This document shows, piece after piece, positions 1 to 64,000 of a stretch of 64,000 bases of DNA. Origin of the DNA: Eubacteriales bacterium. Its GTDB lineage: Bacteria > Bacillota > Clostridia > Lachnospirales > JAITVM01. Within the stretch, counting starts at the first letter, position 1. Each line of letters opens with the position of its first letter. Below the pieces are notes generated by a model that was not told the origin of the DNA, did not search any database, and saw nothing but the letters and a program-made list of their open reading frames with translations. A program made the position numbers and the translations under genes. The stretch is taken from the NCBI GenBank assembly GCA_031551135.1, contig JAVBOA010000006.1:17502-81501 (forward strand), given 5' to 3'.

Positions 1-518
1 AATTTGTAGAGAACGCAGCTTATAGATTAACAGCGCCGGGACTTGGCGCAGAAGTCGGCCCGACTTTGGGTATTACAGCTACATTTATTCAAGGCTTGTT
101 TTTAGCACCGCAAATCGTTGCAGGAGCTTTAAAAGGCGCGATTCTTGCGTCTGCGTTATTCGAAAAACTTGGTTTTTCTGTTTTTCCCGGAAAAAATGAA
201 AAACGCTCGGATATTGTACAAGCCATTCAATTAAATAATGAAAAAAATATTGTAATATTTTGTCAGGCAATTCAAGCTGCGGCGGCGGTCGATAGTTTTG
301 TTGTTCCGTATCCATCAGATATGCCGGGTTATGATTCGAAAGTAATTATGGCGGCGGGCGCATTTGTGCAGGGGTCTTCGATAGAACTTTCTGCGGATGC
401 ACCGATAAAAGAACCGTTTGCCGTTTACTTGCAGGGTGGGTTATCATACACTCATATAAAAACCGGAATTATTTTAGCTATACAAAAGATGTATGAGAAT
501 AAATTAATAAATTTATAA
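1..518 (+). CDS. C-terminal part of a PLP-dependent aluminium-resistance / YnbB-like (methionine gamma-lyase family) protein; 5' end is off-window
   Basis: Frame 3 is open from base 3 (FVENAAYRLTAPGLGAEVGPTLG...) into the listed 66..518 ORF, whose first codon is an internal TTG. The QGLFLAPQIVAGALKGAILASALFEKLGF segment is what I recall for this family. A terminator follows. Confidence 0.6.
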   Translation, partial: FVENAAYRLTAPGLGAEVGPTLGITATFIQGLFLAPQIVAGALKGAILASALFEKLGFSVFPGKNEKRSDIVQAIQLNNEKNIVIFCQAIQAAAAVDSFVVPYPSDMPGYDSKVIMAAGAFVQGSSIELSADAPIKEPFAVYLQGGLSYTHIKTGIILAIQKMYENKLINL

Positions 519-526
519 ATGTTAAA

Positions 527-566
527 AATAAATCTGTAGGAATAAATTTACAGATTTATTTTTTTG
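527..566 (+). terminator. Rho-independent terminator
   Basis: 12-bp stem AATAAATCTGTA (527..538) / TACAGATTTATT (549..560) followed by a T-run, 9 nt after the stop codon. Confidence 0.7.
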
Positions 567-569
567 AGT

Positions 570-605
570 CAAGACTTCGTAAAAGTTACGTTTTACGAAG
601 TCTTG
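570..605. repeat. Perfect 15-bp inverted repeat (hairpin), function unknown
   Basis: CAAGACTTCGTAAAA (570..584), loop GTTACG, TTTTACGAAGTCTTG (591..605). No adjacent U-tract on either strand. Confidence 0.6.
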
Positions 606-757
606 AAAAAATCTATCTCTTATATTTTCGATTTGTTTTCTTGAATTATATAAATATACGTTTATGTGTTTTCTATCCCCACTATTCTGAGTTATATCTA
701 AAAATAAATTTTCCGATATCAAATTGCGCTATAACAAAAAACTCGTTTTGCTATAGC

Positions 758-798
758 AAAAGCCGGAAATTTAAGTTCCAATAAAATTTCCGGCTTTT
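758..798 (-). terminator. Bidirectional-type terminator downstream of the activase-fusion gene
   Basis: Core stem GCCGGAAATT / AATTTCCGGC flanked by AAAA and TTTT, immediately after the stop at 807. Confidence 0.6.
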
Positions 799-806
799 AA
801 AAATTT

Positions 807-3800
807 TTAAAAATCTATTTGTTGTTTATTAAATCTTGCTTTTTTTCGAGATTTTGTTTCAAATAAATCATTATAATCATAATTTCCGCTGTCAAGATTT
901 TTCTGCGCTACAGAAAGCATTAATTTTATGCGGTTTAATTGATTGACCTCCGACGCGCCAGGATCGTAGTCAATTGCAACTATATTTGAAAGCGGATATT
1001 TTGCCTTTAATTGTTTGATTATGCCTTTTCCTGTCACATGATTCGGCAAACAAGCAAACGGCTGGGTACAAACGATATTATTTACCCCCGATTTTATCAG
1101 CTTCACCATCTCGCCCGTCAAAAACCATCCTTCTCCGGTTTGATTTCCAATCGAAACAATCGGCTCTGCCAGCCTTGCAATACTTTTTATAGAAATCGGC
1201 GGATGAAATCTATCGCTCTGCAATAAATGTTCTTTCATCGTTCTTCTATAAAACTCCATTACTTTTATTATACCTTCCGAAAGAAGCATTGAAGATTTAT
1301 TAGACCCCAAATATTTATATTTAAAGGATGTGTTATGAAATCCATATAAAAAGAAATCAATTAAATCCGGTACAATAACTTCAGCGCCCTCTTCTTCTAG
1401 CAATTGCACAATATTATTATTTGCGGTCGGATGATATTTTACCAATATTTCTCCAACAACACCAACTTTTGGTTTTTTTAAATCTTCATTTATCGATATG
1501 GAGTCAAAATCATGGATAATATTAATAATATTATCGTTAAATTCCTTGAAATTGCCGTTTATCAATTGATTTTTAGCGATTTCCCTATATTTATTATATA
1601 ATTTTTCACAAGAGCCTTTTACGGTTTCGTAAGGTCTTGTGCGGTACAAAACCCGTAAAAACAAATCGCCGTATAATAAAGTTTGAATCGATTTATGTGC
1701 CATTCTCAATCCGAATTTAAAACCCGGATTTTTTTCAATACCCGACAAAGAAAGCGAAAGCACTGGGATTTTCTCCAAATTAGCTTTTTTCAAGGCTTTC
1801 CTAATAAAACCTATATAATTCGACGCACGGCAGCCGCCTCCGGTTTGCGAAATCATGACCGCTGTTTTATCAAGGTCGTATTCGCCCGACAATATCGCTT
1901 TCATAATCTGCCCTACGGTTATTATAGCCGGATAACAAGCATCATTATTTACATATTTTAAGCCGACATCTATACAAGATTTATCGTCCGGCGGCAGAAT
2001 CACAACATCATAACCTTCTGATTTAAACGCAACTTCGGCCAAATCAAAATGAATCGGTGACATTTGCGGACAAAGTATTTTATAGGTTTTGCGCATTCCT
2101 TTTGTAAAGACAGCTCTCTTTTCTCTGACTTCTGGTTCGGTAATATTTATTTTATTTTTATCGCGTGCTTTAATTGCCGCTAAAAGTGAACGTATACGGA
2201 TTCTCGCCGCTCCTAGATTATTAATTTCATCGATTTTCAATAAAGTATAAATTTTTCCGACTCCGCGAATAATTTCTTCAACCTCGTCTGTCGTTACTGC
2301 ATCAAGTCCACAGCCAAAAGAATTTAACTGTATTAAATCAATATTGTTTTTATATATAACAAAAGAAGCGGCGGCATATAATCTGGAATGGTACGACCAT
2401 TGGTCACGAACCCCAAGCGGACGGCTTACTTTTGATTCCCCTAAATGCGAAATGCTGTCTTCTGTAAAAACAGCGAAATTATAAGAATTTATTAATTCCG
2501 GAATACCATGATTTATTTCTGGGTCCAGATGATACGGTCTGCCGGCAAGAACAATTCCTTTTAAATTATTTTTTTCGATATAATCCAAAGTTTCCTGACC
2601 TTTTCTCCGTATGTCAGCTTTAAAATTTATGTCTTCTATGTAAGCCAAAGTAATTGCTTCAGTAATCTCATCTTTGCCGATAAAAGGAAAAACCTCCGAC
2701 AAAGTTTGTATTACGGATTTTTTATCATCTAAATTAATAAACGGATTTTTAAAAGTTACATTTTTAGATTTTAAAAGCTCTAAATTATTTTTAATATTTT
2801 CGGGATACGAAGTTACAATCGGGCAATTATAATTAAAATCGGCTTTCTTTATTTCTTTCTTTTCATAAACGACCGAAGGGTAAAAAATAAATTTAATGCC
2901 CTGCTCCACTAAATGAGTAATATGCCCATGCGATAATTTTGCCGGATAGCAAACCGACTCACTTGGCATTGACTCAATTCCTTTTTCATAAACCGAGCGG
3001 TTCGACGGCGGAGACAAAACAACTCTATATCCTAGATGAGTGAAAAACGTATGCCAAAACGGATAATTCTCATATATATTAAGTACTCTTGGAATCCCCA
3101 CAATACCACGTTTTGCGGCGGATTCATGCAAAGGTTTATAATCAAATAAACGTTTATATTTATATTCGAATAAATTCGGCAATTTATTTTTTTCATTTTT
3201 ATCCGCAAGATTCTTTATTCCGTTATCACAGCGGTTTCCCGAAATAAATCTTTTATTATTAGAAAAAATATTAACCGTCAAAGTGCAATGATTTTCGCAG
3301 GAATTACATTTAGCGGTTTTTGTATTGATTTTGAAATTATCCAAAGCTTCGGAATTTGCGATTGTTGAAACATAGCCTTCCGAATAATTTTCTTTTGCGA
3401 TTAATGCCGCTCCGAATGCGCCCATTATTCCGGCAATATCCGGCCGTATGACTTCCCTTTCGCTGATAATTTCAAAGCATCTTAAAACAGCATTATTATA
3501 AAAAGTTCCGCCTTGAACAACGATTTTTTTCCCTAATTCTTTCGGAGAAGTAACTTTTATTACTTTCAATAAGGCGTTTTTGATTACAGAATACGCCAAA
3601 CCGGCGGAAATGTCCGAAACTTCTGCGCCCTCTTTCTGGGCTTGCTTAACCCGCGAATTCATAAAAACCGTACATCTTGAACCTAAGTCGATAGGTTTTT
3701 TTGATTCAAGCGCAATTGCGGCGAAATCTTTTGCCGAATAGCCTATCGCCGAAGCGAAGGTTTCGATAAACGAGCCGCAGCCGGCCGAACAAGCTTCGTT

Positions 3801-5126
3801 CAATAAAATATTATTTATTACATTATCTTTAATTCGGATACATTTCATATCCTGCCCGCCGATATCCAGAATAAAATCTACATCCGGCTCAAAAAAAGCG
3901 GCGGCTTTATAATGCGCAACAGTTTCCACTTCTCCGCTGTCGATATCGAAAGCTTCTTTCAAAATCGCTTCACCGTAGCCGGTCACGCAGGAATTCGCTA
4001 TATTAATGCCCTTAGGCAATATTTTATAAATCTCTTTCAAAGTCTCGGATACAACTTTTAGGGGATTGCCTTGATTATTAGTATAATGAGAAAATAAAAT
4101 CTCCCCTTTTTCCGAAATCAAAGCAATTTTTGTAGTGGTACTCCCCGCATCTATACCAAGAAAAGCATTGCCGGAATATTCATTTAAATTCATTTTTTGA
4201 ATATTATTTTTCGAATGACGCTCTATAAATTCATTATATTCATCAGCGTCTTTAAAAAGCGGCTCAAGTCTTGCAATTTCGTGGGATATAATTTTATTGC
4301 TTTCCAAATTATTCAGCAAATCGGAAAATTTAAATTCCTGATTTTGTTTTATAGAATAAGCCGAACCAAGAGCAGCATATAAATGCGAATTTTCCGGAAT
4401 CAGAATTTCATTTTGTTTTAGACCAAGTACATCTATAAAACGGTTTCGCAGTTCAGATAAAAAGTGCAAAGGTCCGCCCAAAAAAGCGACATTTCCTTTA
4501 ATCGGCATACCGCACGCCAATCCGCTTATTGTCTGCGATACTACAGCCTGAAAAATCGAAACAGCTAAATCCGGTTTTGATGCGCCTTCATTTATAAGCG
4601 GTTGAATATCTGATTTTGCGAAAACTCCGCATCTTGCGGCAATAGGATAAATTGTTTTATATTCTTTGGCTAAATTATTAAGCCCTTCCGCATCGGTTTG
4701 TATTAAAGAAGCCATTTGGTCAATAAACGCGCCTGTTCCGCCGGCGCAAATACCGTTCATTCTCTGCTCAACGCCGTTATTAAAATACATAATTTTAGCG
4801 TCTTCTCCGCCTATTTCGATAGCCACGTTACAAGTGGGAAATTCTTTTTCGATTGCCGTCGAAACCGCAATAACCTCCTGTACAAAAGGAATTCCAAGCC
4901 AAGCGGAAATATTAAGTCCGCCGGAGCCGGTTATCATAGCCGAAAAAGATATGTCACCCAAATTTTGCTGTGCATCTAAAAAAATATTTTTGATAGCGAG
5001 CTGAATATCCGAAAAATGCCTTTGATATTTAGAAAAAACTATTTTGTTATTTTCATCTAATACAACTAATTTTACGGTAGTAGAGCCAATGTCCAAACCT
5101 AGTTTAAAAGAATTTATTTTAACCAC
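807..5126 (-). CDS. Fused acyl-CoA dehydratase activase-related protein (two BcrA/BadF/HgdC-type ATPase domains + two dehydratase-subunit-like DUF2229-type domains), 1439 aa
   Basis: Two actin-fold ATPase starts ([15 protein letters not shown]; [16 protein letters not shown]). Cluster-ligand-like motifs [11 protein letters not shown] and [11 protein letters not shown]. Cys-rich linker [12 protein letters not shown]...GNRCDNG. Long C-terminal region typical of this large clostridial fusion. GTG start. Confidence 0.8.
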
Positions 5127-5157
5127 ACCCTCTATAAAGCTGTTTAAATTATCAAAA

Positions 5158-5171
5158 TGAAAATAGTATTA
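5158..5171. repeat. Solo terminal repeat (TGAAAATAGTATTA) of the family-1 palindromic element, overlapping the polC stop codon
   Basis: 14-nt identity to the right terminal inverted repeat of the full copies at 23268, 28880 and 49312. No partner arm nearby. Confidence 0.4.
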
Positions 5172-8100
5172 AAAGAAAGATAATTGATCTGTGTCGGGAA
5201 TCCCTTTCAAAATCTCCAGCTTTTTCAATAATTGAATAACTGTTTTTGTTGTCTTTGTTCTCTCTCTAAATTCTTCAATTGTAAAAAACTCTCCGTCTTT
5301 GCGCGCCTCCAAAATTGCGAAAGCCGCGTTTGAGCCAAGCCCCTGTATTGAACAAAGCGGCGGTAAAAGTCCGTTTTCCGTGACAATAAATTTCTTTGCG
5401 TCTGATTTATATAAATCCAGCGGCAAAAATTTCAAATTGCGTTTATACATTTCATATACCAGTTCCAAAATTGTCAGTGTTCCTTTTTCTTTGGCAGAAA
5501 TATCTTTTCCCATACTGTTCAATCTCTCAATTTCTCCAAAGACTTTATCGGCCCCCTGACACATTAATTCATAATCAAAATCTTCCGCCTTTACCGAAAA
5601 ACTGGCACCATAAAAACTATATGGATAATATATTTTAAAATATCCTATGCGGACCGTCATCATAACATACGCAACGGCGTGGCCTTTCGGGAACATATAT
5701 TTGATTCTTCTGCAAGATTCAATATACCAATCGGGAACTTTAGCCGCTTTCATAGTTTCGGACTCAGAATCGGTAAGCCCCTTGCCTTTTCTGACATTTT
5801 CCATTATTTTAAAGGCGGCTTTTTTTTCAACACCTTTATTTATCAAATAAACCATAATATCATCACGTGTCGGAATTACTTCTTTTAATGTAGCAACGCC
5901 GTCATGAATCAAATCCTGTGCATTATTAAACCAAACGTCCGTACCGTGAGAAAGTCCGGAAATCCGAACTAATTCCGCAAAAGATGAAGGCTCTGTATCC
6001 AAAAGCATTTGCCGCACAAAAGTTGTTCCGAATTCGGGAAGTCCCAAAGAACCGGTTTTACAGCCAAGCTCGTCGAGTGTAATACCAAGCGCCTTTGGCG
6101 AAGTGAATAAAGATATTACTTTTTCATCGCCCAAATCAACAGCGGTTGGGTCGATTCCCGTATTATCCTGCAAATAGCGAATTATTGTCGGAACATCATG
6201 ACCGAGAATATCTAATTTGAGCAAACGTCCGCTAATTGAATGATAATCAAAATGAGTCGTAATTACATTCGATTTTACGTCATTAGCCGGTCTTTGAATC
6301 GGACAAAATTCATAAATGCTATGGTCATTCGGTACAATCATCAGTCCGCCCGGATGCTGGCCTGTAGTTCTTTTAATGCCTGTACAGCCGTTTCGCAAAC
6401 GGTTTATTTCTGCACCTCTTGCGTTAATTCCTTTTTCCTCGAAATATTTTTTAACAAATCCGAATGCGGTTTTATCGGCAATAGTTCCGATAGTTCCCGC
6501 TTTAAAAACAAAACCCGTACCAAACAGCTCCTCTGTATAAGCGTGAGCTTTTGCCTGATATTCACCCGAAAAATTCAAGTCGATATCAGGTTCTTTATCG
6601 CCGTCAAAACCCAAAAAAGTCTCGAAAGGAATATCATGCCCGTCTTTTTTCAGCAGAGTTCCGCAAACAGGGCAATGCATATCGGGCATATCGCATCCCG
6701 AACCGCCCAGAAATTGCTTTACCGTGTCCGAATCAAAATCCGAATATTTGCATTCCGAACAGTAATAATGCGGCTGTAACGGATTCACTTCCGTAATACT
6801 CAGCATTGTTGCAACAAACGACGAACCGACAGAACCACGCGAACCAACAAGATAACCATCCTCCAGCGATTTCCAAACCAGTTTTTGAGCGATTATATAC
6901 ATTACAGAAAATCCATTTTTTATTATAGAATTAAGCTCTTTTTGAAGCCTCTCTTCTACAATCTCCGGCAAATTATCGCCGTAAATAGATTTCGCTCGCT
7001 CAAGCGAGATTTTTTTAATTTCATCTTCTGCACCGTCAATTTTCGGCGGAAAAGTCTCGTCAGGGATTGGTTTTATAATTTCTATCATATCCGCTATTTT
7101 ATTGGGATTTGAAACAATTATTTCATGTGCTTTTTCACGGCTTAAATAATTAAATTCCTTAAACATTTCCTCTGTATTCCGAAAATACAAAGGCGCTTGA
7201 ATATCCGAATCTTTAAAGCCTTCTGCAAACATAATAATTTTACGGTAAACATCATCATCAGGTTCTAAAAAATGAACATCGCAAGTAGCTACAACAGGCT
7301 TTTTATATTTTTCGCCGAGTTCAATTATTTCCTTATTCAAATCAATAAGCGCCTGAATATTCGGAACTTTGCCGTCTCTGAACAAAAATAAATTATTATC
7401 GATTGGCTGAACTTCGAGATAATCATAAAACTCAACCAGAGATTTTATATATTCATCAGCTTTTTTTTCGAATACAGCTTGAAAAATTTCTCCGGCTTCG
7501 CACGCGCTTCCCAAAATCAAGCCTTCTTTTTGCTTAATTAATTCTGATTTCGGAATCCGCGGTCGGCGGTAAAAATATTCCAAATGAGATTTCGAAATAA
7601 GCTCATATAAATTTCTTAGCCCAACATAATTTTTGACAAGAATTATTGCGTGATAAGTCTTTAATTTTTTCTTGTCTATTTTATCAGAGGCAAAAATATT
7701 AATCTCGTCAAGAGTTTTGATATTATTCTGAATCAGCATGTCAATGAATTTTATAAATATTTCCGCTGTCGCCTTAGCGTCGTCAGAAGCTCTATGATGA
7801 TTTTCCAAAGAAATTTCCAAATGTTCGGCAACTATATTTAATTTATGTTTGGATAATTCGGGCAATAAAAGCCTTGCAAGACCGAGAGTGTCCAAAACGG
7901 TATTATCGATTTCGATACCCAAATTATTTGCCGCAATACGAATAAATCCTGTATCGAAGCTTGCGTTATGCGCAACCAAAACCGAATCCTTTGCAAAATC
8001 CAAGAATTCTCCAAGTGCCTCTTCTATTTCAGGCGCGCCAATCAGCATATCATCAGTAATTTTCGTTAATTCAATAATTTTTTCAGGTAGTTTCATATGC

Positions 8101-9500
8101 GGATTAACAAAAATATTAAACTCATCTAATATCTTTCCGTCTTTTAATTTTACTGCGCCGATCTCGATTATACGGTCGGATGTAGCCGAAAGCCCCGTTG
8201 TTTCGATATCAAAAACGACATACTCGCTGTCAAAGCCTTGTGATTTAGGAAATTCAACAATCGCTCCCAAATCATCAACAATATAAGCCTCTACCCCATA
8301 AATAATTTTTATTTTATCTTTATTTTTATTCCAAACCTCCATAGCTTCCGGAAAAGCCTGAACAACGCCGTGGTCAGTTATTGCAACGGCTTTGTGTCCC
8401 CAGTAAATTGCACGTTCTATTAAAGATTTCGCAGAGCTTATTCCGTCCATCGAGCTCATCTGCGTATGTAAATGCAATTCTACCCTTTTTTCCTCCGCAT
8501 TGTCATTTCTGACTTTAGGCTTTTCATAAGGTCCGATTTCTTTCGCCATAATATTTACTTCACGAGAGAACTCGTCATCATTTACAGTGCCTTTGACAAT
8601 AATATAATTTCCGTTCTTTAATAATGATTTAAAATTGTTATCAAAATTATCGGGTTTTATAAAAAACTTAATGGTTACAGAATTATATTTATCTGTAACA
8701 CAAAATGAAATTAAATATTTACCTGATTTTGTTTCACGCAAATCAAATTCAAATATTTCGCCCTTAATAACCATCTCGTTGCCGATTCGCAAACTCTCCG
8801 AAAGTTTTGTTGTTTGGCAGACTTCGGCCAAGTTCGGGACAAATTTAATATTTGTACGCCTTTGAAAACGTTCATTCTTGTCTATATACGAATTATTTGC
8901 TGTTCCGGTTTTCGAATCCTCGTTTCTTTTTATTTCTACAGCGGCTTCAAATTTAGTCAATTTTGTTTCATTTTCAATCAGGCGTTTCCTTTCGATTTCC
9001 TTATCTTCTTCCGATAAAGGCATTTCTTTAAATTCAATTACAAAATCGAGATTCAGCACTTTTTTTAAATAAGATATAATCAATTTGTCAATAGCTCGTT
9101 TATATAGCATATATGATGAATTATTTTTGCAGTTCAGAATAATTTTTCTATCATCTATACTAAAATCCGAATCTTCAATGAATTTTGCGCAAACGGGAGA
9201 TTTCTGTTTAACCAGAAAAAAAATATTTTCCCAAATATTATCTATGCTATCTTTTGGAGGTAGCTCGAAATCAAAAAAAACATTAACGTCGACCGATGAA
9301 AGATAAGGCAAATCCGCCTTTATTTCCTCTGACAGAGAAGAAAGCATTTTTTGATGTATAAATTTTTGGGAAGATATATCAATATTAATTATTTTATTTT
9401 TTTCGTCCAAAGAAATATTCTCAATTTCACATTCGCCAAATACATTTACAATATTTTTTGAGAGATTAAGTTTTTCAAAGGCTGTTCGGAAAGATTTCAC
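5169..9500 (-). CDS. polC: DNA polymerase III alpha subunit, Gram-positive PolC type
   Basis: 1443 aa. PHP motif ELHLHTQMSSMDG. Inserted DEDDh exonuclease (VVFDIETTGLS ... AHNASFD ... HRASDDA). Zinc-finger region CSECKYSD...CPVCG. GTG start with AGGTGA RBS. Confidence 0.97.
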   Translation of the reverse strand: MKSFRTAFEKLNLSKNIVNVFGECEIENISLDEKNKIINIDISSQKFIHQKMLSSLSEEIKADLPYLSSVDVNVFFDFELPPKDSIDNIWENIFFLVKQKSPVCAKFIEDSDFSIDDRKIILNCKNNSSYMLYKRAIDKLIISYLKKVLNLDFVIEFKEMPLSEEDKEIERKRLIENETKLTKFEAAVEIKRNEDSKTGTANNSYIDKNERFQRRTNIKFVPNLAEVCQTTKLSESLRIGNEMVIKGEIFEFDLRETKSGKYLISFCVTDKYNSVTIKFFIKPDNFDNNFKSLLKNGNYIIVKGTVNDDEFSREVNIMAKEIGPYEKPKVRNDNAEEKRVELHLHTQMSSMDGISSAKSLIERAIYWGHKAVAITDHGVVQAFPEAMEVWNKNKDKIKIIYGVEAYIVDDLGAIVEFPKSQGFDSEYVVFDIETTGLSATSDRIIEIGAVKLKDGKILDEFNIFVNPHMKLPEKIIELTKITDDMLIGAPEIEEALGEFLDFAKDSVLVAHNASFDTGFIRIAANNLGIEIDNTVLDTLGLARLLLPELSKHKLNIVAEHLEISLENHHRASDDAKATAEIFIKFIDMLIQNNIKTLDEINIFASDKIDKKKLKTYHAIILVKNYVGLRNLYELISKSHLEYFYRRPRIPKSELIKQKEGLILGSACEAGEIFQAVFEKKADEYIKSLVEFYDYLEVQPIDNNLFLFRDGKVPNIQALIDLNKEIIELGEKYKKPVVATCDVHFLEPDDDVYRKIIMFAEGFKDSDIQAPLYFRNTEEMFKEFNYLSREKAHEIIVSNPNKIADMIEIIKPIPDETFPPKIDGAEDEIKKISLERAKSIYGDNLPEIVEERLQKELNSIIKNGFSVMYIIAQKLVWKSLEDGYLVGSRGSVGSSFVATMLSITEVNPLQPHYYCSECKYSDFDSDTVKQFLGGSGCDMPDMHCPVCGTLLKKDGHDIPFETFLGFDGDKEPDIDLNFSGEYQAKAHAYTEELFGTGFVFKAGTIGTIADKTAFGFVKKYFEEKGINARGAEINRLRNGCTGIKRTTGQHPGGLMIVPNDHSIYEFCPIQRPANDVKSNVITTHFDYHSISGRLLKLDILGHDVPTIIRYLQDNTGIDPTAVDLGDEKVISLFTSPKALGITLDELGCKTGSLGLPEFGTTFVRQMLLDTEPSSFAELVRISGLSHGTDVWFNNAQDLIHDGVATLKEVIPTRDDIMVYLINKGVEKKAAFKIMENVRKGKGLTDSESETMKAAKVPDWYIESCRRIKYMFPKGHAVAYVMMTVRIGYFKIYYPYSFYGASFSVKAEDFDYELMCQGADKVFGEIERLNSMGKDISAKEKGTLTILELVYEMYKRNLKFLPLDLYKSDAKKFIVTENGLLPPLCSIQGLGSNAAFAILEARKDGEFFTIEEFRERTKTTKTVIQLLKKLEILKGIPDTDQLSFF

Positions 9501-9508
9501 AAAATCAC

Positions 9509-10564
9509 CTAAATTTTATCTATTTCAGCAATTAAAGCATCTATTAATTCTTCTTCGTTTACTTTTTTTATAACTTCGCCTTTTTTTATAATAAGACCTA
9601 CGCCTTTTCCGCCGGCAATAGCCAAATCGGCTTCTTTTGCTTCGCCCGGGCCATTTACAACACAGCCCATAATCGCCACTTTTAATTCTTTTTTGATATT
9701 TCGGCAACGGTATTCAACTTCATTTGCAAGTTTTATCAAATCAATTTCGGTACGTCCGCAAGTCGGACAAGAAATAAATTCTATTCCGAATTTTCTTAAA
9801 TTCATCGATTTTAAAATTTCTTTTGCACATTTAATTTCCTGAACAGGGTCTGAGGTCAAAGAGACTCTTATTGTATCTCCGATTCCGCGCGATAAAATCG
9901 AGCCGATTCCGACCGCTGATTTAATAGAGCCTGTATATTCCGTTCCAGATTCGGTTATTCCGACATGCAAGGGATAAGAGGTCAGATTGCTGATAATTTC
10001 ATAAGCTTCTATAGAAAACATCACGCTGGAAGCTTTTAAGCTAACAACAATATTATCAAAATCAAGTGATTCTAAAATTTCAACATTGCGCATTGCACTT
10101 TCTACTAAACCGATCGGTGTAACGCCGTTGTATTTTTGGATAATGTCTTTTTCCAGAGAGCCGGAATTTACGCCGATTCTAATAGGAACAGAATATTCTT
10201 TAGCTTTTGCCACTACTTTCTTTACACGTTCTATATCGCCGATATTTCCGGGATTTATTCGAATTTTATCCGCACCGTTTTCTATAGCCTCGATTGCCAG
10301 CCTATAATCAAAATGTATGTCCGCAACTATCGGAATATTTGTAGATTTTTTTATTTCTTTTAGAGATTTAGCGGCTTCAGAATCTTTTATTGCAAGACGG
10401 GTAATTTCGCATCCCGCCTCTTCCAGTTTTTTTATTTGTGAAACGGTAGATTGCACATCTCTTGTATCCGTGTTATTCATAGACTGAATACTAATAAGGC
10501 TGTCACCGCCTATATAAACGCCGCCAACAGCTATTTTCTTCGTTATCTTACGGTTATAAAACAA
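9509..10564 (-). CDS. ispG: 4-hydroxy-3-methylbut-2-enyl diphosphate synthase (flavodoxin)
   Basis: 351 aa GcpE-family sequence (SMNNTDTRDV, RINPGNIG, FISCPTCGRT ... AIMGCVVNGPGEA). TTG start after GAAGGTGA. Confidence 0.95.
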   Translation of the reverse strand: MFYNRKITKKIAVGGVYIGGDSLISIQSMNNTDTRDVQSTVSQIKKLEEAGCEITRLAIKDSEAAKSLKEIKKSTNIPIVADIHFDYRLAIEAIENGADKIRINPGNIGDIERVKKVVAKAKEYSVPIRIGVNSGSLEKDIIQKYNGVTPIGLVESAMRNVEILESLDFDNIVVSLKASSVMFSIEAYEIISNLTSYPLHVGITESGTEYTGSIKSAVGIGSILSRGIGDTIRVSLTSDPVQEIKCAKEILKSMNLRKFGIEFISCPTCGRTEIDLIKLANEVEYRCRNIKKELKVAIMGCVVNGPGEAKEADLAIAGGKGVGLIIKKGEVIKKVNEEELIDALIAEIDKI

Positions 10565-10649
10565 AATATCACCTTCTTAATATTATAAAAAAACTGATAA
10601 ATATTTTTTTGGGAATGGCATAAACCATTCCCGAAAAATTTTTCTTATA

Positions 10650-11795
10650 CTATTTTCTATTTTCCAATAAAGATTTAATGCCATAAGTTGCATCTAAAAG
10701 TGTTGATATAGAGCGGTCGTTATTTAAATAATCTATAATTTTAGCCATAAATTCTGACATATCTACAGAAATAAACCAATCGGCTTTATTAAGCTCAGGC
10801 GGAACATAAGTTAAATTTGTGGAAAAAACTCTGGTAATAAGTTTTTCTTCATAAGCTTGGTTAAATTTTTCTGTGCCTTCGGTGAACATTGCAAAAGTTG
10901 TGGCAACATAAACCCTGTTTGCTTTGCGTGCCTTTAGTTCTTTTACTATATCTAAAACAGATTCGCCGGAAGAAATCATATCATCCACGATCAAAACGTC
11001 CATGCCTTCGACTGATCTTCCGATATATTCGTGAGTAATAATCGGATTTTTTCCACAAACGAGCTTTGTATGGTCACGGCGTTTATAAAACAAACCGGTA
11101 TCTAATTTCAGCACGGAAGCGTAATAAATAGCTCTGTCCATAGCGCCGGTGTCCGGTGCAACAACAAGCATTTTTGATTTATCAAAATCCAAATTCTTTT
11201 CATTTTCAACGATACCTTTTACTATATCATAAGTTGGGTAAATATTTTCGAAGGATGCAAGTGGAATTGCATTTTGGATATTAGGGTCATGTACATCAAA
11301 TGTAAGGATATCTTTAACGCCCATTCGTTCTAATTCTTGCAAAGCAAGGGAGCAATCGAGCGATTCACGACCTTTTTTCTTATGTTGGCGAGAAGCGTAC
11401 AATAATGGCATAAAAACAGATGTTCTTCTTGCTTTTCCGCCGATAGCGGAAATAGTTCTTTTTATATCAAGAAAATGTTCATCCGGACCTTTAAGCGTAT
11501 TTTTTCCGTATAATTGATATGAACATGAGTAATTTCCAACATCGCAGATAATAAATATATCTTTACCTCGCACAGAATCAACTAGTTTTACTTTTCCTTC
11601 GCCATTGGCAAAACGAACTTCGTTTGCAGGCAATAGATAAGTAGATGGAATAATATCCTCAGAATTAAATTGTTTATTTAGCTCACGCCTTTGGATTATT
11701 CTCTTATCTACCTTTTTTCCAAGTTCTAACGCACTTTCCAAGGCGATAATACCCAATTGTCCATAAGGCTTGTATATCTGATTATTTTGGCTCAC
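10650..11795 (-). CDS. Ribose-phosphate pyrophosphokinase family protein (long, 381-aa form)
   Basis: PRPP-synthetase-like layout with VVAPDTGAMDRA and the PRPP-binding loop VLIVDDMISSGESV. Confidence 0.75.
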   Translation of the reverse strand: MSQNNQIYKPYGQLGIIALESALELGKKVDKRIIQRRELNKQFNSEDIIPSTYLLPANEVRFANGEGKVKLVDSVRGKDIFIICDVGNYSCSYQLYGKNTLKGPDEHFLDIKRTISAIGGKARRTSVFMPLLYASRQHKKKGRESLDCSLALQELERMGVKDILTFDVHDPNIQNAIPLASFENIYPTYDIVKGIVENEKNLDFDKSKMLVVAPDTGAMDRAIYYASVLKLDTGLFYKRRDHTKLVCGKNPIITHEYIGRSVEGMDVLIVDDMISSGESVLDIVKELKARKANRVYVATTFAMFTEGTEKFNQAYEEKLITRVFSTNLTYVPPELNKADWFISVDMSEFMAKIIDYLNNDRSISTLLDATYGIKSLLENRK

Positions 11796-11977
11796 GAAAA
11801 TATCTCCTTATAATTGATTGAGGCATACAAGATGAAATAATATACCTGTTTATAATATTTACTATTTATTGTTTTTTAATGTATTGTTTAAATTATACAA
11901 ATGATATTTCTACAGAAATACAACTATAGTATACAAGAGCAAATTAAAAAAATCAATGAAAAATAAAATTGCACAAA

Positions 11978-12022
11978 TAAAAAAACACATATATTTAGTC
12001 ATTAAAATCAAAATATATGTGT
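11978..12022 (-). terminator. Rho-independent terminator after the DHH gene
   Basis: Stem ACACATATAT (11985..11994) / ATATATGTGT (12012..12021), followed on the minus strand by a U-run (A-run 11978..11985 on plus). Confidence 0.6.
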
Positions 12023-12117
12023 CGATTCGCTATTATAAACCAAAATTCTTTTTTTAAATCAAATAATTCTTGTAAAAGATTACTAATATTTTACTAAAAA
12101 TAATTTTTTAATTATCA

Positions 12118-13026
12118 TTATTTGTTAATAAAGTTTATTATTTCGGAGATAGTTTTATCTGTATTTTCATATAATACCTGACAGGTTCCGACCTTTTTAT
12201 GACCGCCTCCGCCATATTTCAACATCAAAGAGCCTACATCAATATCAGAATCTTTCTTTATAATAGAATGTCCGACAGCGATAGACACATTGACTTTATT
12301 CCGTCCGTCTACAATCCAAAGATTTATGTTTTGTTCCGGGAAAATCGAATAGACCAAAAACCTGTTGCCGCTGTAGATTGTTTCTACATTTCTAAGGTCT
12401 GTAACAACACAGTCTCCATAAACTTTGGAATATTTCAAAAGCATTTCTTTGAAAAGCTCATTTTGCTCCTTATAAACTTCGATTCGCTCTAAAACATCTG
12501 GGTCTTTTAAAATTTCGCCGATTGATTTTTCGCCGCAAAGCCGCATTAATTTTTCCATCAGCTGATAATTGCTGATTCTGTAATTTCTGAAACGCCCCAA
12601 GCCGGTGCGCGGATCCATCAAAAAACCAATCAAAACCCAGCCCTGCGGATTCAAAATTTCATCTACGGTTAATTCGGCCGAATCGACTTTGTCGACGTAC
12701 TTAATCATTTCTTTTAAATTCGGAAATTCTTTTTCTCCGCCATAATATTCATAAATAATTCTTGCAGCACTTTTTTCAAGGCGCGATTCTCCTCTAAATT
12801 CAATCTTTCCGGAAATCCGTTCCTCTTCGCTGGAATGGTGGTCGAACCACATTCCACAACCCTCTATATATGGAACATTCGCCAATATGTCATTTTCTGT
12901 AACAGAAATTTTCCCATCTTGAACATCTTTAGGATGTACATATTCGTAAGAATCTACTAGGCCTTTAAATGTCAAAAGCGTTCCGCAAGCCAAACCATCA
13001 AAATCTGATCGAGTTAATAAACGCAA
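12118..13026 (-). CDS. DHH/DHHA1-type phosphoesterase (exopolyphosphatase/nanoRNase-related)
   Basis: Motifs SDFDGLACG, WFDHHSS (DHH) and GGGGHKKVG (DHHA1-like GGGH). I place the start at TTG 13026, preceded by AGGAGG-N7. The ORF-track start at 13062 is an upstream TTG without an RBS. Confidence 0.65.
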   Translation of the reverse strand: MRLLTRSDFDGLACGTLLTFKGLVDSYEYVHPKDVQDGKISVTENDILANVPYIEGCGMWFDHHSSEEERISGKIEFRGESRLEKSAARIIYEYYGGEKEFPNLKEMIKYVDKVDSAELTVDEILNPQGWVLIGFLMDPRTGLGRFRNYRISNYQLMEKLMRLCGEKSIGEILKDPDVLERIEVYKEQNELFKEMLLKYSKVYGDCVVTDLRNVETIYSGNRFLVYSIFPEQNINLWIVDGRNKVNVSIAVGHSIIKKDSDIDVGSLMLKYGGGGHKKVGTCQVLYENTDKTISEIINFINK

Positions 13027-13155
13027 AGTAATTCCTCCTAACCCATTTTTCGTTATTTCCAATTTGATATTTTTTCTGTTTTATAGATTGGAAATAGTAC
13101 AAGTATTATATATTTGTCGACATTATTTTGGGCTAAGAATAGGAAAAAACAAAAT

Positions 13156-14079
13156 TTACCCTAGATATTCTTTCCAGAGATTTTCCGGATATATATCATT
13201 TTTGATAAATTCGTTTATAGCGTTTACAACCGTTTCTTTATCTTCTTTATAAGTAACACCAAACCATTTTTCTTTGGAATGAAGAATTTTTACATTTGCT
13301 TTTTTTGCTTGTATCAATTCATCGACAACTGTCGGTAAGAAAAATTCGGCTTTTAAATTTTCTTTATTCTTCTCTAAAAATATCGGGAATAATCTTTCAA
13401 GCTCCGCAAAAATACTAGGCGTAAATCCCCACGTATTCATCGAAACAATCGTATCGGTTTTTAAAGGAGTAAAATCTCCGTTTTCTTCTAAATATTTTAT
13501 TTCATCATCAAATTTCTGGATATTTGTGCGCTCAACAATGCTTTTTAAAAATCCGTCCGCTGTAGATTCACAAACGCCTCTGGCGACATGACCGTTTTCA
13601 GAAATTGTCTTAGATAATTCGAATCCTACCATAGCGTAATTATAAAAATCAGCGTTATCTTTTACATTATTTAAAAAATCCGCAACAATTTCAAAAGAGC
13701 TTCTACCGTAAAAATCATCCGCATTTATTACCACAAAAGGTGTATCTACGCAATCTTTGCAAGATAAAACGGCGTGACCGGTGCCCCAAGGCTTTGTCCG
13801 TCCTTCGGGTGCGCTGAATCCGTCCGGCAAATTATCGACCTCTTGATAGACATATTCAACATCAATTATTTTTGCTATTTTATCTCCGATTATTTCTCTG
13901 AAACTCTCGTCGATTTCTTTTTTTATAATAAAAACGACTTTGCCGAATCCGGATTTAATCGCATCATAAATTGAATAATCCATAATTATTTCTCCGTGCG
14001 GTCCTACAGGCTCTATTTGTTTCAAACCGCCGAATCTGCTTCCGATACCGGCAGCCATTATTACTAAAGTAGGTTTCAT
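13156..14079 (-). CDS. Sugar-phosphate nucleotidyltransferase (UDP-sugar pyrophosphorylase-like)
   Basis: N-terminal VIMAAGIGSRFGG nucleotide-binding signature. ATG at 14079 preceded by GAGGAG. The 19-codon upstream extension in the ORF track lacks an RBS. Confidence 0.75.
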   Translation of the reverse strand: MKPTLVIMAAGIGSRFGGLKQIEPVGPHGEIIMDYSIYDAIKSGFGKVVFIIKKEIDESFREIIGDKIAKIIDVEYVYQEVDNLPDGFSAPEGRTKPWGTGHAVLSCKDCVDTPFVVINADDFYGRSSFEIVADFLNNVKDNADFYNYAMVGFELSKTISENGHVARGVCESTADGFLKSIVERTNIQKFDDEIKYLEENGDFTPLKTDTIVSMNTWGFTPSIFAELERLFPIFLEKNKENLKAEFFLPTVVDELIQAKKANVKILHSKEKWFGVTYKEDKETVVNAINEFIKNDIYPENLWKEYLG

Positions 14080-14194
14080 AATATACACTCCTCTATAAAT
14101 ACGGCAGAGTATTACACCGCCGAAAAATATTTGCAAACATTAAATATTCTATTTCAAAAACATAATATCGTCAACATTTTCGAATTCATTTTTA

Positions 14195-14240
14195 CACTAT
14201 TTCCAAATAAAGTTTATTGCCGGAAAAATCGGAAATAGCG
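14195..14240. repeat. Short hairpin resembling a terminal-repeat-only remnant of the family-1 element
   Basis: CACTATTTCC ... GGAAATAGCG inverted repeat. Matches the ACTATTTCC / GGAAATAGT variant of the terminal repeats seen at 27189 and 20831. Confidence 0.35.
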
Positions 14241-14332
14241 ATATTTTTTTTGTGAAATTTTTAATCAGCTCTCATTTGATTTTTTTTTTGATGAAGTTTA
14301 TACTAAATACAGTAGTATGAATTACTGTTTAG

Positions 14333-15367
<1,035 letters not shown>

Positions 15368-15376
15368 AAATATTTT

Positions 15377-15407
15377 GGGCAGAATTTAAATCTGCCCTAT
15401 TTTTTTT
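15377..15407 (+). terminator. Rho-independent terminator after galE (overlaps the 3' end of rluB)
   Basis: GGGCAGA (15377..15383) / TCTGCCC (15391..15397) followed by T8. Confidence 0.75.
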
Positions 15408-16102
15408 AAATATGCAATTTCGGATTTATTCAAATACCGGTATTTTCCCGATTGCAAATCTCCGATTTTTATTTCTCCGATTGCAACTCTTTGCAAAGTA
15501 ATAACCGGACAGTTTATTTTTTCGCACATTTTTCTGACTTGCCGGTTTTTACCTTCCCGAATAATTATTTCGACTTCAGTTTGATTATTTTTAGTGCTGA
15601 GTATTTTTAATGAAGCCGGAGAAGTTTTGTAATCTTCTATTTGCAGTCCGGATTTAAAATCTTTTATATTACTTTCCGTAGGAATCCCGTCAACAAGAGC
15701 TTTGTAAGTTTTTTGGACTTCATGTTTCGGGTGAGTCAGCTTGAATGTCAAATCGCCGTCGTTTGTTAAAATAATCAACCCCGAAGTATCATAATCCAGT
15801 CTTCCCACGGGATAAATCCGTGTATCATTTATTTTTACTAAATCGGTAACGGTTTTTCTGTTAAATTGGTCTTTTGCGGAAGAAATATAGCCGATCGGTT
15901 TATTTAACATTATGTAAATATGATCTGATTTTTTTTCAACTTTTATATTTCTAAAACAAACTTCATCTTTTTCCGGTTCGATTTTTGTTCCCAATTCGGT
16001 AACGGTTTCGCCGTTAATTTTTATTTCGCCGTTTAAAATCAATTCTTCGGCTTTTCTTCTTGAGCAAATTCCGCATTCCGCAAGATATTTTTGTAATCTC
16101 AA
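15386..16102 (-). CDS. rluB: Pseudouridine synthase, RsuA/RluB family with N-terminal S4 domain
   Basis: S4 motif RLQKYLAECGICSRRKAEELI. Catalytic region VGRLDYDTSGLIILTNDG. TTG start. Confidence 0.85.
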   Translation of the reverse strand: MRLQKYLAECGICSRRKAEELILNGEIKINGETVTELGTKIEPEKDEVCFRNIKVEKKSDHIYIMLNKPIGYISSAKDQFNRKTVTDLVKINDTRIYPVGRLDYDTSGLIILTNDGDLTFKLTHPKHEVQKTYKALVDGIPTESNIKDFKSGLQIEDYKTSPASLKILSTKNNQTEVEIIIREGKNRQVRKMCEKINCPVITLQRVAIGEIKIGDLQSGKYRYLNKSEIAYLKKIGQI

Positions 16103-16200
16103 TGCTTTTAGCTCCTTATAAAAATATATTAAAGCTTTTTCAATATACTTTAGAATGGCGAGTTACGCCATTCTAAAGCGGTTTTTTAATATTTTAATAT

Positions 16201-17385
16201 TTAATATTCAAATTCAGGTAAAATTATATTTACTTCATCTCGGGTAGTAATTGAAATAAGTTCATTTAAAACAAATTCCATGCAAGTTTTTAAATCATGG
16301 CGCTCTGCCGAGGAATCGGTTATTAAATCAATTTCGGTATAAAGTTCGTTATTTATAAAGACTTGCGCACAGCCTAATTTTTGATTTACGGTTACAGGTG
16401 CTTTGATAGTTTCAGGAGCCTCAATTTTTATTTGCAAAGAATTATATTCTTCATTTGTCAGCGGCAATTGCAAGCTCTCTTTGAAATAAAGATTCATTTC
16501 CATGGTTTTGCTTCGTTCTACATGCAAGTTTGTAGCAATTTGAGAGTTATCAATTATATAATAATATTTAAAATTATTAAATCCATAGTTCAATAATTCC
16601 TTAGCGTCCTTGAATTTTTGGTTTTTTCCGCGGTCGCCCCAGCCGCTTTGCAAAACAACAGACACCAACTGCATTCCGTTTCGTTTCGCCGAACCGACAA
16701 AACAATGTCCGGCTTTATTAGTAAAGCCTGTTTTAATTCCGTTCGCGCCTTCCATTTCTTTTAATAAACGGTTTTTATTATTGAAAGTGTAAGCGCGCTT
16801 GTCACTGCTGAAAGTTATGTTTGAAGTATTTATTATTTTAACAAATTCTTTGTTTTGCAGAGCATAATTAGACATTAAGGCTAAATCGTAGGAAGTTGAG
16901 TGATGATTGCCTGCATCCAATCCGTTTGGAGTTTCAAAAAGCGTATCTTTAGCGCCTAAATCAATTGCTTTATCGGTCATCATTTTGCAAAAATTCTCGA
17001 CAGAACCGCCAACATGTTCAGCGATTGCAACAGCGGCATCATTCGAGGACTCCAGCATCAGCGCATAAAGCAGGAATTTCAATTTTATTTTTTCGCCTTT
17101 TTGTAAATTCATTTTTACTTTAGGCGCAGTTGTTGCTTTTTGCGAAACAATAACTTCATCGTTCAAATTAGCGTTTTCCAATGTAATTATGGCGGTCATA
17201 ATCTTTGTTGTGCTGGCCATCGGCATTGGAGCAAAAGCGTCCTTTTCCCATAAAACTTTTCCCGTTTTGCAATCCATCAAAATTGCGGATTTTGATTCGA
17301 CTTTCGGCTCTTTCTTTTCTTCGGCGTGTAAATTTCCTATGATAAATGATGAAAACAACAAATAAATAAGTATAAACTTTCGCAT
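16201..17385 (-). CDS. D-alanyl-D-alanine carboxypeptidase (PBP5-type, S11)
   Basis: Signal peptide. SxxK motif MASTTKIMT. ESSNDAA (SxN). Later GIKTGFT (KTG). Confidence 0.85.
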   Translation of the reverse strand: MRKFILIYLLFSSFIIGNLHAEEKKEPKVESKSAILMDCKTGKVLWEKDAFAPMPMASTTKIMTAIITLENANLNDEVIVSQKATTAPKVKMNLQKGEKIKLKFLLYALMLESSNDAAVAIAEHVGGSVENFCKMMTDKAIDLGAKDTLFETPNGLDAGNHHSTSYDLALMSNYALQNKEFVKIINTSNITFSSDKRAYTFNNKNRLLKEMEGANGIKTGFTNKAGHCFVGSAKRNGMQLVSVVLQSGWGDRGKNQKFKDAKELLNYGFNNFKYYYIIDNSQIATNLHVERSKTMEMNLYFKESLQLPLTNEEYNSLQIKIEAPETIKAPVTVNQKLGCAQVFINNELYTEIDLITDSSAERHDLKTCMEFVLNELISITTRDEVNIILPEFEY

Positions 17386-17471
17386 AATAGTTCTCCTTTG
17401 TGATGTTCTTTTAGGAATAGTTTATACTTAAAAATAAATTTTATTTTGGAAATTTTTAGAGGTATTACAGA

Positions 17472-18014
17472 CTAATGGTCAAAAAAGCCTTGCTCTTGAG
17501 TGCTGCCTGTTTTAAGAATCGGCAATCTATCAAGCCCCGAATATCCGTAATATTTCAAAAATTCGTCGGTAGTACCAAAAATTATCGGTTTACCCGGCGA
17601 TTCCAAACGACCTTTCTCACAAACAAGCTCGTATTCGATAAGTTTATTAATGGCGTGCTCGGCGCTGACCCCTCTTATTTCTTCTATATCATTTTTGGTT
17701 ATAGGCTGCTTATATGCGACTATTGCCAAGGTTTCCAATAATGTTTGAGTCAATTTCTTTTTTGGTTTTGTTCCGAAAAGCTCTTTCAGATAATCGAAAT
17801 AAATCGGATTTGTACACATTTGAACTTCTTCGCCGACTTCGATAATCACAATTCCCCGCTCTTCGTTATAATATTTATCCGATAAATTTTTTATAACAAG
17901 CCTTGTTGATTTTAAATCAAGATTCAGAAGCTCTGATATTTTTTTCAAAGAAAAAGAATTTCCGGAGGCGAATAAAATCGCTTCAATTATTTTTTCACAT
18001 TTATTCGGATTCAT
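17472..18014 (-). CDS. scpB: Segregation and condensation protein B
   Basis: 180 aa. IEAILFASG ... LETLAIVAYKQPITKNDIEEIRGV ... typical ScpB winged-helix repeats. Immediately downstream of scpA. Confidence 0.9.
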   Translation of the reverse strand: MNPNKCEKIIEAILFASGNSFSLKKISELLNLDLKSTRLVIKNLSDKYYNEERGIVIIEVGEEVQMCTNPIYFDYLKELFGTKPKKKLTQTLLETLAIVAYKQPITKNDIEEIRGVSAEHAINKLIEYELVCEKGRLESPGKPIIFGTTDEFLKYYGYSGLDRLPILKTGSTQEQGFFDH

Positions 18015-18028
18015 AAAACAAAACTCCC

Positions 18029-18775
18029 TTATAGCGGAATTATTATAATTTCGTCAAAAAGATTTTCTTGAAGCACATTTATTAATTTCAATTTAAGCAT
18101 TTCTAAAACCGCTAAAAATGTTACCACAATTTCGATTTTATTTTCCGAGTCCGAAAAAATATCTCTAAAAAATATGGATTTCTTATTAGTAAATTGTTTT
18201 TTGATTAATAAAATTTGATTTTCAATCGTAAACGAATCTTTTTTTATTGAATTGAATGAAAAACGAATTTTGTCTTTTTTTAATTCTTTGCGGTTAAGGA
18301 TATCTAAAAAAACTTTCTGCATTGTTTCAAGCGGTATATTTTCTAAAAAATCTTCGGGCTTATGTAATTTTTCTCCGATTAAAAATTCGATTAAATTCGC
18401 ATTTTCTTCCCTGAAAATAACTTTCTCCGAAAAAACTTCTTCATTTCGTAATATTTCCGATATCTCTTTAAAACGTTTATATTCCAATAATCTGCGAACC
18501 AATTCTTCACGCGGGTCAATATTTTCATCGGTTTCTGTAGCATTTTTTGGTTTTGGCAAAAGCATTTTTGATTTAATCTCTAAAAGCGTCGAAGCCATGA
18601 CCAGAAATTCGCTTATATTATCCATATCGCGCGTAGAAAATGTATATTCCATAAATTGGTCGGTGATTAAAGCTATCGGAATATCATAGATATTCAGTTC
18701 ATTTTTCTCAATCAAATGATAGAGCAAATCCAGCGGACCTTCAAAAATTTCTAATTTAATATTTATATCTTTCAT
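18029..18775 (-). CDS. scpA: Segregation and condensation protein A
   Basis: 248 aa. FEGPLDLLYHLIEKNELNIYDIPIALITDQF is a typical ScpA N-terminus. Confidence 0.9.
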   Translation of the reverse strand: MKDINIKLEIFEGPLDLLYHLIEKNELNIYDIPIALITDQFMEYTFSTRDMDNISEFLVMASTLLEIKSKMLLPKPKNATETDENIDPREELVRRLLEYKRFKEISEILRNEEVFSEKVIFREENANLIEFLIGEKLHKPEDFLENIPLETMQKVFLDILNRKELKKDKIRFSFNSIKKDSFTIENQILLIKKQFTNKKSIFFRDIFSDSENKIEIVVTFLAVLEMLKLKLINVLQENLFDEIIIIPL

Positions 18776-19356
18776 TTGTACAACGGCCCCAAAATAAGTT
18801 TTAATATAAAATCATTTACTCCGCTTATAAATCCGAATGATACAAGCAAAATAAGAATTATCTGCAAAGTTTTTTCCATATTGCTGTATTTTACAATCTG
18901 ATTTGGTTTTAAAAAACACATTAATATTTTTGAGCCGTCCAGCGGTGTGATCGGAATAAAATTCAACACACCAAAAGTAATACTCATAGGTATAAATTCT
19001 TGAAAAAATGCATAAAGATAGAGGTTTAAATTTATATTCAAATAAAGAATGGCCAATAAAATCGCTAAGACTATATTAACAACGGGCGGAATAACATAAG
19101 TCAATGTAATCCCTCTTGTTCGGTTTTTATAAAAATGAGTTTGATTATACAGTGGCTTTCCCCAGCCCAAACCAAAAAACACACAAATCAAATAACCGAT
19201 AGGCTCTATATGTTTAAGGGGATTCAAAGTAAGGCGTTTTTCCTTTTTTGGAGCTTCGTCTCCAAATTTGTAAGAAATAAAACATTTTAAAAATTCGTGT
19301 ATTGTGATTATGAGCGCCGCGCAGATTAATCGGCTGATTAAGCTTAATGCATCCAA
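18772..19356 (-). CDS. Site-2 protease (M50) family membrane protein with a degenerate metal site
   Basis: Family hallmarks RLTLNPLKHIEPIG and NFIPITPLDGSKIL are present. The expected HExxH reads HEFLK (cac gaa ttt tta aaa). Confidence 0.7.
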   Translation of the reverse strand: MDALSLISRLICAALIITIHEFLKCFISYKFGDEAPKKEKRLTLNPLKHIEPIGYLICVFFGLGWGKPLYNQTHFYKNRTRGITLTYVIPPVVNIVLAILLAILYLNINLNLYLYAFFQEFIPMSITFGVLNFIPITPLDGSKILMCFLKPNQIVKYSNMEKTLQIILILLVSFGFISGVNDFILKLILGPLYK

Positions 19357-19505
19357 TATATTTCCTCCTAAAGATTTTTATCAAATGTACTAAAAAACAT
19401 TTCAAATTATATTATATATTATTTTTAAAATATAGTACAGTAGGGGCTAAATCAAAAAAAGACAGGCGAAAATCTGAAATATTTTTGCCTGCCGTAAAAT
19501 TTATT

Positions 19506-20729
19506 CTACTTTTCCTGCTCTTTATTCTCTTCTATATTTTTCTCTTTATTTTCTTCTTTATCGCCTTTAAACCAATTCTTTAATGATTTCTGCAAAATCT
19601 CCCAATTGCTGGCGATTTCAACATCTTCTGCAACAATCAAATCGCTTCGGCCGACTTCTTTATCATTGAATGAATAAACTATTTCTCCGGCTTTTGTTCC
19701 TTTTTTAACAGGAGCGTTTATGCCGGTCAAAATTTGAACATCTTGTGCCAATGTTTTGCTGTTTCCTTTGGCAACAATTGTATTTACCATATCTTTTACA
19801 ACAACATCAACATCTTCGGCTTTGCCTTTTAATACAGGAATTTTCCCGACAACCGTTCCCGGTGCTTCACCCGAAGCAAGAGCGAAAGTTGCAAAACCAT
19901 AGTCGAACATTTTCATAACTTCATGAAATCGCACAGTCGGGTCGGGAGCAGCCAATATTACCCCGATAAGCGACATTCCGTCGCGTTCCGCTGTTCCGGA
20001 TAAACAATATAAAGCTTTTGAGGTCGAGCCGGTTTTTAATCCCGTTGCGCCTTGATATTTTTTTACTAATTTATTTGTGTTTGTCAAACCGAATTCGGAT
20101 TCGCCGCGCGCTGTTTTATGGGTAATCGTGTCCTGCCATACTTTAGAATATTCGAAAACCTGCGGATATTTTGTTATTAATTCTTTTGTCATCAAAGCAA
20201 TATCGTACGCAGAAGAATAATGGTCATCTGCATCAAGACCGCAGGCATTCATAAAATGCGAATTTTCCATATTCAAAACCGCTGCTTTCTCGTTCATCAT
20301 ATTAACAAAATTTTCTTCGCTTCCGGCGATAAATTCAGCCATCGCAACCGACGCGTCATTTGCAGAAGCGATTAAAACAGATTTTGTTAAATCCCGTACG
20401 GATTGTTGTTCCGAAGGCTCTAAAAAAATTTGGGAGCCGCCCATTCCGGCTGCGTGTTCGCTCACCGTAACAATATCTTCCCATTTTATTTTTCCGGTTT
20501 CGAGAGCTTCATAAATAAGCAAAATTGTCATAATTTTTGTAACGCTTGCGGGAGCTAATTTTTCGTGAGAATTTTGGTCAAGAATAATTTTTCCCGAAGT
20601 CGGCTCAATTAATATTGCAGATTTTGCGTCAACATTAAGTGACGGAACTTCTTCTGCGAATACTGTGCCGATAGAAGACAAAATCAAAACAATCGATATC
20701 AATAGTGATATTTTTCTCTTAAAAAACAT
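19506..20729 (-). CDS. D-alanyl-D-alanine carboxypeptidase (second S11 paralog)
   Basis: Start moved to ATG 20729, preceded by AAGGAGG. Signal peptide MFFKRKISLLISIVLILSSIGTVFA. PASVTKIMT (SxxK), ASANDAS (SxN), GLKTGST (KTG). Confidence 0.85.
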   Translation of the reverse strand: MFFKRKISLLISIVLILSSIGTVFAEEVPSLNVDAKSAILIEPTSGKIILDQNSHEKLAPASVTKIMTILLIYEALETGKIKWEDIVTVSEHAAGMGGSQIFLEPSEQQSVRDLTKSVLIASANDASVAMAEFIAGSEENFVNMMNEKAAVLNMENSHFMNACGLDADDHYSSAYDIALMTKELITKYPQVFEYSKVWQDTITHKTARGESEFGLTNTNKLVKKYQGATGLKTGSTSKALYCLSGTAERDGMSLIGVILAAPDPTVRFHEVMKMFDYGFATFALASGEAPGTVVGKIPVLKGKAEDVDVVVKDMVNTIVAKGNSKTLAQDVQILTGINAPVKKGTKAGEIVYSFNDKEVGRSDLIVAEDVEIASNWEILQKSLKNWFKGDKEENKEKNIEENKEQEK

Positions 20730-20830
20730 AAAAGTCCTCCTTAAATTAGAATATGTTTTATTCTTAATTTTAGGTTGGACTTTTTTTGACAAAATATACT
20801 TAATAATCATTAATTTTTCAAAATCTTATT

Positions 20831-20866
20831 TAATACTATTTTCATTATAATGGAAATAGTATAAAT
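20831..20866. repeat. Terminal-repeat-only mini-hairpin of the family-1 element
   Basis: ATACTATTTTCATT / AATGGAAATAGTAT, 14-nt arms with almost no loop. About 100 nt upstream of the carboxypeptidase start. Confidence 0.55.
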
Positions 20867-20874
20867 ATATCAAA

Positions 20875-21201
20875 TTAATTGGTATCGTTTTTTAATCTTC
20901 TTAATTCATCCATTTGTTTTAAATAATTTATTTGGGTTTCTGTTTTACCGGCATAAATATCATGTTCGGTAACATTTGTAGAATTGAACTCTTCTTTCGA
21001 AACCTGCACAGCATTATTGCAAATAGGACAAGCAATTAAATAAATGGTTCTATAAGGAATAAGGGGTATAAAAAACAAAGTAAACCATGTGGTAACTCTA
21101 AGCTTGTGCATGTCCACATTATTATTACAATGTTTACAATGATCTTTACCTACCGTACCAAAATCCTTAACGGTTCTATGACCGAAACCAAAAATCAACA
21201 A
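20875..21201 (-). CDS. Zinc-ribbon membrane protein, function unknown
   Basis: CxxC pairs (CKHCNN ... CPICNN) flank a hydrophobic segment TWFTLFFIPLIPY. TTG start. Confidence 0.5.
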   Translation of the reverse strand: MLIFGFGHRTVKDFGTVGKDHCKHCNNNVDMHKLRVTTWFTLFFIPLIPYRTIYLIACPICNNAVQVSKEEFNSTNVTEHDIYAGKTETQINYLKQMDELRRLKNDTN

Positions 21202-21251
21202 TAAATCTACACCTCACAAAGCGAATTTTATTAAATATTTTCAGCAAAAAA

Positions 21252-22415
21252 TCAGTTTCTTCTGCCTCTCAAAAAAATAGGTATATCAAAAGTCGTTTCA
21301 TTTATATCTCTGATTGGTCTAAGGGTTTGAACATCTTTATTAGAACTATCGGAATATACAAAATTCGGAAACTTCTGGTCTGATTGAGGCGCTTCTTCTT
21401 TTTGCTCTTCTTTAGCTTGGTTTTGAGTCTGCTTATTTTTTAATACACTAACTGTATCGGCATTATCGTCTAAACCAGTAGCAATAACTGTGATAATAAC
21501 TTCATCTTTCAAATCGTCGTTAATAGTTGTACCGAAAATAATCTCAGCTTCCGGATCAATCGCTTCGCCGATAATATTTGCAGCCACATCCGTATCAAAC
21601 AAACCAAGGCTGGAATCGCCCGCAATACTTATTAAAACAGATTTTGCGCCCGCAATGGAAGTTTCTAAAAGCGGAGATTTTATAGCAAGCTCAGCGGCCA
21701 TAGAGGTTTTGTTTTTTCCGTTTGCACGGCCAACGCCCATATGTGCCACGCCTTTGTTGGACATAATTGTTCTGACATCGGCAAAGTCAAGGTTAATAGT
21801 ACCCGGCTTGCTTATCAAATCCGAAATACCTTGTACACCTTGTCTCAAAACTTCATCTGCTTTTTTAAAAGAATCCAATAAAGTAGTATCTTTATCAATA
21901 ATCTCCAATAATTTTTGGTTAGGAATAACTACCAAAGTATCAACAGCTTTTTTTAGTTCTTCAATTCCGTTTACAGCGTTTCGCATACGAACTTTGCCTT
22001 CAAAACTAAAAGGTTTTGTTACAACACCGACTGTCAGTATTCCTTGCTCTCTGGCTATCGAAGCAATAACAGGTGCCGCACCGGTTCCTGTTCCGCCTCC
22101 CATTCCGGCTGTTACAAAAACCATATCTGCACCGCTAATCGCCTGCGCAATTTCTTCTTTAGTCTCTTGCGCAGCTTTCATTCCGATTTCCGGATTTCCG
22201 CCTGCACCAAGACCGCGAGTCAATTTATCACCTAATTGAATTCTATTAGCTGCTTTGGAGCCCATCAAAGTCTGGTGGTCTGTATTAACAGCAATAAATT
22301 CCACTGATTGCACATTATCTTCAATCATTCTGTTGACAGCATTATTACCGCCGCCGCCAACTCCTATTACTTTTATACGAGCGGTTCTGTTTTCAGATGT
22401 AGCTATATCTATCAA
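21252..22415 (-). CDS. ftsZ: Cell division protein FtsZ
   Basis: [17 protein letters not shown] and the tubulin signature [16 protein letters not shown] start after AGGAGGG. Confidence 0.97.
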
Positions 22416-22482
22416 AGTTTTTCCCTCCTAATATACTAAAATTAAGATTTAATTTTGCTATAAAAACGACAAAATCATTGAA

Positions 22483-23187
22483 TTATGTATCAATAGAAAC
22501 AGTATTGCTTTTCAAATTTACTGTCGCTTTAATTTCTTTGTAATTCGGTAATTTTATAATAACTTCTTTTATGGTCTGGATTTTAGTATCGGCATCAGAT
22601 ATATCTCCAAATAATATATCGACATTATTAACCAGTAAATGTATATCGTCCAAATCGGATAAATTAACAATAGTTGTATCTTCTGTTAAATTATATTTGC
22701 TCATTAATCTGGACAAAACCAAAACCGCATTAAAAGCCTCTTTATTTTCAATTTTCAGTATTTGACCTTGATTAAAATTTTTAAAATCAAGCCCCGTAAC
22801 AATAGGAAGTTTATCCTTAAAGCCCGAAACTACTTCTAAAATAACACCTTCCGAGTCAATATATAAATATGTATCTTCCGAGTATTTGACATAGCCGCTT
22901 GGTATGCGCTCGATTATGTTTATTTCAATATTGTCAGGCAATTTTCTTTTTACAGCAACATCTTTAATATAAACATTTTCAGATAGCTTAGCTCTGGCAT
23001 TTTGAGTACTTGGCGTGAAGATACTTTTGTTTTCGTAGTTCAGAGCGCTTTTTATTTCTTCGGCAGATATAACTGAATTTCCATTAATTTTTATATTCTT
23101 AACTTTAAAAACCGGCAATGCGAAAACACAAACCATAGCAATTATAACAACACAAACTATTCCTACGATTTTAAATGATTTTTTCAA
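22483..23187 (-). CDS. ftsQ: Cell division protein FtsQ/DivIB (POTRA domain)
   Basis: N-terminal TM helix, then FKVKNIKINGNSVISAEEI (POTRA-like). Lies directly upstream of ftsZ. Confidence 0.8.
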   Translation of the reverse strand: MKKSFKIVGIVCVVIIAMVCVFALPVFKVKNIKINGNSVISAEEIKSALNYENKSIFTPSTQNARAKLSENVYIKDVAVKRKLPDNIEINIIERIPSGYVKYSEDTYLYIDSEGVILEVVSGFKDKLPIVTGLDFKNFNQGQILKIENKEAFNAVLVLSRLMSKYNLTEDTTIVNLSDLDDIHLLVNNVDILFGDISDADTKIQTIKEVIIKLPNYKEIKATVNLKSNTVSIDT

Positions 23188-23267
23188 AAACTTACACTCC
23201 CTAGCAATTAAATGTTTACGCCGGAATTTATCAAAATGTACTTTTTAAACAATAAAAACAATTACTT

Positions 23268-23383
23268 ATACTATTTTCATTTAGATAAGTAGAAAAAAAT
23301 TTTTCACAGCGGAGCGTTTCGCGCAATGCTTCAAGCGCGAAATGAAATATTTTTTTCTATCCTTAATATTGAAAATAGTATTA
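23268..23383. repeat. Family-1 nested-palindrome element, full copy 1
   Basis: ATACTATTTTCATTTAGATAAGTAGAAAAAAATTTTTCACAGCGGAGCGTTTCGCGCAATGCTTCAAGCGCGAAATGAAATATTTTTTTCTATCCTTAATATTGAAAATAGTAT. 13-nt perfect terminal inverted repeats plus an inner TTTCGCGC/GCGCGAAA hairpin. Confidence 0.9.
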
Positions 23384-23441
23384 ATAAAGCAAAACGATTC
23401 TAGACTGATTTTTTAAGTATACGCAACATGCATTATTTTTA

Positions 23442-23470
23442 ATGATACTTGTTAAATAGCATGATGTCAA
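23442..23470 (-). promoter_or_regulatory. Sigma-A type promoter upstream of ftsQ
   Basis: Minus strand reads TTGACA - 17 nt - TATCAT. It lies upstream of element copy 1. Confidence 0.55.
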
Positions 23471-23580
23471 TAAAATCTAAGGCAATTATATAAAAATAAT
23501 TCGCAAAATATTATACTACTTGTCGTTGTATATTGCAAACACCAAAAAAATCTGTAAAAAACTTCAATAGAGTTACGAGT

Positions 23581-24057
23581 TTATGATTTAAAGAATTCTT
23601 TGTCCGATTTATTAAGATATTGTGATTCTAAATTATTCTTCTCGTTATAAATTTCGAGAGTCTTTTCTATTTCACCATTGTCAGAATTTTTTATTTTAAA
23701 TTTTTTATTTTCAATTTGATATGAAAAAGCGATTTCGTTTCCATAAATTGTGCATTCTAATATTTCTGTATTTGCAGGCATAAAAGGTTTTGAAATATTT
23801 CTGGCGCGCTGTGTTATTACAACATAGTAATCATTGACGTTCATAGCCCTCAAAAATTCACTGTCGGCTCGGAATAATTCAAAAATCTGTCTCTCTTCAG
23901 CGGATATTATTAATTCTGGAATATCTCTCGTAACTTGCTCGGCTTCCAAAGCTTCCGGGTTCGGCTCCGGTGATAAAATGGCGAATATCAGAAAAATAAC
24001 TATAGGCAGAATGAGCAAAAAAAATGATATCATTAAAATCATAGTCCTTCTTTTCAT
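23581..24057 (-). CDS. Hypothetical membrane-anchored protein
   Basis: ATG 24057 preceded by GGAGG. MKRRTMILMISFFLLILPIVIFLIFAILS is a single N-terminal TM helix. No recognisable domain. Confidence 0.5.
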   Translation of the reverse strand: MKRRTMILMISFFLLILPIVIFLIFAILSPEPNPEALEAEQVTRDIPELIISAEERQIFELFRADSEFLRAMNVNDYYVVITQRARNISKPFMPANTEILECTIYGNEIAFSYQIENKKFKIKNSDNGEIEKTLEIYNEKNNLESQYLNKSDKEFFKS

Positions 24058-24104
24058 TAGTGAGCCTCCAATCGCAAAGAGAGTTTTTAGAATAATCAAA
24101 ATAT

Positions 24105-24153
24105 TATACTATTTTTATTATAAAGGATAGAAAAAAATGAAAATAGTATTAAT
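24105..24153. repeat. Internally deleted family-1 element
   Basis: TATACTATTTTTATTATAAAGGATAGAAAAAAATGAAAATAGTATTAAT keeps both terminal repeats and the GGATAGAAAAAAA arm but lacks the GC-rich core. Confidence 0.6.
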
Positions 24154-24290
24154 ATGAATATTTTTTGACGAGAATTGCTGTAAGAAAAATTAGAATGTAT
24201 CGGATTTAAAATAGGCTTATGTCTTTAATTACTATTATAGTACAAATAAAGAAAAACAGCCATGACAAATTCATGACTGTTTCTAAAGAT

Positions 24291-27080
24291 TTAAGGACTA
24301 ATGAAATCATCAACAAACGGTACTTCCGAGCCACTGTCATCCGGAAAAATAATAATATCGTCCGGCGGCGGTTCGGGAATAATATTCGTTGTAGGTATTT
24401 GATGATTGTCGTTGTTGTTGTTATTAAAAGGCTGATTGTTATTGTTGTTACTATTATTGTTGTTATTGTTATTACTGTTATTGTTGTTTACGCCAGCGGC
24501 ATTTGGGTCAGGATTTTGTGTTTGCGTTGGATTTTCGATAGGCGTACTTCGTGCGGCGGTATGCACATTGCAATACCCTCCCAGATGAATTTCATACGCT
24601 CTGTCTTTAATATTCGCAGTACCGTTATATGGATCTTTTTTCACAATACCAACTTTTGTGCCGATAGTAGTTGTCGGACAAAATTCAGTTGGGCGCATTC
24701 CGCTAACCGTACAAACAGTTAAAGCCGAATGAACATCACAATATTCCGTCGGTTGTGTTCCAGATACAAATAATTCTGTAATAACTCTTCCGCCGCGCGG
24801 GTCACTTGCGCATAAATCAGTCGGAAGCATGCCGGAATCTTTACAAACTTCAACTTCTATAATATTATCCGGCTTTTCAAATTCTACAACTTCCATTCCT
24901 TCATGAATACGCTCCATAATGGTACGCCAAATAACAAGGTGATATCTTTGGTTATTCAAAAACATCTCTTTATTATCATCATATCCAAACCAAATACCGG
25001 CGGTATAATACGGAGTGTAGCCTACAAAATATAAGTCTTTGTTATCAGATGTAGTTCCGGTTTTACCGGAAATCGGCATTTCAGAGTTTTGGAATTTAGC
25101 GGCAATACCGGTTCCTTCGGGAGTTAAAACGTCACGCATCATATCTGTCAAAATATAAGCATTTCCCGGTTTTATAACTTGTTTTGGCTGTTCTGTTGTT
25201 GTATCCAGAACAACATTGCCTTCACGGTCAATAACTTTTGTGTAAAATTTAGCACGGTTAAGATTGCCGTGATTTGCGATTGAGGCATATGCCGCCGTAA
25301 CTTCTGAATTGTAAATTCCAAAAGTCAATCCTCCGAGTGCTGTTGATAAAACCCGGTCTGTTTGACCATTTTCATTCATTTGGTCTACTAAAGTCGTAAA
25401 TCCAAAATTCAATAAATAACTGAAACAAGCGTCTACACCGGTTTGAAACATATTCTGTACCGTGACAACGTTCGCAGAAGTCTTTATAGCATCACGAATT
25501 GTGGTAAGCCCTCTATACTGATCGCCCCAGTGATTTCTCGGAGAATATGGATCAGAGCCTGTACCATAAGTATAAGGTCTGTCATCAATCGGAGTAGCGG
25601 CAGTAATTTTTCCCATATCAAGCGCGGGAGCAAAAGAAGCCAAAACCTTGAAAACCGAACCCGGAGACCTTTTCGCTTGCGTTGCTCTATTAAAGGATAA
25701 GCTTGTCTTTTTTTCGCCGCGTCCGCCGGAAACAGCCGTTACATAACCGGTCTCTTGATCCATGACTACAAAAGAAGCCTGCGGCTGCGGAATATCGTAT
25801 ACTTTTTCGGCCGTAATTTCGTCATTAGGCCCCAAAATTTCGTTTTGTTTGCTCTTTACAAATTCGTCGACTTCTTCTTGACTGTAAACAGTTCCTTTAA
25901 AACTTTTATGAGTTTCTTTATCTGTTAATTTATTTTTGAAAGATATTCTATATTCAACATCTATTCTGTATCCTTCAGCCGGAAAAAAGCTGTCATCCAT
26001 CATAACTTCGTCGACTATAGCTTGTTGCTTAGGGTCTAAAGGGATTTGAATAATATATCCGGCATTACTTATTTCTTTTATAGCTGTAGGTTCAGTATAG
26101 CCTTTTTGTTTTTGTAAATCCAAAACTACTTGTTCAAAAACAGCATCTGCATACCAAGAATGAATACGCGAATTTCTTTCTTGTATCATTTCTCCGGTGA
26201 TTCTGGAATAAACACCATTTTCGCCTAAATCGGCATATGATGTGTTATACTCATCATCGGTTATATAACCTTGAGTCAGCATATTATCTAAAATCAAGGT
26301 TGCTCTTTTTTTATTATTTTCGGCATGATTCACAGGCTCATAAGTTGCCGGCCTGTTTGTTATAGCTGCCAAAACAGCGCATTCTGTTAAATTCAGCTCT
26401 GAAACATCTTTATTGAAATAATAATGAGCGCCGGTTTGAACGCCGTTTATGTTATAATGCAAGCCTATTGTATTCATATATTGTTCAAGTATATAATCTT
26501 TTGCTTTTTCTTTAGATTTGGTAACTTCGACAACGGCGGCTTCATACTTTACAGCCAAAAACTGCTCCTGAAGCTTTGTTATTAAAGTATTTCTCATAAC
26601 ATTTGTAACAGTATTTTTGATAAGCTGCTGAGTTATAGTGCTTGCGCCCTCGCTGTCATCAGAAGTGATTGTTACATATGCAGCCCTTGCTATACCTTTT
26701 AAATCCACACCGTTATGTTTATAAAACCTCTCATCTTCAATTGCGACATATGCGTCTTTCAGATTTTGCGGAATTTTGTCAAACGTAGCATATTCTCTAT
26801 TTTCGTCAGCCCTAAAAGTATCGTATTCTTCGCCTGTGCTTGCATAAACAAGCTTTGTTGAAAATTTCTCCGGCCTTACTTCCTCGATACGGATAGTTTC
26901 TGCGCTTTCGATAATTCCGATATACGCACCAAGTACCGCGCCGCACAGCGCGAAACCTCCAATAAGAACAACCGCCAGCAATACCCTGAAAAATATTATT
27001 AAGCCTTTATTTCGTATTCGCTTAACGTTCTTATTCTTTTTTTGGGTATTTCGAGAGTTATTCTCTTTAGAATAGTTCAT
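24291..27080 (-). CDS. Class A penicillin-binding protein (glycosyltransferase + transpeptidase), 929 aa
   Basis: GT51 motifs AIEDERFYKHNGVD and GASTITQQL. Transpeptidase SPGSVFK (SxxK) and SGKTGTT (KTG). N-terminal TM helix. Asn-rich C-terminal tail. Confidence 0.9.
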   Translation of the reverse strand: MNYSKENNSRNTQKKNKNVKRIRNKGLIIFFRVLLAVVLIGGFALCGAVLGAYIGIIESAETIRIEEVRPEKFSTKLVYASTGEEYDTFRADENREYATFDKIPQNLKDAYVAIEDERFYKHNGVDLKGIARAAYVTITSDDSEGASTITQQLIKNTVTNVMRNTLITKLQEQFLAVKYEAAVVEVTKSKEKAKDYILEQYMNTIGLHYNINGVQTGAHYYFNKDVSELNLTECAVLAAITNRPATYEPVNHAENNKKRATLILDNMLTQGYITDDEYNTSYADLGENGVYSRITGEMIQERNSRIHSWYADAVFEQVVLDLQKQKGYTEPTAIKEISNAGYIIQIPLDPKQQAIVDEVMMDDSFFPAEGYRIDVEYRISFKNKLTDKETHKSFKGTVYSQEEVDEFVKSKQNEILGPNDEITAEKVYDIPQPQASFVVMDQETGYVTAVSGGRGEKKTSLSFNRATQAKRSPGSVFKVLASFAPALDMGKITAATPIDDRPYTYGTGSDPYSPRNHWGDQYRGLTTIRDAIKTSANVVTVQNMFQTGVDACFSYLLNFGFTTLVDQMNENGQTDRVLSTALGGLTFGIYNSEVTAAYASIANHGNLNRAKFYTKVIDREGNVVLDTTTEQPKQVIKPGNAYILTDMMRDVLTPEGTGIAAKFQNSEMPISGKTGTTSDNKDLYFVGYTPYYTAGIWFGYDDNKEMFLNNQRYHLVIWRTIMERIHEGMEVVEFEKPDNIIEVEVCKDSGMLPTDLCASDPRGGRVITELFVSGTQPTEYCDVHSALTVCTVSGMRPTEFCPTTTIGTKVGIVKKDPYNGTANIKDRAYEIHLGGYCNVHTAARSTPIENPTQTQNPDPNAAGVNNNNSNNNNNNNSNNNNNQPFNNNNNDNHQIPTTNIIPEPPPDDIIIFPDDSGSEVPFVDDFISP
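24399..24491 (-). repeat. Imperfect (AAT/AAC)n tract encoding a poly-Asn segment in the PBP tail
   Basis: Encodes VNNNNSNNNNNNNSNNNNNQPFNNNNNDNHQ. The plus strand shows GTT/ATT repeats. Confidence 0.8.
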
Positions 27081-27188
27081 TAATAATATAACCTCCTTAT
27101 ATTGATAAAAAAGAGTATTCTATTTTTGGCTATGGTTATAAATGAGAATACTAAACAATTATATCAAAATTTGATTAATAAATAAAGC

Positions 27189-27302
27189 AATACTATTTCC
27201 ATTTTTATATATATAAAAAGTTATTTCACAGCGGGACGTTTCGCGCAAGCTAAAGTGCATAATGAAATATTTTTTTCTATCCTCTGGAATGGAAATAGTA
27301 TA
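27189..27302. repeat. Family-1 element, full but divergent copy 2
   Basis: AATACTATTTCCA...TTTCACAGCGGGACGTTTCGCGCAAGC...AATGAAATATTTTTTTCTATCC...TGGAAATAGTAT. Same architecture. The left half of the inner hairpin is degraded. Confidence 0.8.
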
Positions 27303-27473
27303 AAATATCCTCATATCGCCGTATCATAATATTTTAAATCATTATAATGTTAAAATAAGTACAGATTATGTAGTAGCTTTATTTATTCCTGAAATTTGTA
27401 ATTAATTAATATATATATCGAAAATAATGCACGTTTGCTAAAATATTGTTTAAAAAAACAGCATTTTGTTTTT

Positions 27474-27503
27474 TTGCCGATGCAGTATTTTCTGTGTTAT
27501 AAT
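27474..27503 (+). promoter_or_regulatory. Candidate promoter for glnA
   Basis: TTGCCG - 18 nt - TATAAT with TG two bases upstream. 27 nt before the ATG. Confidence 0.45.
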
Positions 27504-27529
27504 ACGTAAAAAATCATAGGAGGTTTTTT

Positions 27530-28864
27530 ATGAATACAAAAAATTTAACTGCTGATGATATAAGGCAAATTGTAAAGGAAGAAAATATTCAGTTTATCAG
27601 ATTGCAGTTTGTAGATATTTTCGGGCATATGAAAAATATAGCAATACCTCATACCGAGCTTGACCGTGCTCTAAACAATCAAATGATGTTTGACGGTTCT
27701 TCTATAGAAGGTTTTGTCCGAATTGAAGAATCTGATATGTACCTGTATCCTGATTTATCTACATTTACAATTTTTCCGTGGTATAAGGAACAAAAAATCG
27801 CCAGAATGATTTGTGATATTCATAGACCGGACGGAACACCTTTCGAGGGCGATCCGCGCCATATACTCAGGCTTGCCATTGAAGAAGCAAAAAGCATGGG
27901 ATTCGATTTTTACGTCGGTCCCGAATGCGAATTTTTTCTTTTTCATACAGACGAAAAAGGCGATCCGACGACCATAACTCACGACGAAGCTTCTTATTTT
28001 GATTTAGCTCCTATTGATAATGGTGAGCTTGCACGTATCGAAATGGTTAAGACTCTTATGGACATGGGCTTTCAAATCGAAGCCGCACACCACGAAAATG
28101 CTCCGGGTCAGCATGAAATAGATTTTAAATATTCCGACGCAATTTCCGCGGCGGATAATATTGTTACATTTAAGCTTGCAGTAAAAGTTGTTGCCAAAAA
28201 ACACAATCTTTATGCAACTTTTTTGCCAAAACCTTTAAATAATCAATGCGGCTCCGGAATGCACTGCACTATGTCGCTTTTTAGAGATGGAAAAAACGCG
28301 TTTTATGACGAAAACGGAGAAAATCAACTTTCAAAAGAGGCGTTTTATTTTATCGGTGGAATTATTAAACACGCAAAAGGCATGACTGCACTTACAAATC
28401 CTCTTGTTAATTCTTATAAAAGGCTTGTGCCGGGATTTGAAGCGCCGGTATATATCGCGTGGTCTTACGCAAACCGCTCTCCGCTTATCCGGATTCCGGT
28501 TGCACGAAAAACCGGAACAAGAATTGAATTGCGCCACCCTGATCCGTCGTGTAACCCTTATCTTGCATTGGCTGTGATTTTGCGCGCAGGCCTCCGCGGA
28601 ATAAAAGAAAAAATTTCTCCGCCTTCGGCTGTTGACGAAAATATTTACAGAATGACAGATGAGCAACTTTTGCAAAACGGAATCGAAAAATTGCCGACAA
28701 ATCTTAATGAATCAATCGAGGCTTTATTGGCTGATGACTTTGTAAAGTCGGCATTGGGAAACCATGTTTTGTTAAATTATATAAAGGCGAAAAAAATCGA
28801 ATGGAGCGAATATTCAAATTATATTCACCCTTGGGAGATTTCAAGATACTTGCGGTTATACTAA
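27530..28864 (+). CDS. glnA: Glutamine synthetase, type I
   Basis: 444 aa. FDGSSIEGF, GPECEFFLF, NAPGQHEID and NRSPLIRIP motifs. Confidence 0.96.
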   Translation: MNTKNLTADDIRQIVKEENIQFIRLQFVDIFGHMKNIAIPHTELDRALNNQMMFDGSSIEGFVRIEESDMYLYPDLSTFTIFPWYKEQKIARMICDIHRPDGTPFEGDPRHILRLAIEEAKSMGFDFYVGPECEFFLFHTDEKGDPTTITHDEASYFDLAPIDNGELARIEMVKTLMDMGFQIEAAHHENAPGQHEIDFKYSDAISAADNIVTFKLAVKVVAKKHNLYATFLPKPLNNQCGSGMHCTMSLFRDGKNAFYDENGENQLSKEAFYFIGGIIKHAKGMTALTNPLVNSYKRLVPGFEAPVYIAWSYANRSPLIRIPVARKTGTRIELRHPDPSCNPYLALAVILRAGLRGIKEKISPPSAVDENIYRMTDEQLLQNGIEKLPTNLNESIEALLADDFVKSALGNHVLLNYIKAKKIEWSEYSNYIHPWEISRYLRLY

Positions 28865-28879
28865 AATAATTTAATATTT

Positions 28880-28995
28880 ATACTATTTTCAATATGAAGG
28901 ATAGAAAAAAATATTTCATTTCGCGCTAGAAACATTGCGCGAAACGCTCCGCTGTGAAAAATTTTTTTCTACTTATTAAAATGAAAATAGTATTA
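28880..28995. repeat. Family-1 element, full copy 3 (opposite orientation on the plus strand)
   Basis: ATACTATTTTCAATATGAAGGATAGAAAAAAATATTTCATTTCGCGCTAGAAACATTGCGCGAAACGCTCCGCTGTGAAAAATTTTTTTCTACTTATTAAAATGAAAATAGTATT. Starts 16 nt after the glnA stop and ends 44 nt before the next ATG. Confidence 0.9.
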
Positions 28996-29038
28996 ATAGA
29001 GAATTTCAATGTTGTTTCGTTTAAAAGGATGATTAAAA

Positions 29039-30166
29039 ATGGATTTTAAAAAAAATATAAAGAAAATTATTACATCAATACTTGCCGTGTTTATTGCAAT
29101 TTTTGCTTACTTATCTGATAAAGATGTAATACCCGGTTTTAACAATGAAGATTCTGAAAGTACCGAAACAACAAATACTGAAAACACACCAAAAACAATT
29201 ACAAATTATAAGGATGGAGTGACAATCTATTATATAGATGTAGGTCAGGCCGACTCCACTTTAATTGTATCAGAATTTGGAAATATGCTGATTGACGGCG
29301 GCGAAAATGAGACCGAGAATTCACTTGTAAAATTTATTTCCGAAAAAGGAATTAATACTCTGGATTATGTTGTTGCAACCCACGCCCACAGCGACCATAT
29401 CGGCGGATTGGATAAAGTAATTGAAGAATTTAACGTAAAAAATATTTTAATGACAAACGGAATTAATGAAACGACATCATATGAAAACTTCTTGAAAGCA
29501 ATTAAGAAGAAAAAAATTACACCGCAATTAGTTAAATCCAATGATACCTTCGAAATGGGCGATTTGCTTTTTACTGTACTTAATCCTCTTTACGACAGAT
29601 ATGAAAACTTGAATAATTACTCAATTTGCCTTAAAATGGTATACAAAGATACTTCCTTTTTATTTATGGGTGACGCCGAAAAAGAAGTTGAGAAAAATAT
29701 TTTAAGTCTTGGAATTGATGTTTTGGCGGATGTTTATAAAGCCGGACATCATGGTTCTTCCACAAGCACGACCGAAGCTTTTTTAAATAAAGCGAATCCG
29801 CTTGCGGCGATAATCAGCTGCGGCAAAAATAATGATTATGGCCACCCTCATAAAGAAACAATTGATAAATTTAACCGAAAATCAATAAAAACATACCGAA
29901 CAGATTTATTGGGCACAATTACTCTTAATTCAGACGGCGAACATATAACTATAAATGGTGAGACGATAGAAACACGACATGAACTATTGAATAAAGAATA
30001 TGTTGATGAAAACGGAAATGCCTTGATAAAGGGAAATATTAACGCAAAAGGTGAAAAAATATATCATATGCCGGGAGGCAATCACTATGAGAAAACGGTC
30101 GCGGAGGAATATTTCAAAACGGAACAAGAGGCGCTTAATGAAGGATTTAAAAAATCAGGATCTTAA
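29039..30166 (+). CDS. Membrane-anchored ComEC-like metallo-beta-lactamase-fold hydrolase
   Basis: N-terminal TM helix. MBL motif ATHAHSDHIGG, later GDAE and GHHGS. C-terminal YHMPGGNHYEKT...YFKTEQEA tail. Confidence 0.8.
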   Translation: MDFKKNIKKIITSILAVFIAIFAYLSDKDVIPGFNNEDSESTETTNTENTPKTITNYKDGVTIYYIDVGQADSTLIVSEFGNMLIDGGENETENSLVKFISEKGINTLDYVVATHAHSDHIGGLDKVIEEFNVKNILMTNGINETTSYENFLKAIKKKKITPQLVKSNDTFEMGDLLFTVLNPLYDRYENLNNYSICLKMVYKDTSFLFMGDAEKEVEKNILSLGIDVLADVYKAGHHGSSTSTTEAFLNKANPLAAIISCGKNNDYGHPHKETIDKFNRKSIKTYRTDLLGTITLNSDGEHITINGETIETRHELLNKEYVDENGNALIKGNINAKGEKIYHMPGGNHYEKTVAEEYFKTEQEALNEGFKKSGS

Positions 30167-30383
30167 AATTTTAGTAGTAGATCGAATTGTCGAAAACAAA
30201 CTGGTATGCCAAGAATTAGAGACCGAAAAAATTTTTAATTTCAATTTATCTTCCGATTCCCGAGAGTATAATGAAGGTGATGTTTTAATTTATGGCGGCG
30301 GAGCCTTGAAATTTGATCAGGAACTAACCGAAAAGCGCAAAAAAGAAATGCAGTCGTTGTTTGATGATTTATTTAAAAATTAG
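30138..30383 (+). CDS. Small protein, DUF3006-like
   Basis: ATG 30138 overlaps the upstream gene end by 29 nt. KILVVDRIVENKLVCQELETEKIFNF...GDVL resembles the DUF3006 family I recall as a frequent partner of ComEC-like MBL genes. The ORF-track start at 30051 is an out-of-frame overlap extension. Confidence 0.55.
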   Translation: MKDLKNQDLKILVVDRIVENKLVCQELETEKIFNFNLSSDSREYNEGDVLIYGGGALKFDQELTEKRKKEMQSLFDDLFKN

Positions 30384-30407
30384 ATAATAAAATTGAGGAG
30401 TGATTAA

Positions 30408-30827
30408 ATGAAATTAGCAGTTAGGTATTATTCACGCGGCGGAAACACAAAAAAACTTGCTCTGGCGGTTGCCGGCGCACTAAATGTAATGGCGCATACG
30501 ACCGGTGAAAAAATTACCGAGCCTATTGATATACTTTTTTTGGGTTCGGCACTGTATGCATGGCAGCCTGACAAAAACATCTCCGAATTTATTAAAACGC
30601 TTTCACCTGAAATAATAAAAAATGTTGTGATTTTTACTACATCCGCAAGCCCAAATTCACCTTATCCGAAAATCAAAAAATTATTGGAGGAACAAGGCCT
30701 AAATGTAAGCGAAAAGTTTTATCACTGCCCGGGAGAATTTCTGTTTGCAAATAAAAACCGCCCGACAGAAGACGATTTGAAAAAAATTGCCGAGTTTGCT
30801 AAAGATATTGTAAAAACGATGGAATGA
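30408..30827 (+). CDS. Flavodoxin-family protein
   Basis: 139 aa. N-terminal YYSRGGNTKKLA phosphate-binding-loop-like motif. GGAG RBS. Confidence 0.65.
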   Translation: MKLAVRYYSRGGNTKKLALAVAGALNVMAHTTGEKITEPIDILFLGSALYAWQPDKNISEFIKTLSPEIIKNVVIFTTSASPNSPYPKIKKLLEEQGLNVSEKFYHCPGEFLFANKNRPTEDDLKKIAEFAKDIVKTME

Positions 30828-30837
30828 GGAGAAAAAA

Positions 30838-31374
30838 ATGAATATTTATGATTTCACGGTTAAAGATAACAAAGGAAATGATGTTTCTTTAAAAGAATAT
30901 CAAGGAAAAGCATTGCTGATTGTGAATACAGCGACAAAATGCGGCTTAACTCCGCAATATGAAGAACTTGAGAATATTTATCAAAAATTTAAAGACAGAG
31001 GCTTTGAAGTTCTGGATTTTCCATGCAATCAATTTTTGAAGCAGGCACCGGGCAGCGACGAGGAAATTGAAAGCTTTTGCACTCTGAAATATAACACTAC
31101 GTTTCCTCGTTTCAGCAAAATAGATGTAAACGGCGAAAATACCCACCCTCTTTTTAAATATTTGAAATCCGAAAAGCCAAAAGAACTTTTTGACAAAAAG
31201 GCCGCTTCTTTTGAAAAGAAAGTAAGATTGTTTAATAAAATCAAATCGGATTCGGATATAAAATGGAACTTTGGAAAATTCCTCATTGATAAATCCGGAA
31301 ATGTTGTTGAACGTTATTCTCCGGCATATGTACCGGAAGATTTAATTAATGATATTGAAAATTTATTAAATTAG
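30838..31374 (+). CDS. Glutathione peroxidase (Cys type)
   Basis: LIVNTATKCGLTPQY, FPCNQF and WNFGKFL are the three GPx signature blocks. Confidence 0.92.
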   Translation: MNIYDFTVKDNKGNDVSLKEYQGKALLIVNTATKCGLTPQYEELENIYQKFKDRGFEVLDFPCNQFLKQAPGSDEEIESFCTLKYNTTFPRFSKIDVNGENTHPLFKYLKSEKPKELFDKKAASFEKKVRLFNKIKSDSDIKWNFGKFLIDKSGNVVERYSPAYVPEDLINDIENLLN

Positions 31375-31389
31375 TTTTATTGGTGATTA

Positions 31390-31418
31390 AAGGCAGAGAC
31401 AATCTCCGCCTTTTTTTA
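31390..31418 (+). terminator. Rho-independent terminator after the peroxidase gene
   Basis: AGGCAGAGA / TCTCCGCCT stem (one mismatch) followed by T7. Confidence 0.6.
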
Positions 31419-31473
31419 TGTGTTAAGTTTTTTGTGTTTAGTAATTTTTTAATATAAATGAGCAATCGATTAT

Positions 31474-32745
31474 TCATACAGAAAGTGTTTTTATTTTCTT
31501 AAACAATATATATTCTGAAACCTCATTGTAGATAGAAATTTCCTTTAGGCAAGAATCGATTTTAATCTCAAATTCCTCTAAATGCTCAAGAATCTTGGGA
31601 TCATCGATATATTTTTTTACTAAATAAGCAGCGGTTGCCGCCGTGCAAACAATTTCGAACGAGTCATTATATTTCAAATAAATATCATATAAAATTTTAT
31701 AATTCTCAGCAAGATTTTTAAAATCATAATTTTCAAAATAAATTCCGATAAAGCTAAAAATCAATTTAGAATACTCCAACGCATTAATTTCACTATCAAA
31801 TTCTTTATATATTTCCTTCATCTTTGATAAAATATTAAGTTTTGCCTCAAAATCCAATTCAAAAAAAGATAAATTCAATAAGGCTTTTGAATATTCTTCA
31901 GAAATACTTTTGCAAGGAAAATTTTTATATAAATCAAAGAATTTATTTTGGATATCAATATCCGAAGGTTTATCTTTTATCAATGTCAGATTAAATAGCA
32001 TTTTTGCGTATTCTTCTGCGATCTCTACAGAATAATATCTTATATAAAGTTTTTCCAATATATAAAATGAATTTATTTTTTCTTTTGTCGAAGATTGGAT
32101 TATAAATAGATTTATGATTGATTTAGCGTAAAATCCAATAATCTCATTATGTGGAAAATCCGAAATTAGATTTTCGAATTTTTCTACAAGCAAAAATAAA
32201 TCTTTTGGATTTTTATTTATCGCGCTGATATTAAAAAGCGTTTTGGCAAATTGGAGAGCAATTATTTCGTTTTTAAAATCATTATAAAGCCTTTCTATTT
32301 TTACGATTGTATATTTTTTATCAGAGATGGATTTTTGTACACAAGAAAAATTTACAATTGCTTTCGAAAATTCAACCGCAATATCTTCAAGCTTAAATTT
32401 ATTATATATATCATCAAAATCTTCCATTACATCAAAAATATCCCGCAATTTAGTCTGCTTTATAGTTATATTAAACAGGACTTTTGCATATTCACACGCA
32501 ATAAAATCAATTTTATTTTCTTTGTAAAGCCTCTGCATTTTTATCAGTGTATCTTCCCTATTTTCCAAACGCTCTTGAAACGCAGATAGATTTACAAGCG
32601 ATTTTGCATAGATAAGCAAAGTGTAATTATTTTCTTTATGAATTTCAAATAATTTGTCCGAATATTTCGATATTTCTTTTTCGTCTTTCGATTCTGATAA
32701 AGAAATAAATATTTTTTTCGCGTCATTATTTATTTTTTCATTCAT
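31474..32745 (-). CDS. Cytoplasmic helical-repeat protein of unknown function (about 8 tandem ~40-aa repeats)
   Basis: ATG 32745 after AAGGAA. Recurring motif [EF][YF][AS]K.[LI].N[LIF] (IYAKSLVNLS, EYAKVLFNIT, EFSKAIVNFS, QFAKTLFNIS, FYAKSIINLF, EYAKMLFNLT, EYSKALLNLS, EYSKLIFSFI). Very AT-rich gene. Confidence 0.6.
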   Translation of the reverse strand: MNEKINNDAKKIFISLSESKDEKEISKYSDKLFEIHKENNYTLLIYAKSLVNLSAFQERLENREDTLIKMQRLYKENKIDFIACEYAKVLFNITIKQTKLRDIFDVMEDFDDIYNKFKLEDIAVEFSKAIVNFSCVQKSISDKKYTIVKIERLYNDFKNEIIALQFAKTLFNISAINKNPKDLFLLVEKFENLISDFPHNEIIGFYAKSIINLFIIQSSTKEKINSFYILEKLYIRYYSVEIAEEYAKMLFNLTLIKDKPSDIDIQNKFFDLYKNFPCKSISEEYSKALLNLSFFELDFEAKLNILSKMKEIYKEFDSEINALEYSKLIFSFIGIYFENYDFKNLAENYKILYDIYLKYNDSFEIVCTAATAAYLVKKYIDDPKILEHLEEFEIKIDSCLKEISIYNEVSEYILFKKIKTLSV

Positions 32746-32909
32746 ATAATCATTCCTTAAATTCCGTTTATAATTAATTATATGAAAGAAAATATATAAT
32801 TTTGACTCATATCGATTACAATCAAGAAAGAAAGCGTTTTGAGTGGTCATTGCAAAACAAACGGCTCAACAGACATAAAGCTGAGGAGCCGCTTGTTTTG
32901 ATTTTTTAT

Positions 32910-35558
32910 TTATTGATAAAGCCGGCCGGCGGAATCAGTGATTCTGTAAAGCTCGACTTCCATAACGTTAGGTTCACCGGGCTGACCGGCTTTTGTTTGA
33001 TGTTGTGTAGTTATTAAAAGACGAAGATATTTAGTTTTTACAGGAGCATTCAAGACCATCGTCTCCTCGTTTTGCCCGTTATTGCGTAATCCTGTATATT
33101 TTTGTGCAGTCACCCAATTGATTCCATCAAATGAGGTTTGAAGCGCAATTTCATTAATACGGTTTCCGTCTTTGCCGGGATCTTCATATAATTTGACTTT
33201 ATCAAAAACTACTTCTTCCGGAAATTTATAGGCTAACCACGTTGGTTTATTACCAATCAGTGTTGCTGCCCATTTCTTGCCATTACTTATACTGCCGTCA
33301 ATAGTATTTTGAGGTAGGTATGCGTTGCCATAGTTTCCGCTGTCAGCAACCATTACGCCATCCCAAGGCAATTTGTCAGTATATCTTATATTAAAGTCAT
33401 AATAAGCCATAGAACCGTTTTCAGCGATAACTTTGGCATAAACATGCTTTACTGTACCTTTTGTAAAAATAAAATTTGATGTAATTTGACTAAAAGCATT
33501 GTCACTGTAAAGCTCAACGCTTTCACCGCCAATAATAAAATCAGATTTTGTCAGCGATTTTTTGTAAATATTTAAATCTTTGGCAACAGGAGCAGTTTTT
33601 GTTCCCTTTGATGCAATTTTACTTGTGTCTATGCCTGCAACAGATTGAATAGTTTTATTATCATCAAGGTTAATTTCCAGCATTACGCTTGATGCAGTAG
33701 CGTAACCATCCAAGTTTTTACCCAAAGTTCCAAAGAAATGCGTAAGTACTCCATTCTTTATCAAAACCGCCGGTCGTTCAAATTTAGCCGTGTCACCGTT
33801 ATATACTTCTACTGCGCCGACAGTCGGCCATTTTATGTAATCTTTAATCAATCCAAAACCGATTTCAGCATCCGCATATTTAAATGTAACACCATTGTCG
33901 TTGGATTTCCAAAGTATTCCATAACCTAAGACACCTGTATTGCTTCCGCTGTTATCGGTACTAAGAAGATAAATTTTATCCTTCCATTCAAAAACTGTTG
34001 CATCCTCGATATAACCTTTATTTTGGTCTATTGATGGAGCATCCTTCAATCTATATGGCCCTTCCAAAGAAGCGGAATATGCGTATCCGTATCTCATTGC
34101 CGAATTTTGTGCTTTGCCTGCCTTGAAATAAATACGGTATTCATTGCCGACTTTTATAATATCGTGGTTATCTACACCAACAACGGAATCATAAGTCCAG
34201 TGTGACGGATTTGCAGACGGTGCCACAACATAGCCTTTTGAGCCGCCTGCCCATTTCCACGGGCCGTTAATGCTGTCAGACAGCAAAAGCGCAATTTTTT
34301 GGCCTTTTACACCAGAATATCCGGAATTTTGAAGAATGAACGTCAATGCATATTTGTTATCAATTTTTTTAATTCTCGCATTATGAGGCGCGTAGCCCGG
34401 CAAATCTGTAATAACAGCATTCGGCTGCTGATTTATGGGATATTCTACGCTTGGATCACTCAAAATAGTTTCCACATATTTAAAAGGGCCTTCCGCATTA
34501 TCTGCTACCGAATGTATAATCTGACCCTTTGAAGCCCAATTGTTCATGTTTTCACGCCAACGCGAAGTAAAGAGATGAAATTTACCGTCCACTTCTATCG
34601 GAGAAACACACCAATTAAACCATGTGTCATCAGAGAGTGTAGGCCCTTTATATGACATTTTTAAAGCCATCGGATTATACGGCATAAGCAAAGCCTTACC
34701 TGATGCACTATCGAGGCATATGTCATTAAGTGCTTTTGGAGTCGGAACATTTACTTGATTACTCTCAGAAATTGCAGTTTCCGAAAGTTTTGCCGTGACA
34801 AGAAAGCGGTATTCCGAAGCAGGTGATAATCCGCTTACCTGATATTTTGTTGTACCGGCCGGTAAAGTTGCCAGTTTTGTCATTTTGCTGACATTCAAAT
34901 TCAGAGCAGCGGGAGCAAAATATACATTATATTCCTTTGCTGCAGCGTCGTTCCAATAAAGCTTAACGCCATCTGAAACAATATCATAATATTTTAATTT
35001 TAAAGGCTGAACCGCAACCGCATTGGGATCATTATAAACTTCAATTTCATTAAAATTAAATCCGCGTGAATCACCTAAAAACTTTAATCTTAGATAGCGC
35101 GCGTTTGCCGGAATATCCAATAAAATTGTTTTGCAGTTTAGAGATTTATCAAAATTCACTGTAGTATATTGAGCGGATGACAAAGCCGAACTGCTTGCAG
35201 CATATGTATATGCTATACCTGTTATACGGCGCAGGTCCGAATTATTTGGTTCATAAACATCTATCTTGTTAAACTCTTTATTAGTACCTAAATCGAGAGT
35301 TATAGAAACACCGTCAGCCGCATATGTTGCATAACGGTCAAAGGGGTTTACCGGTTGCCGTACACCATCAAAAGCAAATGTCATTTTTAAATCCAAGCCG
35401 CCTTGATTATAATGCGGAGCAGATTCGGTATATGCAGTCAATCCACGCACTAAATTAACAGGTTCCGCAAAAATTTGCATTACCGGCAAAACGGGTAATA
35501 CCATACAAAGGGAAATAAGTAAAGATTTATATTGTTTTAGTCGTTCAAGCATTTTCAT
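32910..35558 (-). CDS. Secreted multidomain carbohydrate-active protein (discoidin/F5-8C-like domains at both ends, FN3-like domain, beta-propeller glycoside-hydrolase-like core)
   Basis: Signal peptide. The terminal domains end in FNEIEVY and VMEVELY, as in F5/8 type C modules. The FN3-like segment has EYRFLVTA. The central part has FHLFTSRW and repeated aromatic/Gly blade-like motifs. Visibly higher GC than its neighbours. Confidence 0.6.
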   Translation of the reverse strand: MKMLERLKQYKSLLISLCMVLPVLPVMQIFAEPVNLVRGLTAYTESAPHYNQGGLDLKMTFAFDGVRQPVNPFDRYATYAADGVSITLDLGTNKEFNKIDVYEPNNSDLRRITGIAYTYAASSSALSSAQYTTVNFDKSLNCKTILLDIPANARYLRLKFLGDSRGFNFNEIEVYNDPNAVAVQPLKLKYYDIVSDGVKLYWNDAAAKEYNVYFAPAALNLNVSKMTKLATLPAGTTKYQVSGLSPASEYRFLVTAKLSETAISESNQVNVPTPKALNDICLDSASGKALLMPYNPMALKMSYKGPTLSDDTWFNWCVSPIEVDGKFHLFTSRWRENMNNWASKGQIIHSVADNAEGPFKYVETILSDPSVEYPINQQPNAVITDLPGYAPHNARIKKIDNKYALTFILQNSGYSGVKGQKIALLLSDSINGPWKWAGGSKGYVVAPSANPSHWTYDSVVGVDNHDIIKVGNEYRIYFKAGKAQNSAMRYGYAYSASLEGPYRLKDAPSIDQNKGYIEDATVFEWKDKIYLLSTDNSGSNTGVLGYGILWKSNDNGVTFKYADAEIGFGLIKDYIKWPTVGAVEVYNGDTAKFERPAVLIKNGVLTHFFGTLGKNLDGYATASSVMLEINLDDNKTIQSVAGIDTSKIASKGTKTAPVAKDLNIYKKSLTKSDFIIGGESVELYSDNAFSQITSNFIFTKGTVKHVYAKVIAENGSMAYYDFNIRYTDKLPWDGVMVADSGNYGNAYLPQNTIDGSISNGKKWAATLIGNKPTWLAYKFPEEVVFDKVKLYEDPGKDGNRINEIALQTSFDGINWVTAQKYTGLRNNGQNEETMVLNAPVKTKYLRLLITTQHQTKAGQPGEPNVMEVELYRITDSAGRLYQ

Positions 35559-35624
35559 TTCTCCTCTTTTTAATTTTTCTTCTATGCGTAATTATTATAT
35601 ACAATTTTAACACAGAACGATTAC

Positions 35625-35660
35625 ACAAAAAATAATGACCACAAAATAATGGTCATTATA
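35625..35660 (-). terminator. Rho-independent terminator after manA
   Basis: ATAATGACCA / TGGTCATTAT stem, followed on the minus strand by TTTTT. Confidence 0.65.
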
Positions 35661-35690
35661 TATCTTTTTGTAATTTAATTGAGCAATCGG

Positions 35691-36623
35691 TTATTCATGA
35701 GGATTAGAGCATATAAATTCCAAATTACCTTTTATTTTGATATCTCCAAAATTAGCCGGAATAATAAACGAATCGCCTTTTTTTACCGGCAAATCGTCTA
35801 CAAACCCCTCGCCGTTCACGACTGTGGCATTTGTAAAGATATCCATATTTCCCAAAGTACTTGAGCCATCAAAAATAACATGCCAAACATCGTAATAGTC
35901 GCAAGAATAAATCCCCGGATCTTCATTAAAATTTTCGATTTTACATTCGTCCATCTCAAATGGCGTTTTTATTACATCCAGAGATTTTTCTATATGCAGT
36001 TCCCGCGTCTTGCCGTTCACGATTCGGCCATAATCATAAATCCGGTAAGTAATATCCGAATTTTGCTGAGTTTCTAAAATCATAGTTCCGCCTTTTATAG
36101 CGTGCACGATTCCAGGATTGATTTGAAAAAAATCACCTTTTTTTATTGGAATGACATTGATTAAATCATCCCATTTCTGCTCATCAATCATAGATTTTAA
36201 TTCAGCTTTTGTTTTGGCATTGTGTCCGATTACAATTTCCGCGTTTTCTTTGCAATCCAAAATATACCAACATTCGGTTTTTCCAAGAGAATTATTTTCG
36301 TTTTTCCTCGCATAATCGTCATCCGGATGAACTTGAATACTTAAATCCTCTTTTGCGTCAATCATTTTTATTAAAAGCGGAAACTTTTCTGATTTTATAT
36401 CACCGAAAAGATATTTATGCTCCTTATAAAGTTCCGATAATTTATATCCTTTAAATTGACCGTTTTTTATCAAACAATCTCCGTTCTCATGCGCGGAAAT
36501 ACACCAAGCCTCGCCGATATTTTTCAAATCGGATTCGAAGCCGAATTTTGTTTCCAAATTATTTCCGCCCCAAGGCATTTCTTTAAATATAGGCTCTAAA
36601 AAAAATAATTCCAAAAAAATCAA
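35691..36623 (-). CDS. manA: Mannose-6-phosphate isomerase, class I (Bacillus type)
   Basis: PIFKEMPWGG, SIQVHPDD, ECWYIL and HAIKGG motifs. Confidence 0.85.
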   Translation of the reverse strand: MIFLELFFLEPIFKEMPWGGNNLETKFGFESDLKNIGEAWCISAHENGDCLIKNGQFKGYKLSELYKEHKYLFGDIKSEKFPLLIKMIDAKEDLSIQVHPDDDYARKNENNSLGKTECWYILDCKENAEIVIGHNAKTKAELKSMIDEQKWDDLINVIPIKKGDFFQINPGIVHAIKGGTMILETQQNSDITYRIYDYGRIVNGKTRELHIEKSLDVIKTPFEMDECKIENFNEDPGIYSCDYYDVWHVIFDGSSTLGNMDIFTNATVVNGEGFVDDLPVKKGDSFIIPANFGDIKIKGNLEFICSNPHE

Positions 36624-36639
36624 CTCCTAAGACAAAAAC

Positions 36640-38313
36640 CTAATTATCGCTATCCAAAACCATTTCGTCAATTCCGGCACCCGGCGAAACCATCGGATAA
36701 ACATTTTCGTTATTATTAATTTCGCAATTTATAACGCAAGGTCTTCCGCATTCCATCGCTTTTTTAATAATATCATCGACTTCCTCGTTTTTCGTTATCG
36801 TAAAAGCTTCTGCTTTATAAGCATTCGCAAGTGCAACAAAATCTGTTGAGCGGTTCAAATCGGTCTGCGAATATCGTTTATCATAAAAGAAAGATTGCCA
36901 TTGTCTAACCATACCCAAGCTGTGATTATTCATAATTACCACAATTACAGGAACATTATATTCAACAGCAGTCGCAAGCTCGATATTATTCATGCGGAAA
37001 CAGCCGTCGCCGGTAATGCTGAAAACAAATTTGTCCGGATTAGCAATCTTTGCACCGATTGCCGCACCAAGACCAAAGCCCATTGTACCAAGTCCGCCCG
37101 ATGTCAAAAACGTTCGTGGGTATTTCAATTTTACATATTGGCACGACCACATTTGATGCTGTCCGACATCAGTTACAACGACCGCTTCCCGATTCGATAA
37201 TTCGGAAATACGCTCCAATATATACTGCGGCTTTAACCGCCCGTCAGTTTTATAGCCAACAGGATATTTTTCTTTAATTGAATTTATATATTCATTCCAT
37301 TCTTTGTGGTCTTGCTGTTCGATTGCAGCGTTTAATTCCTCTAAAACTTCTTTTACATCGCCTACAATATCACAAAATGTCAAAATATTCTTATCGATTT
37401 CGGCCGCATCAATATCTATATGAATTATTTTAGCGTTTCTGGCGAATCTTTCAACATTCGAAACAACTCTATCCGAAAATCTTGCGCCGATAGCAATTAA
37501 TAAATCGCATTCTGTAATTCCTGTGTTTGAAGTTTTTGAGCCATGCATACCAATCATACCCGTAAAATATTTATTATCGGAAGGAATAGCCCCCAATCCC
37601 ATTGTACTAAGTCCAATCGGAGAATCGGTTTTTTCCACGAAATTCAATAATTCTTGACTTGCGCCGGAAGCGATAACTCCACCGCCTGCATAAATAAATG
37701 GTTTTTTTGATTCCTTAATCAAATTTGCAGCCAATTCTAAATTTTTACTGCTGATTTTCTTTTTAGGAATTTCTGTTTCGCTTGGGTCAAACTTTGTATA
37801 TTCACAAATTTGCGCTGTAATATCTTTCGGAATATCTATCAAAACCGGTCCGGGTCTTCCTGATTTTGCAATATAAAAAGCTCGGCGAATAATATCCGCC
37901 AATTCATTTACATCTTTGACAATGAAATTATGTTTAGTAATCGGCATTGTTATACCGGCGATGTCAACTTCCTGAAAAGAATCTTTTCCCAATAAATTCA
38001 ACGCTACGTTTCCGGTAATCGCAACAAGCGGCACCGAATCCATATAAGCGGTTGCAATTCCCGTTACAAGATTCGTTGCGCCCGGGCCGCTGGTCGCCAA
38101 ACAAACGCCAACTTTACCCGTTGACCTTGCATAGCCGTCGGCGGCATGAGAAGCCCCTTGTTCATGCGAAGTCAAATAATGAGTTATTTTATCTCTATAT
38201 TTATACAAAGCATCATAAATATTTAAAACTGCGCCGCCCGGAAATCCAAAAACCGAATCAACACCCTGCTCTAACAAACATTCCAGTAGAATTTCAGAAC
38301 CATTCAACTGCAT
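36640..38313 (-). CDS. ilvB: Acetolactate synthase, large (catalytic) subunit
   Basis: 557 aa ThDP enzyme. GFPGGAVLNIYDAL, GPGATNLVTG and TSGGLGTMGFGLGAAIGA ... GDGCF (ThDP motif). Confidence 0.93.
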   Translation of the reverse strand: MQLNGSEILLECLLEQGVDSVFGFPGGAVLNIYDALYKYRDKITHYLTSHEQGASHAADGYARSTGKVGVCLATSGPGATNLVTGIATAYMDSVPLVAITGNVALNLLGKDSFQEVDIAGITMPITKHNFIVKDVNELADIIRRAFYIAKSGRPGPVLIDIPKDITAQICEYTKFDPSETEIPKKKISSKNLELAANLIKESKKPFIYAGGGVIASGASQELLNFVEKTDSPIGLSTMGLGAIPSDNKYFTGMIGMHGSKTSNTGITECDLLIAIGARFSDRVVSNVERFARNAKIIHIDIDAAEIDKNILTFCDIVGDVKEVLEELNAAIEQQDHKEWNEYINSIKEKYPVGYKTDGRLKPQYILERISELSNREAVVVTDVGQHQMWSCQYVKLKYPRTFLTSGGLGTMGFGLGAAIGAKIANPDKFVFSITGDGCFRMNNIELATAVEYNVPVIVVIMNNHSLGMVRQWQSFFYDKRYSQTDLNRSTDFVALANAYKAEAFTITKNEEVDDIIKKAMECGRPCVINCEINNNENVYPMVSPGAGIDEMVLDSDN

Positions 38314-38314
38314 A

Positions 38315-39982
38315 TCAAAACTTCCTTTCTATAACCGCACCTTTGTTCGCGCTTGTCACCATAGAGGCATAGCGCGCAAGATATCCCGATTTTATTTTTG
38401 GTTCAGGTTTTTTGAAATTTTGCTTACGGATTTCCAATTCCGCTTCAGATACTTCTAAATTAATCGAATAATTATTTATATCTATCGTGATAATATCGCC
38501 GTCTTTAACAAGCGCAATCGTTCCCCCAAGTGCCGCTTCCGGTGAAACATGCCCTATGCTCGCTCCACGCGTAGCTCCGGAAAAGCGTCCGTCCGTTATT
38601 AATGCAACTTTTTTATCGAGTCCCATTCCTGCCAAAGCCGATGTCGGTGTAAGCATTTCACGCATTCCGGGGCCGCCTTTCGGCCCTTCATAGCGAATAA
38701 CGAGAACATCGCCTTCTTTGATTTTATTTCCGTTAATCGCTTCAATTACCTCTTCTTCCGATTCAAAAACTCTGGCCGGGCCGCTATGCTTCAACATTTC
38801 CGGTGCAACCGCCGAACGTTTTACCACACAGCAATCAGGAGCTAAATTTCCTCTGAGTACAGCAATTCCGCCTGTTTGCGAATACGGGTTTTCTATATCT
38901 TTAATGACTTCATTATTATATTTTACAGCTTTTTTTATATTTTCTCCGATACTTTCTCCTGTTACGGTCAAACAATCCGTTTCAAGTAAATTTTTCTTAT
39001 CAAGTTCTTTCATCACGGCGTAAACACCGCCTGCCGCATCGAGGTCTTCAATATGATGATATCCCGCCGGCGCAAGTTTACAAAGATTCGGAGTTTTTTC
39101 GCTTATTTCGTTTGCTAAATTCAAGTCAATTTCATAATCAACTTCGTTTGCGATTGCCGGCAAATGAAGCATCGAATTTGTCGAGCATCCCAAAGCCATA
39201 TCAAGAGTAAGTGCGTTTTTGAAAGCTTTTTCCGTCATTATATCCCTCGGGCGGATATTATTTTTTACTAAATACATAATTTGCTTGCCGCTGTCTTTTG
39301 CAAGTCTGATTCTTTTTGAAAAAACAGCCGGAATTGTACCGTTGCCCGGCAAAGCAATCCCCAGAGCCTCGGTCAAACAGTTCATGGAATTTGCAGTATA
39401 CATTCCCGAACACGATCCGCAAGTCGGACATGTATTTTCCTCAAAATCATCCAAAGCCTGTTTATCAATTTTTCCCGAATTAAACGCGCCGACAGCCTCG
39501 AACATAGAAGATAAACTAACGCTGTTGTTTTGGACTTTTCCGGCAAGCATCGGTCCGCCGGAAACAATTATAGTCGGTATATTCAATCTTCCTGCCGCCA
39601 TAATCATTCCGGGAACAACTTTATCGCAATTCGGAATCAAAACAAGTCCGTCAAAGCCGTAAGTCATTGCGACTGTTTCAATAGAATCCGCAATAAGCTC
39701 ACGGCTTGCCAAAGAATATTTCATTCCGATATGATTCATGGCGATTCCGTCGCAAACCCCGATTGACGGAAATTCAAGCGGTGTTCCGCCATTCGCCAAA
39801 ACGCCATGTTTTACGGCTTCACAAATTGTATCCAAATGAATATGTCCCGGAATCAGCTCATTTTGAGAATTGCAGATTCCGATAATCGGTCTGTTTAGCT
39901 CGTCGTTTGTAAGACCCATTGCATTAAAAAGAGAGCGGTGAGGCGCGCGCTCCGCACCGGTTTTAATTCTGTCACTATTCAT
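38315..39982 (-). CDS. ilvD: Dihydroxy-acid dehydratase
   Basis: ATG 39982 after [31 protein letters not shown] and TDGRFSG motifs. The upstream 13-codon extension is rejected. Confidence 0.95.
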
Positions 39983-39986
39983 AAAG

Positions 39987-41045
39987 CTACACCTCTTTAA
40001 TCCAATTAAATTTATCTTCAATAATTCCGTATTGAATACCGGTTAATTCATCATATAGTTTTTGAGAAAACTCACCGATTTTTCCGTCATTGATAATTAT
40101 TTTTTTGCCGCTCATATTCAATTCTCCGATTGGCGAAATAACTGCGGCTGTCCCTGTTCCGAAAGCTTCTTCAAGTTTATTTTGCTCAGCCGCTTCAAAA
40201 ATTTCATCGATTGTGATTTTTCTCTCAGTAACTTTTATTCCTTTATCCTCCAAAAGTTCTATAACTGACATTCTCGTAATACCCGGCAAAATTGAGCCGC
40301 CTAATTCGGGGGTTAAAACTTCTCCGTTTATTTTAAAGAAAACATTCATAGTTCCCACTTCTTCGATATATTTTCTTTCGATTCCGTCAAGCCACAAAAC
40401 TTGCGAATATCCCATTTCTTTGGCTTTTTCCTGTCCCTTTAAGCTAATCGCATAATTTGCAGTAGCTTTAGTAAATCCGATTCCGCCGCGAACAGCCCGA
40501 ACATATTCATCTTCTATACAAATTTTTACAGGGTTTAAACCCTCTTTATAATAAGCGCCAACCGGCGAAAGAATAATTATAAAAAGATATTCAGAAGAAG
40601 GATGCACGCCGACTCCGACTTCCGTCGCCAAAGTAAACGGACGAATATAAAGTGAAGTTCCCGGCTCGGTCGGAATCCAATCTTTTTCTATTTTAATAAG
40701 CTCGCTAAGCGCGTGTACCGCAAAATCTCTGTCTATTTCGGGAATACAAAGTCTTTCGTCGGATTTATTCAAGCGTTCGAAATTCTTTTCCGGTCTAAAA
40801 AGATTAATCTTACCATCTTTTGTTCTGTAGCATTTCAAACCCTCAAAAACCGATTGACCGTAATGCAGAACCATAGAAGCGGGGTCAAGCTCCAGAGGAG
40901 CGTACGGAACTATGCGCGGATCTCGCCATTCGCCGTCTTTATAATTCATTATAAACATATGATCGGTAAAATATCTTCCGAATCCTAAATTTTTCTGATC
41001 AGGCTTTGTTTTTAAGTTTTTACTAAGCTCTACTCTTATTTCCAT
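39987..41045 (-). CDS. ilvE: Branched-chain amino acid aminotransferase
   Basis: 352 aa class IV aminotransferase. [17 protein letters not shown] and GTAAVISP motifs. Confidence 0.92.
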
Positions 41046-41055
41046 AAATTCACCC

Positions 41056-42123
41056 CTAAATATTTTCTGCTATCAAATTTCCCATTTCCGCTGTGCCTAC
41101 TTTTTTTGTATTTTCTGTATAAATATCGGGTGTTCGGTAGCCGCTGTTCAAAACTTTGCTGACAGCGGATTCAATTGCATTTGATTCTTCTTTTAAATCA
41201 AAAGAATATTTCAGCATCATGGCAACCGATAAAATCGTAGCAATCGGATTTGCGATATTTTGCCCGGCGATATCCGGCGCAGAGCCGTGTATCGGTTCAT
41301 AAACTCCAAGCGAAGTAACGCCCAAGCTTGCCGACGGCAACATCCCAATAGAACCCGTAACTTGACTTGCTTCATCCGATAAAATATCTCCGAACATATT
41401 CGAGGTCAGCAGTACATCAAATTGCGACGGGTCTTTTACAATTTGCATTGCGGCATTATCAACATACATATGGCTTAATTCGATATCGGGATAATTTTTT
41501 GAAATCGAAATTAAGGTTTCGCGCCATAGCCGTGAAGATTCCAGAACATTCGCTTTATCAACGGAAACAATTTTCTTTTTTCGTTTTGCGGCGATTTCAA
41601 AAGCAACTTTTGCTATGCGATTAATTTCTTCAAACGAATACGCTTCCGTATCCCAAGCCGTTTCGCCCATTTCAGTATTTTTTCTGCCGCGTTCGCCAAA
41701 ATATATTCCGCCTGTCAATTCGCGAATCACCATAATATCAATGCCTTTGTTCGCAATTTCGGGTTTTAAAACACAAGCGTCTTTCAAAGATTCATGCAAA
41801 ACAGCCGGACGCAAATTTGAAAATAATTTCAAAGATGAACGCAATTTCAGCAAGCCTTTTTCCGGACGTTCGCCGGAATAATTATCCCATTTCGGGCCGC
41901 CTACAGCGCCTAACAAAACAGAATCGGAACTAAGACATTCACCAATCGTATTTTTCGGGAGCGGATCGTTGAATTTATCAATCGCAATTCCGCCCATATC
42001 AAGATATTTAAAATCAAATTGTTTATTAAAACGCTTTGACACATTATTCAAAACTTTAACGGCTTCATTCGTAATTTCCGGGCCGATACCATCACCGGGA
42101 AGCACAACTATATTATATTTCAA
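41056..42123 (-). CDS. leuB: 3-isopropylmalate dehydrogenase
   Basis: [26 protein letters not shown] and [12 protein letters not shown] motifs. Confidence 0.95.
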
Positions 42124-42134
42124 ATTTACACCAC

Positions 42135-42620
42135 CTATAAATCTAGTTTTTTTCTTGTTTGGTTTACAAGTCCGCCATATGACATGATTTCCTGCATAAA
42201 TTCAGGAAAAGGCTCAGCGTAATAAATTTCGTTTTTTGTTTTATTATTAATTTTTCCGGTAATAAAGTCAACTTCAATTTCGTCGCCGTTTTCGATTTTC
42301 TCTGCCGCTTCATCGGATTCCAAAATCGGAAGCCCGATACAAATCGCATTGCGGTAAAAAATCCGTGCATAAGTTTTTGCTATAACGCATTTAACTCCTG
42401 AAGATTTTATTGCAAAAGGCGCATGTTCTCTGGACGAGCCGCAGCCGAAATTCTTCAGTGCAACGATTATATCGCCCTCTTTTACGTTTTTTGCAAAATC
42501 CTTGTCGATATCTTCCATACAATGCGCCGCCATTTCTTTAGCGTCGGAAGAATTTAAATATCTAGCCGGAATTATAACATCTGTATCTATATCATCACCG
42601 TATTTGAAAACTCTACCCAT
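42135..42620 (-). CDS. leuD: 3-isopropylmalate dehydratase small subunit
   Basis: ATG 42620 after [29 protein letters not shown] and GCGSSREHA motifs. The 65-codon upstream extension overlaps leuC out of frame. Confidence 0.93.
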
Positions 42621-42631
42621 AATTCTCCTCC

Positions 42632-43888
42632 TTAAACCAAATCGGGATCTGTTATTTTGCCCGTTATCGCCGAAGCCGCCGCCACAGCAGGAGAACATAA
42701 ATAAACTTCCGATTCGGGATGCCCCATTCTGCCGACAAAATTTCGGTTCGTCGTAGAAAGAGCACGCTCGCCTTTTGCCAAAATACCCATATATCCGCCC
42801 AAACAAGGGCCGCAAGTCGGCGTGCTGACAATCGCACCGGCTTTTATAAATTCCTCTATATAGCCTAATTTGAGGGCATCCAGATATACTTGCTGAGTTC
42901 CCGGAATTATAATTACACGCAAATCTTTAGCAACTTTTTTATCTTTCAATATTTCGTAAGTTATTTTTAAATCTTCCAATCTGCCGTTTGTGCAAGAGCC
43001 GATTACAACTTGATCGATTTTCACTTCGCCCGTTTCGTCGATAGTTTTTGTATTTTCCGGCAAATGCGGAAAAGCTATAGTCGGTCTTAATTTATCCAAA
43101 TCTATTTCAAATATTTCATCATATTCCGCATCTTCATCCGCTTTAAAAATTTCGAATTCCCGTTTTGCTCTGCCCTTTAAATATTCCAGACAAATATCGT
43201 CTACCTCGAAAATTCCGTTCTTGCCGCCGGCCTCGATAGCCATGTTCGCTATCGTAAATCTATCGTCCATGCTAAGGTTTTTAACGCCCTCGCCCACAAA
43301 TTCCATTGATTTATAAAGTGCACCATCAACGCCGATCATTCCGATTATATGCAAAATTATATCTTTTCCGGAAATCCATTTAGCTTTTTTGCCTTTTAAA
43401 ACGAATTTCAAAGCAGAAGGCACTTTAAACCAAGATACACCTCTAGCCATTCCGCAAGCCAAATCCGTGCTTCCGACACCTGTTGAAAACGCTCCGACAG
43501 CGCCGTATGTACAGGTATGCGAATCTGCACCGATTATTACATCGCCGGGAAGTGTAAGCCCTTTTTCGGGAAGCAGGCAATGCTCAATTCCCATTTCTCC
43601 GATTTCGAAATAATTTGTTAATTCCTGTGCCTTCGCAAATTCCCGCAATTGTTTTGCGTTTTCGGCAGATTTAATATCTTTGTTCGGGGTAAAATGGTCA
43701 GGCACAAGCGTAATTTTATCTTTATCAAAAACTTTCCCTATTCCGATTTTGTTAAATTCATTTATCGAAACCGGACCTGTTATATCATTTGCCAAAAGTA
43801 AATCCAGTTTTGCTTCGATAAGCTGACCGGCTTTTACCGAATCGAGTCCGGCGGCTTTGGCCAAAATTTTTTGGGTCATTGTCATCAT
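42632..43888 (-). CDS. leuC: 3-isopropylmalate dehydratase large subunit
   Basis: ATG 43888 after GGAGG-N8. Aconitase-family motifs [16 protein letters not shown] and CGPCLG. Confidence 0.93.
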
Positions 43889-43960
43889 AAAAATTTCCTC
43901 CATAAAGCAAATGCGACCTGCTGGCCGCATTTATATAAAATAAATTTTTTACTGCTCTAT

Positions 43961-44953
43961 TTATTTTTTAAGCCAACTCATCATTTTTCTTAATTCTTTG
44001 CCGACAACTTCGATTTGATGCTCGGATTCAAGTCTTCTTCTGGCATTAAAATTTGTACGGTTTACTTGATTTTCAAGAATCCATTTTTTCGCAAATGTAC
44101 CTTCTTGGATTTCTCTTAAAACTTTGCGCATTTCATTTTTTGTATCTTCGGTAATAATTCTTCTGCCTACTTCGTAATCGCCGTATTCGGCAGTATCAGA
44201 AATAGAATATCTCATATATGATAATCCGCCTTGATTTACAAGGTCGATAATCAATTTCATTTCGTGCATACATTCAAAATATGCGGATTCCGGCTGGTAT
44301 CCTGCCTCTACTAAAACTTCGAAACCGGCTTTCATAAGCTCGGAAACGCCGCCGCAAAGAACAGCTTGCTCGCCGAAAAGGTCAGTTTCGGTTTCTTCTT
44401 TGAATGTTGTTTCCAAAACACCGGCACGTGCGCCGCCGATACCTGCCGCATACGCAAGCCCGACATCTTTTGTGTTTTCGGAATAATCTTGATAAACCGC
44501 AACTAAACAAGGTACGCCGCGCCCCTCTTGATATTGGGATCTAACGGTATGTCCCGGTCCTTTTGGAGCTATCATAAATACGTTTACATTTGGAGGAGGC
44601 ACTATTTGACCAAAATGAATATTAAAACCATGCGCGAACGCTAAGTATTTGCCCTCTGTAAGGTTTGGCTCAATGCTTTCTTTATAAAGCTTTGCTTGTT
44701 TTTCATCGTTTATGAGAATCATGATAATATCGGCTTTTTTAGCGGCATTAAAGGCAGTATCAACTTTGAGCCCGGCTTCTTCCGCCAATTTCCAAGATTT
44801 GCTTCCTTCATATAATCCAACTATAACTTCTACGCCGGATTCGTGAAGATTAAGCGCATGTGCGTGGCCTTGAGAGCCGTATCCGATAATCGCAACTACT
44901 TTGTTTTTCAATAATCCTAAATTACAATCTTCCTGATAAAATAATTTTGCCAT
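43961..44953 (-). CDS. ilvC: Ketol-acid reductoisomerase
   Basis: [21 protein letters not shown] and [17 protein letters not shown] motifs. Confidence 0.96.
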
Positions 44954-44958
44954 AAAAA

Positions 44959-45471
44959 TTATTCCTCCAAATTATTATATTCTTTTATTAAATTTGTTCC
45001 GCGCTGAAGTCCGGTAATTCCCGTTCTTACAAGTTCTTTAATGCCATACGGCTCCATAAGCTCTGTAAACGCAGATATTTTTGATTGATCGCCGGTCATC
45101 TCCACCGTCAGAGTTTCTGATGAAACATCGATAATATTAGCTCTGAAAATATCAACAATTCCTGCGATTTCCGGGCGTGTTTTAGAATTCGCGGAGACTT
45201 TTATCAGCGCAATCTCTCTGAAAATAGCTTCATCCGGTAAAAGTTCAATCACTTTTACAGTATCGACCAATTTATCGACTTGTTTAGAAATCTGGTCAAC
45301 AATACGGTCGTCACCTGTTGTCGCTATAGTAATTCGAGAAACTTTTGGGTCTTCGGTGGTTCCCACGCTTAGGCTGTCTATATTAAACCCTCTTCGAGAA
45401 AAAAGCCCGGTGACTCTGCTTAAAACCCCCGAATGGTTTTCAACTAAAATCGAAAGCACATGCCTTTTCAT
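44959..45471 (-). CDS. ilvN: Acetolactate synthase small (regulatory) subunit
   Basis: 170 aa ACT-domain protein. [31 protein letters not shown]. Confidence 0.92.
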
Positions 45472-45493
45472 AATTCACCTTCCTGAAGTTATT

Positions 45494-45536
45494 TGAAAAA
45501 AAACCTCGCTTAGCCAAAGCTAAAAACGAGGTTTTT
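45494..45536 (-). terminator. Leader terminator (attenuator) about 20 nt upstream of the ilvN RBS
   Basis: Minus strand reads AAACCTCG-TTTTTAGCTTTGGCTAAG-CGAGGTTT followed by a U-run. There is no room for a promoter between it and the RBS. Confidence 0.65.
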
Positions 45537-45564
45537 GACCAGCAATTTAAGAAATATTGAACAA

Positions 45565-45593
45565 ATTTTATCAAAATACGCTCACTATGTCAA
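45565..45593 (-). promoter_or_regulatory. Sigma-A type promoter for the ilv-leu operon, overlapped by a CodY-box-like sequence
   Basis: Minus strand reads TTGACA (45593..45588) - 17 nt - TAAAAT (45570..45565). AATTTTATCAAAATA at 45564..45578 matches 12/15 of the CodY consensus AATTTTCWGAAAATT. Confidence 0.55.
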
Positions 45594-45670
45594 CATAAAG
45601 CAAGAAAATTTAAACAAAAATACACTATATTATACATAATGTCTAATCGTTAAAAAAGCATTTTTGTCAA

Positions 45671-46435
45671 TTAATGTTTACGCATATGGTTTAAATTTCC
45701 GTTATTTTTTATTTTCAGAATTTCCGCCATAACAGAAATTGCAATTTCTCCGGGCGTTCCGTCCGATATATCGATTCCTATCGGCGCATAAATTTGAGCA
45801 ATCGTTTCTTCAGATACTCCTTCGGATTTCAACCGCTCAAGCAAAGTCTTTACTTTTGTTTTTGAACCAATCATCCCTAAATAAGCGTATTTTTTGTTTA
45901 TGCAATGTGACAAAGCGTCATAATCGTATTTATGCCCCGATGTGCAAATAATAATATAAGTGTTTTCATCAAATTCATATTTTTCCGGAATCTCAGAAAC
46001 ATAATTAGCTTTTTCGAATAATGGTTTAAACTCTTCGCGGCTGTCGACAACCGTAATATTAAAAGCAGTGTTTTTGGCAATGCTATAAATACTTTGGGAA
46101 ACATGTCCGCCGCCGAAAACTAATAATTTCTTGTCGTCGCCCAAAACAACGCCAAAGCCTTTTATGCCTCCGCCGCAAATCATTCCCTTTTCTTCCAGTT
46201 TGAAATCAAATTCGAAAGTCTTTTTGTTTTCCAGAATCGAATTTTTCGCTAATTGAATTATTAAATATTCTGTTGTTCCGCCGCCGACCGTTCCGCTGAT
46301 ATTTCCGTTTTTATCAACAGCGATAACTTGTCCGGGCGTTCCGGGTGCGCCTGATGCTTTATCCGTGATTGTTACAAACGCAACCTTTTGCCCTGATTTT
46401 ATTCTTTCCTCAATAAATTTTAAAGTTTTAAGCAT
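45671..46435 (-). CDS. xdhC: XdhC/CoxI-family molybdenum hydroxylase maturation protein
   Basis: N-terminal XdhC_CoxI-like region, then a Rossmann-like LLVFGGGHVSQSIYSIAK segment. Confidence 0.8.
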   Translation of the reverse strand: MLKTLKFIEERIKSGQKVAFVTITDKASGAPGTPGQVIAVDKNGNISGTVGGGTTEYLIIQLAKNSILENKKTFEFDFKLEEKGMICGGGIKGFGVVLGDDKKLLVFGGGHVSQSIYSIAKNTAFNITVVDSREEFKPLFEKANYVSEIPEKYEFDENTYIIICTSGHKYDYDALSHCINKKYAYLGMIGSKTKVKTLLERLKSEGVSEETIAQIYAPIGIDISDGTPGEIAISVMAEILKIKNNGNLNHMRKH

Positions 46436-46439
46436 ATTC

Positions 46440-47240
46440 TCACCTATCCAATTTTCTGCGCAAATATAAATACGCTTCCAAAGCCGAGCCGCCTAAACAT
46501 CTCGCCTTATCCGAAATTGTATTCCAATCAACATCTTTTCGAGGGTCAACGTCCGCAACTTTTAAGCCTTTTTTCACGTATAAATTTTCGCTGATCAATC
46601 CTCGTAAAAGTCCGTCGAGCGGCGAAATTACTTCCGTATCTCCGACATAAAATAAAATTTCGCCTTTTGCTACGATATCGCCGATTTTTTTAACATGCCG
46701 AACGATTCCCGAATTCGGCGAATGTACGACTCTCTCTGCGGATTTTCCTGCAATATCACCGGGAATATTTGTATTCGGAAATGCCGCGCCGCTGAAAATC
46801 AAACGCCCTAAATCATGACCTCGCATAGATTCTATCACTATGTCGACATCTTGTCCGGCAACAAATCCCGGCCCTATTGCGATTGTTATTCCTGCCATAG
46901 ATTTATTTGTTCCTAAATTTTTTTTTGCTATGATTGCGTCAACAACCGCTGCCGGTTTCAATTCTTCAATGGATTTTCCGCTTTCATCAACGTAAATCGG
47001 AACTAAGTTTTGATTAAAACAATTATCAATTTCCGAAATGTCAGAAATTTTTACGGCTTCCAAATCTTCAACTTTGGCTTTATTTTCAAAAACCGCACTA
47101 GATAAAGCGACAGTCCGGCGGATTGTTGTAGGCCGCTCTGTTTCCAGAACCAATATTTTAAGCCCTGCTCTAAAAAATTTTTGTATAACACCCGTTGCCA
47201 AATCGCCGCCGCCGCGAATTATAATTAAATCTTTATTCAT
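46440..47240 (-). CDS. yqeB: Selenium-dependent molybdenum hydroxylase system protein, YqeB family
   Basis: ATG 47240 after AGAGGTGA. IIIRGGGDLATGV ... ERPTTIRRTVALSSAVF matches my recollection of the YqeB/EF2563 family. Confidence 0.75.
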   Translation of the reverse strand: MNKDLIIIRGGGDLATGVIQKFFRAGLKILVLETERPTTIRRTVALSSAVFENKAKVEDLEAVKISDISEIDNCFNQNLVPIYVDESGKSIEELKPAAVVDAIIAKKNLGTNKSMAGITIAIGPGFVAGQDVDIVIESMRGHDLGRLIFSGAAFPNTNIPGDIAGKSAERVVHSPNSGIVRHVKKIGDIVAKGEILFYVGDTEVISPLDGLLRGLISENLYVKKGLKVADVDPRKDVDWNTISDKARCLGGSALEAYLYLRRKLDR

Positions 47241-47970
47241 AGTCACCTCTATATAATTCAATCCATTTTTTTTGTTTCGCACTTCCGGATAAAATTAAAT
47301 CTATTTTAATTCCGTCGTCCAAAATATATTTCTTTAATTTTTGGGCATTATTAAATTCTTCCAATTCTTCAATTTGATTGATTATCAAAATTCGTTTTCC
47401 GACGCTGTTTTTAAACATTCCGAAATCGCCGCTCACCATTTTGGAAATATCCTTAATACTGACTTTTGAATTTAAATCCGCACATGTATTTTTTATAAAA
47501 TAATTCACACGGTGAACATTTTCCTCCGAAACCGTTTCTCCCAGACCATTTAAAGTGATAACGCCGATTGTGTGCGTTGTGTTTTTATAAATAACCGGTT
47601 CGTACTCATTCCAGCCTTTCAGCGGAAGCCCTTTCGAGCCGTCGGCCTCGATAAGCGAAATATCATAGCGCTGAATTATCTTATCCAATGTATGAAACGA
47701 AAGGGATTTTAGTTTTCGGGGATTTTCATCCTGATTCCCAAGAATATTTACTCCTCTGTGTTCTATGTATTCAAAAGCATTGCGGTCACCTAAAATTAAA
47801 TCAATATCAGTCGGCTTAAAAATTTTTGTGGATGTTGTCAATAATACTTTTTTATGCAAATTTTCTTCAGCAATCAAAAACATAATGCTGGTTTTCCCGC
47901 CTGCTCCAACAATGGATAATACAGCTTTTTCACGTATATTCAAAATTTTACTTAAACTTGTATTGTACAT
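47233..47970 (-). CDS. yqeC: Putative selenium cofactor biosynthesis protein YqeC
   Basis: P-loop-like VLSIVGAGGKTSIMFLIAEE and EADGSKGLPLKGWNEYEPV. Overlaps yqeB by 8 nt. Confidence 0.75.
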   Translation of the reverse strand: MYNTSLSKILNIREKAVLSIVGAGGKTSIMFLIAEENLHKKVLLTTSTKIFKPTDIDLILGDRNAFEYIEHRGVNILGNQDENPRKLKSLSFHTLDKIIQRYDISLIEADGSKGLPLKGWNEYEPVIYKNTTHTIGVITLNGLGETVSEENVHRVNYFIKNTCADLNSKVSIKDISKMVSGDFGMFKNSVGKRILIINQIEELEEFNNAQKLKKYILDDGIKIDLILSGSAKQKKWIELYRGDYE

Positions 47971-48121
47971 TAGTCAACCGCTTTCATTTGTATTAACATT
48001 CTACTATACTATACTAAATATTAAATTCTATTTCGAGTCAAAAATCAAGTAAATTTTGTAATTTCAGTGCAGGCAGACACAAGGTCTGCCCATAATTTAT
48101 AGTATTTCTATATTATATTTA

Positions 48122-49294
48122 TTATTTTCTTGCAACATTGGTTTTTATTGCCGCTTCGGAAACTTTTTTTGCTACGCAAATACAAACATCTTTATTAAAC
48201 GGACTCGGAATAATATAATCTTCTTTTAATTCGCTTTCGTCAATCATTTCCGCTAGGCCTATGGCCGCGGCGATTTTCATTTCATTATTAATATCAGAAG
48301 CCCGTACATCCAAAGCACCTCTAAACACTCCCGGAAAAGCCAAGACATTATTGATTTGGTTAGGAAAATCCGAGCGTCCTGTCCCTACGATTCTTGCACC
48401 GCCCTCAAAAGCTAAATCCGGCATAATTTCCGGCACCGGATTCGACATTGCAAAAACTATCGCATCTTTGTTCATGGATTCTATCATTTCTTTTGTAACA
48501 ATTCCCGGCCCCGAAACCCCTATAAAAATATCACTGTTTTTAAGAATTTCGGCAAGCGAACCGCTTTCGTTGTTGGGATTTGTAATTTCTGCTATATTTT
48601 TGTAAACAGCATTATCGTATTCAACACCGCGGACTAAAGCACCTTTTCTGTCGTAAACAATAATATTTTTATAGCCGAAATCCAAAAGCAATTTCGAAAT
48701 CGCAGAACCGGCAGAACCGGCACCGGAGATTATCACTTTAACCTTTTCGGGCTGTTTTTTAACGATTTTCATTGCATTAATCAAAGCCGCCAAAGTTACG
48801 ATAGCCGTACCGTGTTGGTCGTCATGAAAAATCGGAATATCACATTCTTCTTTTAAACGTTTTTCTATTTCAATGCATCTCGGAGAAGAAATATCTTCAA
48901 GATTTATACCGCCGAAGCTTTTTGAAATAAGCTTAATTGTATTTACAATTTCGTCCGTATCTTTCGAATCAATACAAATCGGGAAAGCATCAACATCGCC
49001 AAATTCTTTAAAAAGAACGCACTTTCCTTCCATCACAGGCATTCCGGCTTCCGGTCCGATATCTCCAAGCCCTAGCACAGCCGTTCCGTCGGTAATTACC
49101 GCCACAAGATTCGAACGCCTTGTATATACATAAGATAAATCAGTATCTTTTTGAATCTCCAAACAAGGCTCTGCAACGCCCGGGGTATACGCAATCGATA
49201 ATTCTTCAGCGTTTTCAACTTTTGCCCTGCTTTTTATTTCTAATTTTCCTTTCCAGTCTTTATGCGCTTTAAGTGCTTTTTCTGAAAAATTCAT
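48122..49294 (-). CDS. NAD(P)-dependent malic enzyme (short form)
   Basis: ATG 49294 after GGAGG-N8. YTPGVAEPC, GLGDIGPEAGMPVMEGK, FGGINLEDI and FHDDQHGTAIV motifs. Confidence 0.92.
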   Translation of the reverse strand: MNFSEKALKAHKDWKGKLEIKSRAKVENAEELSIAYTPGVAEPCLEIQKDTDLSYVYTRRSNLVAVITDGTAVLGLGDIGPEAGMPVMEGKCVLFKEFGDVDAFPICIDSKDTDEIVNTIKLISKSFGGINLEDISSPRCIEIEKRLKEECDIPIFHDDQHGTAIVTLAALINAMKIVKKQPEKVKVIISGAGSAGSAISKLLLDFGYKNIIVYDRKGALVRGVEYDNAVYKNIAEITNPNNESGSLAEILKNSDIFIGVSGPGIVTKEMIESMNKDAIVFAMSNPVPEIMPDLAFEGGARIVGTGRSDFPNQINNVLAFPGVFRGALDVRASDINNEMKIAAAIGLAEMIDESELKEDYIIPSPFNKDVCICVAKKVSEAAIKTNVARK

Positions 49295-49311
49295 TAATTT
49301 GTCCTCCAATT

Positions 49312-49425
49312 AATACTATTTTCATTTTGATAGTAGAAAAAAATTTTTCACAGCGGAGCGTTTCGCGCAATGTTTCTAGCGCGAAGTGAAGTATTTTTTC
49401 TATTCTTTATATTGAAAATAGTATA
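49312..49425. repeat. Family-1 element, full copy 4
   Basis: AATACTATTTTCATTTTGATAGTAGAAAAAAATTTTTCACAGCGGAGCGTTTCGCGCAATGTTTCTAGCGCGAAGTGAAGTATTTTTTCTATTCTTTATATTGAAAATAGTAT. Begins 18 nt upstream of the malic-enzyme ATG, abutting its RBS. Confidence 0.9.
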
Positions 49426-49473
49426 ATAATCATACTATATCCATTTTTATTTATATAAACGATAAAGTCAAGA

Positions 49474-49517
49474 AAAATAAAAAAATGCAAAGATTTGGAT
49501 TTACCATTTCTTTGCAT
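49474..49517 (-). terminator. Rho-independent terminator after the 51-aa ORF
   Basis: ATGCAAAGA (49485..49493) / TCTTTGCAT (49509..49517), followed on the minus strand by a long U-rich run. Confidence 0.6.
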
Positions 49518-49518
49518 A

Positions 49519-49560
49519 TAATACTATTTTCATTTTGATAAGTAGAAAAAAATATTTCTA
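49519..49560. repeat. Truncated family-1 element (one arm only)
   Basis: TAATACTATTTTCATTTTGATAAGTAGAAAAAAATATTTCTA matches the left arm and stops before the GC-rich core. It sits between a stop codon and its terminator. Confidence 0.65.
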
Positions 49561-49563
49561 TAA

Positions 49564-49719
49564 TTAATCAATTCTATTTGCTTTTTTGCTTGAATTTTTT
49601 GCTTTGCCCTGAATCTCCGGAACAGGTTCAACATCATTTTTTTCTATGTGAGTTTTATGATTGCTCTCTGTTCCATGAGGTTCTTTCGGGTCTGGTCTGC
49701 GCATTCCTGCTTTAGCCAT
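49564..49719 (-). CDS. Small basic hypothetical protein (51 aa), not in the ORF track
   Basis: GAGGTGATATT-ATG. MAKAGMRRPDPKEPHGTESNHKTHIEKNDVEPVPEIQGKAKNSSKKANRID, TAA stop, with its own terminator. Confidence 0.45.
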   Translation of the reverse strand: MAKAGMRRPDPKEPHGTESNHKTHIEKNDVEPVPEIQGKAKNSSKKANRID

Positions 49720-49764
49720 AATATCACCTCAAATATATTATGCTCAGTTTTTTTTTAAATTATG

Positions 49765-49850
49765 CTGACGACCTAAAACAAAGTTCACACCAATTCCTCC
49801 CAACTTACCTAACCGCGCGGAATGGGTGTAAAAATCTAGTCGTTCGTCAG
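49765..49850. repeat. Family-2 hairpin repeat, copy A
   Basis: CTGACGACCTAAAACAAAGTTCACACCAATTCC...GGAATGGGTGTAAAAATCTAGTCGTTCGTCAG. About 85% identical to the reverse complement of 63474..63552. Confidence 0.8.
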
Positions 49851-49854
49851 TATA

Positions 49855-51327
49855 TTATAAAATCAGCATTGCAAAAATCGAAACAGCTCCCGAAATAAGA
49901 ATGATAATTAAATCATTCAATTTTAAAAATTTATGTAAACAATAAACCGTAAATAGAATTCCGACAATTACTACTAAAGAAAGATAATTTGATATTCCCG
50001 CTGTTATAGAAATTTTTATCATTTCGGAAAGCATAGAAATCATTGTCGTTATTAGCATTCCGCAAATTACGGGCAAAATCCAAGTTTTAAGCGATATAAA
50101 AACCTTTATTTCGGAAAAAGCTTTATAAACTAATTCAACCAAAAAATATGAAATGCAGGAAAAGCCTATTCCTATAGTAAATCCTAATATCGCCAAAATA
50201 TACGCCGCTCCGATTGAATTTATTTTTCCGGCACCAAAAGAATATCCTATACAGGATAAAAGTTTGACCAAAATCGGCCCGGGCAGAGCATTTGTAATCG
50301 GCAGCATTTGGCTATAGAAAACATCAGAAGAAACAAAACCGCCGTCCACAAATAATCCGTGCGCTACGGTTAAATATGCTTCGCCACCGCCAAAAGAAGT
50401 AACTGTAGAGATTATGCCGAATTTCAAATAATCTATTATTTCACTGCCGAACAAAATGTAAGCGATTGCGGCAAAAATCAATATAGCGGCGAGAAAATAT
50501 GAACAAACTATGAGAGTGCCTTTAATATCAATTTTATTTGTACTTCTTTTTTCACTCTTTGCGTCTAAATATGTAAATACAACACAAAGCAAAAGCATTG
50601 TATACATAATAATATTTTTCATCAGCGGAAAACTAAAACCTGTTCCCTTTCCCGAAAGAAGCACAAAAAAGACCGAGATTATTACACAAAGCGAAATTCG
50701 TATATATTTTAAAATCGAGTTTTTGTATTTTGAAAAATCCCCGACTGTGAATATTATAAAAAACACTAACAGTAAAAGGTCGATTGTTGATATATCCAAA
50801 AATGCTTTTCCCAATGAATCCTGCGGAATATTTGCAAATATTTCATAAATTAACGCACGTATTTCTTTTCCGCATGTCAAAAAAGCTGAAGCCAGCATAA
50901 TTATAATTTTATAATTTCTTTCGGTTTTGGAAGTATTCAGAACTTTAAGAATATAATGTACAAGCAAAAAAATAATAAACGCAGAAATCCCGATTGAAGC
51001 ATATTCAATTAAAAGCAAGCCTTGTTTATCCATCGTCGCTATCAAAGATAAAAGAATTACCGAAATAAAAACTCCCGGAAATGCCAAGGTATAGGCGGAT
51101 AAGAGCGAAAACAAAGCTCCTGAATGTTCTTTTCCGATAGCGGCGCTTAATTTTACCGGTAAAGCACCCGGTGTAATATTTGCAATTATTGTTTCCTCTG
51201 TGTATTTTTCCGACGAAACAAAGTTTTTATCTATAACAGCCTCCTTTTCAATAACCGGAATCAGCGCACTGCCACCGCCAAAACCAATTAAACCGATTTT
51301 TAAAAATGTTTTAATTAATTCAAACAT
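49855..51327 (-). CDS. CHR-family (chromate-transporter-like) oxyanion transporter, two-domain form
   Basis: 490 aa polytopic protein. N-terminal FLKIGLIGFGGGSALIPVIEKE and a second FGGGEAYLTV ... LPGPI half, as in duplicated CHR domains. Confidence 0.75.
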   Translation of the reverse strand: MFELIKTFLKIGLIGFGGGSALIPVIEKEAVIDKNFVSSEKYTEETIIANITPGALPVKLSAAIGKEHSGALFSLLSAYTLAFPGVFISVILLSLIATMDKQGLLLIEYASIGISAFIIFLLVHYILKVLNTSKTERNYKIIIMLASAFLTCGKEIRALIYEIFANIPQDSLGKAFLDISTIDLLLLVFFIIFTVGDFSKYKNSILKYIRISLCVIISVFFVLLSGKGTGFSFPLMKNIIMYTMLLLCVVFTYLDAKSEKRSTNKIDIKGTLIVCSYFLAAILIFAAIAYILFGSEIIDYLKFGIISTVTSFGGGEAYLTVAHGLFVDGGFVSSDVFYSQMLPITNALPGPILVKLLSCIGYSFGAGKINSIGAAYILAILGFTIGIGFSCISYFLVELVYKAFSEIKVFISLKTWILPVICGMLITTMISMLSEMIKISITAGISNYLSLVVIVGILFTVYCLHKFLKLNDLIIILISGAVSIFAMLIL

Positions 51328-51361
51328 ATCTTTCTCCTATTTCAATTTTATAGCACTATAC

Positions 51362-52045
51362 TCAAATTTCGATAATAAAAATCTCGTTATTCAGCAAATC
51401 AATCCGCATAATCGATTTATCCAGAATATTGCCGCGATTCAGCAGTAATTTAATTGCTTCCGAAGTTTCAAACGCAGAAACCGCCTGCACCGTAAAAGGC
51501 AGATTGCCCTGCGAACTGTCAATATAATCATCTTCCAGATTTCCGTATATTTTTTCGAAAAGATTCGAATCCGGCATAAAAACAGCAATTTGCCCGTAAA
51601 AACCCCGGACTGCGCCATGCACTACCGGAATCGAAAGTTTTCTGCATATCTGGACAATAATTCTTCTGGTTTTAATATTATCGAGTGCGTCAATCACTAA
51701 ATCATTTCCGGAAATTATTTTTTCGGCATTATTTTCGTCTATTCTTTCATAAACAGGATTTACAATTACGTCAGAATTTACCTCTTTAATTCTCTCGGCA
51801 GCGGCATAAGCTTTCGGCAAACCGATTTTTTTTTCTGTGCAAAATAATTGCCGGTTTAAATTTGATTCTTCGAAAACGTCTCCGTCTGCAATTGTAAGAT
51901 TCAACACGCCTATTCTTGCAAGTGTTTCGGCAATATATCCGCCCAATCCGCCTGCGCCGATTATGCAGATTTTTTTTCCATGAAGAATCCTCATATCTTC
52001 CGAAGACAGAGAATTATAATTTCTGGCATATCTGTTTTCAAACAT
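51362..52045 (-). CDS. ThiF/MoeB/HesA-family adenylyltransferase (E1-like), short form
   Basis: ICIIGAGGLGGYIAETLARIGV ... DGDVFEESNLNRQ. No rhodanese domain and no CxxC pairs visible. Confidence 0.8.
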   Translation of the reverse strand: MFENRYARNYNSLSSEDMRILHGKKICIIGAGGLGGYIAETLARIGVLNLTIADGDVFEESNLNRQLFCTEKKIGLPKAYAAAERIKEVNSDVIVNPVYERIDENNAEKIISGNDLVIDALDNIKTRRIIVQICRKLSIPVVHGAVRGFYGQIAVFMPDSNLFEKIYGNLEDDYIDSSQGNLPFTVQAVSAFETSEAIKLLLNRGNILDKSIMRIDLLNNEIFIIEI

Positions 52046-52059
52046 ATAATCAACTGCCT

Positions 52060-53940
52060 TTATATTTCAATAATTTCGCCTATTCTATCGTAAGTATAAC
52101 CCGAAAATTCATTTAATTGAGTTTTGAATTCATCGCTTTTTATTATAGAAATAAAATCTTGAACCCTAGTATCTTCCAAATATTCCTGCGCTATTAAAAA
52201 ATCATACTCTTCATTAAAAAGCGGAACAAAATCCAAATCCATAGCTTTTGCAGCGGCGTATATACCAAGACCGACATCAGATTGACCCGATTTTACCGCT
52301 ATCGCAACTGCCAAATGTGTGTTGAATTCTTTTTCGTATCCATAAATTTCGCTAATTTCGATATTTTCTTTTTTCAGGCTATAGTCAAATAAAATTCTCG
52401 TGCCCGCACCTCTCTGCCGATTTGCATATTTAATATTATTTTTTAAATCGGCGAAATTTTTAATGCCGAACGGATTTCCTTTTTGAACAATAAAGCCTTG
52501 AACCCTGCCAACACCCTTAATCAGCAGCATTTTTTTATCTTTTATAAATTTTCTTGCATAAGATAAATTATATTCGCCGCTCTCCTCGTCCAAAAGATGA
52601 ATCGGAGCTAAATGACATTCGCCTCTTTTGATAGCGGTGATTCCTCCCATACTGCCGACATGAGCCGAAGACAGAGGCATTTTATCCGAAATCACATCAA
52701 TTATTAAATCGTGGCTTCCGGTAACAACCAATGTTTTTTTTATTTCATGAACCGGCTTCAATAATTCTATTTCTACAGTTTTTCCGGCTTCTATTCCTTC
52801 GAGATTACGAGGGATTATCATTTTACCATCGGCTTTTATAAGGCTCATCACCGCCGCCGCGCCTCTTTCCAAAGGAGTAGCAACAAATTTATTGTCTACA
52901 TATCCTAACGAGACGCGTATTATTTCTTCGTTTTTAATCGACGAAACAATCGAACGTGTAACGCTAGCTTCGATAAAATCAGCTGATTCGTCGTTTTGCT
53001 TATCTAAAAATCTCATCACAATAGGTTTGACAAATTTATCGAACATCAAATAAGCCGAAACGGGATAACCGGGAACACCAATTACGGGCTTTTGCATTAT
53101 TTCAGCCAAAATCGTCGGTTTTCCGGGTTTTATGGCAACTCCGTGAGTATGCAGAGTACCAAGCTCTTTTATGCATTTCAATGTAAAATCTTTAGTTCCC
53201 GCTGAAGTTCCGGCGTTTATAACTACAATATCATTTTCAGAAATAGCTTGCAATATTGTTTTCTTCAAATCGTCAATATTATCTCTGACAATCGGATATC
53301 TTTTTCCTTCTGCACCATATTGATCAGCCAAAGCCATAAAAACATGAGAATTTGATTCCATAAGCTTATTTTCGCCGATATCGTTCGGGTTCTCTACAAG
53401 CTCAGCGCCTGTTGGAATAATTCCGATCTTCGGTTTTTTATAAACTTCTATCTCTTTGTAGCCGCCGGCTACCAGCGCACCCATATCCAGCGGACGGATT
53501 TTATGTTTCGACGGCAGAATCATTTCTCCTGCAACAATACTTTCGCCAACAACTCTGATATGCTGCCAAGGCGCGGCGGCTTCGATTATTTCAATCGTAT
53601 TTTCATCAATAAGAATACAATCTTCAATCATAATTACAGAATCAAATTGAGCTTTAATTTGCCCGCCTGTATTAATATATTCAAAATTTTCATGCTGTAT
53701 TAATCTGATTTTGTTTAATTCATTCGCTCCGAATGTATCTTTTGAATGAACAGCAATTCCGTCCATGGCTGCGGCATTATACATCGGGTCACAGATTTTT
53801 GCCAAAACAGGTTTATAAGTATATCTGCCAAGCGCCGAATCTATATCAACAGTTTCTTTTTCAGCGCGTATTCCAAACAAAGAAATATATCTGTCAAACG
53901 CATCTGCAGGGTCGTTATTCTCTATATAAGTATTTCTCAT
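52060..53940 (-). CDS. moeA: MoeA-type molybdopterin molybdenum/tungsten transferase fused to a C-terminal periplasmic-binding-protein-like domain
   Basis: 626 aa. MoeA core (AAMDGIAV ... PGKPT ... GVPGYPVS), then about 200 aa of PBP-like sequence (LVVTGSHD ... NRQRGAGTR). Confidence 0.8.
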   Translation of the reverse strand: MRNTYIENNDPADAFDRYISLFGIRAEKETVDIDSALGRYTYKPVLAKICDPMYNAAAMDGIAVHSKDTFGANELNKIRLIQHENFEYINTGGQIKAQFDSVIMIEDCILIDENTIEIIEAAAPWQHIRVVGESIVAGEMILPSKHKIRPLDMGALVAGGYKEIEVYKKPKIGIIPTGAELVENPNDIGENKLMESNSHVFMALADQYGAEGKRYPIVRDNIDDLKKTILQAISENDIVVINAGTSAGTKDFTLKCIKELGTLHTHGVAIKPGKPTILAEIMQKPVIGVPGYPVSAYLMFDKFVKPIVMRFLDKQNDESADFIEASVTRSIVSSIKNEEIIRVSLGYVDNKFVATPLERGAAAVMSLIKADGKMIIPRNLEGIEAGKTVEIELLKPVHEIKKTLVVTGSHDLIIDVISDKMPLSSAHVGSMGGITAIKRGECHLAPIHLLDEESGEYNLSYARKFIKDKKMLLIKGVGRVQGFIVQKGNPFGIKNFADLKNNIKYANRQRGAGTRILFDYSLKKENIEISEIYGYEKEFNTHLAVAIAVKSGQSDVGLGIYAAAKAMDLDFVPLFNEEYDFLIAQEYLEDTRVQDFISIIKSDEFKTQLNEFSGYTYDRIGEIIEI

Positions 53941-53965
53941 ATTCGCACCTTTACTATTTTTTTAG

Positions 53966-55189
53966 TCAGAACAAATCAACAAAAACTTTTTCGCCTGCCA
54001 TATAACCTTCGATATTTTCGGGTATTGAAAATATCCCGTCCGATTTTTGAATTTGACTTATAAGTCCGGATTTCCCATAGACCGGTTTTGCCAAAATTTT
54101 ATCTTTCTCATAAATCAATTGAACGGATTGAAAGGTCATTTTTCCGGGAGAAGAATGTACATTTTCGGTTAATTGCGCCAAAACTGGTTTAGGATTTCTT
54201 GTACCATAAATTAAATCAAGATAATATTCTACAATAATTTTAAAAATAATCAAGCAAGACACGGTTTGCCCCGGCAGTCCAAAAACAGGCTTTTCTCCGA
54301 CTTTTCCGATTATGCTCGGCTTTCCCGGCTTTATCGAGATTCCATGAACCAAAACTTCTCCGTTTTCTATGGCGTTTATTGCGCTGTAAGTATAATCTTT
54401 TTCTCCGACAGAGCTTCCACCGGACATAATAACAAAATCGTTATCCGCAAGCGATTCCTCTATAGCATTTTTTATATCCAAAAAATTATCTTTGATTATT
54501 CTTCGAGAAGTAATTTCGATTCCTCTTTTTTGCAAAGCGGCTGAGATTACATATGAATTTGTATCTCTTATTTTGCCTTTTGCTATTTTTTCATCAATAT
54601 CAATAATTTCATCACCGGTCGACAAAATACTGCATTTCGGCATTTTTATTAAATCGAGTTCGAATATTCCGGCCGCCGACAAAATTCCAATATCCAATTC
54701 ATTTATTATTTTTCCTTTTTCCAATAATAAATGATTAATTTTACAATCATCGCCCTCACGTATTATATTTGAATTCGGCGCAATCGATTTATTCACGGCT
54801 ATAGTTTTTTCATCAATCTGCTCGACATATTCTATCATAACTATTCCATCAGAATTTGTCGGAATAATTCCTCCTGTAGGGACTTTTACACATTCGCCGC
54901 TTTTTATAGAGATTTCTTTGCCTTCGCCCATAAAAATCTCATCAATTACATTTAGAAAACAGGGCACGGTTTCAGAAGCCCCGAAAGTATCGCCGGCGAG
55001 CACGGCGTATCCGTCTACGGTTGAACGGTCGAATAAAGGCGTATTTTCAAAAGAATATATTTTTTTTGAAGAAACTCTCCCAATACATTTAGAAAGCTGA
55101 ACTTTTTCGGATTCCAAATTCTCTCTATAAAATTCATCTTTAATTTTTTGCTTTACTTCATCAATACTCATTAAATTTAAAAATCCCAC
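53966..55189 (-). CDS. moeA: Molybdopterin molybdenumtransferase MoeA
   Basis: 407 aa. STVDGYAV, SGGSSVGEKDY, KPGKPS and GLPGQTVS motifs. Non-ATG start. Confidence 0.88.
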   Translation of the reverse strand: MGFLNLMSIDEVKQKIKDEFYRENLESEKVQLSKCIGRVSSKKIYSFENTPLFDRSTVDGYAVLAGDTFGASETVPCFLNVIDEIFMGEGKEISIKSGECVKVPTGGIIPTNSDGIVMIEYVEQIDEKTIAVNKSIAPNSNIIREGDDCKINHLLLEKGKIINELDIGILSAAGIFELDLIKMPKCSILSTGDEIIDIDEKIAKGKIRDTNSYVISAALQKRGIEITSRRIIKDNFLDIKNAIEESLADNDFVIMSGGSSVGEKDYTYSAINAIENGEVLVHGISIKPGKPSIIGKVGEKPVFGLPGQTVSCLIIFKIIVEYYLDLIYGTRNPKPVLAQLTENVHSSPGKMTFQSVQLIYEKDKILAKPVYGKSGLISQIQKSDGIFSIPENIEGYMAGEKVFVDLF

Positions 55190-55198
55190 AATACACCT

Positions 55199-55807
55199 CT
55201 AATTAAGCGTTAATCGATTTTTGCAAATTCTGGATATTTGAGCTTTATTATGCGAAACAATAATTATTGTTGTTTTATTTTTCTTATTATATTCCAAAAT
55301 ACAATCTTCCAATTGAGTTATTGTATTTGCGTCAATCGCCGAAAAAGGCTCGTCCAGCAAAAGCAGTTTCGGTGCGGCGACAAACGCCCGGCCCAATGCA
55401 ACCTTTTGCGCTTCGCCCCCCGAAAGCTTTCTTGCATTCTGTTTAACGAGTTTTTCCAGACCCAAAAGCCTAATAATTTCTTCGGTATTTGATTTTATCA
55501 AATCCTTATTGATTTTTCTCAATTTTTGCGGATATTCAATATTTTTATAAACAGACCTATCCAAAAGCATCGGAGTTTGGAAAACCATAGTTACAAAGCT
55601 TGGATTAATCCCGGAACCACCGTATGTAATTTTACCTTTGAAATCAGTATCCAAGCCGGCAATTATTTTAAGCAATGTCGTTTTTCCCGTGCCGTTATCG
55701 CCTTCCAACGACGAAATTTCTCCGCTCGGAAAAACCATTTCCTTTATATTCAATGAAAATTTTTTGGACAAAGTTTTTGATAAATCGATAATTTTAAGTT
55801 CCATCAT
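55199..55807 (-). CDS. tupC: ABC transporter ATP-binding protein (tungstate TupC-like)
   Basis: Walker A GDNGTGKTT, signature LSGGEAQKV, Walker B LLLLDEP. Overlaps tupB by 14 nt. Confidence 0.75.
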   Translation of the reverse strand: MMELKIIDLSKTLSKKFSLNIKEMVFPSGEISSLEGDNGTGKTTLLKIIAGLDTDFKGKITYGGSGINPSFVTMVFQTPMLLDRSVYKNIEYPQKLRKINKDLIKSNTEEIIRLLGLEKLVKQNARKLSGGEAQKVALGRAFVAAPKLLLLDEPFSAIDANTITQLEDCILEYNKKNKTTIIIVSHNKAQISRICKNRLTLN

Positions 55808-56498
55808 TTTCCTTGCTTTCTTTAAACGAATACGAAATCCAGTTAATCCCGAACGAAACAGAAATCAATATTATTCCCAATGCGATTGCCATAGGATAAT
55901 CGCCCATCGAGTTTAACATCGAAATCGTCGTGGTCATAACCCTTGTCTCGCCTTCAATATTTCCGCCAACCATCATAACAGCCCCAACTTCTGAAATCGC
56001 TCTCGAAAAAGCTGTTATTATGTAAATAAATAAAGTCGGTCTTAATTCAGATATAATCAAAAGAGTTGTTTGCCATTTATTGGCTCCCAAAGTCTTCGCA
56101 AGATTTTTTATTACACGTCCGTTGGTTTTGGATAAATCATAAGTCATAGCCGAAATGAGCGGCAAAACTAAAAAAAATTGCGCAATAATCATCGCTTTGT
56201 TTGTATATAAAAGCGATAAAAAACCCAAAGGCCCGCGGCGCGATAAAAATAACATTATAATCAAACCAACAATAACCGACGGCGTGCTCATAAAAGTATT
56301 TAAAAGGCGAGATAGAAATCTCTCGCCTTTTAAAGAAACACTGCCTAAATAAATAAAAATCGGAACAGCAACCAAAGAAGCCAATATGGTTGCTGAAATT
56401 GATACAAAAAGCGATCTTGCGACAATCTGAATGAAGTCCGGGCTAAAACTAAAAATAATTCTAAAAGCCTCGAAAAAACCTTCAATAATATATTTCAT
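55794..56498 (-). CDS. tupB: ABC transporter permease (tungstate TupB-like)
   Basis: 234 aa with about 5-6 TM helices and an EAA-like loop AFSRAISEVGAVMMVGGN. Confidence 0.75.
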   Translation of the reverse strand: MKYIIEGFFEAFRIIFSFSPDFIQIVARSLFVSISATILASLVAVPIFIYLGSVSLKGERFLSRLLNTFMSTPSVIVGLIIMLFLSRRGPLGFLSLLYTNKAMIIAQFFLVLPLISAMTYDLSKTNGRVIKNLAKTLGANKWQTTLLIISELRPTLFIYIITAFSRAISEVGAVMMVGGNIEGETRVMTTTISMLNSMGDYPMAIALGIILISVSFGINWISYSFKESKENDGT

Positions 56499-56527
56499 TT
56501 AATTAATCCCAATCTTTTCATATCTTA

Positions 56528-57721
56528 TTATTTAGCGTTTGGTATAAATAAAGCTTTTCCGTATTTATCAACGCCGAATTTTGAAATTAAATCTTGAGTT
56601 TTTTCAGAAATTATCCAATTTGCAAAATCTACAGCACCTTTAACGTTAATAGAATCATTTTTTGTAGGGTTTACTACAAGAACGCCGTATTGATTAAATA
56701 ATTTGCTGTCGCCTTCGCAAAGAACCACAAGGTCTAATTTATCTTTCATGCTCAAATAAGTTGCTCTGTCTGTGAGTGTATAAGCTTGCATTTCGTTAGC
56801 CATGGTAAGAACAGCGCCCATACCTTGACCGGCCGATACATAATATTTAGAGTTTGGAGTTATCGAAACTTCTTTCCATAATTTCTTTTCCAATTTATCT
56901 GTTCCCGAATCGTCTCCTCTGGAAACAAATTTAGATTGAGCTTTGTCAATCGCTTTAAGCGAGCCTAAAATATCTTTTGCAGTTGATTTAACTCCGGCCG
57001 GGTCTTTTGCAGGACCAACAAGAATAAAATCGTTATACATAACATCGGAGCGGTACATTCCATCGCCGGATGCCATAAACGCTGTTTCATCAGCTTTCGC
57101 ATGTACAAGCAAAACATCAGCTTCGCCGTCTTTACCCATTTGAATAGCTTTTCCTGTTCCCACAGATACAACTTTTACATTATAGCCGGTTTCTTTTTCA
57201 AAAACAGGCAATAAATAATCTAATAAGCCACTGTCTTGAGTGCTGGTTGTTGTGGAAAGAATTATATTTTTATTTGAATTTGTTTTTGCGATATCACCGG
57301 AAACGGTTACCGTTCTGCTCGACGCATTCCATTCAACTTTAGCGTCAAAAGCTTCGGATACAAATCTAAGCGGTACAAAAGTTTGGTTATTTATGATGAC
57401 CGGAGCGGTATCAAAAGTTTTAGATTGTTTATTGATTTTTACGTTTTTATCGCCGATAGTAGTAATTACATAAGTTTTTGGAGATACGAAAGTAATTGTT
57501 TTAGTTTGGTCATTGTAACATGTGTCAATTCCCAAAGCTGTGGCTAAATCTCTAACAGGAACTTGAGTTCTGCTCATACTGTCGATAAACGGTTTGCCCA
57601 AAGAAAATTCTACATTTTTCCCGTTTACCTTAACCGAAATATCCGCTGCCATAGCCGGAACTGTAAAGAAAACCAAAGATAATAACATTGCGATAAAAAT
57701 ACTAAAAATACCTTTTTTCAT
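56528..57721 (-). CDS. tupA: Tungstate-binding protein TupA fused to an N-terminal copper-amine-oxidase-N-like (stalk) domain
   Basis: ATG 57721 after GGAGG. Signal peptide ...VPAMA/AD without a lipobox Cys. VKVNGKNVEF...QVPVRDLATALG...FVPLRFVSEAFDAKVEW is stalk-like. TTTSTQDSGLLDYLLPVFEKETGYNVKVVSVGTGKA...LLVHA...NDFILVGP is the TupA-type binding fold. Confidence 0.78.
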   Translation of the reverse strand: MKKGIFSIFIAMLLSLVFFTVPAMAADISVKVNGKNVEFSLGKPFIDSMSRTQVPVRDLATALGIDTCYNDQTKTITFVSPKTYVITTIGDKNVKINKQSKTFDTAPVIINNQTFVPLRFVSEAFDAKVEWNASSRTVTVSGDIAKTNSNKNIILSTTTSTQDSGLLDYLLPVFEKETGYNVKVVSVGTGKAIQMGKDGEADVLLVHAKADETAFMASGDGMYRSDVMYNDFILVGPAKDPAGVKSTAKDILGSLKAIDKAQSKFVSRGDDSGTDKLEKKLWKEVSITPNSKYYVSAGQGMGAVLTMANEMQAYTLTDRATYLSMKDKLDLVVLCEGDSKLFNQYGVLVVNPTKNDSINVKGAVDFANWIISEKTQDLISKFGVDKYGKALFIPNAK

Positions 57722-57764
57722 AAAATAACCTCCAGTGTTTTTGATAAGCGTATAACGCCCACTT

Positions 57765-57880
57765 ATACTATTTTCATTTAGATAGGTAGAAAAAAATTTT
57801 TCACAGCGGAGCGTTTCGCGCAATGTTTCTAGCGCGAAATGAAATATTTTTTTCTATCCTTAATATTGAAAATGGTATTA
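57765..57880. repeat. Family-1 element, full copy 5
   Basis: ATACTATTTTCATTTAGATAGGTAGAAAAAAATTTTTCACAGCGGAGCGTTTCGCGCAATGTTTCTAGCGCGAAATGAAATATTTTTTTCTATCCTTAATATTGAAAATGGTATTA. Lies 44 nt upstream of the tupA ATG. Confidence 0.9.
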
Positions 57881-57899
57881 TTTATTAATTCCCAAATAA

Positions 57900-57928
57900 A
57901 GTTTAACAAATGTATATAATCGTGTCAA
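57900..57928 (-). promoter_or_regulatory. Sigma-A type promoter for tupABC
   Basis: Minus strand reads TTGACA - 17 nt - TAAACT. It is on the far side of the element relative to tupA. Confidence 0.55.
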
Positions 57929-57986
57929 CAATTCTAACAAAAATTTAATCGATTTTTTGGTTTCTATGTAGAATTTAAACATCAAG

Positions 57987-58015
57987 TTGACAACTTAAAT
58001 ACAATAATATATACT
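57987..58015 (+). promoter_or_regulatory. Sigma-A type promoter for the riboswitch-aor operon
   Basis: TTGACA (57987..57992) - 17 nt - TATACT (58010..58015), ending about 8 nt before the riboswitch P1 strand. Confidence 0.6.
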
Positions 58016-58021
58016 AATAAT

Positions 58022-58116
58022 ATACTCCGAGTTTGGCGAAAGCCAAACCAATGGGCTGCGCAGCAGCCTGCCGTGTTTGCAAAGGAGCTTCTTTTTAAGG
58101 AGGCTTCTTTTTTGTT
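58022..58116 (+). promoter_or_regulatory. Molybdenum/tungsten cofactor (Moco/Tuco) riboswitch candidate with expression platform
   Basis: ACUCCGAG - UUUGGC GAAA GCCAAA - CCAAU - GGGCUGC..GCAGCCU - GCCGUGUUUGC - AAAGGAG. 5' CUCC can pair with 3' GGAG (P1), there are two capped stems, and the conserved CCGAG and AAAGGAG elements are as I recall for the Moco RNA motif. Sits upstream of a tungsten enzyme gene. Confidence 0.7.
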
Positions 58117-58378
58117 TGCTTATAACAATGATTTTATAATAAAATCTGCAGTACCAATAGCACAAATACTCAAGTATTTTGATGAAATCGGAGTACAAAA
58201 AAATTCCGGCGGATATTATACATTCAATAGTTTGGAAATAACTATCAAAGAAGATTACAATCCTGTGTTTTCGAATTTATTAATTCCCCAGAATACAATT
58301 ATTATCGAAGGCACACGTGAAGAATGTATCTTATTTGTAGATAAATTCAGATTAAAATTTTTATCTGCCGGTGGCTGA
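58112..58378 (+). CDS. Small hypothetical protein (88 aa) ending in Gly-Gly
   Basis: TTG 58112 preceded by AAGGAGG-N8. The ORF-track start at 58073 lies inside the riboswitch. Ends ...FRLKFLSAGG-stop. No family recognised. Confidence 0.5.
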   Translation: MFAYNNDFIIKSAVPIAQILKYFDEIGVQKNSGGYYTFNSLEITIKEDYNPVFSNLLIPQNTIIIEGTREECILFVDKFRLKFLSAGG

Positions 58379-58458
58379 TTTGCATTTTTTAATCTGAAAG
58401 CATCATTTATTGCGGCTATACAAATTCAATATATAGTAATACATAAGGAGTGAATATT

Positions 58459-60255
58459 ATGTCAATATCTTACAATGAAAAAATTTTAAGAGTAAATTTA
58501 ACGGAGAAAAATTATACAATCGAAGGACTCGATTTAAATCTTGCTAAAAAATTCATCGGCGGGCGCGGCTTGGGAACAAAAATCTATATGGATGAAGTTT
58601 CACCGGAAATCGACCCATTTTCACCGGAAAATAAAGTTGTTATAATTACAGGTCCACTGTCCGGAGCTTCTGTTCCGACCGGCGGAAGATATATGGTTGT
58701 TACAAAATCTCCTTTAACAGGAATGATTGCTTCCTCAAATTCTGGCGGACATTGGGGCGGAAAGCTCAAATATGCCGGATATGACGCTATAATTTTAGAA
58801 GGAAAAGCTGAAACCCCTGTTTATATGAATATTGTCGACGACAAAATCGAAATTTTGGATGCCGGTGATTTATGGGGCAAAACTACCGAAGAAACCGAAG
58901 AAATCTTGAAATCCAGACATGAGGGCGCATGCATTATGAATATAGGGCCTGCCGGAGAAACTCTCTCATTGCTTGCGTCGGTTATGAACGACGGAGACAG
59001 AGCCGCAGGACGTTCGGGAGTCGGCGCAGTTGTCGGCTCTAAAAACCTAAAAGCCATCTGCGTTACGGCTACAAGGGGAAATATTCCTGTATACGATTCG
59101 GAAAAATTAAAAGAAGTAACTAAATCATGTTTGGCAAAAATTAAGGAAAACGGAGTAACCGGCTCGGGTTTGCCGACCTTCGGTACTGCTGTATTAGTAA
59201 ATATTATAAATCAAGTTGGTTCTTTTCCGGTAAATAACTGGCAAGGCGCAAGCGACGACGATGCCGACAAAATATCCGGCGAAACCCTAAAGGAAACTAA
59301 ACTTGTGAAAAACGGCTTCTGCCATAGATGTCCAATCGGCTGTGCAAGAATAGTTGATATCGACGGCAAAATCTGCGGCGGTCCCGAATATGAAACATTA
59401 TGGGCATTCGGTTCGGATTGCGGAATACATGATTTGGATGCAATAAACAAAGCTAATTTAATGTGTAATGAAATGGGCAACGACACAATATCTGTAGCAA
59501 CGACAATCGCCGCCGCTATGGAACTTTATCAAAAAGGCTTTATAAAAGAAGAAGATTGCGAAGGCGTACCTTTGAATTTCGGAAATTCCGAAGCCATTGT
59601 TAAATGGACAGAAAGAATGGGCAGAGGCGAAACCGCTCTCGGCAAATTAATGGCTCAAGGCTCTTACCGCTTATGTGAACATTACGGTCATCCGGAATTT
59701 TCAATGAGCGTTAAAAAACAGGAAATACCTGCCTACGACGCACGCGGCATTCAGGGAATCGGATTGAATTACGCAACCAGCAACCGCGGCGGATGCCATG
59801 TTAGAGGATATATGATTTCACCGGAAATTTTAGGCTTGCCGGAAGCTTTGGACAGAACCACAACCGAAAATAAAGCTACTTGGACGAAAATTTTCCAAGA
59901 CCTTACAGCGGTAATCGATTCTACAGGCATGTGTTTGTTTACTTCATTCGCACTCGGAGCAGACTCCTATGCCGATTTGCTTAATGCCGCTATCGGTACT
60001 GATTTTACAGTTGAAAGCATTTTAGAAGCCGGAGAAAGAATTTATAATCTCGAAAGACTCTATAATAAATTAGCCGGAATGAAACCGGAAGACGATACTT
60101 TGCCGAAACGCATTCTCGAAGAGCCGATTCCGGAAGGACCGTCGAAAGGCATGGTAAGTAAATTAGATATTATGCTGCCGGAATATTATAATGTGCGCGG
60201 TTGGGAAAACGGATTCCCTACCGAGAATACATTAAAACGCTTGGAGTTAATATAA
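58459..60255 (+). CDS. aor: Aldehyde:ferredoxin oxidoreductase (tungstopterin enzyme)
   Basis: ATG 58459 after AAGGAG-N8. AOR N-domain (KILRVNLTEK ... GGRGLG) and the cluster/pterin region CHRCPIGCA ... EYETLWAFG ... GGCHVRGY. Confidence 0.93.
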   Translation: MSISYNEKILRVNLTEKNYTIEGLDLNLAKKFIGGRGLGTKIYMDEVSPEIDPFSPENKVVIITGPLSGASVPTGGRYMVVTKSPLTGMIASSNSGGHWGGKLKYAGYDAIILEGKAETPVYMNIVDDKIEILDAGDLWGKTTEETEEILKSRHEGACIMNIGPAGETLSLLASVMNDGDRAAGRSGVGAVVGSKNLKAICVTATRGNIPVYDSEKLKEVTKSCLAKIKENGVTGSGLPTFGTAVLVNIINQVGSFPVNNWQGASDDDADKISGETLKETKLVKNGFCHRCPIGCARIVDIDGKICGGPEYETLWAFGSDCGIHDLDAINKANLMCNEMGNDTISVATTIAAAMELYQKGFIKEEDCEGVPLNFGNSEAIVKWTERMGRGETALGKLMAQGSYRLCEHYGHPEFSMSVKKQEIPAYDARGIQGIGLNYATSNRGGCHVRGYMISPEILGLPEALDRTTTENKATWTKIFQDLTAVIDSTGMCLFTSFALGADSYADLLNAAIGTDFTVESILEAGERIYNLERLYNKLAGMKPEDDTLPKRILEEPIPEGPSKGMVSKLDIMLPEYYNVRGWENGFPTENTLKRLELI

Positions 60256-60257
60256 TT

Positions 60258-60476
60258 ATGGAAATACGGCTGTTTGCGACTTTGCGTGAAGGTCGTGAAA
60301 AAGTATTTCATATTTCCGATATAAATATAAAAAATGGTTTTGATTTAGCCGAAAAATTGAAAATCCCGAAAGAAGAAATTGCTATATTTTTAATAAACGG
60401 CCGTCATAGTAAATTAGATGCGAATTTGAAAGACGACGATATAATCGCTATTTTTCCACCCGTTGGCGGCGGTTGA
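60258..60476 (+). CDS. moaD: MoaD/ThiS-family ubiquitin-like sulfur carrier
   Basis: 72 aa. MEIRLFATLRE ... INGRH ... DDIIAIFPPVGGG-stop. ATG 2 nt after the aor stop. Confidence 0.85.
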   Translation: MEIRLFATLREGREKVFHISDINIKNGFDLAEKLKIPKEEIAIFLINGRHSKLDANLKDDDIIAIFPPVGGG

Positions 60477-60481
60477 TACTT

Positions 60482-60528
60482 AAAAAAGCTTTGGCTTTTC
60501 GGATAAAACCGATAGCCAAAGCTTTTTC
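60482..60528. terminator. Bidirectional terminator between convergent operons
   Basis: AAAAAGCTTTGGCT (60483..60496) / AGCCAAAGCTTTTT (60514..60527), with A-run and T-run flanks. Confidence 0.75.
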
Positions 60529-61997
60529 TAATCAATAAATTCAATTAATTTCGAAATATCTATTACGTTTTCTTTTTGCATAAAAACTGCAATCCGTTTT
60601 GCAATTTCCATTACACCGCCTTTTTTATTGCTCTCGATATTCAGAGGCATAACCGGATCATGAACACTCATACGCAATAAAAACCAGCCGTCTGCGGCTT
60701 TTGAATTCACTCTGTAACCTTCATGATTAATTTCTTCCGGAACAAAATCACTCTCGGATTCTACGAATTTTTTTAGATTCTCCAAAATATTCTGACCGTC
60801 TTTAACAAAATCTTCACCTGTAAGTTTAAACCTTATTTCAGCGGTTTCCAGTGCTTCATTAAATCCGTTCAAAAGCTCGTTTAAAGATTTTCCTTCTTTT
60901 TTAAGCTGAGCCATTTTAATAATGACTTTAGTTACCAAAAACGCACCGTCATCCAAAAAATAATTATCCATAAAAGCGGCATGACCCGAAGTTTCTATCG
61001 CAAGTGGCGCAGTTTCGCCGTTTTCGTTCAGCCTTAACGCTTCATTTATAACATTTTTATAACCTCTTTTGAATCTTAAATGCTTTCCGCCAAGATTTTC
61101 AATAAAAATTTTTAGTGCATCACTTGTAATAGAATCGGTAACTATCGTTCCGTGCGGATATTTTTCCAAAGCAAGCACAGAAGCAAGGGCAATCAGGCGG
61201 TTTTTGTTCAAAGAGCTTCCGTCAGATAAAACACATCCGGCTCTGTCCACATCAGTGTCAAAAATAACGCCAAGGTCGGCTTTTGATTCAAGGGTAGCTT
61301 TTGTAATAAAGCTCATTGCTTTTTTATCTTCGGGATTCGGAATATGATTCGGAAACATTCCGTCAGGCTCAAGAAAAAGACTTCCGCTGATGTCTGCTCC
61401 AAGTTCTTGCAATACCGAAGCATAAAAACCGCCTGCGCCGTTTCCGGCATCAACGACGATATGAAAACCATTGAGAGGCTTTTCGAAATCATTTACTTCT
61501 TTTTTCACCAAATCAGTCAAAAACGTTTTATATTCGCTCATATAATCAAGGGTTTCCGGTTTTTTCGAAGCATTTTCCAGAATTTCTTTAACGTCTTTGC
61601 TGTTAAGTCCGCCTTCTTTTGTAAAAAATTTCAGCCCGTTGCGGTTAAAAGGATGATGGCTTGCAGTCAACTGGATTGAGCCGTCTGCATGTTTCAAAGT
61701 TGACATAAACATTGCAGGCGTTGAAGCCAAACCGCAAATCATTACATTTGCGCCTGTGTGGTTAATTCCCTGTGATACGGTATTTAAAAGCCTGTTTGCC
61801 GAAATTCTGGAGTCATGCCCTACAGCGATTTTCAATTCATATATATTTTTATTAAGCGTTTTTGAAAGCCAATGAACAAAAGCCGCCGCAATATTTTCAC
61901 AAACTTCATCCGTTAAATTTATTTCTTCGCCAACAACACCTTCTGCGGCTATCCCGCGCACATCCGAACCGCTTAAAAATTGCATATAATCTATCAT
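60528..61997 (-). CDS. Phosphohexomutase (phosphoglucomutase/phosphomannomutase family)
   Basis: ATG 61997 after AAGGAG-N6. Active-site loop TASHHPFNRNG, metal loop FDTDVDR. The 22-codon upstream extension overlaps the kinase gene. Confidence 0.85.
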   Translation of the reverse strand: MIDYMQFLSGSDVRGIAAEGVVGEEINLTDEVCENIAAAFVHWLSKTLNKNIYELKIAVGHDSRISANRLLNTVSQGINHTGANVMICGLASTPAMFMSTLKHADGSIQLTASHHPFNRNGLKFFTKEGGLNSKDVKEILENASKKPETLDYMSEYKTFLTDLVKKEVNDFEKPLNGFHIVVDAGNGAGGFYASVLQELGADISGSLFLEPDGMFPNHIPNPEDKKAMSFITKATLESKADLGVIFDTDVDRAGCVLSDGSSLNKNRLIALASVLALEKYPHGTIVTDSITSDALKIFIENLGGKHLRFKRGYKNVINEALRLNENGETAPLAIETSGHAAFMDNYFLDDGAFLVTKVIIKMAQLKKEGKSLNELLNGFNEALETAEIRFKLTGEDFVKDGQNILENLKKFVESESDFVPEEINHEGYRVNSKAADGWFLLRMSVHDPVMPLNIESNKKGGVMEIAKRIAVFMQKENVIDISKLIEFID

Positions 61998-62007
61998 AAT
62001 CCACTCC

Positions 62008-63396
62008 TTAAAGTTCAGATGAGAGTACAATTTTTCTGCCCTCTTCCAAATTCTCGATTTCACCTAAAGCTTTTAATTGCATCAAAATATTTCCGACAAC
62101 AGCTGCCTCTATCGGTCCGCGAACGACTTTACAGCCTGTTGCTTCTTCTGTCATTTCGCAAAGCAACTCGTCACGTGCGCCGCCGCCGACAATATTTATC
62201 GTAGAAATTTCTGTTTTTGTTATATTTTTTAAATCCGCCAATACACGCTTGTATTCTTTTGCAAGTCCACGATAAACGCCGATTGCATGTTGACCGAGAT
62301 TTTTCGGAGTTCCTAAGCCTTTTGCTTCACAATGCTCTCGTATAGCCTGAGGCATATTCGGCGGCAAAGTAAATTCCGGCGCGTTTACATCAATAATAAA
62401 TTTTTCGCTCTCAGAGTTTTTAAGTTCCGCGCGCGCCGCTGAAATTATATCAGGGAAAGAAATTTCTGTATCCCATTGTTTTTTCAATTGCTGAATAATC
62501 CATAAACCCGTGATATTTTTCAAAAATGTAATTTTATTTTCCACTCCGCCTTCGTTTGTAAAATCGTATTTCATAGATTCATCTGAAACAATCGGAGCAT
62601 CAAGCTCTTTGCCCAAAAGCGACCATGTACCCGAACTCAAAAAAGCTGAATTTTCGTCAGCGAGCGGAGTTGCGGCAACAGCAGAAGCCGTATCGTGACC
62701 GCCTACGGCAATAACTTTAACATCCGATAATCCGCATTCACTCTCAAATTCTTCGGTCAAATTCCCCAAAATTGTACCCGGAAATACGATTTCGCCAAAT
62801 AAATCTTTGTTAATATTAAATTTATCCATGAGTTCGTAATTCCATTTTTTTGTTTTAGGGTTGACTAATTGACTTGTAGTTGCTTCGGTATATTCATTTT
62901 TCATAACACCGCATAAGAAATAGTTAAACAAATCCGGCATAAGCAAGATTTTATCGGATATCTTATAAATTTCGCTGTCTTGTTCGGCCAAGAGTTGATA
63001 AATTGTATTCAATTGCATATGTTGAATTCCGGATTCCTTATAGATTTCATTCAGTGATAAATATTTTTCTGCTTTTTCATAAATCCCGTCTGTTCTGGAA
63101 TCTCGATAATGCAGCGGATTTGAAATCAAATATCCATTTTTATCAATCAAGCCATAATCAACGCCCCAAGTATCCACGCCGATGGAATCAATTTTTATAT
63201 TAAGAGCCGCGGCTTTTTTAAGCCCGACTTTTATTTCATGAATCAAGCGCAAAAAATCCCAGTAAAGATGATTATGTAAACTGACGGGTTCGTTGGCAAA
63301 TCTGTGTATTTCCGTTATTTCAATTTTTTTATTTTCAAATTTTCCAAGCATCAAGCGGCCGCCGGACGCACCAAAATCCAATGCTAAACAATTCAC
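62008..63396 (-). CDS. rhaB: FGGY-family sugar kinase, rhamnulokinase-like
   Basis: LALDFGASGGRLMLG ... IGVDTWGVDYGL ... GGHDTASAV ... VGGGARDELL. GTG start after GGGAGG. Confidence 0.75.
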   Translation of the reverse strand: MNCLALDFGASGGRLMLGKFENKKIEITEIHRFANEPVSLHNHLYWDFLRLIHEIKVGLKKAAALNIKIDSIGVDTWGVDYGLIDKNGYLISNPLHYRDSRTDGIYEKAEKYLSLNEIYKESGIQHMQLNTIYQLLAEQDSEIYKISDKILLMPDLFNYFLCGVMKNEYTEATTSQLVNPKTKKWNYELMDKFNINKDLFGEIVFPGTILGNLTEEFESECGLSDVKVIAVGGHDTASAVAATPLADENSAFLSSGTWSLLGKELDAPIVSDESMKYDFTNEGGVENKITFLKNITGLWIIQQLKKQWDTEISFPDIISAARAELKNSESEKFIIDVNAPEFTLPPNMPQAIREHCEAKGLGTPKNLGQHAIGVYRGLAKEYKRVLADLKNITKTEISTINIVGGGARDELLCEMTEEATGCKVVRGPIEAAVVGNILMQLKALGEIENLEEGRKIVLSSEL

Positions 63397-63430
63397 AATA
63401 TACCTCCCAACAATTCAAAATAAAATTTCA

Positions 63431-63455
63431 GGAATGGTAATACTATTACCATCCC
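63431..63455. repeat. Near-perfect 12+12 palindrome built from family-1 terminal-repeat-like sequence
   Basis: GGAATGGTAATA|CTATTACCATCCC. Contains ATGGTA joined to ATACTATT, i.e. right-end-like and left-end-like motifs abutted. Confidence 0.4.
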
Positions 63456-63473
63456 CGAAAAATTATAACTACA

Positions 63474-63552
63474 CTGACGAACGATTAGATTTTCACACCC
63501 ATTCCGTGCGGTTAGGTAGAGAATGGGTGTGAACTTTGTTTTCGTTCGTCAG
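63474..63552. repeat. Family-2 hairpin repeat, copy B
   Basis: CTGACGAACGA-TTAGATTTT-CACACCCATTC-CGTGCGGTTAGGTA-GAGAATGGGTGTG-AACTTTGTTT-TCGTTCGTCAG. An 11-bp outer and an 11-bp inner stem are separated by an internal loop. Confidence 0.8.
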
Positions 63553-63586
63553 TATTTTAGAGTTCTGCGCTTTTAATCGCATAGAA

Positions 63587-64000
63587 CTATTTTACAACAC
63601 CTTTTTTCAATATGAGATTAGCATAAAGTGCTTTTTCGGAAGTTGCAATAATCGCATAAGCTTTTTTCGCTCGGTCATAAAATTCAAAACGGTCAATATA
63701 TTCAATCTCAGCCGGTTCTGTGGAATTAATAATTTCTTTAAATTTATCCCAGATAACAGGAACGGTTTTATCACCTTCAACTACTTTCATTAAAGCAACA
63801 GGTGCAGGAACGTAAGTATCAAGCGGAAATAATTTTAAAACAGCTTCCAAAATTACCGGAACATCATGTCCGTCCAATCTAATCAATTTGTTCGCAAGCG
63901 CCGCCGCCGGAAAATTACCGTCACCGATAACAATCTCGTCACCGTGTCCCATTTCCATAAGAATTTTCAGAAGCTCAGGCGATAAGATATCAGGAATATT
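63587..64000 (-). CDS. fucU: RbsD/FucU-family sugar mutarotase; 5' end is off-window
   Basis: The reading frame stays open upstream of the listed M (NIPDILSPELLKILMEMGHGDEIVIGDGNFPA...), which is the conserved N-terminal region of FucU/RbsD. Confidence 0.8.
   Translation of the reverse strand, partial: NIPDILSPELLKILMEMGHGDEIVIGDGNFPAAALANKLIRLDGHDVPVILEAVLKLFPLDTYVPAPVALMKVVEGDKTVPVIWDKFKEIINSTEPAEIEYIDRFEFYDRAKKAYAIIATSEKALYANLILKKGVVK

Follow-up and report, generated by a model that had tools for sequence, protein, structure and literature searches.

What is the long palindrome that stands between the promoter and the start codon of ftsQ: a working part of the mRNA leader, or a piece of mobile DNA that has landed there? 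Reading the minus strand at positions 23187-23470 of the window (by which we mean the whole 64,000-nt stretch of DNA analysed here), one finds the ftsQ start codon at 23187, the palindrome at 23269-23380 and a promoter-like site at 23470-23442, and four more full copies of the same palindrome lie elsewhere in the window. The initial annotation had preferred a cis-acting RNA module to a selfish insertion. The target-site duplications, the deletion derivatives, the absence of the element from the corresponding spacers of relatives and the unrelated genes beside its copies all argue against that preference, and we consider it probable, with good confidence, that the element is a miniature non-coding transposon (MITE) which has landed between promoters and genes.

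The element proper is 112 nt long (the repeat measuring about 115 nt) and forms an imperfect palindrome over nearly its full length, closed at both sides by terminal inverted repeats of 11-12 bp (TACTATTTYCA...TGRAAATAGTA). These two ends are present in all five full copies, with one mismatch in the tupA copy. Coding capacity for a transposase is absent, each reading frame being short or interrupted by stop codons. The window contains five full and five partial copies in total, all of them intergenic. With the 3-bp duplications included in the coordinates, the copy in the ftsQ leader occupies 23266-23383 on the minus strand and scores 144.9 bits with the covariance model. The oldest full copy (27188-27303, minus strand, 113.7 bits) occupies the divergent spacer between the PBP gene and glnA, with about 109 nt separating it from the start of the former and 225 nt from that of the latter. 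The next copy (28878-28995, plus strand, 145.7 bits) is located between glnA, whose stop codon precedes it by 13 nt, and the MBL-hydrolase gene, which starts about 44 nt beyond it. The malic-enzyme copy (49311-49426, minus strand, 131.1 bits) is followed 5 nt downstream by a GGAGG ribosome-binding site and by the malic-enzyme ATG at 49294, and the last full copy (57763-57880, minus strand, 142.4 bits) sits in the spacer from which tupA and AFOR diverge, the tupA ATG (57721) being about 43 nt away. Four of the full copies, although they stand beside unrelated genes, are 92-96% identical to one another, which points to recent spread, and the PBP copy shares 75-78% identity with the others. The neighbouring genes, identified through Pfam, encode FtsQ, a class-A PBP, glutamine synthetase, an MBL hydrolase, malic enzyme, a TupA-like binding protein and AFOR.

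Five shorter copies, which had been missed initially, were also found, and they are best read as products of decay. At 24104-24151 on the plus strand lies an internally deleted copy, in which 33 nt of the left arm are joined to the right terminal repeat; it is antisense to the flanking minus-strand genes, and the covariance model gives it 30.6 bits on the plus strand and 15.3 on the minus strand. A remnant consisting of the terminal repeats only, a 30-nt palindrome to which no orientation can be assigned, is found at 20831-20864, 22 nt upstream of the start of the carboxypeptidase ORF (20810). A degenerate deleted copy at 13056-13101 on the minus strand, comprising the left arm and a decayed right terminal repeat, gives a weak match (19.9 bits, E = 0.12); it adjoins the start of the gene at 12118-13047/13062 on the upstream side and is sense to that gene. 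The remaining two are solo right ends. One (49520-49558, minus strand, E = 3e-5) is sense to the local genes and directly follows the stop codon of an ORF of about 52 amino acids (49717-49560), upstream of the malic-enzyme copy. The other (5138-5170, plus strand, E = 0.08) contains a 22-nt stretch matching the malic-enzyme copy, abuts the TAA with which the gene at 5169-9500 ends and is antisense to the minus-strand genes. Internally deleted, terminal-repeat-only, degenerate and solo-end forms are thus all present within the one window.

The clearest mark of mobility is a 3-bp direct repeat, TTA or TAA, which is perfect around six of the seven two-ended copies. It reads TTA/TTA at the ftsQ (plus-strand reading), MBL and tupA copies and at the deleted copy 24104-24151, and TAA/TAA at the malic-enzyme copy and the remnant 20831-20864; at the PBP copy it is imperfect (CAA/TAA), with two of three positions matching. 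The middle base of the duplication is identical on both sides in all seven copies (the chance rate being about 0.30 per copy), and because it is the same and not complementary, the flanks constitute a direct repeat and not a continuation of the inverted one. Taken alone, the outermost T and A could pass for such a continuation. A TA duplication of the IS630/Tc1 type was considered and rejected, as it needs an 8-nt target with an internal repeat, and a 3-bp TNA duplication fits all flanks, including the TGA/TGA pair in the metagenome contig L091.

MITEs are described as carrying terminal repeats and target duplications, being shorter than about 200 bp, lacking a transposase, being predicted to fold into a long hairpin and often being co-transcribed (PMC3184786). 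The present element matches the published description in its small size, absence of a transposase, terminal repeats, target duplication and dispersed similar copies. It also breaks assemblies: the short-read contigs L081 and L082 of the same organism stop 31 nt inside the element, and contig L118 spans from the tupA copy to a family-2 repeat. The sequence also occurs in the read sets SRR23967709 and SRR23967707. Neither the 64-kb window nor the loci of relatives and metagenomes that were compared contained an autonomous insertion sequence bounded by these ends.

One might instead consider a REP/REPIN-like sequence, or a protein-binding DNA palindrome, which would be maintained as DNA and owe its spread to recombination or to a tyrosine transposase of the RAYT type, and which would not be a DDE-type MITE. 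REP, BIME and REPIN sequences are dispersed intergenic palindromes, as the present copies are, and can influence mRNA stability (PMC3184786); in a homologue from a relative (L001, described below), changes on both arms moreover maintain the palindrome. However, the 3-bp direct duplications that flank the copies are not a REP trait, the length of about 112 nt is far above the 20-40 bp given for REPs (PMC3733652), and the element lacks the GTAG or CGTC tag that REPs carry, its ends reading TACT...AGTA. RAYT linkage is likewise a feature of REP sequences, and an origin of this kind seems to us extremely unlikely.

Several copies abut stop codons because TAA serves as a target, and the duplication then regenerates the stop codon. 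This proximity also bears on a reading of the element as a bidirectional intrinsic terminator or insulator, in which a GC-rich apical stem stands between A7 and T7 runs. The layout of A-run, GC hairpin and T-run is visible in both the alignment and the folds, and copies do follow stop codons (13 nt after glnA, at gene 5169-9500, at the small ORF ending at 49560 and in contig L094), but the TAA target explains the latter without any termination. The consensus terminator scan called none of the copies, the loop is 10 nt long, and a 10-nt bulge and a weak A-U stem separate the T-run from the GC stem. In addition, three copies lie between a promoter-like site and its gene, including the cell-division gene ftsQ, which a strong terminator would silence. 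We therefore consider termination very unlikely as the role of the element. A terminator acting in one orientation only was discarded separately, the hairpin and U7 layout being nearly symmetric on the two strands.

Turning to placement, the element is asymmetric inside, with the 10-nt bulge CGCTCCGCTG on one arm, and its orientation is therefore well defined. With the covariance model the full copies reach 114-146 bits when read in the sense direction, against 53-63 bits in the antisense direction, and a profile search likewise gives 102-123 bits forward and 28-37 bits in reverse, so that the orientation is unambiguous. These scores confirm the initial annotation in that each of the five full copies has the sense orientation with respect to the closest gene downstream, and the distances to the start codons that it listed match ours to within 1-2 nt. 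Its observation that all five lie 5′ of a gene is true as well, but carries no information. Intergenic DNA makes up 9% of the window. Since most genes are co-directional on the minus strand, 41 of the 45 spacers, corresponding to 88% of the intergenic length, precede one gene or more; chance alone would thus put all five copies 5′ of a gene with a probability of about 0.5.

The proposed fixed orientation has fared in a mixed way. For the full copies it holds in five of five cases (p = 1/16), but two of the four derivatives that can be oriented are antisense (24104-24151 and 5138-5170), the other two being sense (49520-49558 and 13056-13101) and 20831-20864 being unassignable. The pooled tally of 7 sense to 2 antisense is not significant. 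Most simply, then, the shared orientation of the five full copies is a small-sample effect, and a fixed orientation is not established as a rule. As a side observation, a real orientation bias would agree with the five sense full copies, and the copy in L001 is sense to its nearest gene too, with the two distances (86 and 116 nt) nearly tied. We also looked at an outward-facing promoter inside the element as a source of such a bias and dropped it, the only candidate being a single 9/12 match in the MBL copy.

The same observations can be taken as signs of an exapted leader module, which would have arrived by transposition and whose full copies would be retained or favoured only where they are transcribed in the sense direction. 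The sense hairpin would then stabilise the 5′ end, offer RNase III or RNase Y a site for processing, or modulate translation, with a conserved 10-nt single-stranded bulge CGCUCCGCUG exposing an anti-Shine-Dalgarno-like CUCC, and antisense copies would be harmful and either purged or persist only after internal deletion. Consistent with this, all five full copies are sense, and both antisense copies in the window are deletion remnants without the core. Nevertheless, the full-copy pattern would arise by chance as often as once in 16 times, divergent spacers hold two of these five copies, and in the metagenome contig L094 a related full copy lies 21 nt upstream of a start codon in antisense orientation. 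On balance, we regard such exaptation as rather unlikely, and the remaining evidence for and against it comes from the promoters, the folds and the relatives.

Near-consensus promoters had been reported upstream of the ftsQ and tupA copies, and both were confirmed. The ftsQ site, TTGACA-17-TATCAT (23442-23470, minus strand), matches 11 of 12 consensus positions and lies about 52 nt upstream of the element; the tupA site, TTGACA-17-TAAACT with an upstream TG (57900-57928, minus strand), matches 10 of 12, and about 20 nt separate the end of its -10 hexamer from the element. To these can be added a PBP site, TTAACA-16-TATTAT (27326-27353, minus strand), for which this interval is about 22 nt. At both tupA and PBP, some 12-15 nt would lie between the inferred transcription start and the element, so that the mRNA would carry a 5′-terminal hairpin; this speaks for the leader module.

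The ftsQ leader is the best documented of these cases, with the order promoter, 52 nt, element, 80 nt, ftsQ, and no promoter-like site of at least 9/12 was found in the interval between the element and ftsQ. In the relative L114, whose FtsQ is 41% identical and whose gene order ftsQ-ftsZ-carboxypeptidase is the same as in the window, ftsQ is preceded at a distance of only about 75 nt by the same promoter block, ATTATTGACAT...CAAGTATnATTAA, and the element is missing. Because L114 keeps the block without the element, the ftsQ promoter appears to be real and the element to be a later insertion into the leader, although this evidence is indirect; the ftsQ copy should therefore be co-transcribed. 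Thus, the suggestion that the whole hairpin is transcribed in the mRNA leader stands for the ftsQ copy, by inference from the L114 block and from the interval devoid of promoter-like sites. As judged from sequence, the hairpin very probably belongs at least to the ftsQ mRNA leader, and co-transcription of copies into leaders is likely, with ftsQ as the best-supported case.

Being transcribed is one thing, and being selected as an RNA is another. The element folds with -36.0 kcal/mol on the sense strand and -35.8 kcal/mol on the antisense strand, with z of about -6 on both strands (the ftsQ copy by itself gives -36 kcal/mol, z = -6.5), and a transcript of either orientation would be expected to form a long interrupted hairpin of about -36 kcal/mol. 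Of the private stem substitutions, four break the sense pair while leaving G-U on the antisense strand, and one does the reverse. In the equal folding of the two strands and this pattern of stem mutations we see no signal of selection on a sense-strand RNA, and both weigh against the leader module. So does the fate of the CUCC in the 10-nt bulge, which is lost in the PBP copy and in L001. The searches with Rfam gave no match at the gathering threshold over the window, and none at E <= 1 over 49300-49900. A conserved leader RNA would be expected before related genes and in related genomes; here, the neighbouring genes have no common function, and the element is missing from the ftsQ leader of L114 and from the surroundings of glnA in L002-L005. 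Taken together with the antisense copy in L094, these results turn against the cis-acting RNA module proposed at the outset, and a selected RNA function for the element is not supported.

The relatives themselves are distant. The window has a GC content of 36%, the best matches to its glutamine synthetase, in Defluviitaleaceae and Eubacteriales MAGs, reach 70-75% identity, and the nearest relatives in the collections reach 42% for the next-best FtsQ and 75% for the best glutamine synthetase. Among the five relatives with glnA loci considered here, four (L002-L005) have no copy near glnA; these and L114 are without the element at the sites in question, but too distant for an empty site to be recognised at the nucleotide level. 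The gene order PBP-glnA-MBL is not conserved among 80 glnA loci of relatives, and only L001 carries a copy. The invariant core GCGCGAAACGYYCCGCTGTGAAA had no matches in the genome, metagenome and viral collections, BLAST searches of the element against plasmid and phage collections returned only chance-level matches of 25-32 nt (E of at least 0.1), and a literature search on the terminal sequence gave nothing relevant.

The L001 homologue deserves a closer look. In this MAG, whose glutamine synthetase is 74% identical, a single diverged copy (82 bits) lies in the divergent spacer upstream of glnA and shows the same architecture, namely an outer terminal-repeat stem, an A/T-run stem, a GC apical stem, a 9-10-nt loop and a 3′-side bulge, with a fold of -38.5 kcal/mol. 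The hairpin architecture and the motif CGCTGTGAAAAATTT persist despite about 30% divergence, which is a point in favour of the leader module. By eye, seven stem pairs across all three stems are changed on both sides with pairing kept (an automatic count scored two of these seven, MAFFT misaligning the central hairpin of L001), and these double-sided changes indicate that the hairpin has been maintained, unlike what neutral decay would give. Transposition, DNA structure or RNA could each be the cause of this maintenance. Changes from one Watson-Crick pair to another are silent as to the strand and as to whether DNA or RNA is the level concerned.

Further elements with these ends come from metagenomes. 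The related full copy on contig L094 has the ends and also the CGCT(Y)CGCT..GAAAAATTT motif in common with the window copies, scores 57.5 against 44.5 bits on the two strands, and lies antisense upstream of the start codon mentioned above, with a TAA duplication which doubles as the stop codon of an upstream ORF. A gapped search with the two ends revealed, in addition, a dispersed family in genomes of about 41-48% GC, having the same 12-nt ends and unrelated interiors, with perfect duplications in five of seven assessable copies (TTA, TGA, TAA, TAA, TTA). The recurrence of TACTATTTYCA ends and TNA duplications on otherwise unrelated metagenomic MITEs hints at a widespread transposase lineage. 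Another metagenomic candidate for a sister MITE, "family A", was set aside and not used, as it forms the interior of a longer palindrome whose flanks are identical in every contig, apparently a single locus that was sampled repeatedly.

With the MITE as the preferred reading, the following course of events can be proposed. A transposase acting in trans, and encoded outside the window, would recognise the 11-12-bp termini TACTATTTYCA and TGRAAATAGTA and insert the element at TWA (TNA) trinucleotides, these 3 bp being duplicated in the process. Copies would survive only in the AT-rich intergenic 9%, and in a gene-dense, mostly co-directional region, where nearly all intergenic DNA is 5′ of a gene, several of them would end up downstream of an existing promoter and ahead of the start codon. 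Consequences for the processing, stability or translation of the mRNA, which the analogy with Correia and ERIC elements suggests, would then be a side effect of the insertion.

The element has not been catalogued, having no Rfam match and no significant match in the plasmid or phage collections, while MITEs as a kind are ordinary in bacteria. If our reading is right, the finding is a routine one, adding one more family, from a sparsely sampled part of the Clostridia close to Defluviitaleaceae, but it would also account for the short-read assembly breaks at these sites and would serve as a warning against annotating leader RNAs or small ORFs at the copies. Moreover, one and the same hairpin of about -36 kcal/mol in the leaders of ftsQ, the PBP gene, the malic-enzyme gene and tupA would offer a natural experiment.

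How does the element compare with known systems? As to the duplication, the IS1031 subgroup of the IS5 family has a strict TNA target and generates a 3-bp direct repeat (PMC12016507). This 3-bp TNA duplication (TTA or TAA here, and also TGA in the metagenome family) is common to the IS1031 subgroup, to the Tourist-type MITEs of PIF/Harbinger and to the present element, whereas the inverted repeat of ISLrh, the sole IS1031-group comparator, reads GAACCTGTCTAGTATCT and is unlike TACTATTTYCA (PMC12016507). The duplication is hence the one trait that may suggest an IS1031 link, and we have not assigned the element to a family. Among Firmicutes, RUP of Streptococcus pneumoniae and bcr1 of the Bacillus cereus group are MITE-type repeats of about 107-155 bp which are intergenic, hairpin-forming and partly co-transcribed, RUP duplicating TA. 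They differ from the present element in their ends and duplications, and no sequence similarity to them appeared in any search.

Further parallels in form and setting are found in Neisseria and in enterobacteria and yersiniae. The Correia elements (CREE/NEMIS) of Neisseria are, like the present element, non-coding, about 100-155 bp long, bounded by terminal inverted repeats and a short target duplication, and dispersed in intergenic DNA, often between a promoter and its gene. As long hairpins within co-transcribed RNA, they can alter transcript processing as well as promoter context (PMC3184786). In contrast, the present element has no sequence similarity to them, duplicates TWA (3 bp) where Correia elements duplicate TA, and resides in a Clostridia lineage near Defluviitaleaceae. 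The ERIC/IRU sequences of enterobacteria and yersiniae are similarly imperfect palindromes, of about 127 bp, in transcribed intergenic DNA. Their effects are said by De Gregorio et al. to depend on orientation. An influence of ERIC/IRU on mRNA stability has been reported (PMC3184786). They are unrelated to the present element in sequence and host. By analogy, the hairpin of the present element may affect host mRNAs as Correia and ERIC elements do, and if a genome-wide orientation bias were true, the family would join these two as a case of MITE-driven post-transcriptional modulation, here in a Gram-positive anaerobe.

Insertion of the family-1 element, the ~115-nt MITE of the window, is in two cases placed precisely at the end of a gene. 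At window positions 5169-5171, and at 1011-1013 of L094, a metagenome contig carrying a related full copy, the TAA target-site duplication is also the stop codon of the preceding gene. Insertion at precisely this codon does not disrupt the ORF. Among the relatives, a family-1 homologue is carried only by the MAG L001, where a diverged copy (9771-9884) lies in antisense orientation upstream of glnA. The oldest copy of the window (27188-27303) has the same placement and orientation with respect to glnA, and the genes across the spacer from glnA are not the same in L001 and the window. The two glnA-upstream copies may descend from one ancient insertion common to both genomes or may have been inserted independently.

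Near the malic-enzyme copy, an unannotated small ORF of ~52 aa (49560-49717, minus strand; product MAKAGMRRPDPKEPHGTESNHKTHIEKNDVEPVPEIQGKAKNSSKKANRID) with a GAGGTG ribosome-binding site is flanked by a family-2 hairpin on one side and a solo family-1 end on the other, and could encode a small spore or stress protein. The junction of this truncated family-1 end with its flank gives rise to a near-consensus (11/12) promoter-like site, TTGATA-18-TATAAT (49535-49564, plus strand), which faces antisense to the small ORF.

Family-2 itself is a second hairpin repeat of the window, ~85 nt long and unrelated to family-1, with an outer stem of CTGACGAACGA/TCGTTCGTCAG and an inner stem of CACACCCATTC/GAATGGGTGTG; no match to it was found in Rfam. 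Its two copies (49770-49854, minus strand, and 63470-63557, plus strand) share 92% identity across 49 nt and are oppositely oriented relative to the co-directional minus-strand genes, and the short Logan contig L118 of the same organism ends at the 63470 copy.

At ftsQ, the promoter block ATTATTGACAT-N-CAAGTATnATTAA is common to the window (23442-23480) and the relative L114 (9900-9945), and its conservation extends into part of the spacer, with FtsQ proteins only 41% identical. This conservation may point to an operator that overlaps the promoter.

The 12-nt family-1 ends recur in metagenome contigs. In L083, L086, L087, L090, L092, L095, L096, L099-L103, L106, L107, L111 and L112, a 127-129-nt segment with these ends is nested in a larger perfect palindrome, the flanks of which (attaaattctacatcgaatg / cattcgatgtagaatttaat) are identical in all of these contigs, and the inner segment is found in either direction between them. 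The palindrome may be a single locus sampled across many related metagenomes, and its structure could be of an invertible or a foldback type.

A dispersed family of MITEs, 103-129 nt long (L085, L088, L089, L091, L098, L105, L108 and L110), hosted by genomes of ~41-48% GC, also carries the same 12-nt ends (ATACTATTTCCA...TGGAAATAGTAT) and TNA duplications, around an interior unrelated to that of window family-1. Sharing of these ends and duplications by MITEs with unrelated interiors suggests a widespread, putative transposase lineage that recognises them.

Follow-up and report, generated by a model that had tools for sequence, protein, structure and literature searches.

What kind of element is the nested palindrome that recurs in five full-length copies within this 64,000-nt stretch of DNA (hereafter the window) from an uncultured Clostridia-class organism of about 35% G+C? 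The first-pass annotation had placed these copies at 23268, 27189, 28880, 49312 and 57765 and had suggested that the family was unusual. All five were borne out by alignment, by a core-string search and by profile-HMM and covariance-model scans. The five full copies scored 103–140 bits in a covariance-model scan of the window with the filters off, and the profile-HMM scan also recovered the family. Moreover, a 27-nt core string occurred four times without a mismatch, against zero occurrences expected in the window. Four copies had been described as nearly identical and the one at 27189 as older; the pairwise identities agree with this, being 92–97% among the four young copies and 75–78% between these and the 27189 copy. 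The evidence set out below indicates that the family is very probably a MITE, a small gene-less non-autonomous transposon that inserts at TWA. This MITE family is new, and it is of an ordinary, well-known kind.

The element ends in TACTATTTTCA...TGAAAATAGTA, an 11-nt inverted repeat that delimits a unit of about 110–112 bp. As the base outside ATAC...GTAT was equal on both sides in every copy, the boundaries were shifted one base inward. The inverted repeat was perfect in three full copies, and the remaining copies carried one mismatch or a compensated change. The terminal inverted repeats noticed in the first pass are thus real, but the length of 13 nt given for them is not, since the outer bases belong to the duplicated target and the proper repeat is 11 nt long.

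We found that direct 3-bp repeats, either TTA...TTA or TAA...TAA, surround seven of the eight complete copies, counting both short forms and a metagenome relative (L042, described below). TTA flanks four of them. The first spans 57763..57880 on the plus strand, with TTA at 57763-57765 and 57878-57880 around an element of 112 nt at 57766-57877 (139.6 bits); the second spans 23266..23383 on the plus strand (element 23269-23380); the third lies inverted on the minus strand at 28878..28995 (element 28881-28992 in plus-strand coordinates); and the fourth is a minus-strand short form at 24104..24151, whose 42-nt element (24107-24148) consists of the left inverted repeat, one arm and the right inverted repeat. 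TAA flanks the plus-strand copy at 49311..49426 (element 49314-49423, 110 nt, with two 1-nt deletions), the short form at 20831..20864 (element 20834-20861, 28 nt of inverted repeats only, with no strand assigned) and the metagenome relative. The one exception is the old, diverged plus-strand copy at 27188..27303 (element 27191-27300), which represents a distinct subtype and is flanked by CAA and TAA.

When the dinucleotide frequencies of the window or of its spacers were taken as the null, the chance of such a flanking repeat was 0.02–0.04 per copy, which gives a probability of 1e-11 to 2e-9 for at least seven in a small sample of eight complete copies. An extension of the palindrome would read TTA...TAA; the flanks are direct repeats, and they therefore represent duplicated target. 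The earlier statement that no obvious target-site duplication was present is accordingly wrong. After normalising to core orientation, the duplication read TTA in two copies and TAA in the rest, without any tie to core orientation, indicating that the element enters an asymmetric target either way round. Other duplication lengths (1 nt; 2-nt TA or AT; ANT) were rejected, as direct repeats came from the TWA 3-mer alone.

The duplication also bears on a possible REP/REPIN-type origin, in which a RAYT (Y1 HUH) transposase would mobilise the repeat as single-stranded DNA. REP/REPIN repeats are built of 20–40 nt palindromic units and have an associated RAYT gene, and neither they nor IS200/IS605-type elements are known to make target duplications. 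Such a repeat would likewise be an intergenic long hairpin of two inverted arms; the left arm carries a GTAG, and the one-strand wobble pattern described below fits a single-stranded DNA intermediate. However, the 3-bp direct duplication is present, and the single arms do not form palindromic REP units on their own. The window showed no Y1 transposase domain, and the element has about 29% G+C, whereas REPs are G+C-rich and without MITE signatures (PMC3184786). We therefore regard this origin as very unlikely.

The copies are dispersed, have unrelated flanks, occur in both orientations, and are intergenic in every case. The coordinates of the five full copies had been given without orientation; the coordinates hold, and what was missed is that the 28880 copy is inverted, arms and core together. 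Copies 57766 and 49314 both precede a ribosome-binding site: the former that of a tungstate/phosphate-type binding-protein gene (ATG near 57725, minus strand), at a distance of about 29 nt, and the latter the GGAGG of the malic-enzyme gene, at 3 nt. Copy 23269 is flanked by two minus-strand reading frames, a 172-aa ORF (stop at 23581) and an ftsQ-like gene (start at 23187); copy 28881 starts 16 nt past the glnA stop and ends 46 nt before a metallo-beta-lactamase (MBL)-fold gene. The 27191 copy is located within the divergent PBP1/glnA spacer.

Two features of these surroundings were observed alongside. A plus-strand gene block at 27500-31400, comprising glnA, the MBL-fold gene, a flavodoxin-like gene and glutathione peroxidase, has a locally positive GC skew; the window is otherwise minus-strand with negative skew, and the block holds the sole inverted full copy (28881). 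A tungsten/molybdopterin cluster at 51362-60255 includes a ThiF-like gene, ABC transporter genes and two genes for MoeA, one of which is fused to a PBP-like domain. It also encodes a binding protein whose N-terminal domain is of the copper-amine-oxidase type, and a divergent aldehyde:ferredoxin oxidoreductase (AFOR). Copy 57766 occupies the divergent control region of this cluster, in which no Moco riboswitch was found at Rfam thresholds.

With five full copies, two short forms and at least four fragments, the 64-kb window holds about 11 insertion remnants. A left half copy (inverted repeat, spacer and A-run) lies on the plus strand at 49519..49559, with TAA in front of the copy proper (49522-49559); the stop codon of a 51-aa ORF directly adjoins it. 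The 27189 subtype is also represented by a left-arm fragment at 49432..49459 on the plus strand, which is 93% identical to 27190-27217, and the 49.3-49.6 kb spacer thereby contains three insertions. Two further plus-strand fragments are weak calls: a lone right end (…TCAAAATGAAAATAGTA) within 5137..5171 (end at about 5137-5168; profile HMM E 0.096), followed by a TTA that serves as the minus-strand stop codon of polC, and a lone degenerate right arm with its inverted repeat (TTTTTTCTGTTTTATAGATTGGAAATAGTA) at 13070..13099 (profile HMM E 0.65). The internal deletion of the 24107-24148 short form has AAAT microhomology at its junction. Besides short forms whose duplications are intact, the decay products of the family comprise half copies and lone ends. 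The first-pass census was right about the five full copies and about the high density, the repeat being both real and dense, and it missed the two short forms and the end fragments.

The 51-aa ORF (MAKAGMRRPDPKEPHGTESNHKTHIEKNDVEPVPEIQGKAKNSSKKANRID) is unlisted, runs from 49571 to 49726 on the minus strand, and has a good GAGG ribosome-binding site and no Pfam match. It lies between the truncated MITE copy and a member of a second hairpin repeat family, one copy of which is just upstream of this ORF. The second family is about 90 nt long and was observed at 49759-49858 (minus) and 63468-63557 (plus), the two being about 90% identical with a 7-nt loop indel. Its outer stem is CTGACGAACGA/TCGTTCGTCAG and its inner stem CACACCCATTC/GAATGGGTGTG, and its ends (ATACTGACG...CGTCAGTAT) have ATACT...AGTAT in common with the MITE. 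Neither a TWA duplication nor an Rfam match was visible for this second family.

Six-frame reading of the MITE supported the earlier view that no copy encodes a protein, as the longest open frame extends over about 32 codons and is unconserved among the copies. A small-peptide reading was rejected because a 1-nt deletion in copy 49312 disrupts its 21-aa frame. When the six-frame translation was used as a protein query, no match to spurious gene calls over other copies was obtained. Similarly, no transposase had been seen in the first pass, and Pfam detected no significant transposase domain among about 50 window ORFs scanned; the sole transposase-family line was a sub-cutoff IS110 match (20.8 bits) inside a 1439-aa activase. 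The scanned ORFs are housekeeping genes, including polC, ispG, ftsZ/ftsQ, PBPs, glnA, an ilv/leu operon, Moco/tungstate genes and AFOR, among others. The whole window gave zero Rfam matches at the gathering threshold, and a search around one copy at E<=10 brought up nothing but sub-threshold matches to unrelated families such as snoRNAs. BLASTN against plasmid and phage collections returned no match to the element, and a literature search for its sequence strings returned nothing relevant. The element, which the first pass did not recognise as any named repeat or Rfam family, thus matches nothing in Rfam, these collections or the literature searched.

These properties match the defining signatures of bacterial MITEs (PMC3184786): the element is shorter than 200 bp, has no transposase gene, and has terminal inverted repeats, a direct target-site duplication and dispersed copies in both orientations. 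Like RUP of Streptococcus pneumoniae, Correia/NEMIS of Neisseria, ERIC, Nezha and Chunjie (PMC3184786), it is about 100–150 bp long with a non-coding core, carries terminal inverted repeats and target-site duplications, and occurs in many intergenic copies, some of them in operons. A long stable stem-loop has been described in transcripts of RUP, Correia and ERIC, as is predicted for the present element. In contrast, the searches run detected no sequence similarity between the element and any of these five, and its hairpin differs from theirs in being three-tiered with an off-centre GC mini-hairpin. Duplications of RUP and Correia are of the TA dinucleotide. That of Chunjie is 9 bp (PMC3184786), compared with the 3-bp TWA found here. 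SPRITE, the pneumococcal Rho-independent-terminator-like element, and REP/BIME repeats are also among the nearest described systems; however, no copy of the present element passes the terminator scan, and REPs are G+C-rich.

Given that no significant transposase domain was found among the roughly 50 window ORFs, the element would be mobilised in trans, and the 3-bp TWA/TNA duplication points to an IS5-type (IS1031-group) or PIF/Harbinger-type DDE transposase as the partner. Members of the IS1031 subgroup of IS5, for example ISLrh, insert at TNA and have an exclusive 3-bp direct repeat (PMC12016507), a pattern to which the TTA and TAA duplications conform. They differ from the element in that it has no linked transposase gene, and TACTATTTTCA is unlike GAACCTGTCTAGTATCT of ISLrh, the one IS1031-group repeat compared. 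PIF/Harbinger transposons and Tourist-type MITEs (PMC4482050) likewise share with the element a 5'-TWA-3' trinucleotide duplication, AT-rich targets and short hairpin-forming non-autonomous derivatives; PIF/Harbinger is eukaryotic and related to bacterial IS5 at the transposase level only, and a relationship in sequence would not be expected. Going by the duplication alone, the partner transposase is most likely of the IS1031-subgroup IS5 or the PIF/Harbinger type. No autonomous element bounded by these inverted repeats turned up in the 64-kb window.

Each full copy folds, as RNA or DNA, into a three-tier nested hairpin, consisting of a 12-bp outer stem, internal loops of 6–7 nt per side, an A/T arm stem of about 19 bp, a 10-nt bulge on the 5' side (CAGCGGAGCG) and a core of an 8–10-bp GC hairpin with a 10-nt loop. 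The folding energies are -33 to -38 kcal/mol (z -5.7 to -7.1), and the hairpin is strong on both strands. Moreover, 95.9% of the structure cells are paired, compared with 42–58% when the partners were slid. The nested palindrome with paired arms and a GC core holding its own hairpin, as described in the first pass, is thus well supported. In the 27191 copy, the core hairpin is destroyed and the inverted repeat carries a compensatory change (TTTCCA/TGGAAA). The search for compensatory changes that the first pass had proposed was uninformative, the five copies being near-identical: one pair is compensated, and the covariation score was not above that of shuffles (175 of 500).

The strength of the fold on both strands speaks for a rival reading in which the element is an exapted functional RNA module. 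Its core-sense strand would be expressed as a small RNA with structure, or would serve as a terminator or stabiliser whose action depends on orientation, with transposition a mere means of spread. The compensatory pair in the inverted repeat of the old copy agrees with such a role, as does the metagenome relative, which retains the architecture despite different arm sequence. Moreover, all six one-sided stem transitions are A>G or C>T on the core-sense strand (p ~0.016, post hoc), and all six keep G.U/G.T pairing on that strand only, leaving C.A on the other, a one-strand pattern that is not predicted by a purely selfish DNA element. Palindromic MITEs, however, fold in this way by construction, the covariation and Rfam results give the module no support, and the core hairpin of the old copy is lost. 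On balance, an exapted RNA module seems unlikely.

The strand patterns around transcription point the same way as the wobble pattern. The core is antisense to transcription in all three copies that lie between co-directional genes, and also in the copy upstream of the transporter operon; this orientation bias comes from three to four copies (p ~0.125-0.25). On the core-sense strand, the 10-bp GC hairpin is followed by a T7 run that starts 5 nt after the stem, compared with about 20 nt in the antisense direction, and the left end has a -10-like TATACT, by which a promoter-like match is completed in two cases. The core-sense strand of a co-opted MITE might therefore work either as an antisense RNA of about 75-110 nt, starting at TATACT and stopping at the core hairpin and U7, or as an orientation-dependent terminator; this would explain both the wobble-compatible substitutions on that strand only and the antisense copies inside operons, and we consider such co-option improbable. 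Promoter-like matches at the elements were no commoner than in shuffles in one region and unsystematic in the other, and the terminator scan listed no copy as an intrinsic terminator, owing to the 10-nt loop and a T-run that is not adjacent to the stem. The terminator, promoter, small-peptide, REPIN/RAYT and IS200/IS605 readings were rejected as the main explanation. Elsewhere in the window, a palindrome at 16126-16200 with 35-nt arms and a 5-nt loop (…CTTTAGAATGGCG/CGCCATTCTAAAG…) has a T-run behind it and looks like an ordinary terminator, possibly a bidirectional one; the genes on either side encode a pseudouridine synthase and a D-Ala-D-Ala carboxypeptidase.

We further looked at the distribution of the MITE in other sequences. 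Exact-protein look-ups led to the same strain alone (99.9–100% identical), present in two public Logan runs, SRR23967709 and SRR23967707 (L036-L039), and several of its short-read contig ends fall inside element copies, at 23297, 28926 and 24122, as expected of a collapsed multi-copy repeat in short-read assembly. The nearest GlnA sequences are 75% identical (L050 and L052). About 35 kb around these two relatives contained no element copy, and the syntenic glnA-MBL spacer of one relative is without the element, the spacer being too diverged to align. Scans of JGI metagenome and viral contigs with the core pattern gave zero matches each, and a scan of a genome collection with a short, 18-base core pattern gave 35 loci, all of them chance matches in high-GC genomes.

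A metagenome scan for the inverted repeat, a gap and the inverted repeat returned 10 loci, among which only L042, on JGI contig Ga0123355_10531536, is homologous beyond the repeat (50.8 bits, E ~3e-9 against the covariance model). It has the inverted repeat of the family, a TAA duplication, the CCTTAAT spacer and the TTTTTCA.AGCG.AGCG motif. Although the sequences of arms and core are different, they pair into the same three-tier hairpin. This relative indicates that the family, or the recognition sequence of its transposase, is not confined to one genome. A 65-nt element at 365-431 of L045 (OJRI01000041.1, a 100-kb contig; locus 54% G+C) is flanked by TAA...TAA and has the same ends as the MITE, extended to 14 nt (TACTATTTTCAGAT...ATCTGAAAATAGTA); it is possibly an unrelated MITE moved by a similar transposase, or a chance occurrence. 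The remaining loci are unrelated hairpins or iterated motifs.

The iterated motifs are relevant to the notion that the palindromes are conserved operator sites for a DNA-binding protein and not mobile DNA. The ATACTATTTTCA palindrome does occur in unrelated metagenome contigs and is at times iterated there (L044 and L046), and the 20834 short form overlaps a good promoter-like site. An operator, however, has no need of a conserved 110-nt interior, direct 3-bp duplications and truncated copies would be unexpected, the genes next to the copies have unrelated functions (cell division, glnA, malic enzyme and tungstate uptake), and the syntenic spacer of the relative is without the element. It is thus highly improbable that the family represents operator sites. 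In L044, the motif ATACTATTTT(C/G)A forms closely spaced direct and inverted iterations at 1290-1580, together with other repeated palindromes, and looks iteron- or operator-like; in L046 (17% G+C), it forms a tandem array that repeats about every 236 bp over the whole contig. Beyond the 12-mer, neither contig is related to the MITE.

Taken together, the duplication of TWA and the placement in both orientations, which the first pass had itself named as signs of an ordinary non-autonomous transposon, indicate that the family is one, and the unusualness suggested for the family in the first pass is not supported. The element inserts in AT-rich spacers at TWA, in either orientation, duplicating 3 bp. 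A DDE transposase encoded elsewhere in the genome would bind the inverted repeats and make a 3-bp staggered cut. The four near-identical copies indicate a burst in the recent past, and the 27189 subtype together with the fragments an older wave; the short forms may have arisen from slippage or deletion across the long palindrome. The nested hairpin would then be a by-product of the palindromic build of the MITE, requiring no host function, and read-through operon transcripts would carry a stable stem-loop beside ribosome-binding sites and stop codons.

This MITE family opens no new biological question, and its value lies first in annotation, as a new family with a consensus, boundaries and a TWA target in a poorly sampled Clostridia-class lineage (nearest GlnA 75%). 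The element copies also account for the breaks that short-read assemblies of this organism show at these positions. The density of about 11 remnants in 64 kb suggests that the burst was large and genome-wide, in which case the family would be of use as a strain-typing marker. Finally, given that copies lie 3–30 nt from the ribosome-binding sites or stops of the malic-enzyme gene, glnA, the tungstate-uptake genes and the ftsQ region, they may alter the expression of these genes.

Follow-up and report, generated by a model that had tools for sequence, protein, structure and literature searches.

In the window, the whole stretch of 64,000 nucleotides that was analysed, a gene for an 88-residue protein, here termed orf88, precedes the genes for a tungsten aldehyde:ferredoxin oxidoreductase (aor) and a MoaD-type sulfur carrier (moaD), and is itself preceded by a putative Moco/Tuco riboswitch (Table 1). 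The opposite strand carries the genes for a tungstate ABC transporter, for two MoeA proteins and, about 6 kb from orf88, for a short ThiF/MoeB-type adenylyltransferase, which contains no CxxC in its sequence and gives no rhodanese domain match. The start of tupA is uncertain. The MoeA pair is also present in five related loci (L011, L012, L013, L028 and L039), and tupCBA also adjoins the cluster in locus L012. The AOR-linked MoaD ends in PPVGGG, with a GGG terminus that is invariant in 14 orthologues.

Table 1. Positions of the genes and sequence elements of the orf88 locus in the window.
Feature	Position	Strand	Characteristics
thiF	51362..52045	-	ThiF/MoeB-type adenylyltransferase, 227 aa; PF00899 E 1e-52
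MoeA-PBP fusion	52060-53940	-	PRK14498 718 bits
MoeA	53966-55189	-	second MoeA gene of the pair
tupC, tupB, tupA	55199..57823	-	tungstate ABC transporter; TupA model 229 bits, residues 181-431
Promoter, sigma-70-like	57987..58015	+	TTGACA, 17 nt spacer, TATACT; 11/12 consensus positions; consensus match only
Moco/Tuco riboswitch aptamer, P3-less	58013..58103	+	RF01055 32.8 bits, E 8e-6
Expression platform hairpin	58082..58117	+	58082-58093 pairs with 58098-58109, followed by a U tract
orf88	58112..58378	+	88 aa, TTG start; stand-alone PF09189 (DUF1952/MoaD_arch) protein, by profile match
C-terminal decapeptide codons, F-R-L-K-F-L-S-A-G-G	58346..58375	+	family signature; stop codon follows directly
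aor	58459..60255	+	tungsten aldehyde:ferredoxin oxidoreductase, 598 aa; AFOR_N E 1e-78, AFOR_C E 7e-147
moaD	60258..60476	+	MoaD/ThiS-type beta-grasp sulfur carrier, 72 aa; PF02597 E 3e-10

The 3′ end of orf88, GGT GGC TGA at positions 58370-58378, translates to ...DKFRLKFLSAGG*, and the C-terminus of the protein reads ...FRLKFLSAGG. The TTG start is preceded at a distance of 8 nt by the Shine-Dalgarno sequence AGGAGG (58098-58103) and yields an N-terminus, MFAY..., that agrees with the family N-terminus MF[TSA]Y, which is ATG-encoded in loci L011 and L013. A longer alternative, beginning at GTG 58073, would start within the riboswitch aptamer. The identical 88-residue product has been recorded previously in one NCBI assembly and one Logan assembly. 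Among the 155 six-frame open reading frames of at least 60 residues in the window, two end in Gly-Gly, and these are the two that flank aor; the glycine frequency of 7.2% leads to an expectation of about 0.5% Gly-Gly ends per open reading frame. Beyond this chance count, it is the conservation of the terminal Gly-Gly among homologues that, by comparison of their sequences, is the real signal. An earlier note on this DNA had described an open reading frame ending in Gly-Gly with a TTG start deduced from the ribosome binding site, a probability of well under 1% for such an end by chance, a position of aor between two small Gly-Gly-ending frames, and a short ThiF/MoeB-type gene devoid of rhodanese and CxxC features some 6 kb away. 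All of these descriptions are borne out by the present annotation, the start codon by both the spacing of AGGAGG and the N-terminal match.

Riboswitch and expression platform

The sigma-70-like promoter is assigned, on the basis of its consensus match, to a putative riboswitch-orf88-aor-moaD transcript. The aptamer that follows contains the conserved core CUCCGAG ... GGG ... GCCUGCC ... GCAAAGGAG and the helices P1, P2 and P4 (cmscan, alignments), with P1 composed of the strands CUCC (58025-58028) and GGAG (58084-58087). Its RF01055 score of 32.8 bits is below the gathering score of 36; the leaders of homologous genes score 47.7 (L007), 34.9 (L010) and 34.7 bits (L008). In its core the element resembles the Moco/Tuco riboswitch RF01055 described by Regulski et al. 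(2008), and like known members it lies upstream of a gene for a cofactor-using enzyme. It lacks P3, as do the variants of this riboswitch that have been tied to the tungsten cofactor (Regulski 2008; PMC2408646). In a regex census, at least 27 loci have the aptamer directly upstream of their orf88 homologue, and the position of orf88 as first gene of a riboswitch-aor-moaD operon, as proposed in the earlier note, thus holds for the window and for these related loci.

The predicted expression platform is a terminator-like hairpin with a following U tract, which takes in the 3′ strand of P1 and hides the Shine-Dalgarno sequence of orf88. Forcing P1 to form costs 6-9 kcal/mol in the four loci for which this was calculated, and the same design, in which the terminator is built from P1, recurs in most of 24 related leaders. 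Since the 3′ strand of P1 is part of the terminator, the two structures are mutually exclusive and activation by the ligand is predicted. The Moco/Tuco riboswitch of the orf88 operon would accordingly act as an ON switch, unlike the characterised moaA element of Escherichia coli, which is an OFF switch.

Family, fold and C-terminal tail

By its profile matches, orf88 is a stand-alone member of Pfam family PF09189 (DUF1952, renamed MoaD_arch). Precomputed matches to PF09189.16 exist for the window protein (E ≤1e-5) as well as for all 20 other members returned (21 of 21). The older model PF09189.15 is nearly blind to the family, finding one of 18 members with an E-value of 0.0044, so that the membership hangs on the newer model. 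A profile of the orf88 family, compared to the sequences of the PDB, matches residues 100-152 of 1v8c_A with an E-value of 0.0024, and one homologue carries the UniRef name "MoaD-related C-terminal domain-containing protein". With the single protein, searches of local Pfam, NCBIfam and PDB sequences yielded nothing useful, and a word-indexed protein search with the orf88 sequence returned the self-match alone; the relatives were gathered by an index-free HMMER search. Three of 18 members show a weak match to TIGR04140 (E 0.003-0.012). A role of orf88 as a MoaE-like protein or AOR subunit was considered and dropped, there being no similarity.

Two AF2 models, one of them calculated from an input alignment of 33 sequences, predict a small α/β domain of the fold class β-α-β3-α, with the order β-α-β-β-β-α in both and pLDDT values of 78 and 76. 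In Foldseek searches with the two models, 1v8c ranks first (E 3e-3 and 6e-4, probability 1.00) and is the sole significant structural match in the PDB, with a TM-score of 0.60 over 62-68 columns and an rmsd of 2.1 Å over 62-63 columns. Ubiquitin, MoaD, ThiS or other β-grasp structures are absent from the top 50 PDB matches. Likewise, no match to PF02597 is obtained at E-values up to 10 in 18 family members, and hhalign comparison of the family with 14 AOR-linked MoaDs gives a probability of 0.4%, i.e. no profile similarity. The earlier note had considered the protein unassignable to any family, which is incorrect in view of the PF09189.16 matches, the family profile and the Foldseek match to 1v8c.

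The structural homolog 1V8C is the "MoaD related protein" of Thermus thermophilus HB8, and the homologous core, comprising helix 1 and strands 2-4, lies in its C-terminal, non-β-grasp domain. Each of the two has a connection to an AOR-type MoaD, which is a fusion in Thermus, membership of one operon in the window and translational coupling in certain relatives; the domain that is fused in Thermus is a separate 88-residue protein here. Unlike 1V8C, orf88 finishes with a helix and the invariant sequence ...FRLxFLSAGG. Past residue 156 the two proteins are dissimilar, with no resemblance of 1V8C residues 157-168 to FRLxFLSAGG in chimeric phmmer and clade-2 profile searches, and the Gly-Gly helix-tail is therefore not general to PF09189. 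A literature search returned no functional study of DUF1952 or 1V8C.

Within the orf88 family the tail is the best conserved part of the protein. Among members from unbiased searches the terminal Gly-Gly is present in 32 of 33, comprising each of the 18 representatives obtained by index-free HMMER and 14 of the other 15, and all 33 end at one alignment column. Mean conservation amounts to 85% over the last ten residues and to 46% over the remainder, which contains no conserved Cys or His. Loci L009-L108 were retrieved with the tail pattern FR[LF][KR]FLS[AL]GG; as they carry Gly-Gly by construction, they were used for gene context only and excluded from these counts. In the models the tail has pLDDT values of 63-65; residues 85-88 form a coil in model 2, and in model 1 the C-terminal helix extends to residue 87. 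The earlier note had tied its carrier or modifier proposal to a β-grasp fold and to a Gly-Gly end conserved among homologues. Of these, the fold is absent from both models and from the hhalign comparison with MoaD, whereas the terminal Gly-Gly is indeed a hallmark of the family.

Compared to the carriers of the MoaD/ThiS/Urm1/SAMP group (PF02597), orf88 is alike in its small size (~70-100 residues), in a Gly-Gly placed right at the stop codon, in a tail that is better conserved than the body, and in the location of its genes next to cofactor genes and those of a ThiF/MoeB-type E1. It differs in its predicted non-β-grasp fold, in the absence of sequence or profile similarity, and in that the tail follows an amphipathic helix and not the last β-strand.

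Genomic context of the family

The family comprises 94 distinct genes, whose products share 22-47% identity. For 46 of these a gene for aor, moaD, a radical-SAM protein or thiF is located within 6 kb, while 48 have no aor, moaD, thiF or radical-SAM gene within 6-10 kb. The clade of the window (clade 1) shows the order [thiF]-orf-[radical-SAM W maturase]-aor-moaD in every locus with enough flanking sequence, and moaD is found no more than 3 kb from the orf in all clade-1 loci whose contigs reach far enough. The AORs that adjoin family members in related loci are 58-79% identical. Orthologues of thiF, located 6 kb away in the window, lie directly next to orf88 homologues in at least 10 loci (L010, L011, L013, L045, L046, L069, L028, L042, L090 and L105). 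A TIGR04317-type radical-SAM/SPASM gene (348 bits) begins 4-120 nt past the orf stop in about 30 related loci; in the window and at least 12 related loci (including L008, L011, L013, L045-L047, L054, L059, L069, L077 and L079) orf88 is followed by aor without it.

A second clade has the order aor-moaD-orf and no radical-SAM gene. Here the moaD stop codon lies 1-10 nt 5′ of the orf start, with translational coupling in loci L105-L108, and the moaD-orf order mirrors the order of the MoaD and DUF1952 domains in 1V8C. In a third clade, from Desulfosporosinus, the orf is unlinked to aor-moaD. Unlinked members occur in Desulfosporosinus, Anaerosolibacter, Peptococcaceae, and Calditrichales and Asgard MAGs, where their neighbours are inconsistent and include YgbA_NO with rubrerythrin, amino-acid ABC transporters, MATE, A/V-ATPase and a TPP-riboswitch operon. 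The co-occurrence with aor and Moco riboswitches for which the earlier note had suggested a survey is found in the window's clade, the linkage to aor also in the second clade, and approximately half of the family has no such neighbours.

Several AOR-linked maturation modules are available for comparison, i.e. aor-ublC(MoaD)-rSAM of Thermococcus kodakarensis (PMC11323500), aor-cmo of Pyrococcus furiosus and aorABC-aorDE of Aromatoleum aromaticum (PMC6365974, PMC9295118), and the AOR-MoaD-MoeB clusters of Iyer et al. 2006 (PMC1779556), which have been proposed to function in W-cofactor synthesis. Like the cluster in the window, these modules combine aor with a dedicated MoaD, a ThiF/MoeB protein and often a TIGR04317-type radical-SAM maturase. 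The activity of AOR-family enzymes benefits from these accessory genes or depends on them (PMC11323500, PMC9295118): in T. kodakarensis, loss of the AOR-linked MoaD by gene deletion reduces the activity of AOR and eliminates that of FOR (PMC11323500), and aorDE increase the specific activity of AOR in Aromatoleum (PMC9295118). In contrast to the locus described here, with its promoter-proximal and putatively riboswitch-controlled orf88, none of these modules has, by their descriptions, a separate DUF1952-type Gly-Gly protein; no orf88-like gene is listed for the aor-moaD-rSAM module of T. kodakarensis (PMC11323500), and the supplements of the Aromatoleum papers contain no description of AorD or AorE.

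Proposed role of orf88

The best reading of these data, in which we have moderate confidence, assigns orf88 an accessory function in maturing the tungsten cofactor of AOR, with its Gly-Gly tail interacting with the ThiF/MoaD machinery. We infer both this role and any chemistry at the tail from the gene context and the conservation pattern. Because the family members end in Gly-Gly with a single exception, and because the gene is the first behind the riboswitch and ahead of aor-moaD in the closest relatives, orf88 can be regarded as a testable candidate helper for AOR maturation. As first cistron of the orf88-aor-moaD operon, it would be switched by a P3-less riboswitch of the tungsten-cofactor type, and the operon would be activated when the cofactor is present, as the platform predicts. 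Its proposed partners are the ThiF-type E1 and the MoaD linked to AOR, joined in many relatives by the TIGR04317 radical-SAM maturase. The working end of the protein would be the invariant, exposed tail ...F-R-L-x-F-L-S-A-G-G-COOH, the poorly conserved globular body being a mere holder, and this tail may thread into a narrow, Gly-Gly-accepting pocket of the maturation machinery.

The favoured candidate for such a pocket is the adenylation site of ThiF. If the tail were bound there, orf88 would be a second carrier with a non-ubiquitin fold, first converted to the acyl-adenylate and subsequently to the thiocarboxylate. Activation of C-termini by E1-like enzymes also extends to proteins without a ubiquitin fold, for example to CD-NTases by Cap2 in CBASS and to MccA by MccB. 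These systems function in phage defence or in the synthesis of antibiotics and are not known to have a sulfur-carrier role; they provide a precedent for a ThiF-family adenylase acting on a non-β-grasp C-terminal carboxylate, which applies to orf88 by analogy only. The most far-reaching proposal, which we put forward tentatively and consider unlikely, is that the PF09189 Gly-Gly proteins constitute a new class of E1-activated carriers with a non-ubiquitin fold. In this scheme, adenylation of the C-terminal glycine of orf88 by the short ThiF would lead to a thiocarboxylate or conjugate that supplies AOR-type tungstopterin enzymes, and these specifically, with sulfur or an intermediate of the cofactor, for example once the bis-pterin has been assembled. 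The finished cofactor would activate the whole module by way of an ON-type Tuco riboswitch.

An alternative with an appreciable, though minor, chance of being correct is that orf88 acts non-covalently, as an adaptor or as a chaperone of the cofactor. It would bind apo-AOR, ThiF, the completed tungsten cofactor or, in the manner of the Thermus fusion, the MoaD linked to AOR, and its tail would dock in the tail pocket of a partner as a mimic or plug of the MoaD tail without ever being adenylated. Such a function is consistent with the covalent fusion of the homologous domain behind MoaD in 1V8C, with the coupled translation of moaD and orf in L105-L108, and with the presence of a canonical carrier, MoaD, in the operon. 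Moreover, the predicted ON riboswitch puts the operon products downstream of cofactor availability, a placement that suits a role in insertion or chaperoning more than one in the bulk synthesis of precursors. However, a docking surface would not need a Gly-Gly that is fixed at the stop codon and at one column in 32 of 33 members, a pattern typical of tails that enter narrow catalytic channels; in addition, orf88 has no other conserved surface, and family members also occur in loci without aor or moaD nearby. Modification of the C-terminal decapeptide by the radical-SAM/SPASM "tungsten cofactor oxidoreductase maturase", with orf88 as its substrate or recognition partner by analogy to MftA/MftC and PqqA/PqqE, appears quite improbable. 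The typical substrates of SPASM maturases are peptides or proteins that have a conserved core at the C-terminus, a preference that the variable body and invariant decapeptide of orf88 would suit, and the maturase gene closely follows the orf in about 30 loci. Against this stand the window and the 12 or more related loci where no such gene separates orf88 from aor, its absence from clade 2, and the composition of the decapeptide, which lacks Cys, Tyr, Trp or Lys of the usually cross-linked kind; also, in T. kodakarensis the radical-SAM gene accompanies aor and moaD with no orf88-like gene described (PMC11323500).

Just as doubtful is the view that orf88 is a general small protein unrelated to the tungsten cofactor, for which aor clusters are merely one context among several. 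The 48 unlinked genes with their varying neighbours point in this direction, but two clades are independently tied to aor-moaD in differing gene orders, a cofactor-specific riboswitch directly precedes the orf in at least 27 loci, and in Thermus MoaD and the homologous domain form one fused protein; the unlinked genes may, furthermore, serve AORs encoded elsewhere in the genome. The terminal Gly-Gly, the operon shared with MoaD and the nearby ThiF gene had led the earlier note to a second ubiquitin-like β-grasp carrier of the MoaD/ThiS type. This version is largely refuted and retains very little probability, as both models show β-α-β-β-β-α instead of β-β-α-β-β, and as the Foldseek, PF02597 and hhalign comparisons detect no such relationship. 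Finally, the short length of orf88, its non-ATG start overlapping the terminator U tract and the lack of a curated NCBI name could indicate a non-gene, either a chance open reading frame or a leader peptide 5′ of aor. Conservation refutes this explanation almost completely: the 94 distinct homologues share a common length and end and display an in-frame indel pattern, the MFxY N-terminus and the tail are maintained behind a strong Shine-Dalgarno sequence, and the domain is predicted to be foldable and to match a crystal structure. By these sequence comparisons orf88 is a real, conserved gene of a small family, and the possibility raised in the earlier note that it might not be conserved did not materialise.

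The delivery of the tungsten bis-pyranopterin cofactor to AOR-family enzymes is poorly understood, and it is unclear why aor genes bring their own MoaD, ThiF and radical-SAM genes, to which orf88 adds a fourth recurrent component. The maturation step also holds back the heterologous production of active AOR for acid-to-aldehyde biocatalysis and syngas fermentation. In orf88 a ubiquitin-style Gly-Gly end is the sole strongly conserved feature, carried by a predicted non-ubiquitin fold. As a candidate helper, the protein would tie a 20-year-old structural-genomics orphan (1V8C, DUF1952) to the AOR maturation pathway, and its leader is probably a ligand-activated version of the Moco/Tuco riboswitch.

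Layout of the operon and its riboswitch

The region 57987-60476 (+) reads as a single unit, running from a promoter-like site and a riboswitch through orf88 (the 88-codon ORF ending in Gly-Gly) to aor, the gene of the tungsten aldehyde:ferredoxin oxidoreductase (AOR), and a moaD gene. No terminator is predicted in the 80-nt spacer between orf88 and aor. The TTG start of orf88, left uncertain by the earlier note, is supported by an AGGAGG sequence 8 nt upstream and by the N-terminal motif MF[TSA]Y typical of the family, for which homologues use an ATG start. The product ends in ...DKFRLKFLSAGG, and an identical 88-aa product is already recorded, unnamed, from an NCBI assembly.

Features of the operon, of the surrounding cofactor island and of related loci (L numbers; own coordinates)
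Feature	Position	Strand	Basis or remark
Promoter-like site TTGACA-17-TATACT	57987-58015	+	sequence pattern
Moco/Tuco riboswitch aptamer, without P3 stem	58013-58103	+	RF01055 match
Hairpin, then U tract	58082-58109	+	fold prediction
orf88, 88 codons	TTG 58112 to TGA 58378	+	
aor	58459-60255	+	
ThiS/MoaD gene, 72 aa, C-terminus PPVGGG	60258-60476	+	starts two bases past aor
thiF, 227-aa product	51362-52045	-	
tupABC and two moeA genes (one with PBP-like domain fused)		opposite to orf88	
XdhC-family and YqeC-family genes; chromate-transporter-family gene beside thiF	45671-47970, 49855-51327		
Palindrome between moaD and family gene	L028, about 9890-9945; L042, L090 and L101, equivalent position		

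The RF01055 score of the window aptamer, 32.8 bits (E 8e-6), falls slightly short of the gathering score (36); the related leaders of loci L007, L010 and L008 reach 47.7, 34.9 and 34.7 bits. A strict pattern places the riboswitch core immediately ahead of the orf in 27 different loci of the window's own clade and ahead of no orf in the other clades. In the expression platform (58082-58117) a hairpin takes its 5′ arm from the 3′ strand of P1 (GGAG, 58084-58087). This hairpin base-pairs to the Shine-Dalgarno sequence and is followed by the U tract, so that P1 and the terminator or sequestor are mutually exclusive. The unconstrained fold is the hairpin, and P1 can be forced at a cost of 6-9 kcal/mol (four loci). 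Of 24 related leaders compared, most (L008, L010, L012 and about 20 others) have the same platform design; in some the 3′ arm is fully complementary without containing a Shine-Dalgarno sequence. Because of this exclusion, ligand binding should, by standard riboswitch logic, turn the operon on, as a predicted ON-type Tuco riboswitch. In contrast, the founding paper on the motif, which linked P3-less variants to the tungsten cofactor, describes repression only (PMC2408646).

The ThiF product contains neither a CxxC motif nor a rhodanese domain. The cofactor island is lengthened by the XdhC-, YqeC- and chromate-transporter-family genes; the XdhC and YqeC families are accessory genes of molybdenum hydroxylases. 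No moaA, moaC, moaE or mogA/moaB gene turned up when ORFs of 120 aa or more were scanned at 41-51 kb, nor in the scanned portion of the ORFs listed for 50.5-64 kb. About 180 N-terminal residues of the tupA ORF (56528-57823, -) are not covered by the TupA model. Translation probably starts at an internal MKKGIF... signal peptide, the other reading being an extra N-terminal domain, and part of this region has a match in a gene of its own in locus L011.

Family, fold and Gly-Gly tail

A word-indexed protein search with orf88 returned only itself; HMMER, run without an index against 1.8 billion representatives, yielded 18 family members of 87-129 aa (31-47% identity), the alignment reaching the very last residue in all of them. 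Fifteen further members from a profile search gave an unbiased set of 33, in which the stop invariably falls at one common alignment column. The terminal Gly-Gly is kept by 32 of the 33 and the full SAGG end by 29. The sole exception seen in the family is P0026, a protein from a 2.3-kb JGI metagenome contig ending in ...FRLKFLSAGD, which may reflect a sequencing error or a natural variant. In the final ten residues, F-R-[LF]-x-F-[LM]-S-A-G-G, the mean top-residue frequency is 85%, against 46% for residues 1-78 (n=33), and the family contains no conserved Cys or His; judged from these alignments, the tail is the conserved part of the protein. A terminal Gly-Gly is rare by chance, as anticipated: orf88 and moaD are the only ones to end in it out of the window's 155 six-frame ORFs of 60 aa or more.

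The protein had been regarded as unassignable to any family, which does not hold, as all members have precomputed matches to PF09189.16 ("MoaD_arch", called DUF1952 in an older Pfam copy). One homologue is already named "MoaD-related C-terminal domain-containing protein" in UniRef. The family profile matches residues 100-152 of PDB entry 1V8C (E 0.0024), a 168-aa "MoaD related protein" from T. thermophilus; the match falls in its second domain, behind the N-terminal MoaD domain. Two AlphaFold2 models, built from alignments of 18 and 33 sequences (pLDDT 78 and 76), share a β1-α1-β2-β3-β4-α2 topology, and their only significant Foldseek match in the PDB is 1V8C (E 3e-3 and 6e-4, probability 1.00). 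The beta-grasp fold suggested previously was not borne out: ubiquitin, MoaD and ThiS structures are absent from the top 50 PDB matches, and when the profiles of orf88 and of the operon's own MoaD family are compared, the probability is 0.4%. On this evidence orf88 does not belong to the beta-grasp proteins. The conformation of its tail is uncertain, because the C-terminal helix extends to residue 87 in the first model, whereas in the second it ends at residue 84, leaving S-A-G-G as coil. Unlike the stand-alone proteins, 1V8C shows no resemblance to FRLxFLSAGG past residue 156; the helix and Gly-Gly end are therefore a feature of the stand-alone form.

Gene neighbourhoods

Neighbourhoods were scanned in JGI metagenomes and in genomes at one per species. 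The query was the tail pattern, so that Gly-Gly is present by construction, and the scans gave 94 distinct family genes in three groups. Group (a) is the clade of the window (34-47% identity, N-terminus MFxY), with many members on contigs from termite-gut and other Clostridia/Defluviitaleaceae/Oscillospiraceae. Wherever the downstream sequence is long enough, the order is orf, optional radical-SAM/SPASM gene, aor (65-79% identical) and moaD. The radical-SAM gene is TIGR04317, "tungsten cofactor oxidoreductase radical SAM maturase" (348 bits). In addition, thiF is often divergent from or immediately upstream of the orf, and moeA, moeA-PBP and tupABC also lie near.

Group (b) (Clostridium bowmanii and relatives, N-terminus ...LEMRGMKR) has the genes arranged as aor-moaD-orf and a convergent thiF, the moaD-orf order being the MoaD-DUF1952 domain order of 1V8C. 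In four loci the gap from the moaD stop to the orf start is 1-10 nt, or the stop overlaps the orf frame (L105 1902-1932, L106 638-650, L107 1765-1782, L108 822-834), and the GGAGGCGG codons for the terminal glycines of MoaD also serve as the Shine-Dalgarno sequence of the orf. Some Clostridium loci carry a conserved palindrome, AACCC(C/T)ATGATTATA...TCATGGGGTTTT, between moaD and the family gene; such a terminator-like element would set the latter apart as its own transcription unit.

Group (c) comprises about 48 genes, among them those of some 20 Desulfosporosinus species, Anaerosolibacter, Peptococcaceae, a Calditrichales MAG and a Promethearchaeum MAG; aor, moaD, thiF and the radical-SAM gene are absent within 6-10 kb, and neighbours vary. 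The gene on the contig assigned to Promethearchaeum (Asgard archaeon; L014 158-406) shortly precedes A/V-type ATPase genes; it may be a true archaeal member, or else a product of contamination during binning. In Desulfosporosinus (L023 9620-10961, similarly L016) the family gene lies between a YgbA_NO-family gene, encoding a small Cys-rich protein, and rubrerythrin, with a 4-nt overlap with the upstream gene in L016; this arrangement is a conserved pairing. In L004 an unlinked member is directly followed by a TPP riboswitch (8323-8426, 60 bits), which controls NMT1/THI5-like, methyltransferase and YkoF-like genes. In Anaerosolibacter (L002), GDT1-family and MATE genes are preceded by two copies of the Clostridiales-2 sRNA (2462-2543 and 4957-5038; 73 and 79 bits).

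Proposed role in AOR maturation

AOR-linked MoaD/MoeB clusters have been noted and a role in tungsten-cofactor synthesis proposed (PMC1779556). In T. kodakarensis the aor-adjacent MoaD (UblC) adjoins a radical-SAM gene, and its deletion halved AOR activity and abolished FOR activity (PMC11323500); in Aromatoleum, AOR specific activity rose with aorD and aorE ("MoaD-like") (PMC9295118). Most simply, orf88 would be a further accessory factor of this maturation module. A general role apart from tungsten is made less probable by the two independent linkage patterns with aor-moaD, the riboswitch control and the MoaD fusion in Thermus. Likewise, a role as substrate or partner of the SPASM maturase is weakened, since the maturase gene is absent beside orf88 in the window and in at least 12 related loci.

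C-terminal Gly-Gly tails are a signature of entry into narrow pockets, such as E1 adenylation sites and MoaE. The body of orf88 is variable and its tail nearly invariant, with two glycines at the exact C-terminus, which leads us to favour a mechanism in which the tail would engage the ThiF/MoaD machinery; the alternative is a purely non-covalent adaptor or chaperone. The more interesting form of tail engagement is that ThiF might adenylate the tail; E1-like enzymes do activate non-ubiquitin-like substrates, as Cap2 does with CD-NTases and MccB with MccA. If the operon is induced by the finished cofactor, its products more likely act at the point where AOR receives this cofactor, or later, than in making molybdopterin in bulk.

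The family itself is catalogued, as a Pfam entry and a 2004 structural-genomics structure, and full-text literature searches found no functional work on DUF1952, 1V8C or "MoaD-related protein". As far as could be found, the invariant Gly-Gly C-terminus of the stand-alone form, its recurrence, often as first cistron, in riboswitch-controlled aor-moaD operons and the activation predicted from the riboswitch platform are new. If true, an E1-activated orf88 tail would be of high interest.
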